A model generated the notes under the pieces. That model did no database searches. It was given only the letters and a program-made list of their open reading frames with translations, and was not told where the DNA came from. 64,000 nt of DNA from NCBI GenBank assembly GCA_002104905.1, contig MCFE01000448.1:9428-73427 (forward strand), given 5' to 3'. This document shows, piece after piece, positions 1 to 64,000 of the stretch (within the stretch, counting starts at the first letter, position 1; every line of letters begins with the position of its first letter). This DNA comes from Basidiobolus meristosporus CBS 931.73. Taxonomy: Eukaryota > Fungi > Basidiobolomycota. The translations under genes and the position numbers were made by a program.

Positions 1-268
1 TCCATGACACTGTTTCATGTGCAGATCACTTTGCCAACGTAGTGCTGTGTGGCTGACGACGTATGTTTCTCATGTGTGCAGGTCAGTTTCAAAGTTTGCC
101 TTGTTCATTCTTTCCCTAATGTCTGCCAATCATTTGGTACATGAAACCATCGTACCTTGGGTAACAACCTTCGATGTCTTGAAACTTCAGTTCCACCTAC
201 AGACAGCCACACACCGACTGGATGCCGCTGAGGGGTTTCATTGGCTTCCAGCATTATCATTGCCAATA

Positions 269-318
269 CCATCGCCATCGCCATCGCCATCGCCAATGCC
301 ACTGCCACTGCCACTGCC
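269..318. repeat. Hexanucleotide microsatellite (CCATCG)n grading into (CCACTG)n
   Basis: ccatcgccatcgccatcgccatcgccaatgccactgccactgccactgcc read directly. Confidence 0.85.
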
Positions 319-607
319 AACTCCCACCTACCCGCTCATGCTAGTTGCTTGATTGTTGATTATTTTGGGGGACGAAGTTTGATCGGTTGAGGGCCATGCC
401 AACCCTAGGGACTCTGGACAAGTCCCGATTGATGCTGGGTGCCAATGATTGGCCTCCAATAGCCATGGACTGATGACTCCTACGTTCATATCCCAAACGG
501 CTCTCCCTCGATCCCTAGTCTTGCATAGCGTCATCGCCTAGTCGACAACCACGCCCCACTGAGCAGTGTTGATATCAGCATACCACACCACACCACACCA
601 CACCAAC

Positions 608-1567
608 ATGGACAGAGACGAGGAGTACGATTATTTATTCAAAGGTAACGACGTCGGAGAGACACCCAGCCCCCCAGTTTTAAACAAATTGTTCTTTCTA
701 TTAGTTGTTTTGATTGGGGATTCTGGGGTTGGGAAATCCAATCTTCTTTCCCGCTTCACCCGTAACGAGTTCAATTTGGAGTCGAAATCAACCATCGGCG
801 TGGAGTTCGCAACAAGAACCATACAGGTGGAGGGAAAAACCATCAAGGCGCAAATTTGGGACACAGGTACTTTATTCTCTCTTCATTTCACGCCCCACAT
901 AGTACTCATCTCTTCCGCAGCTGGACAAGAGCGTTATAGAGCAATCACCAGTGCGTATGTACAGACCATTCAGGCTTTCCCAGAGCGTCGCATCCTGCTC
1001 ACTCACCCCTCCCTCTTTGCCACTTAGCTATTATCGTGGTGCGGTAGGTGCCTTGCTGGTCTATGACATTGCAAAGCACGCCACCTACGAGAACGTCGAC
1101 AGATGGCTTCGAGAGTTACGAGACCATGCCGACAGCAACACCGTGATAATGCTGGTCGGCAACAAGAGTGATTTGAGACATCTCCGAGCCGTACCGACCG
1201 AAGACGCCAAGCAGTTCGCCAGTAAGTCCAATGGAATGTGCAGTAGTACACAAATATGACCAAGCATAACTTACCCCGACTGGAATCCCAAATAGCCGAG
1301 AATCAGCTGTCATTTATTGAGACCTCTGCGCTTGATTCCAGCAATGTGGAGCTTGCTTTCCAGAAGATCTTGACCGGTAGGTGCTTTTCCATTTGTCAAT
1401 AACGAAGCGCAAGAAGCTGAACGACCTTCCTCCGATGGGCGACAGAAATCTACCACACCGTCGCTAGTAAAGCGTTAGAGTCGTCCGAGGCTGCTCCAAA
1501 GCCCGGTGGCGGCACAACCATTGATCTCAGTGCCAACGAGGCCAGCACCAAGAGTGGCTGCTGCTAA
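608..1567 (+). CDS. RAB11: Rab11/Ypt31-family small GTPase, 6 exons (608-644, 705-866, 921-954, 1028-1221, 1296-1376, 1446-1567)
   Basis: Spliced translation: [24 protein letters not shown]...TIGVEFAT...[22 protein letters not shown]...GNKSDL...FIETSA...KSGCC*. All five introns are GT..AG. G-box motifs and a C-terminal CC prenylation motif are present. Confidence 0.96.
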
Positions 1568-2882
1568 GCTGCATCCTGAGCTTCTGCGCAGTTGTCTCGA
1601 GCCGAGCATCCTGCCCTCACCACCCCATCACCCTTGCCTTCCACTCGCCCAATGTAACCACCCACAATTAAAGGAATATTTACTCAGAGGCCAGATGTAT
1701 TCTCGCATATACTATCCCTTCGATTATCGACTTGGGAGGACGATCAGGCGTCAAGACACGGCAACACCGATCATTCCTCCGAACTGACGGTTGCTCCATG
1801 CTGAGGCGAAGTCGAAGATTCATAAGCAATCCCGATTTAGTCGAGCAGAGAGCCAACTGTGTGGCGGGGTGCTTAAGCCGGGCGCCTCGTCTGGATGGCG
1901 GGTTGAATCACTGGAAACAGGAACTGCGTATTCGCAGCGCTCAATCCAGGAGCTATTGTTAAGCTGTGTAGCGCCAGGGAACGAATGGCACACGTTGATA
2001 TGGCGGAGCTCAAAGGCTTCTGTGATGCAGAGTAATACAGCTTTCCATCTAAGGAGCATGGATCACTGGCAAAGAGCGCCATGGTTACTCCTTATACAGA
2101 CCATCTGCCCGGTCTGGAGCCTGTTTCATGGGAATACAGCTCCACAGGGATAATCGCTGATTGCTGTAGGATGATCCTCACATGGTCAGCAGCCCGTGAT
2201 GCAGATGTATTTCGTCCATCTCCTATTCCTCTCCTTCATAGGCAATCCGTCCACTCGGCAGCTATAGAGCGGCGACGACAGCATCGAGCCCCAGAGAGCG
2301 CCCCGAAATGGACTCTGGTCATTCGTGAGATGGCTCCAGAAGGGTTGCATGGATGATTGCCCACCGATTCAATCGCCAAGCTTGCAGTGATCATATCCGT
2401 GTGCTCCTGTACCAGGAGGGCTGTTGGTGGATATTCAAGGAGTGCCCGTCGATGCCTACATCACTTGCAGCCCAGGACATCCGGAAAGAAACAATCGCAG
2501 ATTGATACCCGCTTCGCAGTGGGCGATCCCTACGATGGCCTTTGTTCCCCGAATTCCTTGATCAGGCTGGATATAAAATCCCTGCTGTGGATTGGCTTCT
2601 TTGTGTTAACTTAGATTCATCAAAGGCTATAGATTAGTCTTTACTCCCAACAATCAATCCAAATAGCCCACAAAAAAGCCATTCGACGGCGGATTAGAGA
2701 AGCCATCCCCTGTTGCCTCGCGACCTCGGCCTGCATTTGGTATAAAAGCACCAGGTGCATCCTCCACCCACAAACAGGAACCTTTCATCTTGCCCGAGCC
2801 GCCTCGCTTCCGTGGCCAGACAGTCCCACATAGAGAATTCAGCCAGCATCCCTCCATCCCACCCCTTCACACCCCTGGCTTG

Positions 2883-5800
2883 ATGACCATAATCGAAGGT
2901 GTCTCCGAAGGCGCCTCGCTCCGCATACCTGGGGCCGATTTTTCCTCCGATGACGAAATAGAATACGAGAACGACGCCTCGCATGAGCTTATCATGGGAT
3001 ACGACTCGAACCAGAACTCCCCCCAGCCCACCATGAGGCGCTTCCGCAGTTTCTCGGCAGGAAAGCTGGTTGTCCCGTCCAATCTGACTGCAGAGACCCA
3101 GCTGCGGGATTTGGAGGCACGTCTGGTGGAGAAAGAGAATGAAGTGCTGCTAGCAGCAGACATTGGCCAGGTGTTGCTCAAGGAGATCGACAGCTTGAAG
3201 CACAAGCTGACGATTTATGAGCAGAACCGGACATCCGACGAACTGAATCAGGAGATCGAAGCGAAGCATGCCGAGACTCTACAAAAGTTGAGGACGTTTC
3301 GTGTGGAAGCCGAAATCTACACCTGCTCCTTCGAAAAGCCCAACAAAAACGGCAACAGTCCCTACGGTGCCGGGCGCAGGGGCGAGCGCTCCGTCACACC
3401 CCAGCTGCCAGGCATGACCGATAGCGAGCTAGACCTGGCGAGGATACCCAGCCCCACGATGCTTCCCACTAAGAACACCACTAGCACGCTGCACAGCGAG
3501 ATCAACCGGTCGGTGGAGGTGGGTGAGAATCTCATGAGGTTGTCCCGGCAACTCCAAGCAAAGCTGTTGGAAGCAGAACGAGAGTCGCTCAACCTGGCCG
3601 AGAGAGTGACCGACCAGGAGAGACAAACGATGGCGTTCAAGATGCAGTTGGTCCGTGGGGCCGAAAGCGAAGGTAGGCGTGCAGACGATATACACCCATG
3701 TGGTTGCCATTAACCCAGATTCTGATCTGATATTCTAGCCAAGTCGCAAGAAACGAGCTGGAACCTGGAGCTCTCCAACCAGGAGCTGCAGACACAGGTC
3801 GAGGAGCTGGAGCAGGTGATGCAGAAGCTGACCAATGATCATGTGCGCCTTCAAGAGGCACTGAATCATGCCCGAGAGTCGATTGAAATGCTTCACCTGA
3901 AGGAAGAGAAGATGACCCAGACCATGGAGAGGACCAAGACCCGGCATGAACAGGAGTTGACGGGTGTGCGAAAGTTGGTGACCACGCTCCAAGGGGAAAA
4001 GGCCGAGTTGCAACGACGACTGGAGGAGGCCAAACAGGAGCGGAACGCAAAAGCCTGCAAACACACCGGAAAATATCTCAACCATGCAGTGGCCACCCTG
4101 GACACCAGGACCGTTGGGCACGACTCGACCCTGGACCTATCCGACGGCCACGACCACTCTCCGATACGTTCGCCATCCCCATCGCCGTTTGCCGGAAATG
4201 CCCCTGGACAGACGCTGCAGGTTGAGACCTTACGTGGGTCGCTAAACCATGCGCACAGGACCATCGCTAGCCTTCGTGCCTGCTTACACCGCGAGAAGAT
4301 CGAAAAATTGGAGCTCAAGAAGATGCTTTCCGAGAACCAGGAGGCCTTGGAGAATTTGCAGCAGGACTCGCTCTTAGAAGCCGAGGGTGATTCGACGATA
4401 CGGTCGTTCAATGACTGCGAGACGCCTCGTAGATCGATGCCCAAAAAAGCGCGGCATAGAAAGCGTGGCAACAAAAGAGCGTCTGCCCCTGTGCTCCCTA
4501 ACCGCCGTCTGCGTTTCCCAAGCACAAGTGACGGTCTTTATTCTTCGGAGGAGACCTCTTCCACCTTTGACGAGAGCCCATCCTATAAGCAATCCATCAA
4601 TTCGTTGAAACGCGAAATACCGACTGCCAAGCTTGAGCCCCCGGTTATCAAGGAGACCGTGTCTTCTTCCGATGGCGATCAACGGACCGCCGAGCTAAGC
4701 GCCAGGAGGAACACCAGAAATCCGTTGGCAAGGCGGTCAGCCCACATCCCGCAGCCCAACAGAGATCTACTCAATGAGTTGTCCATGGTCGATGGCAACC
4801 AGCCCGATGACCCGACTGGAAGCCATGACCAAGTTCCCACCCAAAGTGGCCGCTCGAATGGCGATACCAGCGGTAAAGAAAGCCAAATCCTTCGCAACCT
4901 GACTGCAAAGGCTTTCCCCAACCTCTGCGACAAGTGTGGATCCATCGTGGAATCACTGATTAGCGGGCACTATGCATCCTCTGTTGCTGAGAGCCCCGAA
5001 GACACCTTCGCCTCGAAGGAGACGACTCCCGGAGCGGAAGATGAAGCTATAGCTCTGGTCGAGGAGCTCCGTGGGAAGCAGGAAGGCCTGGGGAAAGACA
5101 GAGACTCTCCAATGGCGAATGCCGAAGATGCAAATGAACTCAGTGGTGAGTTGGCTGCAGATGGCCAGCAGCTGCTTTCCAAGGTCGTCACCAGTGCGAA
5201 CGCCGCTCCCATTCAAGCCGAATCGCAACCTAAATTGAGCGTTTCGGTCGACCAACCCCCGCCTCGACCTACCACCTTGCCCCCGGCCGAGCTGATGGCG
5301 CTGACCAAGAGCCCGATAACACTTCGCAATTCAGATGCGCACGAAGGGGAGCCTGCCCGCACCCTCAATCCTAAGCGACCGCCCATCCCCACCTCGATGC
5401 TGCAGCCTGCGGGCTCCAGAAAGCGAACACACTCGAAGGGGAAACGGGCCTTTTATGGCAAGGAGATCGACACCGAGATGGACAGCAGCATGAGCTCACG
5501 CCCCACCTCGAAGCGTTACTCTCAGCCAGCGCTGGATGACAGCTACTCCAGATATCAGCCACTCCGCAGACCAAATGCTCAAGCGATGCACCATGGCACG
5601 ATGAACTCCTGCGGCACGGAATCAAGCTACTTTGGGGATGAGGCCTCGTGGTCTGAGCGTCGACGAACCTTCTCGGCCGACCCAGCCATCATCCATGCCA
5701 TCACCCAGGCGATGATCGGCAACTTCATGTACAAGTACACCAGAAAGGCGATTGGAAATGGGATCAGTGAGAAGAAACATAAGAGGTACTTCTGGATCCA

Positions 5801-6371
5801 CCCGTACACAAAGACCATCAACTGGAGCGAAGAGCAGCCCGGCCCAGAGAAGACGTACACCAGGAACAGCGCCAAGTCCAAATCAGCCTATGTGAAGTCG
5901 GTGCGAGTGGTTCAGGAACCGTTGTCACCGACCTCGCCAACCACTCAGGATCAAGCAGGCTACGAGTATAGCTTGATCGTGGAGACATCAACGCGCGAGC
6001 TCAAGATCAAGGCGATGGATTCCGAGAAGCACGATGTATGGCTGCTGGCTCTGACATACATCCAGACACGCCAGGTGATTTCCGAGGGCGCAGCGGACTA
6101 TCCCCAGATTGCCGAAACCCCGCTCGAGCGGAACAGCCGGCCAGCGCTACCAGTGTTCCCCCCTAGCTCCACCACGTCCAGCCCGCAGTCTCTGTCGAAG
6201 AAGCGAAGCCTGACCAGGCTATTCAAGAGACCCAGCAAGCCCAATCTGCACGGGACGTTGGCCACCATGGAGTTCCCACCCAGTGCCGAGGATCTTGAGG
6301 CGCTCGAGGACATAAGAAAGTGCTGCAACGGCAAGCATGACATCAACCGGTTGGAGACAGTGACGCACTAG
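2883..6371 (+). CDS. apsA: Num1/Mcp5/ApsA-like cortical dynein-anchoring protein (N-terminal coiled coils, C-terminal Mcp5-type PH domain); exons 2883-3672 and 3739-6371
   Basis: A 66-nt GT..AG intron (3673-3738) joins the two long ORFs in frame. The C-terminal AITQAMIGNFMYKYTRKAIGNGISEKKHKRYFWIHPYTKTINWS matches my recollection of the Num1/ApsA PH domain. The N-terminal third is coiled-coil rich. The start codon choice is inferred. Confidence 0.85.
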
Positions 6372-8023
6372 AGGAACCTTATAGCAACACGAGCCTGGAG
6401 TGCGCCGCCACCTGGTGACTCCAGCTTCGGTCGATGTAGAATCACCTAATCTCCATAACCTAATACTGTGTATAATGTCATCCATTGAATTTTTTACCCC
6501 GCCTCTCATACCCGCCACTCTACCCACTACTGGCCTCAGTCTCGGGAAATCCCGCCTGTTGCTCTGGCTGCCTCAACCCGGCTAGCTAGCGTAGTATGGT
6601 CAGGATGCCCAACTAGAATGGGCTTAATGTAAGCAGCCTTGAGATCTAGCCGAATCTAATCATTACCATCCCAAAACCCAGCATTCACGGCTGTGGCCGG
6701 ACATTCTTTATTGAACTTCGAGCCACACCATATAACTCAGTAACCAGATCTAAATAAACATCCAAGGTAACCGGTGAGAACCGGGCCGCATATCGATGCA
6801 GGGCGCCCGATGCTGCTAGGTCTTGGCTACACATGTGTACATTTCGTGTGCGTTTGCGAGGATCGGATGAAAAAGGCCAACCAGGCAACCATGATGGAGA
6901 AGCCATGGGAGTAAAGAGCGCTGCTTCCCCCATGCACTGCCGCTAGCCAAGAGCAAACCCCAATGCCGGTTGGTGGGGCAGTAAACATTGAAGCACCCCC
7001 GTGGCGATGCGTAGCGCCACCGTATCCCTACGTGCGCTTCAACCAACGAACCCTGGCACACCAGTAGACAGCATCATGTGTCGTTCGTAAACAGCCGAGC
7101 CAGGCGGATTTGGTAAGGTGGATAGTTCGTGCCTGATTCAGCCAAATCCAGGTTCAATTAGGCCATAGCTTTCAGGCTGCGCTGAAAGTCATCAGGATTT
7201 GAGCAATAGACTGAGCTCAACCGAGCCTTGCGTGCTTCTGCCCAGCGTGGCCATGAACCCACACCGGCAGATAGCGCCTCACGGGATGCTTCATGTAAAC
7301 GAGCCCGAGCGAGGGGATCGCCTGGGGGGGGTGCTGACTAATCTGTCTTCTGCCCTCTACCCCTGGCCCGTTTCCCAACCCGACCCCCTGTGCTGCTGCC
7401 TAGTCTAACGCCGGAGTGTGCTGATCTACCGACTCCCAGGCGAACACCCACTAGACCAGATCCGCACTCGGCGTGGATGAATGCGAGTTGGTGCCAGTTG
7501 GGTGTGAACAATCAGCCATGCATGCATGCATGCTTGGCTTCGATTAAGGATAGATTAGGCAACCTCAGCAGGAATTCATTTGTGCAACCATTTCAGCCTT
7601 TCATCTGATTTCCTGCCTCAACAAGCTTGCCCAACCAAATGGCTACGATGAAGGAAAGATCACAAATGTGGAAAACTCGTTGATTGCCTGCTTCAATGGC
7701 GTAGATGGGATTGAAGCCGAGCTGGGTCCTGTGGATTGCCATGGTTTCTGTGATGGGCGTTGTATGGACCGTTCTGCTTCAATCATACGGTGCCTTGCCT
7801 GAAGTGCGGGTATTTTGTGTTGATAATTTACAGATTTCCTGCTTTCTTATGCCTGCATCTACCTGATGCCAAACAAATTGCCCTTGTAGACCAGGGTTTG
7901 CTTTCTACTCTTTCTGGATCCCATATCTCAGCGTTCTCTCTTCAGGTGCAATCCTTTAATATTCCGAACATCCTGCCACACTGCTTCAAGAGCCCCTCCT
8001 TCACCACCACCACCCACAACCAG

Positions 8024-8064
8024 CACTCACTCACTCACTCACTCACTCACTCACGCACTCACTC
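8024..8064. repeat. (CACT)n tetranucleotide microsatellite ~60 bp upstream of the ankyrin-DIL ATG
   Basis: cactcactcactcactcactcactcactcacgcactcactc read directly. Confidence 0.85.
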
Positions 8065-8122
8065 GACTTGTTCACACTGCGCCATTCCCACCTGAGCCGT
8101 TGAACTCTACTCTTTTAGAACT

Positions 8123-10829
8123 ATGGGTTCCTTCAACTACGAAGACAACGACCAACATGGGCCCCCACTGGACACCAAAAAGCCCAGCGCGCTGACGTTG
8201 AAGATCGACACGAAGATTGACTGCGACCAGCCAGACTACCATCTGAATGAGGGCGCAGAAACCACCACTCCCTACTCTGCAACCTTCTGTGAGAACCGCG
8301 TCTCGAATTCCACCACTGATACCCTCGTCACCCCAACACATTGCCCAACTGGCCAGCCCGAGCTGACCAGCGCCAAAGGAGAGAGCCCGAGAACGGCAGG
8401 GGTGGGCCGGGACTTCAAATTGACCATATCAACCAGCTTCAAAAGCTCGAAGACGGTGTCGCCCTTGGTGTCGACGAAAACCACCAGCACCGATGCCTTT
8501 TCCATCCTGAGCCCCATGTCCCCCAGCCTGCTGCAGTATGCGGAGCAGTTCGAGGATGAGGAGGAGATACTCAATGGAAGCTCGCTGTCAGAGGAGCAGA
8601 AGAAGCTAAAGCTAACCAGGATCCTGCGCAGAGCCTCCTCCAACGGGGACGGCAAGCGGGTCAACCGAATCCTGTCCATCGCCAGGCCGTACATCGACTT
8701 GGATGGGCAGGATGACGACGGAACCAACCCGCTGATCTACGCCTCGTGCTTCGGCTATTTGGATGTGGTGTTTGCTCTGCTTCAAGCGGGCGCCAACCCC
8801 AACGCTCAGGACAAATGTGAGGGTGTTTGTTTTCCCTGAGCACCCCCATTATCGTCACTAACCTCCTTTCCTTCGAATTCTCCTAGCTGGCTGGACCGCT
8901 CTGATGTGGGCAACGAATAATCACCACGATGCCATCGTGTGCATGCTAGTCGAGCACGGAGCCTCCACCACCTCCAAGTCGGCCACCGGCCGAACGGTCA
9001 TGGACTTTGTGAATCACGGCATCAACCAAGACCCCATCCAAAACCGGCGGATCGCCGAGCTTCTCTCCGACGTGCACGAGAACAAGACCGAGCGGAAGCC
9101 GGCCAACCGGATCTCCGCCTACTACAACTCCTCCCGAAAGGAGCTGGGAAGCATCATCGCCGAGACGGACATCCTGTACAAAATGGCCATGAACAACGTG
9201 AACGGGAACGAGATGGACCTGGCCAACTTCAGGATCAACGACTCCGGGGTAAGTCACTTGTCCAGGCGAGCGCGACCCCACCGCTGACGCTGACCTTCCC
9301 ATTTGGCATGTAGGAAGTGGAGGGGAACTTCGAGGAGTTTGTGTGGGACCACATCCAGCCCGACCAGATATTCGTGTTCTCGCCTACCAAGCTGCCCAGC
9401 CTGCTCAACAAGGTGATTTCCCGCATGAAGCCCCACTACACCCCCGAGCACAAGTTCATCCCGGCGAATGTCCTGTTCCTCGCCGCCCGATACGCCCACA
9501 GCCTGGTGGGCCCTGAACTGTTGGACGAGCTACTGTCCGACACCGTGCGGCTGACGCAAAAGGTGGTCCAGGTATGTGTTCACCACTGGGGGGGGGGAGT
9601 GCCCCCCTTCGCTGCAGAATACTCGGCTAACCAGTCTCGTTTGACAGGTCGCGGAGGACGACATGTCCCTGCTGGCGTTCTGGATCTCCAACTGCACCCT
9701 TCTCCTGTACTACCTGAAGAGAGACGGCGAGCTGAGTGTTCAGACGCTGGACAGACAGGTGGACCTGTCCGAGCTGGTAGAGAAAACATACCGGATCTTC
9801 GTGCGTGGGGTGCAGCAGAAGATAGAGGAGGTGATCGAGTCGGCCATGCTGTCGTACGACACCCTGCCCGGTCTGAACGAGGTGAAGTTCGCCGGGGAGA
9901 AGAGGAGGTTCTTCTTTCCCTGCATGCGAAGCACCACCCCCAACTCGACCATCGGCAGCACCGGGTCGAACTCGCAGAAGCACAAACGACGGGTCTCCCA
10001 GAGGGCCACCATTCTGCCGCGTCAGAAGCCGGCCTCCCCGAGAACCATCAATTGTATATTGTCGTCGACGTTGATCGTTTTGCAGACGTACGAGGTGCAC
10101 CCCAACATCATCCACTCCACCTTGAACCAGCTGCTCCACTTCGTCTCCGGGGAGATGTTCAACTCCATCATCACCCAAAAGGAGTACTGCTCCAGGTACA
10201 AGGCCATCCAGATCCGCATGAACCTCTCGGTCATCGAGGAGTGGGTGCTGGACAACAAGTTGCCGAAGGAGCTGAACGAGAACTTCCAGGACCTGCGGAA
10301 CCTGCTCCAGCTGATCCAGTGTCTGTCCCAGCAGACCGACCTCCTCAGCTTCACCGAGATGATGGACAAGATGGAGTACATGAACCTTCCCCAGATCCTC
10401 ATGGTGGTCAGACTTTACAATTACGAGGTCGATGAGGTCCAGCTACCCGAGAGCCTGTCCACCTTCCTCCTCGATCTGGTGGAAAAGGAGAAGGTGGGCT
10501 CCTCGGAATCGAGCCCGCCACCCGCCGGCGACGGGTCCGATCCCTCTATCCCATCGAGCGCTAACGGCGATGCCGGCCCAGTCGCCACCACCACCGCCAC
10601 CGCCGATGATACCGCCATCACCGCCGCCGACCCATCGGACGCACCACCCGGCCCGAATCGAGGGGTGGCGGAGATGGAGGAGTTGAAAGACCCCGAGAAG
10701 CTGCTACCCTTCACCTTACCAACGTTGGCCGAGATGCTCTCCGGCTGGGGGAGGGAGGAGTTCCACGAGTACGTGCCATTCCTACCCGAAGATTTCCTCC
10801 GCCAGGTGGACGAGGAGTTCGAGAATTGA
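8123..10829 (+). CDS. Ankyrin-repeat + DIL (dilute / myosin V tail-like) domain protein; exons 8123-8816, 8887-9248, 9314-9571, 9648-10829
   Basis: Ankyrin motifs GTNPLIYASCFGYLDVVFALLQAGANPNAQD and SGWTALMWATNNHHDAIVCMLVEHGA. The DIL-like segment QLLHFVSGEMFNSIITQKEYCSRYKAIQIRMNLSVIEEW follows. Three GT..AG introns restore frame, with branch-like gctaac at 9626. Confidence 0.85.
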
Positions 10830-11629
10830 ATGAACCATCCTTCCATCCTTCCACTCGTTTCTATTCTACCTTCATCGTACATCCATGAGATTCCCCCCCA
10901 TCCTTCCCTCCCCACCTCTTACGAACCACCAGTTGGTCCGTGTGAATCGTCCGTGGGCCCGGCCCATCTCATGCGCCCGCTTCCCCTCCGGTGAACTGCC
11001 CAGTCGTCTCGTCTCGTCACCTAGGTTCCCCTTTGTCCAGAGCTCATCCGTCCTTGTATGACCATCCCCCAATCCTACCACCACCGCCTACACTTCGCCA
11101 CCACCCTATAGAGCAGAGGTCCCCCCTCTTCATCAGGGCCCCTCTGAACCATTTAACCTCATGGATAAATAAATCGCTCCTGCGTACTACCCACGTCATG
11201 GTCCCGTCCTCCCCCCTCCTCTAGACCGCCCACGGGTTGACCCCCTGGTGGGGGATGGTGGCGGCGTGTATGCAAAGAGATCAAACTTGCAGTTCGAATG
11301 GTACACTGCTGGTATCTTGCTTGCATCCATGGGGTGTTCGGTTGGTGTTCCACCGGGATTCATCCCGGGAGTTTATCCTGTGTGGAAACCTCCGGAGCCA
11401 CTCGCCATGCTCGGGATGAAGGTTGAACTTCCACCTGGATCGTGCCGGCATCGTGCCAGTCTTTCGCCACCTTGGGACATGCCCAAACGATCCGGATGGC
11501 TCGCAGGCCTTCACTGATCCAAGGAACTAGCCAATATCTTTCAAACACATCCCTTTGACAACAACTCGCAACTTGGCCCCAACTCAAGCAAAATCCTGTG
11601 GTGTACAAAGGATCTGGGTGTAAAGTCAA

Positions 11630-11775
11630 CCAGTGTAGAAGGGATGCTTGGACATGAGTCTAAATGTTCGGAGACCTTTCTTAACCACATCACTTCCTTT
11701 GTGGCCCCACAGGCTGCCATACACTCTGCCTCTGTGGTGGAAAGTGCAATGGATGGTTGCTTTCTTGAATTCCAC
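11630..11775 (-). mobile_element. Ty1/copia RNase H fragment at the edge of the TE block
   Basis: Minus strand reads WNSRKQPSIALSTTEAECMAACGATKEVMWLRK, matching the copia-D RNase H at ~35950-36060. Confidence 0.8.
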
Positions 11776-11779
11776 AGGA

Positions 11780-14484
11780 GTGTTTATGCATACAAATTGG
11801 TTTGTTTCCATTGAAACTTCAGTTGTAGCTCAATCACCAATTATACTGACCTATACAAGTCCCTATGCCCAGCACCAACATTGAGCTCAACCCCACACTC
11901 AACAAGTAACCCCATTAATATCCATCCATCAATCAGTGTGCCTACTGTAACACCTTGTGCCCATGACTTTGGTGGGTACCCTGCAGCTTCATGCTATTGT
12001 TCATTCACCAGTTCCTACATGTCCTGGTCTTCAGCTGGCACTGCAAGGCCTAGCACCTCATCTGCCAGCTGTTGCAATTAATCCCTGCAATGTTCAAGTG
12101 CACTGTCTTGAGCACCACACTTAAAGAAGTGCTGCAACCACTTGACATACCTGTTACTGTTCCAAAATTCCACCATAGGCATTGTGACATTCCTCAGACT
12201 TCCTGACATTGCTGCTTTGCATGGGATCTCCACTATGCCTACAATAGAGGATGTAGAGGCAGTGATAGACAAGTTGCATTTCTCTGCAAGCTGATCTACC
12301 TTACCAGGGTGTAGCTTGACCAGCACCTTTCAAGCCCAGGAGAGAACTGCCATCATCTTGTTGGCAATTGATCTTGGCAACTAGAGGATTCAAACCGCTT
12401 TATATTGATGGCATTGGTGGGTGAGAACTGCGGCCTTTTTCTTGCACCTTTCTGCCTCTGGCTTGGATAGACTTGTCTTCCATTCTCTTTCACTTTCCCT
12501 TCACCTTTATCACTGCCAGGCTCTTCACTGCAACTTCACCAGGTGATTCTTATATTGACTATACCTTCCCTATGACAAATACTACACCGGTGCATACATA
12601 CCTGCCTGCTTATCCCTGACTAGTACTCTTCAGGCTACCTTACACTTCTCTACCACTTGTTATCTCTTTCTGCCCTGCTTTTGACCGGCTCTCAAGGCAG
12701 CCACTGGTTTTTAGCCATGGTATTTTTGTTCTGATGCCTTTGATTGTTTCTAACATTCTGAGATATTTTCTGAGCAAAACCCATTTGCTTGTATGAGTTC
12801 TGGATGAGGCCAATGGAGCAGGTCAAGTGCATACTGCTTGCCTTGAGCTTTTGATGGTTCCATGGTATGCCAGTCATACAATGATGACATGCCAGACTTC
12901 TTACAGCCTCCTAAATACTAGCCTATTCTTCATTGTTGCACCCAATGGCATCAGGGATGTTGTATCCTAGGGAAAACATGAATCAAACTCTTAAATAGTT
13001 TAACCAAACCAAAGGGACAGTCAAGTGCAGAATCTCAAAATTGTCAGAGAGTGGTGGAAATATCAGTGGAGAGATTCTGGACAAACATTGGTGTTGTATA
13101 TAGCTGGGTTTGGCTATAAAGGCAACAGAGTTGGTTTGCTATACAGGCTAGGCTTGGTGCTCCTAGGAGTGCCAGATATGCTAGGCTTGGGTGGAAACTA
13201 GAACAGAGTTGTTGAATTCCTAATTTTGCTCAGACCCAATCCTAATTTTGTTGAGACACACACTAAACCAAAAGGTTCACCAAACCTTATTAATACTTCT
13301 CTGATCAAGTTGAATTAGTAAGCACCAAGGGACTGGATTAATTGAAATAAACTTGGTTGCTGATAGGTACATAAGATAAATAAAAATTGCATCATCAATC
13401 AGCTGATGTGATGGCAACTGCTAAGTGGTTGGATAGATCTCAGATGCTAATCATTTAGGAAGACCTGGCAGATAAGTTGATAATGTAATGGCCATGCAAG
13501 AATTGATCCAGCGTGACAGCTAAAAATAGATTCAGTGGTAGGATAAAAGGAACCATTGTTGTATCCAAGAGAAAAGTGTAATAAAACTCTTGAATGAGTT
13601 AACTTAACCTAAGTGACAACTAAGCGCAGAATCTTAGAATTGTCAAGGGTGACAGAAATATTAGCAGAGAGGTTCTGGTCTAATATTGGCTTGGTATATA
13701 GTTGAGTTGGGCTATAAAGGCAACAGAGTTGGTTTTCAATACAGGCTAGGCTTGGTGTTCTTGGGAATGCTAGATATGCTAGGCCTGGGTGGAAACTAGA
13801 ATGGAATTGTTGAGTTCTTAATTTTGCTGAGGCACAATCTTGATTTTGTTGAGACACACACCAAACCAAAAGGTCCAGTAATCTTTATTTATACTTTTCT
13901 GATCAAGTTGAATTAGTAAGTGCCAAGAGACTGGACTAATTGAAATCTGTTTGGGTGTTGATAGGTGCATAAGATAAGTGAGAAATTGTATCATTAATCA
14001 GCTGATGTCTTGACAACTACTAAGTGGTTGGATGGATCTCAGATGACTAATCCTTTGGAAAGACTTAGCAAATCAGTTGAGGATGTAATGACCACTGGAA
14101 AGTTGATCAGGTGTGACAGCTAAAAATAGATTCTGAGAAGTGATAAAATAAACCATAACAGGGATTGGTTATGTTTGGCTTAGGGAACATCAGTTAGGGT
14201 ACTTAATTTTCTAATGCAGAAAATTGGCTAAGTTTTCAAATTCTGATGCACAACAAGGGATCTTCAGTGTCTTTTAATTCTCAGGCTTCAGTATAAATAT
14301 TGCCATCTCTCCCTCCCATGGTGTGATAGGCTTTTATGTAGGCTTTATCTTTGAGTACTGTAGTATTACCATACTGACTGTATAGTGCTCCCTGGCTGTT
14401 ACATCAGGAAATGGCTCAATTCTTGATTGCAGCTTTGAGCTGCTTGGGTTCCTTCTTTGCTGCCTGGATAGACACTGTGCTTTC
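11780..14484 (-). pseudogene. Decayed copy of the CACTA-associated unknown ORF (ORF2), split by the LTR-C composite at 12958-14255
   Basis: The reverse complement of 14256-14480 plus 12830-12957 aligns with 17490-17860. 11800-12330 aligns with 18560-19075 (EFWNSNRYVKWLQHFFK...). Confidence 0.7.
12958..14255 (+). mobile_element. Two head-to-tail LTR-C copies (3'-truncated 12958-13556, complete 13557-14255) flanked by 5-bp TSD AGGGA
   Basis: Both copies start TGTTGTATCC and the second ends CAACA. AGGGA lies at 12953-12957 and 14256-14260. The host ORF2 remnant is contiguous across the insertion. Homologous to 29369-30061. Confidence 0.85.
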
Positions 14485-15130
14485 TGTTTTAAGAATCTTG
14501 GAGATATTGGTAATGACTTGGGCAAACAAGTAGAATATATGGTTTTGACTCAATAACTTGTTGAATGTGAAAGCAGTATTTTCACTATACATGGTCTTGG
14601 CATATGCTGCATGTAAAATAAGCCTAGGAAGATCCCATGCAAATGTGTGCATAGTTTGGAGCTGCTTAGACAGCTTTGAGAATTTTCACACTCAGGGTAC
14701 CTGATATTTTGGTCAGAAAATTCCAGGTAAATCCTATCAAGGAGTTTAGTCAGTAATCTCAAAGATTTGCAGGTAACAATATAAGTTACAGCATTGGGAG
14801 AATATTTAGGGGAAATCCAAGTTGTACAACACTCCCACTTAACTAAATGGTCACACTGACTTGTCTTAAATATTTGTATATAGCTTATGATTTGGTAAAT
14901 ATGTCTGCAATCATTTCATCAGTAGAACAGTAACCTAAGTTATATAAGTTATTCTATGTAGCTTTACATATGAAATGATGACCAATATCTGTGTGCTGAG
15001 TTCTGGCATGTAAATTGGATTTCTACCCAGTTGTAAACATCCTTGACTATCATGAAATAAAGTAATGGGCACTTTTGGCAAAACTCTAATTCTTTAAAAA
15101 GCTTTCTTAACCACATCCCCAATGAGAAAT
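14485..15130 (-). mobile_element. Copia-D 3' end: RNase H remnant, PPT and 3' LTR (14485-14831)
   Basis: The reverse complement gives MWLRKLFKEL..., then aagtgggag followed by TGTTGTA. The LTR aligns with 32193-32541. Confidence 0.8.
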
Positions 15131-15564
15131 AACCCTGCTGTTCCCATCAGGATGTTGTGCAAAGACGGCAAAAAAACACAGTACTGCTGATTTTGCAAAA
15201 AACTTGGTCAAAAATTTTCATCTCAACAATGCATTAGTGGCTTTTGACTGGTTCTCAGCAAATTCTTTCAGAATCACCTTCTATGCTTAGGTATGTTGAT
15301 TGGCTATTGCCTCTTTCTCACACTCTCTATTTCATGACTCAAGCAATTCTCTTACTTTTCACAAATACATATTGGCTTAATACCATTGAAACTTTGGTAG
15401 TACCTCAATTGCAAATTGTACTGACCTATACAAATCCCTATACCCAACACTAACATTAAGCCCAACCCTAAACTTGACAAGTAATCCCATTTAAATCCAC
15501 CATTCAATAAGTATTTCTGCTGTTACACCCTTTGTCCATGACTTTGGCAGGAACCCTACACCCT

Positions 15565-17230
15565 AAGTAAAGTAATTTGGTCCTGCAAGTGGATCCAATC
15601 CAGAACAGCATTCAGGATCCTGTTTGGTGACTGTGATTATAACAGCAGTTTGGAATTAGTGACACTCTTAACAATCTTATAACAGGATCACAACTGTATT
15701 TGGCTAATTTTACTGCCAAATAAATTTAAAAAACTTGTCAGGGTTTTATTGATGCTGTGGCAATAATGGTATGGTAATGTTGTGGTCTTGATATGCTCTG
15801 CAACTATTTTAAATAGATCTAACCAGCCAGTACATCCAGTTACCTTATATGGCAAAAAACTTGACAGTGTTTTGACAGCCCCATTGCAAGTATCCAATGG
15901 CATTTTTACAGCAGTATGGTGGCCTACAGCTAGTTCTGTACAATGCTTCCATACCAATTTACCAAATGGTATTTTCTTTTTCTAACTCCCCTTGTGCAAT
16001 TCATATGTTCCATTGTAGAATCACCCCTCTCTATTTGCTTACCCACTACTACCTTGGGTATTCCACATATAGTTCAAATCAAAACAAGCTATGGCCTCCT
16101 GCTTACTAACCCCTACAAACACACACACCTGCTGTAATTGGAATACTTCTATCATCTCTACTTTACAGCTTTTTAGTGTGATACTTGCAAAGTTGCCAAA
16201 TACCTTGAGCTGCTGGTAACATATATATCTTTAAACATATGCTTGGTTGTTGCCACTTCTGCCATGAATACTTCCTGAAAATCTGCAAAGAATTTCTTGG
16301 TATTTAGCCAATATATTCCTTCTCCCTGCTGCATTCTAGTCCCCCTTATAGGTGCACTCTGGATCTTGTTTGTGTGAATTCTGTATTGAATGATGTAGAA
16401 GTTAGCTTGTGACCATGAGAAGTCCTGCATACCTTGGTAGAGTTTTACTGATAAAAATTAGTTGCTTGTTGCACCCAACCCAACTTTGCATTACTCAGCT
16501 GATTACCCACGCATTACAGCTGCTTAGTTTCTCAATGCCATAGGCATAGGTGTCTCCATGTGCACATCTGTCCTCAGGATTTTCCAACTCTTCTTGGCTG
16601 TCCTCCATGTGCCAGCTCATCACAGCCATGATGGACTTGAAGTTAATATTCTTGATAAGTTTGGGATATGGTGGTACCTGTTACTTGACTTGTCATCCTA
16701 TCTCCCCATGCATCTGCTCCATAGGAAACTCCCAAAAGGTGAAGCCAGGCCCAATATTCTCCACACACCAAGCAAAATGGAGAAGAGAATGAATACAGTA
16801 GTGGCAGAGATCTATGCATTCAGATTTATGTTTGTAGTACTGCCGCTTGAATCCTATTACAAACTCCTTGCACAACTGCTATAGATGTGTCAAGTTGGCA
16901 TTAGTGATCTGCTTCTGGATAAATTATCCAAAAATGTTCACACACGACTCCCAATGCTTGCAATGTACTCTTAGTAGAAATGGCTGGTTTGGTAGTGACT
17001 GATGAATTGTCAAATATGACTTGTGTGGTAAACACTGGCTGTAATCCTTGTAATACTTCCTATGCTGTCTGTGTGCTTCATGGCTGAGAGGCTTGCTACA
17101 AGAGCCATATGGTCTTTTTTCTCTTCTTTTAAGGTGTTGAGTCTTGTCCATGGGGCAAACAGCTTGACCTTCAACAACATAATGGTATTTTATCACTTTT
17201 TGGTCAATATTCATCTGAGTTGAGAGCCTC
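15565..17230 (-). mobile_element. CACTA/En-Spm (Tnp2/Transposase_21-DUF4218-type) transposase remnant, internally deleted
   Basis: Minus-strand translation HWESCVNI...HSLLHFAWCVENIGPGFTFWEFPMEQMHGEIG carries the H-x-L-x-H...GP...W-x-F-P-x-E-R motif. Multiple stops. Confidence 0.75.
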
Positions 17231-19080
17231 TGCAGAGCTGCAAGCTGACCATTCTGCCCATGCAGATGAGAGTGTTGCAAGCACAGTACCTTCTGCTGAA
17301 GACCAGCAAGTTGCTGTCATAACAACACCACCACCTATATTATCAAGTATGTTGTCTGCTCATGCCAAAGCATTAATGCAGCAATTAGGTGCAGTAGCTG
17401 ATAGGATAGATGCAATGCAGAGAAGTCAGGAAATAGTCCAGAAGCAGGATAAGCAGATTATACAAGTAGAGAAATCAGTATCCCAGGTAGAGAAAGCAGT
17501 ATCATTGCTGCAAAGAAGGAACTCAAGTAGCTCAATGCCACAGCCAAGTATTGAGCCATTTACTGATGTAACAGCAGAGGATCACCATACAGTCATTGAA
17601 GCACAACAACAGTGCCCAAAGATAAAGCCTGCAGAGAAACCTATAACAGCATGGGAGTGAGATAATGTGGTGTTTATACCAAAGCCTAAAAATCAAAAGA
17701 TATTGAAGATCCATGAGGCCATTGAGTGCCATGATGGAGTGGGATAATACTCAAGAGGCTGTCAGAAGTCTAGCATGCCATCACCTTGAGGTGGGCATAC
17801 CATGGGACCATCAGGAATTCAAGGCCAAGCAGAATGTGCATGACTTGTTTCATGAGCACTATGCTGGATTCAAATAGGCTAACTGATTTTTGGCCAGCAC
17901 TAGTATATCAAGAATGTATTTTAGGAATAGCTGAAGCTATCAAAGGCAGAAAAACAAGGGTGCCATGGCTAAAAACCAGTGGCTTCCTCAATAGCCTGTT
18001 AGAAGCAGGACCAAAAGCTCCAGACAAGCATCAAAGAGACATCTGGTAGCAGGAAGAGTGCCAATAAGGGACAAGTAGGCCAATACAGATGCACCAGCAC
18101 AACACTTATCAAGGAAAAGTGCAGTGCCACTCAAGAAGCACTCAGTCAAAGTTGCAGTGAAGGACCTGACAGTGATAAAAGCCAGCAGCTTTTACAGGAG
18201 CATGTCACAACTACAATTGAGAGTGCAAAACAAGCAGAAAAACATCAGGTTGCCAGAAGAGTGCCAGCAAGAGACAAGCAGGCCAAAACAGATGCGTCAG
18301 AGCAGAATTTATCAAGGAGAAAATGAAGTGTCTTACAAGAAGTACTCAGACAAATTGGCAGTGAAAGACACAGCAGTGATAAAGGAAAAGGTAAAGGGAA
18401 AATTGTCTACTCAAGCCTAAGACAGGAAAGCATGCAAAAAAACCTGCAGCTCTTGCCAAATAACACTGTAAGCCCAGAACAGACTGAATCCCATCATAGC
18501 CAAGAAGAATTATCAACAAGAAAACAGCTGTTTTCACAAGAGTTAGAAGTGCAGCCAGTTGAGCTACACTCCAGCAAGGTTTATGAGTTTGCAGAAAAAG
18601 GCAATTTGTCTACCACAGCCTCCACTTCCTCCATTGCTGACAGAGTGGAGATCCCATTGACAGACAAGGCTACAACATCAAGTACTCAAAAAACTATCAC
18701 AATCCCTTCTGTGGAATTTTGGAACATTAATAGGCACAACAAGAGGTTGCAGCACTTCTTCAAGAGCAGTTTTCAAGAAAACACACTGAAATGTTGCAAG
18801 AATTTATTGCAAAGACTGGCAGATGAGGTGCTAGAACTTGCAGTGCCTGCTGAAGACCTGGATGTTTGGGAATCAATGAATGGTCTGTGGCATAAAGCCA
18901 TTAGGTTCCTGCCAAAGTTGTGGAACCAGTGCATTGCAGCAGAAATACATACTGAGTGGTGAATATTAATGGAGGTACTTGCTCAGTGTGGGGTTGGGCT
19001 TAGTGCTAGTCTACGGTATAGGGGCTGGTATGTGTCAATATAATTGGCAATTGAGGTAGAACTGAAGCTTCAATGGAAAT
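17220..19080 (+). pseudogene. CACTA-associated ORF2 remnant: coiled-coil/low-complexity N-terminus, helical domain, K/Q-rich repeats and a conserved ~110-aa C-terminal domain
   Basis: ORFs 17220-17660, 17786-18049, 18124-18420 and 18432-18962 are collinear, and homologous pieces recur at least four other times in the window. Confidence 0.55.
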
Positions 19081-21474
19081 AAATCAACTTTTATACACAA
19101 ACAGTAAGAGAAACAGTTTAGTCAAGAAGTAAGGAGTGTGAAAAAGAGCCAACAGCCAATCAATACACACAAATGTAGGGGGTGATAGAGTGTCCAGAAT
19201 CAGAAAGTCAGCAAATTGGCAGGGAACCAATCAAAAGCCACTTATTTATTGTTGTGATGAAGAATTTTGACTACATTTTTGTGAAATCTGGAGTGCAATT
19301 ATTTTTCAATGGTCTCTGGATGGTGTCTGGATGGGTTCAGTACCTCTTAGTGACAGGGCTTTAACTTTGTGACAGCCTTTTCATGGGATCATTACAATAC
19401 TTCTTCATAGGGAAAATACTCCTGCTATGGAATCTGTTGCTGAGCACTCTGGGATATGGAAGTGTGTTGGAGCTTCTGAACCTAGCATTCAAGCATTCTC
19501 TAAGTCATTCACTCCCTCTACAAGGTGGTTCTCAATTGCTGTCAGCTGGGAATGAAATTTCCTAGGACTTTTGTTGCCATGGATGGGGTGATGAAACCTT
19601 GTAGGGCAATAGTTCTTCTAATAGCAGAGAAGCTTAACAAGGGATACCCTTGGGTGGATTGGGCTAGATGCTACACAATACTTAGTACTGATATCCTTTA
19701 ATGTGTTAAAATAAAGGCCAGTGGTAGTGATGGAATTGATGAGAAAATACCATTCAGATGAGTAAGACATAGTAAAGTTGATAGCGGATTGGGCAAAGAG
19801 GATTTGAATTGATTTGGCGCAATCAGCTTTATATATGTGATTTCCATGCATTAGGATTAAATCTCCATCAATTGCCATGTATCCCATCATTAAGTTGCAA
19901 AAATTATGCTCAACATTGCTTTGATGCTTTTATTGATGCTGTACCCACAAGTTTATAATCAAATAAGAAGTCCGATATTGATGTGATTTGATTTGTGTCC
20001 ATGGAATCCAAGATTCATCATGCATAATATAGGAAAAATTCAACCATCACATTAGTTTTCATATTTATTTCATGTAAGACCAGGTTGATACCAATATACA
20101 ACTCTAGAAGAGATCAAAACTGTTACTATGATCCCTATACCAAGCTGCAACTCATCTTTAATACAGCCCAGACAAAGCCCATCCCCCAGCTCACAAGCAT
20201 GGTCTGGACCAAAAAAGTCAATGTTGGATCCGGTTGAGTTCTTGCCAGAAGATTTTAGTGTTGCCCCAGTCTCTGTGATAAGCCTTTTTACAGATATTTG
20301 GGCACTACTAATAAATCTAGCAGAATTGGATACTGCAGAGAGTCCACAGAGATGAAAGAATTTGAGTAGAAAGCTATGGCATAAGTTCTACACCAAGATA
20401 CTAGCAGATGTATGCAAGAAAATTATAACAAGACAAGTATTGAAGTCAAGAATGAGCTGAGAGTGAGGGGATTTGATGAGGAAGCCTTCTGTGAGCAATT
20501 CCACATGCAATTTGTACAGTATGAACTGGACGCACCATCTGTGCCTCAACTCTGGGAACCAAAAGGATTTTAAATGTGTTGTTGCCTCATATGACCAATG
20601 TACTATGTGATATATTAGTGGAGCCAAGTGGCTCTCAAGAGGCATATACACAGGACTCATCCAGGTAACAGTTCCAAAGTATCAGACAGAAGGTAAGTAA
20701 ATACCTTGAGGAATCAGAAGGTGTGCTTCAATAGGAAAAATACAGACTGCAAGTAACAGTGTCTAGATTGGGCCAGCATGCCTCTCTGAACTCCTACCAT
20801 CCCTTAAAACTTCAACGTGCCAGCACATATCTGTCCAATCTACACCAACAGCCTTCAAAAGAGCGCCCCACATTGTGGCGATGCATGCTCTTCAGAGTAA
20901 AACTACCAGAACATGCCAAATTGCACATTAAAACATGAGTCCATTGGAGTGGGCTGAGTGTGTCAACAAGTGGCATTGCATCAAATTCAGCCAAGGGCCA
21001 TGCCACACATCAAGTAGCACCTGAGCATGCCATTACACCTGATCATTAGCAAGTTACTTCTGGTGAACTGACTGGTGATAACCCACATGAAGTGCCTCCA
21101 CTACCAGAGTGTTTGGCAAGTGAGAGTACTCATCAGCCTGTGGCACTTCAGGCTGGCTCAGTAGCATCATCCAGAGCAATTCAGCAAAGCCAAGCTGCAG
21201 CATTACACTCATTAACTAGGAGGCAAACTACTCAATAAAAATACACAAGTAGCCAAGATGATAGTCTACAAGGAAGTAATTTAGGTGTTCAAAGTGAATC
21301 ATTACAAAATGCTTTAGTATTAATAACTGAAAAAAACCTAGGAAAAGATGATAAAATTGCATCCTAACAACCTGCTGAGCTGTAGCCTCTATGCCCTTGG
21401 CTTGAAAAAGGATATTAGCAATCCAAATTGAGCCATTGCAAGTCCATGATCACTATATTTTTGATATAAGTAAT

Positions 21475-22208
21475 AGACTTGTTCCGTTGGATAGTGCCAC
21501 ATTGAGCCATGAGTGCCAAATGATGCCATAGTGTGCCAGAGAGGCCAATTGAGCCTCTACCTGGCCACAGAGTGTGAAACATAGCTCCACATCTTCATGC
21601 AAAGCAGCCCCTGTGTTTCACCCATTGTGTTGGAGAAAATCCATTTTTTGAGCTTTTTTTGTGAATCAATGTAGCTCAGGATGTGTAAGAGCACAGGAGA
21701 ACTGAAGATATGCATCTGGTACTCAATACCCATGGCACTCTGAATCTAGCTCCTGTAGCTTGTATCATGTCACAAAAATGAATGGCACAATCTTGGTCCA
21801 CCGGCACTATCTGGCACTATATTTAAATATTAGCCCTAAAGTAAGATCTATACAAAGCACTAATAGTGCCAGATAGTGCCGGTGGACCAAGATAGTGCCA
21901 TTCATTTTTGTGACATGATACAAGCTACAGGAGCTAGATTCAGAGTGCCATGGGTATTGAGTACCAGATGCATATCTTCAGTTCTCCTGTGCTCTTACAC
22001 ATCCTGAGCTACATTGATTCACAAAAAAAGCTCAAAAAATGGATTTTCTCCTGCGCAATGGGTGAAACACAGGGGCTGCTTTACATGAAGATGCAGAGCT
22101 ATGTTTCACACTCTGTGGCCAAGTATAGGCTCAATTGACCTCTCTGGCACACTATGGCATCATTTGGCACTCATGGCTCAGTGTGGCACTATCCAACGGA
22201 ACAAGTCT
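21475..22208. mobile_element. Foldback/MITE-like element, 734 bp: 346-bp inverted arms, 42-bp spacer, 3-bp TSD AAT
   Basis: Termini AGACTTGTTCCGTTGG ... CCAACGGAACAAGTCT. The arms 21475-21820 and 21863-22208 are near-perfect reverse complements, with aat on both flanks. Confidence 0.92.
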
Positions 22209-23123
22209 AATATTGATGTTGTCTCACAATTGATACAGATGATATATGATGGCAAATCAGATAGCTTGGGTATAGGTCAATGAGCCAATTGTAGGATAAC
22301 AGTTTCAGGATACTTTTAGACCAATCAACCACTCACCAACTATCCAATTGAGGTGATGGTAATTAAAATGGCAAGTATCAGTTAGCTTATAGTGTGATAC
22401 GCAAGTATTTACATTTACATTAAAGAAACATATCCAAACACCAAATTTTACCTACTGCCATGGCAGTATCCAATTACACATGTGATGCATACAGCGCAAA
22501 TTGGTGCAATCATCTAGGCCAACCTCATTGTGTCAGATTGTGTCATAGTGTGCAAGATAGTCCAAGAGCAATCCTGCTTACTGGTAGCCACAATATTGCA
22601 ACTGATTGTTCTTAACAACCACAGATTGTGCCACACACCCTGGCACAATACAACAGAACTAGTCTACTGTGTTGCTACATTCTCATCTGCTTGAGCATCA
22701 TGATCAGCTTGCTGCTACACAGAGATTGACATTTGCCTACTTGACTGAGAGCCTGAGAAATCTGCATCATTACCTTCAGTGGGGATACTCTTAGCTTGGC
22801 ATTTTCTGGGTGTGCCCTGCCTGTTGCACTGAATGTCAAAGCAAACTGTTGTACTACTGTTCTTCTGCTGCCGTCAACAGTGTGGCTTGGCTGGGAACCA
22901 AACAACTTTGTTTTTTTTTGCATCATATATATGGAAGAGAGTCATATGCATGTGTATGTGGTGCCACAACTTCATTTATAATGTTTACTATGGCAGGTCA
23001 TCATTGAATCTTACTTTCATGTAGGTGCTATGTCTCAAATACAACACTGACATAAACTCACATGAGCATTGACAAAAAGTGATACAATAGTGTTATACTA
23101 TTCAGTATCAAGCTGCTTGCCCC

Positions 23124-23700
23124 ATGGAGAAGACTACTTTGATTCATCACTATAAGAGAAGAGAAAAAAGACCTTGTGGCTATGGTAACAAGCCTCTTAG
23201 CCTAGAAGCATGTAGACATAATACAAAGTATTATAAGGATCACAGAGAGTGTTTTGCTACACAAGTCATATATGGCCATTATTCAGTCACTACCACACCA
23301 TCAATATCTAAAATGGCAACTAGCTCTACTTGTAACCTTGCACAGGCTGAGTCATGTGAACCTATGATGCCTTCAGGCTCACCTCATCCTTCTCAATATA
23401 GTATGCAGAGTGATAGCTCCAAAGAAGAAGTCTCACTGGTATCTAGGCCAAGATCAACATCCTGGCAGGACAGCTTCCTGCATCCCCTGAGGGATGAATT
23501 TTATATGCTTTCCAGCAGAATACTGCCAAACAGCCATCATATCAAAGCACATATTATTATTTGCATGGGAGATACCCCTGCCATAAGCAAGAAAGCCAGC
23601 TTTTCTGGGCACAATGGATGGAATTACTGTCAAATGTGTGAAATCCAACAGATTTACTCCATAACTCACACACATTACTCTTTTAAAAAGAATTTGATCC
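23124..23700 (+). mobile_element. CACTA/Tnp2 transposase N-terminal/core remnant
   Basis: RPRSTSWQDSFLHPLRDEF...AHIIICMGDTPAISKKASFSGHNGWNYCQMCEI contains the Tnp2 D-x-P-A...G-H...C-x2-C signature. Confidence 0.8.
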
Positions 23701-23959
23701 CACAGGTGAATCCAATCTAGATCAGCTGTCAAGATCCAGTCAGGAGACTGGTATAATGCCAGCAGCTTGGGATTAATGACCCTCTACAAATTCTTATGAC
23801 AGGATCACAACATCATTGCTGAGGTCCAAGTGCACTCTACAACTATTGGAGTGGATCTAACTGGCCAGTACATCCAATTGCATTATATGGCAAAAAACCT
23901 GACAGTGTTTTGATGACCTCATTGCAAGCCACTGATGGCATTATAATGGCAGTTTGGTG

Positions 23960-24680
23960 GCCTATTGCTAATTATGAATAAGGCTACCAAACAAACTTAC
24001 CAAACAGTATTTCCTTTCTCTATCTCCCCTTGCACAGTTCATATATTCCACAGTGGAATCACACCTCTCTATTTGCTTACCCACTACTACCTTGGGTACT
24101 TCATGTACAGTCTGAATCAAAAAAACTATGGCCTCCTGCTTGCCAATGCTACATACTTGCATACCTGCTGCAGTTAACACACTTCTATCACCTTAACTTT
24201 ATGGCTTTTTGTGTGATACTTGCAAGCTACCATAAACAGTGTATTACTGGTAACATATACATCTTGCAAACAAATGCTTAGTTGCTGCCACATTAGCCTT
24301 TAATACTTCCTGAATATATGCAAAGAACATCTTGATACTTTGCCAATATATTCCTTCTCCCTGCTGCATTCAAGATCCCCTTATAGGTGTACTCTGGCTC
24401 TTGTTTGTGTGAATTCTGTATCAAATGGTGCAGAAAATGGCTTGTGACTATGAGAAATCTGGCATATCTTGGTAGAGCTCTCTTAATAAGAATTAGTTGC
24501 TTGTTACACCTAATCCAACTTTGTATTATTTAGCAGATAACCCATGCATTGTGGCTGCTTAGCTTCTTGATGCCATATGCATAGGTGCTTCCATAGACAC
24601 ATCTGTCCTCAGGATTTTCCAACTCTTCCTGGCTGTCCTCTGTGTGCCAGCTCATTGCATCCATAACTGACCTGAAGGTA
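23960..24680 (-). mobile_element. CACTA transposase C-terminal remnant
   Basis: Aligns with 15960-16640 in the same orientation and with 26750-27380 in reverse complement. Confidence 0.7.
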
Positions 24681-24689
24681 TTGGAACAT

Positions 24690-25041
24690 TAATAGGCACA
24701 CTAAGAGGTTGCAGCACTACTTCAAGAGCAGTGCTCAAGACAACATACCTGAATATTGCAAGGATTTATTGCAAAGACTGGCAGATGAGGTGTTGGACCT
24801 TGCAGTGCTGGCTGAAGACCAGAACCTGTGGGAACCAGTGAATGAACAGTGGCATAAAGCTGTAGGGTTCCCACCAAAGTTGTGGATCCAGAGCATTACA
24901 GCAGAAATACCTATTGAGTGGAGGAACTTGATGGGGTTACTTATTAAGTGTGGGGTTGGGCTTAGTGTTAGTGTAGGGTATAGGGACTTGCATAGGTTGA
25001 TACCATTGGCAATTGAGGTACAACTGCAGTTGCAATGCTAA
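24690..25041 (+). pseudogene. ORF2 C-terminal domain copy
   Basis: QHYFKSSAQDNIPEYCKDLLQRLADEVLDLAVLAEDQNLWE aligns with the 18432-18962 ORF. Confidence 0.6.
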
Positions 25042-25200
25042 GTATCAATTGATAAACATGAAAAGTAAGAGAAATGGCTTAGTCAGGAATTAAGGAGTGT
25101 GAAAGCCAATTCATACACACAAATGTACGAGGTGATAGAGCTTCTGGGACTAGAAAGTGAGAAAATTGGCAGAGAACCAATCACAAGCCACTTATATATT

Positions 25201-25862
25201 AGACTTGTTCCGTTGGATAGTGCCACATTGAGCCATGAGTGCCAAATGATGCCATAGTGTGCCAGAGAGGCCAAGTAAGCCTATACTTGGCCACAGAGTG
25301 TGAAACATAGATCTGCATCTTCATGCAAAGCAGCCCCTGTGTTTTACCTATGATGCAGGAGAAAATCCATTTTTTGACATTTTTTTGTGGATCAATATTG
25401 TGCAGGATGTGCAAGAGCACTAAAGGATTGAAGACATACATCTGGTACTCAACACCCATGGCACTCTGAATCTAGCTCCTGTGGCTTGTAACATGTCACA
25501 AAAATGTATGGCACTATCTAGTGCCTGATAGTACCAGAGGACCAAGATAGTGCCGTGCATCTTTGTGACATGTTACAAGCCACAGGAGCTAGATCCAGAG
25601 TGTCATGGGTATTGGGTACCATATGCATATCTTCAATCCTTTAGTGCTCTTGCACATCCTGTACAACAGTGACCTAAAAAAAAGGTAAAAAAATGGATTT
25701 TCTCCAACACAATGAGTGAGACACAGGGGCTGCTTTGCATGAAGATGCAGATCTATGTTTCACACTCTGTGGCCAAGTATAGGCTTACTTGGCCTCTCTG
25801 GCACACTATGGCATCATTTGGCACTCATGGCTCAATGTGGCACAATCCAACAGAACAAGTCT
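25201..25862. mobile_element. Second foldback element copy, 662 bp, TSD ATT
   Basis: Same termini. att at 25198-25200 and 25863-25865. The paralogous empty site cttatttATTgttgtgatg at 19241-19260 confirms a 3-bp duplication. Confidence 0.92.
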
Positions 25863-25999
25863 ATTGTTGTAATGATTAATTTGTGAAATCTGGGGTGCAA
25901 CTATTTTTTGACGGTTTTTGCACATTGTCCTGATGGGATCAATACCTCTTAGTCACAGGAATTTAAGCTTGTGATAGCCTTTTGACTGGATCATAGCAA

Positions 26000-27381
26000 T
26001 AATTTTTCATCAAGTATTATCACCATACAGCAGCATTAAGAGCATCATCTTCCCACTAAGAGAATGTGCAGATGTCAGCATGCAATTGCAGCAAAGTTGG
26101 CAAGCAATAAGCTATTGGCAGGAATTTAGATTTAATTGGCAACCCTAGACACTAAGAATAGTGAGTAACTGCTGAAGAAAAAGCCTTCCACTGGGAGTAT
26201 TGAATTGGCTTTTCAACAACATCCCTACACTAATGTTCAAGTTGTACAGGGTACTTCAAGCAGAGTGGGCTTTTAGGATACCAGAGAAGTTTGAAAGAAT
26301 TGGCAAGATAATACAGAGCATCAAGCATTCAAACTACTTCTCACAGACTCCAACTAATATTCATACAAATATGCAACAAAACAAATGCAAGGACTCAATG
26401 AACTGGATATGTATTTATTCAAGTGACCTCCTGAATGCACTTCTACCAAGATTACATTGGAAGCATTGGGAGTCATATGTGAACATTGTAGGAGTACTTA
26501 TCCAGATGTGAATTGCCAATGTCAACTTGATGCATCTACTGCTTTTATGCCAGGAGGCTGTGATGGGATTTGCACAGCTATACTACAAGCATAAAGATTA
26601 ATGCATGGACCTCTGCCACTACTGCATCCATTCTCTGCACCATCTTGCTTGGTGTGTGGAGAATATGGGGCCTTACTTCACCTTTTGAGAGTTTCCTATG
26701 GAGCAGATGTGTGGGGAGATAGGAAAATAAGTCAAGTTGTAGGTTCTACCATATCCCGATGTCATCAAGAACATTACCTTCAATTCCATCATAGATGTGA
26801 TGAGTTGGCCTGTGGAGGACAGCCAAGAAGGGTTGAAAAATACTGAGAACAGATGTGCACATTGGGACACTTATGCCTTTGGCATTAAGAAGCTAAGCAG
26901 CCCCAATGCATTGGTAATCAGTTAAGTAATGCAAAGTTGGGTGGTGTGCAAGAAGCTATTAATTTTTACTAGGAAAGCTTTACCCAGGTATACTGGGTTG
27001 TTCCTGCTAACAAGCTAATCTCTACACAATTCAATATGGTATTTACACAAACAAGATCCTGAGCGTACTTGTAAGGGCAACTAGAATCCAGCAAGGAGAA
27101 GGAATATATTGGTTAAATACCACAAAGCTCTTAGCAGATATTTAGAAGGTATTCAGGGCAAAGTGATGGCAACCAAGCATTTGTTTGCAAGATGTATATG
27201 CTACCAGCAATACAAGGTATATGGCAACTTTGCAAATATCACACTAAAAAGCAGTAAATTTGAGGTGATAGAAAGGTGTCAATTGCAGAAGGTGTGTATG
27301 CATGTAGAGATTTGTACTCAGGGGGCAATGGCTTTTTTTGATTTATACTTTATGAGGATTGCCCACAATAGTGGTGGGTAA
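26000..27381 (+). mobile_element. CACTA/Tnp2 transposase central and C-terminal remnant; its 3' region continues 27743-28380
   Basis: FPLGVLNWLFNNIPTLMFKL (decayed D-x-M-H box), NWICIYSSDLLNALLPRLHWKHW, HSLHHLAWCVENMGPYFTF*EFPMEQMCGEIG. Confidence 0.8.
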
Positions 27382-27386
27382 TCAAA

Positions 27387-27742
27387 TGATACAAGTCTAG
27401 GTATAAGAGTGGTAGAGGAATAAGGAGTTTAGCTAGTATTGTATTTGCTAAAACTTAAGCTGATTTATGGAGGTTCCAGCAGCTCCTTATAGACATTTTT
27501 GCTGGATTAATTGCTGACTATTGGTATATCCTAATGTAGGTTGTGGCTGATGACTCATTTGATTGTATCATCATCACCCAAGAAGATCCTACTTAATATA
27601 CCTATTCCTGTCTGGTAAGGATCTGCTGACTAATGCTACTGATTTGATAGATAACACTGATATACTGATAGGCTAAACATATAACTAATAAATTAGACTA
27701 AAAACGGATCTAACTTAAACATTCAAGCTGTAGATCATAGCA
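27387..27742 (-). mobile_element. Solo LTR of gypsy family A, 4-bp TSD CAAA
   Basis: TGATACAAG...GATCATAGCA with caaa on both flanks. Homologous to the LTRs at 50020-50383 and 52668-53031. Confidence 0.85.
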
Positions 27743-28384
27743 CAAATATATTGGGGTGATTCTATAACAGTATATATGAATGATGCAAGGAAAGTAGCAA
27801 AAAGAAATCCAATTTGGTAATTGGTGTGCTAGCATTATGTAGTACTACCTATAAGCTGCCATTTGGCAGCTATAGGGCCAACTAATGTCTGTATCAAGGC
27901 TGTGAGATTACATTCAAGCTTTGTTTTCAAATATGGCAATTGGATGCACTGGCTGGTTGGGTTTGATCAAATCAGTGTAGGTTTCTATAGAAACATAAAA
28001 ATGCCATTCAAATCCCTTCAAAGGACCATTAAAATACTGTTTGGTTTACTTACCTATTGAGCTGTAGATTCAGCAAAACACTGTTACAATCCCATCATAA
28101 GATTGTGAAGAGGGTCAGCCATTCCAAGCTGCAGGCATTGTGTCAGTCTTATTATGGGATCTACATGATTAATATAAGTTGGATTCACCTGTGGAGCTAA
28201 CTTATTGTGCTCTGGTCAGTTGCTTTCTTCAATTTCATGAAATGGCCACTCTGCTGATCATTGATTGGTAAGGGTATTCTGGCCTTCAGATGGCACTAAG
28301 CTGCCTTGATTGCGCTGAGATTAGCCAAGCTAAAACCTGTTCCCACTGGGGTAGCTGCTACTTTACAGTCTTCCATTTGGCAAT

Positions 28385-29085
28385 AGACTCATTCCTTGTA
28401 ATTTTGCCTCATTGCATTACAATGCCATATAGTGCCATAGTTTGCCATTAAGCTCAAGTAAATGAGTATTTGGCCACCAACTGTGAAGCGTAGCTCCTCA
28501 TCCTCATGCAAAGCAGCCCCTGTGTGTCACCCATTGAGCTCAAAAAATCCATTTTTTGACCTTTTTTTGGGGATTAATGTTGTGCATGCAGTGTAGGTGC
28601 ACAGAGAGACTGAAGACATGCACTTGATACTCAATATGCATGAAACTTGGCATCTAGCTCCAGAAGTTTGTAACATGCCACAAAAATTCATGGCACTATC
28701 TTGGTCCACTGTTACTATCTGGCACTAAAGGTGCACTTTATAGGTTTTACTATTAAGCTAATATCTAAATATAGTGCCAGATAGTACAAGCAGACCAAGA
28801 TAGTGCCATGCATTCTTGTGATATATTACAAACCTTTGGAGCTAGATTCCAAGTGTCATGGGCATTAAGTATCAAGTGCGTGTCTTTTACTCTTGTGTGC
28901 TCTTACACATCATATGCAACGTTTATCCTAGACAAAGGGTCCAAAAATGGATTTGCCATCACAGTGGATGAGACACAGTAACTATTTTGCATGGGAATGT
29001 GTAATTAAACTTTACATTGGATGGACAAGTATAGGTCTGCTATGCTGCTCTGGCACATTACAGCACCACTGGTGCAAAGGTCTCA
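28385..29085. mobile_element. Third, older foldback element copy, in opposite orientation
   Basis: The left end reads aat|AGACTC. The arms are recognisable and the spacer is the reverse complement of the 21475 spacer. The right terminus is decayed, so the end coordinate is approximate. Confidence 0.75.
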
Positions 29086-29129
29086 GTGTACTCCAGTTCT
29101 TTGGTTTAAGAGTATTCTTTAACCTCAAG

Positions 29130-31140
29130 CCTTACTTTGTTGCTTTCAGTGTAACCATTTGCCTAATATTTTGCCTTGAACATCTGTCTACTGCCAAATG
29201 ACTCTTGGTTCAATGATCATTTGATCAAGTTGCAAGCTTGCTTTTCTGTCAGGGCCAGGTACATCCCAGTCATTGCATACTGCCATAACTTTGACTGAGG
29301 GCTATTAAGGGCCTCCACTACAGTGTGGGGCACATTGCTATTGACTGAACTGACACTGGCTAGGTCTGTGTTGTATTCAAGAGAAAAGTGTAATAAACCC
29401 TTCAATGGTATAACTGAGCCTAAGTGACAGCTATGTGCAGAATCTTAGAATTGTCAGAGAGTGGTGGGAATATTAGCAGAGATGCTCTGGTGCTATATAG
29501 GTCTTGTACATAGCTGGGTTTGGCTATAAAGGCAACAGAGTTGGTTTGCTCTGCAGACTAGGCTTTGTGTTCTTGAAAATGCTAGATATGCTTGGCTTGG
29601 GTAGAAGCTAGAATGCGAATATTGAGTACATAATTTTGCTGAGACACAATCCTCATTACATTGAGATATACACTAAGCCAAAAGGTTCAATAGACCTTAT
29701 TTATACTTTTAGGATCAAGTTGAATTAGTAAGTGCCAAGAGACTGGAATAGTTGAGATCAGTTTAGCTGCTGATAGGCACAGACAATAAATTGAGTCATC
29801 AATCAGCTAATGTCTTGGCTACTGCCAAGTGGATGGATAGATCTCAGCTGACTAATAACTTGGAAAGGCTTAGTAGTTCAGTTAAGGATGTAATAACCAT
29901 ATGAAAGTAAGTTGAGTGTGATAGCTAAAAATAAACTCCAAGAAGCAACAAAATGAGCTATAACAGGGACCAGTTATGTTGAGGTTTAGGGTAAATCAGA
30001 TAGGGAACTAGATTTCCTGACAGTATAAGATTGGCCAAGTTTTAAATGTTGATGCTCAACAGTGTGTACCATGATAAATATAGTAACTTGGGCCATTTCT
30101 AATCAGCTTGGATCTACTGCCTTGCAATACTTGATTGATTACTTCTGCAATATTCCTGTGCACTGTTTCATACGGATCTATTGTTACTGAATCCTTAGGG
30201 GTGAAATACCTTTCATTGCTCTGAACTGAAACTGTCCTGCTTCCTAGTGGACTTGTGATAAAATCTTGTAATTGTCTGATGTTATTATTTATGAAAGTTA
30301 GAGCATTCATTCAACAAAGCATCTGATGATTGAATCAGCTACTTTTCTTTTGTATTGTAGAGTCTGTATGCCAAACTCTCATTGTATAACCCAGAAATAT
30401 GCATATTTTACTTTTTGGCTCATTGATAATTTCTGGGCAGTTTCTTGGAGTATGCTCCACAACCCAATATTATTAGGTGCTCTGCACTTGGTCTATGTCC
30501 ACACCATTCCTCAAGGAGAGTAGAATCACAAACTACTCTGCTAGCACTTCTTCATCTCAGATATAGTGCTGCAGTTACTAATTTCACCAAAACTCAAAGT
30601 ATAAATTTTGATCATTGATCTGAAGGCACATTCTGTCACTTGACTTTACTGTGGGGAGTACTGCATAGTAGTCTTTTGATATAGCATGTGAGTTTTAAGA
30701 TGTGGATGAAGAGTTATGAGGCATAGTGTACACCATTGTTAAAGCATATTTTCTGATTTTTTGACCTGTTTCTTTCTGCACCATGTCTTCTGACTTCCTG
30801 AGCCTAGACAATGCTTCTTCTGTTTTATCCATGCAGTAGACTGGCATATATCTTGCTTATTCCTCAAATAAAGCTTTTATTTATTATGCCTACAGATACA
30901 CTGTGCATAGGCTTACACAGATCCATGTAAGTTAGATCTGAATTTTTCTTAGGGTTGATTAACCCAGAGTTTGCAAGTGATTGTCTGGCTTGTTTCCCCA
31001 TTATGCAGTCTTCACTGTGGGCTCTATCAGCTGGGGGAAAAGCTTTCAATCTGGAGGTTAGTTGATATACTATCATTACACTCAAATCATCAAGATTGAT
31101 GGGCAAAGTCTCCTGTGGCAAAGTATTGGTGCTTCTGTAG
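29130..31140 (-). mobile_element. Decayed copia-D-like element (GAG-pre-integrase, integrase core, start of RT), interrupted by solo LTR-C
   Basis: The reverse complement aligns with 33800-34900 and reads DLTYMDLCKPM..., AYRL..., NVPHTVVEALNSPQSKLW. Confidence 0.75.
29369..30061 (+). mobile_element. Solo LTR-C (~693 bp), 5-bp TSD GTCTG/GTGTG
   Basis: TGTTGTATTC...GCTCAACA. The host copia frame rejoins across it. Homologous to 13557-14255. Confidence 0.85.
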
Positions 31141-31479
31141 TCAAGTTACTTATGTTTACTACCAGATATGAACAAGTGAATGGCAACTTGTATGGATTCT
31201 GATGACTGATACTCAATTGAAATGAGCACCATATCAATAAGTAATCCTGCATTCAGAACTGTCAAAGCTTAGACTGAGTCCTTCTGCTTCCTTATTGATT
31301 TGGCCGCACATGTGTATCCACTTGGGATAAGCCATCAGAATTCCACAATGAGTCTGTCACTAGGCCAGCAGCTTGGAATTATTAACCTTCCACATAATTG
31401 TATAACAGGATTTTAGGGGTATTTTGCAGATTTTACTGCTAAATTAATCTGGATATTGACAGTGCTTGAGCAGTTCTTT

Positions 31480-32140
31480 GACAAGAATTGCTAAACACTC
31501 TGATGGCCCTAATGCACTCTACATTTACGGAGGCAGAACTAACCAGCTAATACATTCAATTGCCTTATGTGGCAACACTTGAATTACCCCTCCTTATTTG
31601 TTGACTCACTACTAACTTGGGTATTCCATATATAGCTCATATCAAAGAAAACAACAGACTCCTGCTTAGTAACCATTGCATATTCACATACCTGTTGCAA
31701 TTGACACACTTCTTTCATCTCAACTCTGCAACTTTTCTTTTAGCTTCTTGGACCCCACCCAACTCTGCAGTACCTAACTGATTACCAATGCATTGGGGCT
31801 GCTTAGCTTCTTAATGGCAAAGGCATAGGTGTTTATATATGCCCAACTGTTCTCAGTATTTTCCAACTCTTCCTGGCAGTCTACTATGTGCCTACTCATC
31901 ACATTTGTGACAGACTTAGAGGTTACATTCTTGATGAGACTGGGATAGGGTATGACCTGCAACTCCACTTGGCTTCCTATCTTCCCACACATCTGCTTCA
32001 TAGGAGACTCCCAAAGGGTCACCCAAGGTAGCCAGAAGAATACCAGCAAGGGACAAGTAGGCAGAAATAGATGCAGCAGTGCAGTATCTATTAAGGAGAA
32101 ATTGTTGCTCAATATAAGAGGCACTAATACATAGTAGCAA
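31480..32140 (-). mobile_element. CACTA transposase C-terminal remnant
   Basis: ORF 31774-32208 contains WLPWVTLWESPMKQMCGKIG and aligns with the other copies. Confidence 0.7.
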
Positions 32141-32572
32141 TCAACTTGTGGCTTTCTCAGGACCATAACCAGCAGGGCTGAAAGCTCAAAACTGTTGTAA
32201 AAATTCATATTTCCACCTAATTATTCACCTAACTTAGTCACTTAGATCATTACCTTCAAATCCTAGAAAATACTGACCAAATTCCTTGTTGGGATTTACT
32301 TAGAATATTTTCACCAAAATACCAGGTACCCAGAACATGAAAATTCTCAAAGTTGTCCAAACAGCCCCAAACTTTGCACACATGTTCTTGGGACCTTCCT
32401 TAACCTATTCTATGTGCTTGCTATGCAAAGACCAGGTAAAAGTATAAATACCACTTTTACAATCAATAAATCATTAAGTGAAAACCACATAATCTACTTG
32501 TTCTCCAAATCACTTCCAATATCTCCAAGACTCTTACAACAGGTTATCAGCCCCAAGCTGTCACTCTCTGCA

Positions 32573-33214
32573 ATGTCTACTACTGCTATTACTGGAATTT
32601 TTCCCTCTGCTGAAAAGTTGGATGGCTCTAACTACCAAGTGTGGAAGGTGAAGATGAAGATGCTGCTAGAAGAAAGAGGCCTTTGGGATATTGTCATGGG
32701 AGAAGAATGCCCTCCTAAAGACGTGGGAGAGGAAGCCTTAAAGTACCAGAAGAAAGAACAAAGTGCCTTTAACTGCATTTGCCTTAATGTCAAGGACAAA
32801 TTGCTAATTCAATGCTCAAGAGAAAAAATGGCAAAGAATGCCTGGAAGGCATTAGAAGACACCTACCAGTCATGTTCAGCTGCCAAGAAAATGTATCTGA
32901 GAAGAAAATTCTTTACTACAAAGATGCTGCCAGGAGAAGAAATGAAAAATCTAATTAACAGAATCACCCTGCTGGTAGATGAGATGGAATCTGTGGGCGT
33001 ATCAACTACTGATGAGGATGTGATAGTTACCATCCTGAATAGCCTGACAGACAAGTTTCAGGGCCTTGTATCAGCCCTAGAGTCCAGAACTGAAGATTTG
33101 ACCTTAAATTATGTATATGGAAGGCTCCTGGATGAAGAATTAAGAAAATCAAGCGCCAATAAGAAGGAAGAAGAAAATGCTTTAATAAGCAATGATAACC
33201 AACAAAGGAGGTAA
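32573..33214 (+). pseudogene. gag: Copia-D gag (frameshifted before the zinc knuckle)
   Basis: KLDGSNYQVWKVKMKMLLEERGLWDIV...YLRRKF. The CNYC..KGH....C knuckle lies in another frame at ~33250. Confidence 0.85.
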
Positions 33215-33376
33215 CCAAGACCCTACAAAGGCAACAGCAACCTATTTTGCAACTACAGCAAAAGGAAAGGACACACATCAGACCGGTGTTTCAAAAAGTG
33301 AGATTATCAGCAAAAGAAGCCTGAATATGGAAATGCTGCAACAACTGAAGATAGACTATTCATATCTGCACTAAAT

Positions 33377-36331
33377 ATGACCACAAACAAGGATTCTCAG
33401 ACGTGGTATATTGACTCTGGAGCTTCTCAACACTTAGCACACCAAAAAGAACTTTTTACCCAATATCAAGAAATTCCAATTAAGAAGATTTTCATGGGTG
33501 ACAATAGAACACTTGATGCAGTGGGAGAAGGAACTATCCAAGTAAACCTAAGAAGCAGTGAAGGAAGCCATACACTGACCTTTAAAGAAGTACTCTATGT
33601 ACCAGAAATAGCCAAGAACCTACTCTCTGTAAGCAAGGCCACAGCAGAAGGACTCAGTTTCAGTTTTGACAATTCTGGATGCAGGATCACTGATCAAAAT
33701 GGTGCTCATATTGCCTTGGGCATCAGAGATCAGAATCTATACAAGTTGACTTATATTCCATCATATCTGGAAGCCAATATAAGTAACTTAAATGAAGAAA
33801 CACCAATGCTTTGGCACAGGAGATTTGGACACATCAATTTTGATTATTTGCGTAAAATGATCAAAGATCAGCTAATTTCTGGAGTGAAAATTGATCCCCC
33901 CGCTAATTTGGAGCACTGTGAAGCCTGCATATATGGGAAACAAGCCAGACAACCGTTCAAGAGCTCTGGGTTAATCAAAACTAAGAAAAAAATTAGATTA
34001 AGAAAATACGCTCTGACAATGGTGAAGAATATACCTCAAAACTCTTCATCCACTTCTACAAAATTCATGGGATAAAGCAAGAGACTACTGTACCATACTC
34101 CCCACAGCAAAATGGAGTAGCAGAACAAGCTAACAGATCAATAATTGATATGGCAAGATCTATGATCCATGATCAAAAATTATCCTATGATTTTTGGATG
34201 GAATCAGTTGCCACTGCTGTATATCTTAAAAATAGGAGTTATAACGGAATGCTTTGTGATTCTACTCCATTTGAAGCATGGTATGGATACAGACCAAGTG
34301 CAGAACATCTAAGAATATTTGGGTACAGCATATGCCAAAAAACTGGCCGGAAATCAGTCAAAATTTGCGCCAAAAAGTGTAAAATGCATATATTTGGGCT
34401 ACTGCAATGAGAGTAAGGCATACAGACTCCACAATACCAAAGCAAAGAAGCTTATCAAGTCCAGGGATGTGTTGTTTGATCAAAATTCAAAATTTTCACA
34501 AAAAATGACATCAGATGATGATGAAAATTTGATCTCAAGTCCACCAATTGTTAGGATTGAATCAGAGCAAAACAATGAAATTTTTTTCACTCCAGAGGAC
34601 TCTACAACCGTGGTTCAGCCAGAATCAGTGCCCAGGAATATCCCAGAAGTGATCATTCCAGTATCAAATGCCTGGAGATCAAATCAGACAAGAAATAGCC
34701 CAAATTACTATATCAATGAGGGTACAAACTTAGCCTATGCCTATTCAGTCCATGTTGATGAACCCCAGACTGTAAAAGAGGCCCTAAATAGCCCTCAGAC
34801 AAAGTTTTGGAGATCTTCAATGACTGAGGAGTATCAGGCACTGATGGAAAATCAAACTTGGGACTTAGTCAAATTACTAATCAACCAAAAATCAATTGGA
34901 TGCAGATGGGTCTTCAAGACAAAATACAAGGCTGATGGTACAATTGAAAGATACAAAGCAAGACTTGTAGCCAAAGGATACTCTCAAACAAAAGGACTTG
35001 ACTATACTGAGACCTTTGCACCGGTAGCCAAGTTTAATTCCATCAGATTAATTTTGGCTATTGCAGCAAAATATAAGTTTTTTATTCATCAAATGGATGT
35101 AAAAACTGCATTTTTGAATGGAGAACTTGATGAGGACGTGTATATGGACCAGCCTGATGGGTTTGTTGACCAAAATAACCCCCATTTGGTCTGCAAGCTT
35201 AAAAAGCCACTATATGGTCTCAAACAATCACCAAGAGCCTGGAATTGCGAGATAGATTCTTATTTGGAATCCTTGAGTTTCAAAAGAAGTAATGCTGACT
35301 ATAGTATATACTATAAGCCAGATAGAGCAAATCCAGCTCTATTAGCTCTATATGTGGATGATCTTATTATAGCCGCCAATATCCTAGAAACATTGGAAGA
35401 GACTAAATCCTGCCTATCTAAGGAGTTCAAGATGTCTGATTTAGGAGAACTTGGTTACTACCTAGGGATTAAGTTCTCCATAGACAGAAGTACCCAGACT
35501 ATTACCCTAAGCCAATCCAAGTATATTCAAGATATACTAAAGAAGTACAAAATGGAAGACTGTAAACCGGCAGCTACCCCAATGGAGACAAACCTTAACT
35601 TGGTCAAAACTCAACCAAATCAAGAGAGCTTGGTGCCATCTGAAAGCCCTGACTTTCCTTATCGATCTATAGTTGGCAGTCTGATGTATATCATGCTTGG
35701 AACACGTCCAGATATCTCATATTCAGTGGTAGTTGTCAGCCAACATAGTCAGAACTATGGATCTGATCATATTGCAGCAGTTAAGCGGATTTTTAGATAC
35801 CTAAAAGGAACTGCTGATATTTGCTTAAGATACACTTATAAGGACTCAGAAAAAGATCTTGTGGGATACTCTGATGCAGATTGGGGACAAAATTTGGAAG
35901 ACAGAAGATCCACCACAGGATACACCTTTCTTTACTGTAAAGGAGCAATTTCATGGAATTCAAGAAAGCAACCAACCATAGCACTTTCTACTACAGAGGC
36001 AGAGTATATGGCAGCCTGTGAAGCTACAAAAGAAGCAATGTGGTTAAGAAAGCTCTTTACAGATTTAGGCCTATGTCAAAAAACGCCTATTACTTTATTT
36101 CAAGACAATCTAGGATGTATACAATTAGGTAGAAATCCAACTTTTCATGCTAGAACCAAGCACATAGATATTAGACATCATTTCATATGTGAAGCTATAG
36201 AGAATAGCTTAGTTAGCTTAGTTTACTGTCCTACAGATGAAGTGATTGCAGACATATTTACCAAACCATTAGCTAGAGACAAGTTTGAATATCTTAGGTC
36301 AAAATTAGGACTAGTCAGTATGAACATTTAG
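33377..36331 (+). pseudogene. pol: Copia-D pol: protease, GAG-pre-integrase, partly deleted integrase, open RT-RNase H (34319-36331)
   Basis: WYIDSGAS, LWHRRFGH...CEAC, YKARLVAKGY, QMDVKTAFLNG, LYVDDL, GYSDADW, RTKHIDIRHH. Broken by a deletion and frameshifts between 33980 and 34320. Confidence 0.9.
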
Positions 36332-36691
36332 CTGAGTGGGAGTGTTGTAAAAATTTGTATTTCCACCTAAATACTCACCTAGCTTAGTCACTTAGATCAT
36401 TACCTTCAAATCCTAGAAAATACTGACCAAATTCCTTGTTGGGATTTACTTAGAATATTTTCACCAAAATACCAGGTACCCAGAACATGAAAATTCTCAA
36501 AGTTGTCCAAACAGCCCCACACTTTGCACACATGTTCTTGGGACCTTCCTTAACCTATTCTATGTGTTTGTTATGCCAAGACCAGGTAAAAGTATAAATA
36601 CTACTTTTACAATCAATAAATCATTAAGTGAAAACCACATAATCTACTTGTTCTCCAAATCACTTCCAATATCTCCAAGACTCTGACAACA

Positions 36692-37420
36692 AAAACAAGC
36701 AGCAAAGAAACATCAGGTTGATGGGAGAGTGTAGGTAAGGGCAAGCAGGCTGAAACAGACACATTGGTGTAGCACTTATCACAGAGAAAATGTAGCCCAA
36801 TACATAAACACTTAGTCACAGTAGCAGTGAAGGAACTGACAGTGGTAGAAGCCTGTGGTTCTCTCAGAAGCCTGTCACAGGTGTGATTGAAAGTGCCAAA
36901 CAAGTGGCAAAGAAATGTTAGGCTGTCAGCAGAGTGCTGGCAAGGGGCAAGCAGGCAAAGATGGACATATCATTGCAGCATTTACTGAGGAGAAAACATG
37001 GTACAATGCAAAAAGCACTCAGTCAAAGTGGCAGTGTTGAAGGTAAAGGCAAATAAAAAAAGTCTGCCCAAGCCAGTGACAGGGAAGCATGAGAAAAAAG
37101 CTGCTGCTCTGACCTATAACATTGTTGGCCTAGAACAGGATAAATCCCTCAATTGCCAAGAAGAGTTACCAAGAGGACTACAGCTATTTGCACAAGAGTC
37201 AGAAGCACAGGCAGTTGAGCTACACTTCAGTTAGGTAGATGAGTTTGCGGAGAAAAGCAAGCTGTCTGCCACTGCCTCCATGTCTCCATTGTTGACAGGT
37301 TAGAGATCCTTCTGAGAGACAAAGCAACAATGTCAAGTGTTCAAAAGACTATCACAATGCCTAGAGTGAGATTCTGGAACATCAACCATACACCAAGTGG
37401 TTGCAAGCATTGTTAGTATA
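36692..37420 (+). pseudogene. ORF2 repeat-region remnant (host site of copia-D)
   Basis: Aligns with 18050-18730 (KKHSVKVAV..., LFAQESEAQAVELH). Confidence 0.55.
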
Positions 37421-37659
37421 TTCAGCAGTATATATTGCAAACAGCTAAGAAGCAAAAGCTACTCTAAAGTTATGTTTGAGGATGCCTTTGCCTTTGCACT
37501 TGATTGATTCTCACTGAACAAGTACTCTGCCAGTAAGTCCTGCCAGCCACTGATTCCCATCAAACTGAATTGGCTGCCACCTGGATGGTACCAGAGCAAA
37601 AATTCAATGTTAGTCTCACTGGTATCTGAACTTTGTATGCTATCCAGCTGGATACTTGT

Positions 37660-37925
37660 TAGTATGTTCCCTGACCCAAAGATAACTAATCCCTGTAGTG
37701 GTTTATTTTATCACTTCTCAGAATCTACTTTCAGGTTTGACACCTGATCAATTTGCATGTGGTCTTTACTTCTTCAACCAATCTGCTAAGCCTTTCCAAG
37801 CAATTTGCCATATGAGATCTATCTAACCACTTAGTAGTTGCTGAGACATCACATGGTTGATGATGCAATTTTCATGTATCTTGTGTGCCTATCAAGCACC
37901 CAAGCTGTTTTCAATTGATCCATAT
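37660..37925 (-). mobile_element. Partial LTR-C, inverted
   Basis: Reverse complement of ~13940-14190 (tggtttatttt atcacttctcagaatcta...). Confidence 0.7.
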
Positions 37926-38399
37926 TCTTTGTGCCTACTAATTCAGCTTGGCCAGAAAAGTGTAAGTAAAGTTTAATGAACTGTTTGGCTCAATATGTGT
38001 CTCAACAATGCTAAGATTGTATATCAGTCAAATTAAGAATTGATCAGCAAGAGCTGACTGAACCCCTTGAATGCATCAAGCTTGAAAAAAAATCCCTGAT
38101 ATTTGAGCACTCAAATCTTGCCAAGACAAGCTATGACAATCATCATAGAGATGAACTCCTTGAGATTATATTCAGTTACCAAAGTAAACTGTACTAATCA
38201 CAGAAGTTCTGGAGAATGTTGCCATATTAATTGTCAACACCAAAAATTCATTGCGCCTTGCACTACATCAGCCACCAAGAAGTCATGCCTTTGGATCTTC
38301 CAGATCTACATGTCTAACAGTACATGGAAAATTGTCTGACACCTCTTTTGCAGCCATTTTGAAGATACACTCAAAAAAGCACATCTGAACTGAGACTTA

Positions 38400-40850
38400 T
38401 AGAAGGCTAAAATGCAAAAGGGTGAATCTGTGGAACACTTCTGTGATAGATTCTTTAGACAACTGAGATTAGCCGGAGTCAATGATGATAATCTGTTACA
38501 TACAGCTTATTTTCTTCCAAACTTCTCACATCAGCTCCCAAGCAGAGTTGCTATTGTCAAAGCATGCACACCCTGCATATACCTAGGACAGGATCTCAGA
38601 GACATGCACACTTGTAATTGCCATGGCTGCCACTATTGGCCATACTTCTGGCTACTGCATGTAGGGTTCAGCAGCAATCCAAATAGGAACTGGTCATGTG
38701 ACCAAGAAGAAGTCAATTGCTACTAAGAATTGTGAGTTTCACAGAAGATACTATCATTCCACCAGCAAGTGCAAAGGCTTCACTAAACAGTCAAACATGT
38801 GAGGATATACCTCAGAGTAGCAGCAAAACACCAAATCTGACAACCCATATGCTGACAACAAATGATTCAGTTGTGGAAGGATGCACCATATATCACCTAC
38901 CTGTCCTGAGAAGAACTCTACATATATGGCAAAAATCACACAGATCCTATATGATGATTTGACCAATGATATAGCTGGGTATGAGGAAGGATATAAAGAA
39001 CTTACAACCCAAGATTGTCACAACCTCTTTGAATTTCTGGCCAAAATTGCAAGTGTTCAAGAAAAGAAGCAACCAATTACACAGCTAAAAGCCAAAGTGA
39101 TGCCACTCTCCCTCAATCACCAATCTATTGTAGCACCACTGGATACTGTAGCACCCAACGCTATTATATCATCCACTGTAGTCTAAGATTTCAGATTGGA
39201 TATAGTAAGCCTACCAGGAAAGTCATACTTGCTGCTAAGGACCTCTCAGACCCAAGAATTTTCTTTAGCTACCCAATTAACATACATTGTGGCTCAATAA
39301 CTATAACCCATCAAATGTAAGTTATTGACATGCTAGATAAATCTCAGGTGGTAATTGGTTTCAACAACTTTACCAGCATTGGCTTTCATATAGGATGACT
39401 CCAGCTTCCTGTCCTGGAATCACTAAGTTTCAGTGGCTTATAAAGGTACATGTTGATAATGTCACTATATTTTCCGCAAACCATAAAGATCAAGCAACTC
39501 ATGTCACTAATGTAATCAATAGATGGACAGCTGCTGGACTGATTTTCAATGCTGAAAAGTGCAATTTTGCTGGCCTCAAAATCAATCTACATGGACTTAG
39601 AGTCACACAGGCAGGCTACCAACTGGACCCTTCCAAGCTGGTCAGTATTCCTGAATGAACAACAGCCACTAGCAGCAAGCAGCTCCAGCATTATCTTGGA
39701 GTATTCTACTATTATGGGGGAGACTCACCACTCATGTCATCTTTGAGCTCATCTTTGCATGCATTCTGCCATAGTCCTGATCTCCCCTCCACCTGGAACA
39801 ACATTCATGACCAAGTATTTGTGTCATTCTACTAATTGTTCCCACAAAAGCTCACCTTGTTCTATCCAGACTTTGCTTAGCTGTTGGCTGTTGCTACAGA
39901 TGCACCTAGTGTTAGGTTAGGGGCTGTTGTACCAGTATGAAGACCAAAATCCACCTCAATGGATCTCTTTTCAGGTCAGATCCCTACAACTTGCTGAGAA
40001 AACTACTCTACTGCCAAGAAGGAGCTACTTGCAATAGTCTTTGTTTTGAATTAATTTTGCCAGCTTTGGTGGGGTAACCGTACTACCTTGTACAATACCA
40101 CTGGGCCATTGTTGATATCTACAGTTAAGAGGCTTTTCTCCTATGCTTAACCAAGGCTTGGTACTTGAGTATGAATACACAGTTATTCATTGCCTAGATA
40201 CTCTCAACATGCTGCATGACCATCTTTCAAGATATTTTCTGTCTCTGATTTGGTAGGAACATTTGATTATAGATAAGATCAGTAAGCTTACTACTATCTC
40301 CAAAGTAATCTCTCAACTGGATATAGCAACTTGGAAAATTGTACATGCAGATGAAAATGGCCCACTTTGGAACAGCCACACCTATGAGGAAGCTACACTC
40401 TGATGGATATCACAGGCCAAATATCAAAGCTAACTGCCTAGAGCTTGTCAAGTCTTGCAGAGAATGTCTTTTTTACAATATCAGCAGCAATAGATTTCAC
40501 TCTTTGAGTTCCATTCATGCAAGCCTTCCTACAGATCATATTGCAATTGATCTAACTGGACCTTCACCACTTATGATCATGGCAATCACTGCCACTTTGT
40601 TATTATGGATTCTTATGTTACAAGTATACTGCCATCATTGCACATGCATCATTTAAGCTCTTCTGCCACTTTGGATTCCCAGGGGTAATTCAATCAGCTA
40701 ATAGTGCAGAATTTGTGCATCATGTGATCAAAGCCCCTTACCAGAATGGTGCCATTGTTCTCTAGCTACTCAATCAATAACTTCACAAAGCTAAGGACTT
40801 GCTGAAAGACATGCTCAGACTTCAATGAACTTCTTCTGGGAAATGCATTA
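38400..40850 (+). mobile_element. Heavily decayed Ty3/gypsy internal region (gag, RT, RNase H, integrase) of a family other than A
   Basis: VHVDNVTIFS...NAEKCNF (YxDD region), ATDAPSVRLGAV...NYSTAKKELLAIVF (RNase H), HFGT...CRECL...HIAIDLTGP (integrase), in RT-RH-IN order. Confidence 0.75.
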
Positions 40851-41167
40851 AGGGAATCAAGCAGAGTTGGTGTTTGGTAGCAGTGCTTATTTGATCCTGA
40901 CCATAGGGGAACAATCATAAGAGCTTAGATCTGAAATAAAGTGTCATAGTGAGGGCTGCAAATGAGTCCCACCGTGATTAAGATTAGTCCAGAGCTGTTA
41001 AGTAAGCTTTTAGCTGCTGAATGATGCCAGATAGTTAAGTATCTTAACACTCCCCCTCCACTAAGTAACTCTTCAATCTGAATTTCTCTCTAAGATTCTC
41101 AAACTGTGCCCTAGCTGGTGGATTTGTCAATACAACTGCCACCATTGTGTCAGTTAGGGAGTAAGCT

Positions 41168-41516
41168 TGTTATGATCTGCCGCTTGAATGTTTAAGTTAG
41201 ATCAGTCCTTAGTCAAATCAATTAGTATATGTTTAGGTTATCAGCATATCAGTAATATCTATCAAATCAGTAGCATTAGTCAGCAGATCCATATCAGACA
41301 GATATAGATATATCAAGTAGGATCTTATTGGGTGATGATGATGCAATCAAATGAGTCATTGGCCACAACCTACATTAGGAAATACAATTAGTCAGCAATT
41401 GATCTGGCAAAATGTATATAAGGAGCTACTGGAACCTCAATAAAAATCAGTTCAAGTTTTAGTGAATACATTACTAGCTAAACTCCTCTACAACTCCTAT
41501 ACCAAGACTTGTAACA
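41168..41516 (+). mobile_element. Solo LTR-A, TSD AGCT/AACT, inside copia-E RNase H
   Basis: TGTTATGATC...CTTGTAACA. The host frame rejoins across it. Confidence 0.85.
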
Positions 41517-42632
41517 AACTAACTCTACTAAGTTCTTTCTATAGCCTCCCTCACAAATTAGTGTTATATATCTGTGTACTTAATTCTGGCATGATTGGTA
41601 GTATTCATAGCTAATGATATACAACTTTGATTATCCCTATAAATATATGTTGGTTCATCTGAGTTAAAGTCTGAGTCTTTGAGTATTTTTTGTAGCCATA
41701 TAGCCTTCTTAGTTGCCTGGCAAGCATCCATATACTCCGCCACTGGTGTAAACGGTGCCACTGTTGGCTGTGTCTTATAATCCCAGGTGATACCAGCATC
41801 AGCATATAGAAATACCAACACAATGATAGAGCAGCTGTCAAACAGATCCCTACCTCAATCTGCATTACTCTAACCATCATATCTTTGCCTATTAGTTGCT
41901 CCAGAGTATTCCAGTCCCATATTTATGGTACCATGCAGATATCTGAAAATTTGGATAACTACTGTAATTTGATCCAATCTTGAAATTTGCATAAGTTGAC
42001 TGACTACACCCACTCCCACTGCAATATCTTGATGTGTAGACGCTATCAAGTAGATCAAGATACCAATCATTGACTAATAGGGAGAATTTTGGTCAATATT
42101 TGGGCTGTTTTCACCTGAATCTGGCTGATATTTGCACAATTTCAGGTTATTGTCCATGGGGGTTACTGCAGGCTTGTAAATTTTCCATCTTGAAGCATCT
42201 AAAAATGTGACTGATGTTCCTGGATTAGCTCAGCACAAGCTTCTGCATAGGTATAGCAAATTTGACTTCAATTACATGAAAATAGTTCAATTTTCCAAGA
42301 TTCTTAATCTTAAACTTGCTGAAGAGATCTGATTTGGTTGGTTAAAGTACCTTCTGGTTACTTACAGCTATTATCATGTTGTGCAAATAAAGAACTAATA
42401 TCATCAGACCCTTCATAAGATCTTTTACATTTATACTGTGATCTGCAGTGCTACAAATGTACCCAATCCCCTTTGTATATGGGTCAATCTTGTTATACTA
42501 GGGTCTAGGTGCCTGCTTAAATCCATACAACAATTTTATGAGTTTGCAAACCTTGAAAGTGTATTTTGAGTTGATTAAACCTTAGGGTTGTTCCATATTT
42601 ATAGTTTCTTGCACATCTCCATTTAGAAAGGC

Positions 42633-43001
42633 TGTTACAAGTCTTGGTATAAGAGTTGTAGTGGAATAGGGAGTTTAGCTAGTATTGCACTCACTAAAAC
42701 TTGAACTGGTCTTTATTGAGGTTCCAGCATCTCCTTATATACATTTTGCAAGATCAACTGCTGACTAATTGTATTTTCTAATGTAGGCTGTAGGTGATGA
42801 CTTATTTGATTGCATCATTATCATGCAATAAGATCCTACTTGATATATCTATATCTGTCTGATAAGGATCTGCTGATTCATTGACTGACTAATGCTGCTG
42901 ATTTGATAGATAATACTGATATACTTATAAGCTAAACATATAACTAATTGATTTGACTAAAAACTGCTCTAACTTAAACATTCAAGCGGTAGATCTTAAC
43001 A
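42633..43001 (-). mobile_element. Solo LTR-A, perfect 4-bp TSD AGGC, inside copia-E RT
   Basis: TGTTACAAG...TCTTAACA. Removing it and one AGGC restores ...NIAFLNG. Confidence 0.9.
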
Positions 43002-44027
43002 AGGCTATATTATTGTCCATGTGGTGCCAATCTAGGTTATATACAGTGGCAAAGGCTAGAACACTCCTGATGGAGTTAGGTTTGGCTACCAGAGCAAATA
43101 CTTTGTTAATTACAAGTCCCTGGATCTGGAAAAAGCCACTAGTCATTAATCTAGCTTCATACTTATAAACAGTACTATTTGAGGCTATTTGCTCTTGAAG
43201 AGCTGTCTGCATCCTGCTGGCTTTCTTCCATTTGGTAAATCCATCTGTCCCAACATTTTTACATCAATCAGTGATTGGTACTCCTCCTGCATGGCTTGTT
43301 GCAGTATAATAGCATCAGTACCTTGCATTACCTGTTACAGATTCTGAGGTTTGGCACATAAGACAAGATAAGCTTCAGAATTATTGGATTTCTGCCACCA
43401 GGATCCAGGAGCCTTTCTTATTCTGGTAGATCTCCTAACTGGGAGAATATGCTCTGATCTGAAGCAGGTAGAAGTTTCCTCCATTTCTGCTGATTTAGCT
43501 ATTTTTTGTCTTCATTTCTATTGATTTCATCATCAAGCAGCTGACCAATGATCTTAAAGGCTTTCTGATCTGAAGTCTCCACATTTACAGAGTCCCTAGT
43601 GTTGATCAGCTTCTTTGTTTTGTCATTGTACACTTTATACCCTTCAGTAACTTCACAGCACCCAGAAAGATCTATTTTCTACTCTTTAGTACCAACCTTG
43701 AGTGTGCTTTGTCAGAGATGTGACAGAAAGCAACCTGCCAAAGATCCTCAGGTGCTTGAGGTCTGGTTATTGGCCTGTGTATGCTTCAAAGGGTGAAGAA
43801 TCATGTATTACTGCTGCTGGGCATCCATTCTTGACATATACTGTATTAGTCACAGATTCCGCCCAGAACTTGTAGTCCATTCCCTTATTGTATAATATAG
43901 ATCTTCCAATCTCTACTATTATTCCATTTGCACATTCTGATGCTCTATTTTGCTGAGGAGTGTATGGAACAGTACTTTGTTGAAGTAAACCAGTATTCAA
44001 GCAGTATTTTGCAAATTCCTAGGGCGG

Positions 44028-47000
44028 TGTGGTAGGGTAAACATACCTCCCACAGACAAGTTTATTCATATAGTCATTATGATATACTTATCCATATTTT
44101 ATCTTATCAGTATTATCCCATTCTTCTTTTGCCCATATTATCAGTATTATCCCCATATGATGTTTACCCTGATTAGTTATTAGCATTAGTTATCCCAGAT
44201 GTTATTTAGCTTTGTGATCAGTAGATGTATCTATATAAGGCAAGTACCCGCGTCAGTACCCGTGACACATGACCTAGGTCTGTGTTACCATCCCTACCAT
44301 TTCAATACCATATATGGTATTTCTATGTTGCACAGGTTTCAGACTACTGATTCCTGATTGGTTGAGAGTGCTGTGCCTTTTAGAACCTTCCAGGACATTC
44401 TTAGCATATTTTTAGCTCATAGTGATGTCATCAAGAATTCCACTGATACCTAGAATCTTCTAGAACCTTGTCATTAGTAATCACTTGGCAATCAGGAAAA
44501 GTATTTAAGGGAAAGCAATCCCTCATCAATAAATCATCCCTTCTATCAGTAACACTTCTACCTTATTGATTAGCAGTTGATCACTGCACCTGCCTTCAAC
44601 AGTACATCTCAGACCTGCCATCAAGGAGCTTTTCAGGGTAGTGCACAAGACACACAGAGGCCTTTGGAGACACTTGGAGCACCTAGGAAGCTAGAGAAGC
44701 AGGAGCTTTTACCATAGTGACATATTGACAAAGACACCAGCAGTTTAGACACAGAGGTTATTGCACCCATCAGACACCTCACACACCTTGAGTTGTGTAG
44801 CTTCTCCAAGGAGTACCTCTACACCACCACATATTTGGCACCCAACGTGGGGGGTTTGACTGAACTGCCCCTAGAAGACTTAAGAAAGAACAAATTATCA
44901 AGACCATGGATCTACCTTTACCAGGAATGCAAGGAACTCCTTTCTTTGATGGAACCAAAGTTAAAGCTTTCATCAAGAGGTGGGAGCTTTTCTGCAGAGC
45001 CCACAAAATACCTGAGGCCATTATGGCTGAAGAGATGCCCCCCTACAGCACTGATGAGATCATGCTCTCATTATATGAAAGAAATGATCTGCTGACAAAT
45101 TGGACCCTCTTGAAGAGCTACTTGATTGATGAATATGGAGAGAGACAAGTTGACTACACACTTCAAGACTTGGAGAACTTTGCTTATAGCAAGTTTAAGC
45201 AGCTACCATTGAAAGAATACTTGAGTGGCCTTGAGCAAATTGGAGAGTCACTGACAGCCCAAGGCATTATCACTGATCTGACTTTATCTGCCTATCTGCT
45301 CAGAGCACTACCAGAAGGCCTGGTGAGAAGGATTGAAAACAATCCTACTGTGAAAGCTATGAGTTCACTGCCTGCATTTCAGTTAGCTAAGCAGATTCTA
45401 CTTGCCCCTGAAGAAACCTCACCAATCAGAAAGCTTCTTTCAAGCCCAGAACAAAACCAAGATAGCCAAGACATACTTAATCCCAGCAATCAAAGCACTC
45501 AAATTCAGGAGCTGACACAGCAACTAGAGAAACTCTCTTTGCTACTTGCCAGCAAAGCATATGGTCAGAAGCCAGTAGAGAAAGAAGTCAAATATACATG
45601 CATGTGGTGTGACTCTGCCAACCATTCCAAGAGAAATTGCCAAGAGCTTCAGTCATTACTATCCACAGGTGATGTCCTATATAGTCCTCAGGGATACATA
45701 GTCAGTAAGCATGGTGACAAATTATCCACAGCATTTGGACAAGGAGGAATGAGAGTTCACTACAAGCAAGTCACCTCTCAAACAAGAAAGGTTCACCTCC
45801 ATGAAGAAGAAGATCCTGACTACTTTGATCCAGCTGAAGTTCTGAACTTTGACTATGAGGACCCCAGAGAGGCCCAAGATCATATAGCTTCAATTTATGC
45901 TTCAAAGAGACACCATCCTGAAAAAATGGCTAATCCAGGCCCAGCAACAAAAGTACCAAGATGTGAGCCAGAAGTTGTGATTGAGAAGAAAGCATCACCC
46001 CCATTAATTTTACAAGAGTCTGCCAAGGCCAACAACTACCACATGCAGCCTAGAGTCAAGCAAAAGGGTACCCCAGAGGCTCTGACAAGTCATATACTAG
46101 GAAGCAACATATCAATCAAGGTTGGAGAGCTACTCAGTGTATCACCATCTGTAAGAAAGACTCTGGATGAGCATATCAGAATAAGAAAGCATCCAATTGA
46201 AGCAACTCAAGGCAACCAGGTCAGGACAGTTCAAGGAAGCCAAGATATCAGTAAGCTGCATCAAAGCCAGAAACACTACTACTCAGTGGCAACTGCAACA
46301 ACTACAGGAACTGTGCATAATCAAGAAATCCTATGTCATATAGACAGTGGATCTGAGATATGTGTGATGCCTTTGGAGGCTTGGAAACAACTACCATGCA
46401 AAGACCTATTGCCCATAGACACCAATATCAATTGGAGCATGAAGGATGCCAACTCAGGGCAATCAAAGCTTTTAGGAATTATTCACAGCTTCCCTCTCAT
46501 CATTGAAGGAATACCCCATGAGATCCCAGTATTCATTTGTGCAAAGGCTAACTTTGAATTACTTCTTGGAAGACCATGGGAGGTAAAAGCAAGAGCAACT
46601 GCAGTGAACTACCCAGATGGCTCAGCATGGTATACTATATACTCAGAGAGCCCAGGACTAACAGCAACCTTCTGTGGTGTGGACTCAAACAATATCCGAT
46701 CAATGACATCATGTAGATTTCTATCTCAAGAAAGGACAGGTGGCTTCATTGAGGAAGACTGAGAGAGCACTTTGTTCTCCAAACTTACAGTGGTTAGCTA
46801 AAAAGTTCCCTGAAACTTTTTAGCTCAAGTGGGGGGTGGATGTGGTAGGGTAAACATACCTCCCACAGACAAGTTTATTCATATAGTCATTATGATATAC
46901 TTATCCATATTTTATCTTATCAGTATTATCCCATTCTTCTTTTGCCCATATTATCAGTATTATCCCCATATGATGTTTACCCTGATTAGTTATTAGCATT

Positions 47001-47644
47001 AGTTATCCCAGATGTTATTTAGCTTTGTGATCAGTAGATGTATCTATATAAGGCAAGTACCCGCGTCAGTACCCGTGACACATGACCTAGGTCTGTGTTA
47101 CCATCCCTACCATTTCAATACCATATATGGTATTTCTATGTTGCACAGGTTTCAGACTACTGATTCCTGATTGGTTGAGAGTGCTGTGCCTTTTAGAACC
47201 TTCCAGGACATTCTTAGCATATTTTTAGCTCATAGTGATGTCATCAAGAATTCCACTGATACCTAGAATCTTCTAGAACCTTGTCATTAGTAATCACTTG
47301 GCAATCAGGAAAAGTATTTAAGGGAAAGCAATCCCTCATCAATAAATCATCCCTTCTATCAGTAACACTTCTACCTTATTGATTAGCAGTTGATCACTGC
47401 ACCTGCCTTCAACAGTACATCTCAGACCTGCCATCAAGGAGCTTTTCAGGGTAGTGCACAAGACACACAGAGGCCTTTGGAGACACTTGGAGCACCTAGG
47501 AAGCTAGAGAAGCAGGAGCTTTTACCATAGTGACATATTGACAAAGACACCAGCAGTTTAGACACAGAGGTTATTGCACCCATCAGACACCTCACACACC
47601 TTGAGTTGTGTAGCTTCTCCAAGGAGTACCTCTACACCACCACA
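44028..47644 (+). mobile_element. Young non-autonomous LTR retroelement (family B), 3617 bp: 804-bp LTRs (44028-44831, 46841-47644), tRNA-Lys PBS, Gag-protease ORF only, PPT, TSD GCGG
   Basis: The LTRs are TGTGG..CCACA and I found no difference between them by eye. PBS TGGCACCCAACGTGGGG at 44836-44852, PPT AAGTGGGGGGTGGA at 46827-46840, gcgg on both flanks. Confidence 0.95.
44906..46762 (+). CDS. Intact 618-aa Gag + aspartic protease polyprotein (Ty3/gypsy-like; no RT, RNase H or integrase)
   Basis: Capsid-like start PFFDGTKVKAFIKRWE, CX2CX4HX4C knuckle CMWCDSANHSKRNC, protease ILCHIDSGSEICVM...FELLLGRPW. The stop lies 78 nt before the 3' LTR. Confidence 0.9.
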   Translation: MDLPLPGMQGTPFFDGTKVKAFIKRWELFCRAHKIPEAIMAEEMPPYSTDEIMLSLYERNDLLTNWTLLKSYLIDEYGERQVDYTLQDLENFAYSKFKQLPLKEYLSGLEQIGESLTAQGIITDLTLSAYLLRALPEGLVRRIENNPTVKAMSSLPAFQLAKQILLAPEETSPIRKLLSSPEQNQDSQDILNPSNQSTQIQELTQQLEKLSLLLASKAYGQKPVEKEVKYTCMWCDSANHSKRNCQELQSLLSTGDVLYSPQGYIVSKHGDKLSTAFGQGGMRVHYKQVTSQTRKVHLHEEEDPDYFDPAEVLNFDYEDPREAQDHIASIYASKRHHPEKMANPGPATKVPRCEPEVVIEKKASPPLILQESAKANNYHMQPRVKQKGTPEALTSHILGSNISIKVGELLSVSPSVRKTLDEHIRIRKHPIEATQGNQVRTVQGSQDISKLHQSQKHYYSVATATTTGTVHNQEILCHIDSGSEICVMPLEAWKQLPCKDLLPIDTNINWSMKDANSGQSKLLGIIHSFPLIIEGIPHEIPVFICAKANFELLLGRPWEVKARATAVNYPDGSAWYTIYSESPGLTATFCGVDSNNIRSMTSCRFLSQERTGGFIEED

Positions 47645-49040
47645 GCGGTATCCCTCTTCATTTTCACTTTGAAGTACCTTCAATTTACATACAGTTTGTG
47701 GTTCTGCTTTACTCTTGAAGTGCTTGTTCATCTCTACGGCCTCAACCTTTCTCTTGAGGAAGTACATCTAAGCAAATACTGTCTTCTCATCAATAAATGT
47801 TATAAAATATTTCTTGGCTGCAAAGCAGAGTGTTCTCATGGGCCCATATATATTGGAGTGCACAATATCCAGCATTCTGGTGATATTGATGCCTTCTGAG
47901 CTCCTGAAGTGTTGCTTAACTTGCTTGCCATATGAAAATCCCTTACTGACACTCAATTTAATTGTAATTCCACAGTTAGGGCACATTGAAACTGGTAGAT
48001 AATGTGATCTCTGATTCCCATAGCTAATTTTTGTCCATTTTAATGCAATGTTGAGTAGCTTAGCTTAGTCAAAATAAGCTTCAGTCCCTGAGTAGTTGCT
48101 TTATTGACTGAGAATAGTTTCTTAACTATTCTAAGAACATAGAGCATGTCAGTTGGTTTGCTGTTGTCACCCTTGAGATATCACACCTATTTGTGAGCCT
48201 TTCTGAGCTAAATTAAGCATTATCTTCAGTTTTCTCTGCTTGATTATTACATGTGAGTTTCTCATGAAGAAGTCTTCCTTGGATATAGTTCAGCATCAGT
48301 TTGTGTCCTCTACTTTCAAAAGAAAGTATTGGTGGCCCATACTTGCCTGGTAAGCTGCAAAGCAGACAAAGTGTCTCTTCTTTGTCATCTTCACCAGCAT
48401 TAATACTGTTTAATACTTCTGCAAGTGTCTCCATCCTGGTATTCAGTTGTAGCACTTCATCATCCAGCTTCTTCCTCATATTAAAGAGCTTTTGCCTTAA
48501 TTAAAGCTTCTTGACACTGACTCTGCTCTAAGAGTCTTCTCTAAGAACTCCCAAGTAGCTTTGGCAGTATTTGAAGCACAAATTTGTGCAATGACAGAAT
48601 CTTGCTCTGTGATACATATGGCATTAATGGCCTTTGTATTCTCCTCAGGAAACTACTCAATCTACTATGCTGCTTCATTGTGCTCAACTTCTCTTCCAGT
48701 TACCATATTCCATAACTATTTTTTGTCAAGGTGGGTCTGCATCTTGATTCTCCAAAGTCAGCAGTTCTTCCCATCAAACCTCTCCTTTACAGGGAAGATG
48801 TTTATGTTGTTCAAGATCATAGATCAGAAAGAATGTGGCAAAGTTAGAGCTGCAAATAAGTCCTACAGTGACTAAGATTAGTCTTTGTTGGTTAAGTGAG
48901 CTTTTAGCTGCTGGATGATGCCAAACAGTCTAATATCTTGACAGTTCACACTTTTAATTAGACCAAGTATACATCTATACTCATGGATATATTCTTGGAC
49001 CATTCCTTTCTGTCAAAGTGATGTCTGCTGGTGTGGACGC

Positions 49041-49844
49041 TGTGGTAGGGTAAACATACCTCCCACAGACAAGTTTATTCATATAGTCATTATGATATAC
49101 TTATCCATATTTTATCTTATCAGTATTATCCCATTCTTCTTTTGCCTATGTTATCAGTATTATCCCTATATGATGTTTACCCTAATTAGTTATTAGCATT
49201 AGTTATCCCAGATGTTATTCAGCTTTGTGATCAGTATATGTATCTACATAAGGCAAGTACCAGTGTCAGTACCCGTGACACATGACCTAGGTCTGTGTTA
49301 CCATCCCTACCATTTCAATACCATATATGGTATTTCTATGTTGCACAGGTTTCAGACTACTGATTCCTGATTGGTTGAATGTGCTGTGCCTTTTAGAACC
49401 TTCCAGGACATTCTTGGTATATTTTTAGCTCATAGTGATGTCATCAAGAATTCCACTGATACCTAGAATCTTCTAGAACCTTGTCATTAGTAATCAATTG
49501 GCAATCAGGAAAAGTATTCAAGGGAAAGCATTCCCTCATCAATAAATCATCCCTTCTATCAGTAACACTTCCACCTTATTGATTAGCAGTTGATCACTGC
49601 ACCTGCCTTCAACAGTACATCTCAGACCTGTCATCAAGGAGCTTTTTAAGGTAGCGCACAAGACACACAGAGGCCTTTGGAGACACTAGGAACACCTAAG
49701 AAGCTAGTGAAGCAGGAGCTTTTACCATAGTGGCATATTGACAAACACACCAGCAGTTTAGACACAGAGGGCATTGCACCCATCAGACACCTCACACACC
49801 TTGAGTTGTGTAGCTTCTCCCAGGAGTACCTCTACACCACCAAA
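49041..49844 (+). mobile_element. Solo LTR-B (804 bp), older, TSD ACGC/ATGC, inserted in a gypsy-A-like gag remnant
   Basis: Collinear with 44028-44831 with scattered substitutions. Flanks acgc (49037-49040) and atgc (49845-49848). Confidence 0.92.
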
Positions 49845-50019
49845 ATGCTCAATTACATCCTAAATTTCCAACATAAACTTATCCATGGTAGATAGTAAAG
49901 CATAATATCCTGGAGGAGGACTTGATCTTGTTGTGTCAACACCATAAGGCTACATCTGCCAAATAAGATAATGGTATTCCATAATGAAGGTTGTGGCTAA
50001 TGACTCATTGGATTGCATC

Positions 50020-53000
50020 TGTTACAAGTCTTGGCATAAGAGTTGTAGTGGAATAGGGAGTTTAGTTAGTGTTATATTCACTAAAACTTAAATTGGTTTT
50101 TATTGAGGTTCCAGCAGTTCCTTATATACACTTTGCCAGATCAATTGCCGACTAATTGTAACTCCTAATGTAGGCTGTGGCCAATGACTCATCTGATTGC
50201 ATCATCATCACCCAACAAAATTCTATTTAATATATCTATTTCTGTCTGATAAGAATCTGCTGATTCATTTGCTGGCTAATGCTAGTGATTTGATAGATAA
50301 TACTGATATACTGATAAGATAAACATATAAACAAATGCTTTGACTAAGAACTAACATTAACATTCAAGCAGTAGATCATAACATACTCCCCTAACAATGT
50401 TGAGAGGGTCCTCCTGAATCTCTTTTCTTGTGATACCAATATCCTGATGGTTCAGTATTATCAGCAAGTCTTGCAAGCTTCAGTCTGTCCCTATGCACTA
50501 AGTCTTCCTGGATATTGCCTTGTTTGTCCACCAGCTGGTAAATTGCAAATGGACATTCTCTGATGATCTTGAATGGTCCTGTCCATTATGGCTTAAACTT
50601 CTTCCAAGTGTTGTTTCTCAGCAATACAAAGTTCCCAACTGTTAATGCCTCTGATGCCATAGTCTTTGCTTCATCTTTTCTGCATTTTGAGATACTTTGG
50701 TCTGTGCCTCTTGACATCTTTGTTACAGAAGCTGGTGTCTACTTGGCTCACTTAGTTCATCTTCTAAGGTGTCTGTAAGCTCTGGTTGTGTGAGATCTCC
50801 TGGAATCCTTGGTTCACATCCAAACACCAAGTAAGATGGCAATTGTTGGGTGGTGTTGTGTACTCTGACTCTGCATGCAAAGAGTGCTTGGTCTATATAC
50901 TCATCCCATCTACTGACAACTCCATTTGCATACTTGGTCAGCATTTTCCAAATAATTCATTTAACCACTCAGTAACTCCTTTAGTTCTGGGGTGATATGC
51001 CAAGGTTTTCAAGTGTTTGATCTGCTGCATTTCTATGTAAGCTTCCAATGTCTTTGCCATAAATTTGCACCACTATCAGGCAGAATCTCTACAGGGCATC
51101 CAAGCTTCATAGGGATCTCATGGTAGATGAAACTTGCAACTTCTTGCTCACTGGCTATAGGTGCAGCTTTAGCCACTGGCCTTTTGGTGGTATGGTCTAT
51201 TGCAACCAGGATTCAACAGGTGTATTTCCTGGTAGTTGGCAGTGTCCAATAAAGTCAATTACCCATCTCTCAAATGGTCTTATGGGCTCCAAGGGAAAGA
51301 GTTCAGCAATTCTCTAAGCAATTCACTCCATCTAGTCATTCTTCTAAAGAGTACCTTCTGAATAAATATACTTGAGGGAGGCATAATCAGTCTTGTCAGT
51401 GCATTTAACGTCTTCAATAAAGCATCTCCATGTCTTCAAGCAGTGTATTATAGCAAGCATCTCCTTCTCATGCACTGGATGGTTTTGTTCCGCTGAGTTC
51501 AGTTTCTTGGACTCAAAGGCAACTGGGTAGTCCTTTCCCTTGTTTTCTTGGCACAACACTTGACCAATTGCATAATCTGAAGCATCTGTGCACAAAATAA
51601 ACTCTTTTCTGAAGTCAGGTAATCTTAAGCTTAGCAGCTTAGCAAGTTCACTCTTGACCACCTGGAAGGTAGTCTCACCAGCTATGTCCCACTTGTAGGT
51701 ATTGTTCTTCTTGAGGATATCAGTTAAAGGGGCTGCAATACTTTCAAAGGACTTGACAAATCTCCAATAATAGGAAACCATTCCCAGCAATGATCTGGCT
51801 CTATTATGCTATAGGACTGCTTCAGAATCTTGATAAGCTCAACTTTCTTAGGGTCTAAAGTCACTCCTGTGCTTGTCTCTATGTGTCCCAGATATGCAAC
51901 ATGTTCCTTGAAGAACTTGTACTTGGCTAGCTTGCCATATAGCTTGTTCTCTCTTAGCTTCTTCAAGACCATTTCAATGTGCACCTTGTGATCCTTTTCT
52001 GTCTTGATGTATATCAATATGTCACCTGGGTAGATTATCACAAACTTGTCAAAGTTCTCCTGGAAGTCAGTCTGCATAAGAGCCATGAATGTTGCAGGGG
52101 CATTGGTAAGACCAAACTCATGACTAAGTACTTGTAATGTCATATCTAGACATACTCTTGAACTATCCCTTTCTGTTCAAGAGTCTTCAATATTCCTCTT
52201 AGAAGAGTCTGCTGCTGTGGGGTTCTAAAGCATCCGGAGCGTCCAACACAGACTCATCCCAGGTAGAGATTGTGAAGAATCCCATCATGTTGGCAAACAT
52301 GATCTTGTTGTGGTACCACAGTAAAGCTGCATCCACCTGGTAACAGACTTGACAATGTAACTTGCTTTCTGGAGCAATTCCCTTGACCTTGAAAGCTTCT
52401 TCAATCTGGAGGAACCAAGTTTTCAGGTTTTCATTGACTCTACCATGGTAGCAGTTGACCTTCACACTAAAGTTGATCTTGACAGGGTTTTGCTGGCTTT
52501 GGGCTACGGTAGTTGTTCCTTGTTGCTACTGACTAAGGATTTGGTGTAACAGTTGCTGCTGGGACAGGATTTGTTGCATGGCATTCTTCCATTCTTGGTT
52601 TCTGGCCATCTTGAGGGAGGCTTCTTCTTTCTTCAGGAGGGATGTTTCTGGTTATTGCTGCTACCAATGTTACAAGTGTTGGTATAAGAGTTGTAGAGGA
52701 ACAGGGAGTTTAGCTAGTATTGTACTTGCCAAACCTTGAACTGACTTTTATTGAGGTACCAGCATCTCCTTATATACATTTTACCAGATCCAATGCTTAC
52801 TAATTGTATTTCCTAATGTAGGCTGTGGATGGTGACTCATTTGATTGCATCATCATCACCCAATAAGATTCTATTTAACGTATCTATTTTTGTCTGATAA
52901 GGATTTGCTGATTCATTTACTGGCTAATGCTACTGATTTGACAGATAATACTGATATACTGATAAGCAAAACATATAACTAATTGATCTAACTAAGAACT

Positions 53001-53031
53001 AAATTAAACATTCCAGCAGTAGATCATAACA
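50020..53031 (-). mobile_element. Internally deleted Ty3/gypsy family A element with both LTRs (52668-53031, 50020-50383), TSD CATC/TATC
   Basis: Minus strand: PBS TGGTAGCAGC (tRNA-iMet type), gag VNCYHGRVNENLKTWF, RT FGLTNAPATF, RNase H LCTDASDYAIG..EKEMLAII, integrase WDEYIDQALFA, PPT AGGGGAGTA. Confidence 0.9.
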
Positions 53032-53059
53032 TATCATTAGCACCCAATAAGATTTTATT

Positions 53060-55819
53060 TAGCATATTTGCATCTGTTTGATAAAGATCTGGTCTTATTA
53101 GCACTGAAACACTGGGTACAGTTCACCAGACTTTTGTGGGCCCATGAGAATGCCAATCTTGGAGCCAAGAGAAATTTTGGGACATTTGTTGAAAACCTGA
53201 CAAGATATATATGGGTGTGCTTCCTAAGGACAAAAGATGAAGCTTTGGAGATGCTCAAGCACTTCAAGAGCTTGGTAGAACCATAAACAGCATGCAAATT
53301 AAGGATTCTTTGAAGAGACAATGGATGATAGTACCATTCTAAGGAGTTGGCAATATACTACACAACTGCCGGTATACTTTGACATGTTGCTTTCCAACAT
53401 ACTCCAAAGCAAAATGGAGTAGTACAATGTGCATATTTGGCAATCCAAGTGATGGGAAGATGTGATCCTCATAATACAGGTATAGACCGCAGGTTTTGGC
53501 TGAATTTGTGGCTATTGCAATATACATGAAGAATAGATGCCCATTAACAGCTCTGCATGAACCAACTTCCTTTTGAGCATGTACAGGTAAAAAATTAGAC
53601 CTCTAGAGCCCCTGGATCTTTAAAGTGATGTTTTCTAGCACATCCCTGACACAAAAACTTCAAGCGGCAACTACAATGTCAAGAAGGGACCTATGATTGC
53701 AATTGTCCAGATATCAAAGGGTACCAACTGTGTAGTGACAGAATTCAGAAGCGGATCAAGACCAGGAACACTGTATTTGAGGAAAATTCAGATTGCAATG
53801 CCATTAAAATCATTGACCAGCTATCCAATGATGCAATCACCACCCAATGCAGTTAAATATGGAAGAACTTCTGCTAGTTCCAGATCAGAACATGTTATCT
53901 TAGTACAGAGATATACCAGGGTTAGGGATGCTCCGGATCTTGATGGTAGACATCCAATGACCATCAAGAAGCTTATATTGCATATGTGCTAAACCTCAGA
54001 ATCTTGAGCAGGCAATGCACAATCTAGTGCTACTTTGAAGCAACAAGCTGCAAAAGAGGAGTACCATTCACTAATCAAGGCAACACATGGGAATTGGTCC
54101 ATTGGGTAAGTGCAAGAAAGCTAATAGAATGTAGATGGATCCACAAGGTCAGGCTAGCCCCATAGAGCCCCATTATATGTGTAAAGCTCAATTAGTAGCT
54201 AAAGTGTATTGTCAGGTCTTGGAACTTGACATTGGGGAAACATCTGCTTTTGTAGCCAGTTCTCAGTTAGGTCAATTTCTAGCCCTGGCAGCTTTTCACA
54301 GTCTAAATCTCCACCAAGTGGCTATGAAAACATTCTCTCTAAATAAGGACATGTACAAGTCTATATGAATGGGGCAACCAGAAGGTTTTGCTGATCCAAA
54401 AGGCCTCCATAAGGTGTGCAGATGTATTTCATCATTATATGGGCCTAAGCAAGCACTAAGAGCTTGATATAAAATGATTAACACATATCTAGAAGATATT
54501 GGGTTTCTCTACAACACTGCAGATCACAGTTAACAAGTGATATATCTCAAAAAGGGAATGATTGTCTGGGTACTCTTTGTAAACAAATCAATAATAGATA
54601 CAAGTGACCAGGAGGCAACCACACAGAGAGAATTATATCTTTTCAGCAAGTTTAAGATGGAAGATCATGTAAATCTCAGGTATTTGATTAGCATTGATAT
54701 GATTTTGACATACCACATAGAACATTGTGCTGAATCATGCCAAGCACAACAGGGACATTTTTAGTTGCTGCACAATGGTGAATTGCAAGTCTGAGGCAAC
54801 CCCCATACACAATAACCTTTACTTGAGCAAACCTTGGCCACTATTAGGTAGAAAAGCTCAAATATGGACCAAAACTCTCCCAATCAATTAATGGTTGTGA
54901 GCCTGATCTACTTGCTGGCATTTACATGATCAGATGTTGCAGTAACAGAAAGAATTGTCACTCAATTTATGCAGAATTGTGGATCCACCAAATTACAGCT
55001 GTGGAGTAAGTTTTCAGATATCTAAAAGGTACCATAAGTATGTAATCAGAATACTCTGGCATTGCTAGCAGATATATGTATGATGGTTGAAGTAACGCAG
55101 ATTGAGGTAGGGATTTTATGGACAGACACTTCACCATTAGGTATAAGCCTATATATGCTATTGAAGCTAATCCCTGAAATTGCAAGAAGCAACCAACTGT
55201 GGCCTCTGTATAGTTGTGGCAGAATACCTGTCTGCTTGCCAGTAACTCAGGAGGCTATATGGCTACAAAAGAACTCAGAGAACTAGGCTTCAACTCAGCT
55301 CAACCAACATGTATTTATGAGAGTAAAAAAAATTTTGTTCCATCACCTAGGAACTCTACTGATCATGACACAACTAAGCATATTTCTACAAAACAGCACT
55401 CTGTGAGAGAAGCTGTAGAAAATAACTTAGTAGAGTTATTTTACTGTTAATTGAAAAATGATGGCAGATAGATTGACATAACCACTGGCAGTGCTACAAG
55501 TCAAGAATCTGAGTTAGCATTGTCACTGTGGGACTAATTTACAGCCCTTACTGTGCCACTTTCTTATAAACTCATGAGTGTATGATTATTCCCCTATGGT
55601 AAAGATGAAATTAGCACCATTGCCAGGCTTTATATGCTAATACTGAAATTGACACTGAATGCTCCTGAATGTTGAGAAGCCTTCTGTACTTATTGTTAAA
55701 GTTTTGTTACTTCCACAAAGGTATAAGCTCAGACATTCTTTAAGAGTAAGCAACAGTTTAACTATTATCATTATTGCCTCATAAGTTCTTTATATACAAA
55801 ACACCTCTGAAATACAACA
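53060..55819 (+). mobile_element. Heavily decayed copia-E-like element (integrase, RT, RNase H, partial 3' LTR ~55520-55819)
   Basis: TRYIWVCFLRTKDEALEMLKHFK, LHQVAMKTFSL, TKHISTKQHSVREAVENNLVELFYC. The LTR aligns with 61450-61744. Confidence 0.75.
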
Positions 55820-55959
55820 CTATGTGTTAAATTATGGCAGCAATTTTACATGTATAAAGGTGAGCATGAAGATCTCTGTTGCAGCTATATCTATTTGGTT
55901 CTCTGTCTTGCTTGGTGAGTGGGGAATATTGGATCTTGCTTTATTTTTTGTGAGCCCAC

Positions 55960-57820
55960 AATCAAACTGACATGCTGGGAGATCAAAAGACAAGTTGAGT
56001 GCCCTTGGAGCCTGTCAGACCATTTGAAAGATGGGAATTGATTTTATTGGAAGACTGCCAACCACCAGGTAATGCAACTGTTGGATCCTAGTAGCAATTT
56101 AACATGCCAACAAATGGCCAGTGGCTAAAGCAGGGCCTATAGCCAGTGAACAAGATGTTGCAAGCTTTATGTAACATGTTATCATTATGAAGTTTGGATG
56201 CCCTGCAGCAATCTTATCTGATGGAGGAGCAAGCTATATGGCCAAGACATTGGAAGCTTACCTAGAAAGCCAGAAGATCATGTTGCAATTTAAGAAGTGA
56301 TATGGATTTAAGGGACTTATCAAGATATAATGATAATAGTTGAACTGCTGTTTATTCATAAAGAGCATCAGTCTTTATACCTTTGTAGAAGTAATACAGT
56401 GGTAATACTAAGTAAGGAGGGTTTCTTAACATTCAGGTGAATTCTGTAATAGTTTTAAGGCTAGTACATAATGTTTGATAAAAAGTGTGATTTTGCTCTT
56501 GACTATAGGGGAATAATCATTGGATCATATATCTGAAGAAACTAGCAAAGTTGGGGCTGCAAGTTAGACCTATAGTGACCAAGACTAGTCTAGAATTGTT
56601 AAGTAAGTTCTCAGCTACTGGACAATACCAAATAGTCCAATATTTCCACAGATCATTCACTTGAAAACCTCAGCTTATCACCCTAGAACTAATGGTGTCA
56701 CTGAGCAGTTTAATGGATTATTTGGAAAATGCTGACCAAGTATTCAAATCAAGCTGTCAATAGATAGGATGAGTATATAGACCAAGCACTTTTTGCATGC
56801 AGAGTTAGAGTGCACAATACCACCCAACAATTGCTATTTTACCCAGTGTATGGATATGAACTAAGGATTCCAGGTAATCTCACACATCCAAAGCTTGCAG
56901 ATGCCCTGGAAGATGTGCTCAGTCAGCCAAGTAGACACCAGCAGATGAAGCAAAGATGTCAAGAGGCACAGGCCAGAGTATCTCAAAGTGCAGAAGAGAC
57001 AGAGATTTGATAGGACTATATAACCAAAAGCATTGACAGTTGAGAGCTTTGTATTGTTGAGAGACAAGACTTGGAAGAAGTGTGAGCTATAATGGACAGA
57101 GCCATTCAAGATCATCAGAGAAGGTCCATTTGCAACTTACAAACTAGTGCACAAACAAGGGAATATCCAGGAAGATCTAGTTCACAGAGACAGACTCAAG
57201 CCTGTAGGCTTGCCAACAACACTGAACCATCAAGATATTGGTATCACAAAGAAGGCAATTCTGGAGAACCATCTCATCATTAGTAGGGGAGAATGTTATT
57301 ATATCCCGCTTGAATGTTTAAGTTAGATTATATTTTGGTTAAATCAATTAGGCATATATTTAGCCTATCAGTTTATCAGTGTTATCTATGAAATTAATAG
57401 CATTAGTCAGCATATGAATCAGCAGATCCCTATCAGACAGAAATAGATATATTAAGTAGGATCTTAATGGGTGATGATGATGCAATCAAATGAGTCATCA
57501 GTGACAACCTACACTAGGAATTGCAATTAGTCAGCAGTTGATCTGGTAAAATGCATATAAGGAGCTGCTGGAACCTCAATAAATATCAGTCCAACTATTA
57601 GCAGACTGTAATGTATTTAAGGATATACAAACAGTGATTATGCAATCAATTGAGTCATTATTCACAATCTGCATTAGGAAATATGTTTACTCAGCACTTG
57701 TTCTTGATAATTGTATATAAGGGGCTACTGGAACCTTAAATGTAACTAGCTCAAGGTTCAGAGAATTCAGTACTGGTTAAACTCCCTATTCCCCTACATC
57801 ACTTAAGCCAAGACTTGTAA
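55960..57820 (+). mobile_element. Gypsy-A integrase remnant, PPT and composite LTR (57294-57820, 3' half duplicated)
   Basis: WDEYIDQALFACRVRVHNTT, a GPF motif, tagtaggggagaa then TGTTATT. The LTR ends CTTGTAACA and is followed by a further gag/integrase remnant (57830-58410). Confidence 0.75.
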
Positions 57821-58413
57821 CAGTGAGTGCAACAATAACCGGAAACATCCCTCCCAATCAGAGAAGTAACCTCACTTAAGATGTTGGAAAGTCAAGAATG
57901 GAAGAATGCAGTGTACCTAATGCTGCCTCAAAAGCAACAGTTACTCCAGATGCTCAGCCAGCAGTAACAAGCAATGACTACTAATACCCAAAGCCAGCAA
58001 AGCCTTATCAAGAGCAACTTTAGTGTGAAGGTAAGCTTGTACCATGGTAGAGCAAATGATATCTTACATCAACTAAGAGCCACCACAGAGAATGGCAGAG
58101 CTCTTTCCCTCAAAGCCTGTAAAACTACTTGAGAGATGGGAATTTGACTTTATTGGAAGACTGCCCACTACTAGGAAATGCATTTGGGTGGATCCTAGTA
58201 GCAATTAGACATGCCACTAAGTGGCCAGTGGCTAAAGCATTATCAGTAGCCAGCAAGCAAATAGTAGCAAGTTCTATTTACTATAAGATTCTGATGAAGT
58301 TTGGATGTCTGGTGGAAATCTTATCTGAAAGAGGTACAAACCTTGCAGCAACAATATTGAAAGCTGACCTGGAAATGCAGCAGATCTAACACTTGAAACT
58401 TTGGCTTATCACC

Positions 58414-61175
58414 TGTTATGATCAATCACTTTACTGTTTGATTCAGATCAGTTTTTAGTCAAATAAATTGGTATTAGGTTTAGCCTATCAGCATGTCAGT
58501 TTTATCTAGCAAATCTGTAGTATTTGCCAGCAGATGCATCAGCTGGTCCTGATCAAACAGAAATCAATATATCAAGTAAGATCTAATTGGATGATAATGA
58601 TGAAATTCAGTGATTTATCAGTCATAATCTACATTAGGAAATACAATCAGACAGAATTTGATCTGGCAAAATGTATATAAGGAGCTGCTGGAACCTCAAC
58701 AATAATCATTTCAAGTTTTAGTGAATACAATACTATCTAAACTCCTTTTTCCTCTACAACTCTGATATCAAATCTCATAAAAGTGGCAGCAGCAATAACC
58801 AGAAACTTCCTACTGAATAAAGAAGCAGCCATCCTCAAGATGTCAGAGAATCAAGAATGGAAGAATGCTATATAGCATATTCTGGCTTAACAGCAACAGT
58901 TACTTCAGATCCTTAGCCAGCTGCAACAAGGAATGACTACCATGACCCAGAGCCAGCAAAACCCTGTCAAGAGCAACTTTGGTGTGAAGATCAACTGGTG
59001 CCATGATAGGGTCAAAGAAAACCTGGGAGCTTGGCACTTGCAGAGTGAGAGAGCTTTTAAGAATAAGGGAATTGCTCCAGTAAGCAATTTGCAGTGTGCA
59101 GCCACTTACCTGGCAGATGCAGCTTTGCAGTGGTACCACAATAAGATCAGGTCAGCCACCATGATGGGTTGCTCTACAATCTCTACCTGGGATGAGTTTG
59201 TGTCTCAAACTCAGGATGCTTTGGAACCCCACAGCAGCAGACATTTCTTAGAGGAATATTGATAACTCTCAAACAGAAAGGAATGGTTCAAGAGTATGTC
59301 TATAAATATTTATGCCAACTTAGGCAAATTGAAAGAATGGACCCCCTGGATCAAGTTAAGTATTTTATTGATGAGCTGAAAGAAAGAACTTTCAAGAAAG
59401 TGTATTATTGAAGACCTTAAACTATTGATGAAGCCATCAAAATTGCCATTGGCTATGACTCAGCCATGTTTGGAGATGGGAAGCCCACAATGACTAATTG
59501 GAGAGGCTATAATCACTGAAAGAAGGGAGCCAGAAGCAGTGGTAATGGAAATAGATGCTATGCAGAAGAGTCCTGCCTCAGAAGAATGGAAGAAGAAAGG
59601 CTTTACTCTAATTGCCACTAGCAGAGATCTGCTCCAAAGTACTACCCTTGGAAAAGAAATGGGCACAAGTCAATAAGAGCCTTCAGCCATATTTAAATTG
59701 TTGAGCATAGTAATACAGAGGATGAACTTGAAGAAGATACAGAACTCCCCTTCCATATGTCAGAAGAATGCCTATCTCAAATGACTGCAAACTCAGAAAG
59801 GCTATTATTCTTGAGTGGAGTAATCAATGGAGTGCCTGCCAGGATTACAATTGGCTCAGGTGCATCACATGAGTATATGCCAGAGCAATTTACCTTGAAA
59901 GCTGGAATCCACTTGGAACTCACCAAATTAACTTCAGTTGCAATGATTAATGGGAACTCTCACATAATCAGCCATATTACTCTGCAAGTGATATGAAGAT
60001 AAATGACTATGAAGACCTTCAGGTTTATATATTTCAGAGCTGCAACCTTGACCTTATATATTGAAAAGCCTGGCTGCTGTTTTGTAATCCATTAATCAAC
60101 TGGAGAACCCATGCTACTCAAATCCTGAAGGATAACATGACCTATGAGCTGGATTTCTATTTGGTCATTATCAGTGTGTGTGAAACAGGTAAACTTGATA
60201 AGCACAGTTCTGTAGAGCACTCAGAAAAGGTACCCAGATGTTTCTCATGACAGTATTACAGGAGGATTCCTCTACTCCAGCACCTCAGAAGGTCCATACT
60301 CTATGGAAGGAGTATTCATATGTGTTTCCAGATGAACTTATAAGCCAAACTCAGGTCAGAGACATGGATCATGCCATTGAAACAGGAGATAGCCCTGCTG
60401 TGAGTAAGTCACCTGACAGAATGAGTCCATTGGAGTTGGAAGGTATGAAGAGACATATAGATCAGTTATTGGAGCAAGAATATATTACACCCAGCAAGTC
60501 ACCTTGGGGAGCACCAGTACTTTTTGTGAAGAAGAAGGATGGAACACTTGGGATGTGCATTGACTACAGAGCCTTCAACTCATTTACTGTGAAGAATAAA
60601 TATCCAATACCTTGAATTGATGAACTTTTGGACAAACTCAAGCAAGCCACTATATTCAGCAAGATTGACCTCATAGCACTCAGAAGAAGTTTGCGCCACA
60701 ACAGACAGGACTTTTTAAGATCATCAGAGAATGTCCATTTGCAACTTATCAACCAGTGGACAAACAAGATAAATTGTGCAAAGTTTTAGCTCATTGAGAC
60801 AGACTCTAGCTTGCAGGATTTGTTGCAAATACTAAGCCATCAAGATATTGGTGACACAAGAAAAGCATTTCAAGAAAACCTTCACAACTCTAGTAGGGAA
60901 AATGTTGTGATCTACCACTTAAATGTATAAGTTGGATCATATCATTAGTGTTAGGTTTAGCCCATCAGTATAGATATGAATGGGTGATGATGATGTAATC
61001 AAATGAGTAATCAGTCACAACCTACATCAGGAAACACAATTAGTCAGTAATTGATCTGGCAAAATGTAAATAAGGAGCTGCTGGAATCTCAATAAAAATT
61101 GATTCAAGTTTTAGTGAATGCAATACTAGCTAAACTCTCTACCCCACTACAACTCTTATATCAATAAGTGTAATA
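58414..61175 (+). mobile_element. Internally deleted gypsy-A element with two decayed LTRs (58414-58782, 60903-61175)
   Basis: Gag 58933-59262, protease ITIGSGAS, RT N-terminus [29 protein letters not shown], then a jump to the integrase C-terminus and PPT. No TSD recognisable. Confidence 0.8.
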
Positions 61176-61780
61176 TGGTATGGAACATATGATTACACTA
61201 AATGTCTTAATAAATTATTTGGAAAAGTGCTGGCCAAGTATGCAATTGGAGCTTGTAGTAGATGGAATGAGTATGTTGACCAACCAATGTTTACTGCGGA
61301 GATAGAATGTATAGCCCAACCCAACAAATACCATCTGCCTTGGTGTTTGGATGTGAATAATGAATTCCAGGAAATTGTTGAAATATTGGACTATTTGGTA
61401 TCATTCAGCAGCTAAAAATTTACTTAACAATTCTAGGCTAGTCTTAGTCACTGTAGAACTCATTTACTGCCTTAACTTTGCCACTTTCTCCAGATATTTG
61501 ATCTTATGATTATTCCCCTATAGTCAGGATCAAATTAGCACTATTACCAAACATTATGTACTAACCCTGAAACTGATACAGAATGCTCCTGAATATTGAG
61601 AAACCCTCCCTACTTAGTGTTGCAGCTGTATTACTTCTACAAAGGTATAAATACTGAGCTTCTTTATGAATAAACAACAGTTCAACTATTATCACTATTT
61701 CTTGATAAGTTCCTTATATTCAAATCACTTCTTAAATTGCAACAGGTTAAGAGCCCTGATTGCCTTAATCTATTCTAAAG

Positions 61781-63022
61781 ATGACTTCTACCAGCAAACA
61801 AAGCAATACCAACATCTTCCCTGTAAAGGAGAGGTTTGATGGGAAGAACTACAGACTTTGGAGAATCAAGATGCAGATCCACCTTGAGGAAAGAAAGCTT
61901 TGGAACATAGTAACAGGAAAGGAAGTTGAGCCCAAAGGAACAGCAGAAGATGTGGAGAAGTTTCAAGAGAAGGAGAGAAAGGCCTTCAATGCACTATGCA
62001 TCAATGTGCAAGACTCCTTCATTGGACAAATCCATGCCTCAAATACTGCCAAAGCAGCATGGAAATCCTTAGAGAAGATCTTTAGAGCAAAGTCAGTATC
62101 AAGCAAGCTTTATTTGAAACAAAAGTTCTTCAACATGAGAAAAAAGCCAGATGATGACATGCTACAACTCATTACCAGAATGGAGACACTTGCAGAAGAA
62201 CTTTACAGCATTAATGCTGGTGTAGATGATGAAGAAAAGATACTCTGTCTGCTTTGCAGCCTACCAGACGAGTATGAGCCACTCATACTTTCTTTTGAAA
62301 GCAGAGAAGACAACTTGACTTTAGACTATGTTAAAGGAAGACTTCTCCATGAAGAACTCAGACATAATGATCAAGCAGAGAAAATTGAAGATAATGCTTT
62401 ATTCAGTTCAGAAAGGCATACAGAAAAGAAGGGAAAGCAACAAAACCGAAGAAAACCTGGCTGCTGTAACTACTGTAGGAAGCCAGGACACTGGGCAAGA
62501 GAATGCAAGAAGAAACAAGCAGACAAAAAACAGAAACTAGAGCAGGCAAACCATATAACTACTGATGAACAGCTATTTGTCACTGTACAAGAGAGTGCAA
62601 GTAACCAAAGTAATGAATGGTATATTGACTCTGGAGCATCACAGCATATTTGTGGTATAAAGGATTGGTTCAGCAACTTAAAGACTATTCCCGTAAGAAA
62701 GGTTTATCTGGGAGATAACTCTGCATTGGAAGCTACCGCCAGTGGGTCTATACAACTAAATATGAGTGATAACTCAGGGGCAACAACAGCAAAACTGACT
62801 GACGTACTCTATGTACCTGGAATAGCTAAGAACCTGCTCTCAGTCAGTAAAGCAACTACTCAGGGACTGAAATTTGTTTTTACTAAGCTAAGCTGCTCAA
62901 TATTGAGTGAAAATGGACAAAAATTAGCTTTGGGAATCAGAGATCACAATATATACAAGTTACAATGCAAGATCATTTTACCTGAGTATGTCAACATTGC
63001 TGAAACTGATGAAACCAACTAG
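61781..63022 (+). CDS. gag: Copia-E Gag-protease ORF (413 aa), ending in a single in-frame TAG
   Basis: RFDGKNYRLWRIKM, CNYCRKPGHWARECK knuckle, WYIDSGASQH protease. Confidence 0.85.
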   Translation: MTSTSKQSNTNIFPVKERFDGKNYRLWRIKMQIHLEERKLWNIVTGKEVEPKGTAEDVEKFQEKERKAFNALCINVQDSFIGQIHASNTAKAAWKSLEKIFRAKSVSSKLYLKQKFFNMRKKPDDDMLQLITRMETLAEELYSINAGVDDEEKILCLLCSLPDEYEPLILSFESREDNLTLDYVKGRLLHEELRHNDQAEKIEDNALFSSERHTEKKGKQQNRRKPGCCNYCRKPGHWARECKKKQADKKQKLEQANHITTDEQLFVTVQESASNQSNEWYIDSGASQHICGIKDWFSNLKTIPVRKVYLGDNSALEATASGSIQLNMSDNSGATTAKLTDVLYVPGIAKNLLSVSKATTQGLKFVFTKLSCSILSENGQKLALGIRDHNIYKLQCKIILPEYVNIAETDETN

Positions 63023-64000
63023 GAGACGTGGCATAGGAGGCTAGGACACATAGGGGAACAGAAAATGAGCCAATTGGTGAAAAATCAGCTTGTTTTGGGC
63101 CTAAAATACTCAATTCTGATCAAATTGAATGTTTGTAAGGGATGTTCATATGGCAAACAAGCTAGGCAATGTTTCAAGAGATCAAAAGGCATCAATACCA
63201 CCGAAATATTGGCTATTGTACACTCAGACATATGTGGCCCCATGAGAACACTGTCCTTTGGAGCCAAGAGATACTTTATGACGTTTATTGATGACAAGAC
63301 AAGATATACATGGGTGCACTTCCTCAAAACAAAGGATGAAGCTTTAGAGACGTTTAAGCACTTCAAGAACATGGCAGAAACACAAACTGGGTGTAAATTG
63401 AAGGTACTACAAAGTGACATTGGAGGAGAATACTGCTCAAAGGAGTTTGCAAAATACTGCTTGTCTACTGGTATACTTCAACAGACCACAGTTCCTCATA
63501 CTCCACAGCAAAATGGAGTAGCAGAACGTGCAAATAGAACAATAGTAGAGATGGGAAGGTCTATGCTACATGATAAGGGAATGGACTACAAGTTTTGGGC
63601 TGAATCTGTTGCTACCGGTGTATACATCAAGAACAGATGCCCAACAACAGCACTACGTGATTTTACACCCTTTGAAGCATATACAGGCAAAAAACCAGAT
63701 CTCCAGCACCTCAGGATCTTTGGCAGTGATGTTTTTTATCACATCCCTGACAAAAAACGCTCAAAGTTGGAACCAAAGAGTAGAAAAGGGATCTTTCTTG
63801 GGTATTGTGAAGATACTAAAGGGTATAGAGTGTATGATGGCGAAATTCAGAAGCTGATCAAGAGCAGGAACATTGTATTTGATGAAAATTCAGATCAGAA
63901 AGCCACAGAAATCATTGGCCAGCTGCCTGGTGATGCAATCAACACAAATGAAGAAGATACGTACCAAATCCAGCCAGAGATGGAAGATACTTCTACCAGT
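63023..64000 (+). CDS. pol: Copia-E GAG-pre-integrase + integrase, same frame, open to the window end
   Basis: TWHRRLGH..CKGC, VHSDICGPM, FIDDKTRY, QSDIGGEY, PQQNGVAERANR. I found no stop in a manual translation. Confidence 0.85.

Follow-up and report, generated by a model that had tools for sequence, protein, structure and literature searches.

GAG/PROT-only families of non-autonomous LTR retrotransposons are already numerous in plants, with 28 of them in sugar beet (PMC13570524). These families and the TR-GAG elements (Coffea, Arabidopsis, Triticeae and sugar beet) are shorter than 4 kb and carry LTRs, a primer-binding site (PBS) and a polypurine tract (PPT). They code for one Gag ORF, with a protease (PR) in addition in the sugar-beet families, and have no reverse transcriptase (RT), RNase H or integrase (IN). 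An autonomous partner is presumed. The question of how a Gag-retaining element stands to its autonomous partner has so far mainly been studied in plants.

An element with a comparable organization lies at positions 44028–47644 of a 64-kb stretch of DNA from Basidiobolus meristosporus CBS 931.73 (contig MCFE01000448.1), called the window below. The host is an early-diverging fungus that lives as a gut symbiont and is an occasional opportunist; one host-gene exon in the window has 100 per cent identity with a protein of this strain. The element is real, and it is of the GAG/PROT-only kind already known from plants. We consider it, with a probability of about 0.85, to be a pol-less, non-autonomous derivative of a Basidiobolus LTR element of the Ty3/gypsy lineage, which integrated recently, kept its cis signals and used the enzymes of a partner.

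Structure and integration of the element

The features outside the coding region and those of the surroundings are the following.

44024–44027 (+): 5' target-site duplication GCGG, 4 bp (comparison of flanks, empty-site paralogue)
44028–44831 (+): 5' LTR, 804 bp, TG..CA (LTR alignment), with a candidate promoter TATATAA at 44232 and a candidate polyadenylation signal AATAAA at 44528
44836–44852 (+): PBS TGGCACCCAACGTGGGG, putatively of the tRNA-Lys1,2 type (comparison with published PBSs and with a relative in B. ranarum)
46796–46825 (+): hairpin with a 12-bp stem and a 6-nt loop, directly 5' of the PPT (folding)
46827–46840 (+): PPT AAGTGGGGGGTGGA
46841–47644 (+): 3' LTR, same sequence as the 5' LTR
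47645–47648 (+): 3' target-site duplication GCGG (empty-site paralogue)
49041–49844 (+): older solo LTR of the same family, 96.3 per cent identical, ending in ..AA and not in ..CA, flanked by ACGC and ATGC
63437–63441 (−): equivalent of the empty site in a Copia paralogue, about 79 per cent identical to the insertion flanks

Pairwise comparison of the two 804-bp LTRs gives no mismatch, and their identity breaks off exactly at both boundaries of the element. The LTR ends, TG..CA, include an imperfect terminal inverted repeat of 12 nt. The PPT adjoins the 3' LTR, as in LTR retrotransposons generally, and the duplicated GCGG falls within the 4–6 bp expected for LTR elements; the paired LTRs, the target-site duplication and the PPT together give the locus the structure of an LTR retrotransposon. 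Its total length is 3,617 bp, including an interior of 2,009 bp. The hairpin upstream of the PPT was dropped as a candidate functional element, its folding energy being within that of shuffled sequences (z = −1.4).

The insertion flanks are those of a minus-strand Copia copy. A Copia paralogue at 63395–63485 can be aligned gap-free over the insertion point only if the duplication is counted once, and therefore represents the empty site. The element reached its present position by a genuine and very recent integration: the duplication and the empty site are direct evidence of the event, as the identical LTRs are of its youth. The original prediction, made from the sequence, had described 804-bp TG..CA LTRs without differences and had proposed their exact alignment, which it has passed. 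Its perfect GCGG duplication, intact PPT and older solo LTR about 1.4 kb away, taken as a sign that the family had inserted more than once, are likewise borne out.

The solo LTR starts 1,397 bp past the end of the element and differs from its LTRs by 30 substitutions, 20 of which are transitions; its flanks match at three of four positions. What it reveals is no more than two insertions of the LTR family, at different times; it is uninformative as to whether its parent was full-length or deleted.

The element sits in a 52-kb repeat-rich stretch that reaches the contig end, and polishing can homogenize repeats. An assembly artefact, that is, a repeat collapse or misjoin that made the LTRs identical or removed pol, is nevertheless very improbable. 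The assembly is PacBio-based and single reads can therefore span 3.6 kb, the boundaries are exact, the 4-bp duplication agrees with the empty-site paralogue, and one ORF runs through the putative junction. A misjoin would also require a sequence common to the end of the protease and the region before the PPT, and none was seen.

The PBS is situated 4 nt past the 5' LTR and does not occur a second time in the window. It has 17 nt, starts with TGG, is the same as the PBS published for a coelacanth foamy-like element and differs by 1 nt from the tRNA-Lys1,2 PBS; the predicted assignment to tRNA-Lys appears reasonable on these grounds. Both the PBS and the leader are conserved in the B. ranarum relative, the gag of which is only 39 per cent identical (amino acids, over 178 residues) and saturated for dN/dS. 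ARAGORN, run on the window and on four loci, detected no tRNA. A scan of metagenomes for the PBS pattern turned up 20 loci, but no relative of the family among them; at one of the 20, L008, an unrelated gag is found behind the same PBS.

The gag–protease ORF and its relatives

A single ORF takes up 92 per cent of the interior (1,857 of 2,009 bases). Its domains were assigned from motifs, distant homologues and predicted folds.

44906–46762 (+): Gag–protease ORF, 618 aa (translation, relatives)
44945–45415 (+): all-helical, capsid-like region with two lobes, aa 14–170, of high model confidence (predicted fold)
45599–45640 (+): CCHC zinc knuckle CX2CX4HX4C, aa 232–245 (motif, alignment of relatives)
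past the knuckle, to about aa 292 (+): conserved small beta region
46016–46195 (+): partial DUF4100 match (C-terminal part of the profile), aa 371–428, below the gathering score (Pfam)
46283–46705 (+): retropepsin-type aspartic protease, aa 460–600 (motifs, relatives, predicted fold), with DSG at aa 480–482 (46343–46351) and LGRPW at aa 554–558
46700–46759 (+): C-terminal tail, 20 aa past the last conserved motif, which may be the natural end of an ORF1 or come from reading through the junction of a deletion

Among the relatives in alignment A3, conservation of all three Cys residues of the knuckle reaches 90 per cent or more; the majority consensus of both A2 and A3 reads C-x2-C-D-x3-H-x4-C (alignments A2 and A4 were too divergent for deriving search patterns). 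The near-invariant residues of the family, D480, G482, G524 and G555, are all present. The AlphaFold model of the protease block matches the Ddi1 RVP domain and HIV PR with a Foldseek probability of 1.00 and TM scores of 0.7–0.79; the D-S/T-G motif (DSG), the LGR-type motif (LGRPW) and the predicted fold are those of a retropepsin (peptidase A2). For the N-terminal model (pLDDT 86), the top match is dArc1, a weak one (E 0.03). TM scores against the PNMA2 and dArc1 capsids are 0.47–0.59, and the model also matches Copia and Ty3 capsids and the ORF1 of a fungal metavirus (E 0.007, weak). A PDB sequence search with the ORF gave nothing meaningful.

The original prediction of one uninterrupted 618-aa ORF with capsid-like, CCHC and DSG protease domains agrees with these results, the CCHC and DSG motifs being exact and the capsid-like helices present in the predicted fold. 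The Pfam check suggested with it, for DUF4100 and the protease, was less favourable, both matches being under the curated cut-offs. DUF4100 (PF13352) scores 23.4 bits against a gathering threshold of 27.9 and is matched only at positions 170–227 of 232, the same end of the profile that is matched by the relatives P0005 and P0008; the Asp_protease match has an E value of 0.016. No mention of DUF4100 was found in a literature search.

The predicted folds resemble the Arc/PNMA capsids and the Ddi1 protease, as they would in a gag–protease gene that the host has domesticated, like Arc, PNMA or Ddi1. The probability of such a domestication is negligible: identical LTRs, PBS, PPT and duplication surround the ORF, the whole is nested in a Copia copy, and GC3 is 39 per cent in the ORF versus 68 per cent in the adjacent host gene. 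There is also no orthologue of the ORF in any annotated proteome among the phmmer representatives.

Searched with phmmer against 1.84 billion representatives, the ORF gave 684 matches. The best are Gag-Pol proteins of Smittium and Furculomyces, which align with it from aa 1 to about aa 599; identity to the nearest relatives is about 27 per cent. Past Gag-PR, the relatives contain RVT_1, then RT_RNaseH, then Integrase_H2C2 and rve. Gag and PR are thus homologous to those of elements with the pol order PR-RT-RH-IN, which is that of Ty3/gypsy (Metaviridae), and the ORF is, on this homology, a Gag–protease of the Ty3/gypsy lineage. It appears to be functional. The best relatives (the Harpellales proteins OMJ18467.1 and OMJ17852.1 of Smittium culicis and PVU87237.1 of Furculomyces, and the Logan contig proteins P0012 and P0016; E 1e-41 to 1e-24, about 24–29% identity) are collinear with the whole ORF, including the CCHC, DxGSE, LGRPW and FC.V...N.R motifs. 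They go on into RT, RNase H and integrase, whereas the element does not. Being only distantly related, they are no candidate partners.

No match with more than 51 per cent identity to the ORF was found among representatives of about 15 billion proteins. A word-index protein search gave nothing in the range of 340–1081 aa, and an exact-sequence look-up gave no record; a scan of metagenome proteins yielded no relative of the ORF and a scan of viral contigs was empty. The window contains no second internal copy, and no autonomous partner emerged from the searches of proteins, metagenomes and viral contigs or from the exact-match look-up. Because gene calling in fungi usually follows repeat masking, absent protein matches are weak evidence.

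When nine full-length Gag-Pol relatives were compared with the element by tblastn, the match was limited to the Gag-PR part. The ORF leaves only 74 + 78 nt (152 nt) of the interior uncovered, and in the 141 nt past the last conserved motif there are no pol remnants in any of the three frames. RT, RNase H and integrase, required of an autonomous LTR element, are wholly absent and the element is non-autonomous; the predicted lack of any trace of these enzymes holds good.

Origin of the pol-less copy

Since the element codes for no RT, RNase H or integrase, RT and integrase were needed in trans, and we infer complementation by the RT and IN of a full-length relative. The identical LTRs imply that some relative encoding these enzymes was very recently active in B. 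meristosporus. Transcription would have started from the 5' LTR, and the RNA would have entered particles of homologous Gag carrying the Gag-PR-Pol of the partner. Synthesis would be primed by tRNA-Lys, and the cDNA would be made and inserted by the enzymes of a full-length relative active in the same genome at about the same time, the integration leaving a 4-bp duplication.

It is also conceivable that a full-length element integrated and lost pol later, in situ, by illegitimate recombination, as resident LTR elements commonly suffer internal deletions over time. This is improbable. The deletion would have to fall in an interval without one substitution in 1,608 bp of LTR, and to spare the ORF, the PBS and the PPT exactly.

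For a copy that integrated already without pol, the odds are roughly even between RNA from an already deleted master and a deletion that arose de novo in one event. In the first case, which is the one that the original prediction proposed, the element belongs to a propagating Gag-PR-only lineage ('semi-autonomous', TR-GAG-like), in which deleted masters are transcribed, their own Gag-PR assembles and matures the particles, and RT and IN come from an autonomous partner. We give this somewhat less than an even chance. Plants have repeatedly given rise to GAG/PROT-only families, and there were at least two insertions of the LTR family, at different times. The deletion is also unusually tidy, as the entire Gag-PR coding region and all cis signals are kept, with 78 nt from the stop codon to the 3' LTR. 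This tidiness is partly an effect of ascertainment, because neat elements get flagged, and an intact ORF and identical LTRs are expected from youth alone. The window and the searches of proteins, metagenomes and viral contigs yielded a single internal copy, no other copy with its junction and no partner.

The position of the stop codon bears on the same question. In two-ORF metagenomic relatives (L003, L004, L026, L027 and one ENA contig), the native Gag-PR ORF1 ends 54–65 residues past LGRPW; the ORF of the element ends similarly, 65 residues past the start of this motif, so that a natural first ORF may have been kept. However, a 20-codon tail past a random junction is about the chance expectation, and the relatives with the highest scores are Gag-Pol proteins made from a single ORF. 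In the two-ORF relatives, pol lies in the −1 frame, and most of them have a U_UUA_AAA or U_UUA_AAC heptamer in phase; the element has neither an in-phase slippery heptamer nor the open −1 frame, which characterize the end of ORF1 in these relatives (two of them carry a third long ORF, which the element does not). The stop of the ORF may be the native gag-pro stop, with a fitting position but without the slippery site and open −1 frame.

In the second case, a template switch during reverse transcription of a full-length RNA skipped pol, and the short cDNA integrated as a one-off, dead-on-arrival copy from which no further copies were made. This reading, which is about as plausible as a propagating lineage, accounts for the identical LTRs, the perfect duplication and the intact ORF without an extra assumption. 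Large internal deletions in reverse transcription are common in retroelements, and a second copy with the same junction was not found in the window or in the protein, exact-match and metagenome searches. It requires, however, that the two breakpoints happened to fall right beyond the coding region for Gag-PR and right before the PPT. From one copy, a one-off event and a propagating lineage are indistinguishable.

If the element does represent an active Gag-PR-only lineage, it would be the first fungal example of a TR-GAG-type, capsid-level parasite to be described, and would come from an early-diverging lineage. Further copies sharing the junction would make Basidiobolus a culturable fungal system for Gag-retaining elements that compete with partners, or exploit them, in common particles; a unique junction would make the element an ordinary defective copy. 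The recent RT/IN activity in B. meristosporus bears on the genome stability of a gut symbiont and occasional opportunist.

Comparison with other non-autonomous elements

Internally deleted proviruses and LTR elements that arise in reverse transcription resemble the element in that their LTRs are identical, their duplication is normal and internal genes are missing. They are usually unique and have arbitrary breakpoints, whereas the breakpoints of the element leave one complete gene and every cis signal intact. LARD and TRIM elements are likewise LTR-bounded and non-autonomous, with a PBS and a PPT, but have no coding capacity; 92 per cent of the interior of the element is one intact ORF.

The original prediction had named BARE-2-type parasites as an analogue. 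BARE-2 of barley is also non-autonomous and relies on partner proteins, but its deficiency is the opposite one: by the account cited in PMC13570524 ('Life without GAG'), it is a Gag-less type, which cannot make Gag and uses that of BARE-1, whereas the Basidiobolus element keeps Gag and has no pol. For lack of Gag, BARE-2 is no analogue of the element, and this part of the prediction falls.

The plant TR-GAG and GAG/PROT-only families are multi-copy and the element, in an early-diverging fungus, is known from one internal copy. In its length (3,617 bp) and structure (LTRs, PBS and PPT) it corresponds to a TR-GAG; classical TR-GAG elements, however, keep Gag only, with no enzymatic domain, and the element keeps a complete protease too. 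Having retained a complete retropepsin, it fits the broader GAG/PROT-only class (PMC13570524).

Structure and integration of the element

The element is delimited by direct repeats of 804 bp each, which align without a single mismatch and whose identity ends exactly at both borders. The LTRs have TG..CA termini, and the outermost 12 nt at each end form an imperfect inverted repeat. A duplication of 4 bp, GCGG, is present on either flank. The primer-binding site (PBS), TGGCACCCAACGTGGGG, begins 4 nt 3' of the 5' LTR and occurs only once within the window; the purine run AAGTGGGGGGTGGA directly precedes the 3' LTR as polypurine tract (PPT).

Features of the element and its surroundings
44028–44831: 5' LTR
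44232: TATATAA, candidate signal, one copy within the LTR
44528: AATAAA, candidate signal, one copy within the LTR
44906–46762: sole long open reading frame (ORF), 618 aa
46841–47644: 3' LTR
43267–44027 and 47645–48943: flanks, degraded Copia copy, minus strand
49041–49844: solo LTR of the same family
61383–64000: second, paralogous Copia copy

The flanks belong to a single degraded Copia copy (approx. 43267–48943), and the element lies inside its pol region. Comparison of the window with itself identified the Copia paralogue, which is approximately 79 per cent identical and aligns across the insertion point without gaps only when the 4-bp duplication is counted once. It serves as an empty-site control and favours a genuine integration event at 44028–47644, which is much the best reading of these sequences. 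The B. meristosporus CBS 931.73 genome was obtained by PacBio sequencing (PMC7466969), and an assembly artefact is unlikely. The original prediction of identical LTRs, a perfect GCGG target-site duplication, and a PBS and PPT adjoining the LTRs was confirmed, as were all of its coordinates and structural statements.

The older solo LTR, also correctly predicted 1.4 kb away, differs from the LTR of the element by 30 substitutions and is flanked by ACGC/ATGC. Detectable Copia homology stops about 100 bp before it, which places two insertions within 1.4 kb of each other. The solo LTR shows that the LTR family inserted twice, at separate times; it is silent on what its parent encoded. The six bases upstream of the element (GGGCGG, 44022–44027) and of the solo LTR (GGACGC, 49035–49040) are alike, and these two sites may hint at a target preference.

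The window covers positions 9428–73427 of contig MCFE01000448.1 and reaches the contig end. A long host-gene exon matches a B. meristosporus CBS 931.73 protein at 100 per cent identity. Its composition breaks sharply between the host genes (1–12000, 51–58% G+C) and a repeat field of 52 kb (12001–64000, 37–42%); GC3 is 39 per cent in the ORF of the element versus 68 per cent in a host exon. The host genes encode an Mcp5-PH protein and an ankyrin-DIL protein, with a kinase and an Arf-type GTPase just upstream of the window. The repeat field includes a Copia-type element (32193–36691) with 349-bp LTRs (32193–32541 and 36343–36691; 96.8% identical) and three ORFs: gag; beta-barrel and pre-integrase; SH3-like and RVT_2. 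Three interrelated stretches of 565–742 bp (21471–22212, 25200–25863 and 28467–29031), each self-reverse-complementary at 72–94% identity, resemble foldback elements or long inverted repeats. There are also at least eight copies of a repeat of approximately 360 bp (75–86% identity). Two of these copies, in direct orientation at 50020 and 52668, bracket 2.3 kb in which weak remnants of Ty3/gypsy RT/RNase H occur (50801–51799, minus strand); the unit may be an LTR element from a different family that is old and has been shortened.

Copies of the approximately 360-bp repeat
27387–27742
41168–41516
42633–43001
50020–50383
52668–53031
57294–57601
58414–58771
60981–61173

The Gag–protease reading frame

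The uninterrupted ORF, as predicted, fills most of the interior (1857 of 2009 internal bases). Pfam gave the two anticipated matches, with DUF4100 (E = 7e-5, over its C-terminal end) and with Asp_protease (E = 0.016); both fall below threshold. A word-index protein search with the ORF found no match; exhaustive search of protein representatives gave 684, the best at approximately 27 per cent identity. The best-scoring are from the Harpellales Smittium culicis, S. simulii and Furculomyces, and from unnamed Logan/metagenome proteins. In the long relatives, the part aligned to the ORF is followed by RVT_1, RNase H and integrase domains.

In a MAFFT alignment, the ORF is collinear with its relatives through DxGSE and LGRPW to a conserved FC.V...N.R motif (residues 589–598), past which the relatives run on towards RT and the ORF has 20 further residues before its stop. 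The nearly invariant family residues D480, G482, G524 and G555 are all kept, and a canonical CCHC knuckle is found at residues 232–245. An AlphaFold model built with 60 relatives has three confident blocks (1–170, 230–290 and 460–600). For the protease block, the fold matches are the retropepsins of Ddi1 and HIV, at a probability of 1.00 (TM 0.7–0.79). The protease identity is firm; knuckle and protease had both been predicted. For residues 1–220, modelled separately (pLDDT 86), the best solved structures are the retroelement capsids dArc1, PNMA2, Copia and Ty3, and the top viral match is ORF1 of a Penicillium metavirus. The proposed capsid-like domain is therefore probable, with weak E-values and TM of at most 0.59. 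We conclude that the ORF is a Gag–protease of the Ty3/gypsy lineage.

The 17-nt PBS is the same as that reported for a coelacanth foamy-like element and differs at one position from that of human foamy virus (the tRNA-Lys1,2 PBS); no Basidiobolus tRNA gene was seen in the window and four loci scanned. A 2-kb contig of B. ranarum (JASJQH010010687.1; locus positions 1461–2052) carries a gag N-terminus 39 per cent identical to the ORF, preceded by the same PBS, with one transition, and a similar leader. These sequences indicate a family common to at least two Basidiobolus species, old in the genus, with a constrained PBS. In a soil-type metagenome contig (L008:138–745, minus strand), an LTR-end and PBS string matching in 25 of 26 nt is followed by an unrelated gag-like ORF starting with a P.FDG motif; we regard it as another retroelement, apparently with the same tRNA primer.

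Absence of pol and its origin

The interior has no capacity left for RT, RNase H or integrase, as originally stated: nine-tenths of it is ORF. Within the element, the only tblastn matches of the long relatives begin at the first ORF residues and end at approximately residue 599. Lacking these three activities, the element is non-autonomous, and since its integration left a normal duplication, another element must have supplied the enzymes. With no difference over 804 bp, LTR divergence has an upper bound of approximately 0.4 per cent; at generic rates assumed for dating (1e-9 to 1e-8 per site per year, not rates of this fungus), the insertion would be younger than approximately 0.2–2 million years. 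A partner must therefore have been active recently. Later loss of pol in situ, after integration, is unlikely.

Two origins are about equally probable: a propagating lineage, in which the element is one member of a Gag–protease-only group (probability roughly 0.4), and de novo deletion of pol during reverse transcription. Five more distant relatives have two ORFs, Gag–protease and then pol, with pol in the −1 frame in all five. Their Gag–protease ORFs end 54–65 residues after the start of LGRPW, and that of the element ends at 65, so it might keep a complete native first ORF from which pol was cleanly removed; this observation favours a lineage. However, the element has neither an in-phase slippery heptamer nor an open −1 frame, its closest relatives by score are single-ORF polyproteins, and a tail of approximately 20 codons is the chance expectation after a random junction. 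Among the two-ORF relatives with DNA sequence, the −1 frame is open across this region in all four, and in three a heptamer (U_UUA_AAA or U_UUA_AAC) lies in phase 6–12 nt before the gag-pro stop; in these metagenomic relatives, the pattern is consistent with programmed −1 frameshifting.

Heptamer regions in two-ORF relatives
L003:2964–2976
L004:5910–5922
L027:3310–3319

A third ORF of 927–956 aa follows pol in two distant relatives: at L026:8083–10950, within an element of 11.1 kb whose LTRs are 405 bp long, and at L027:7207–9987, within a unit of 10.5 kb. These ORFs are 31 per cent identical over approximately 890 aa (E = 4e-143), and the motifs FRHID and PHLPHGS lie in their conserved C-terminal half; neither has a Pfam or PDB sequence match.

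No second internal copy occurs within the window, no protein more than 51 per cent identical to the ORF was found among the representatives searched, exact-sequence look-up returned no record, and metagenome and viral scans gave nothing related. These negative results carry little weight, because fungal gene prediction is generally run on repeat-masked sequence. The parasitic-lineage mechanism, resting on one copy, is plausible.

Comparison with known elements

Gag-retaining non-autonomous LTR elements are, as the original prediction held, known mainly in plants, where TR-GAG and GAG/PROT-only families are documented, 28 of the latter in sugar beet alone (PMC13570524). BARE-2, proposed as an analogue, is described in that source as lacking Gag, which is the opposite deficiency. 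No fungal example of either type was found in open-access literature text. The element is a pol-less Ty3/gypsy derivative, a real feature that had been accurately described, and by that literature such derivatives have not been described in this fungal lineage. It belongs to neither LARD nor TRIM and, because it retains a protease, falls outside the strict definition of TR-GAG, but it fits the broader GAG/PROT-only class.
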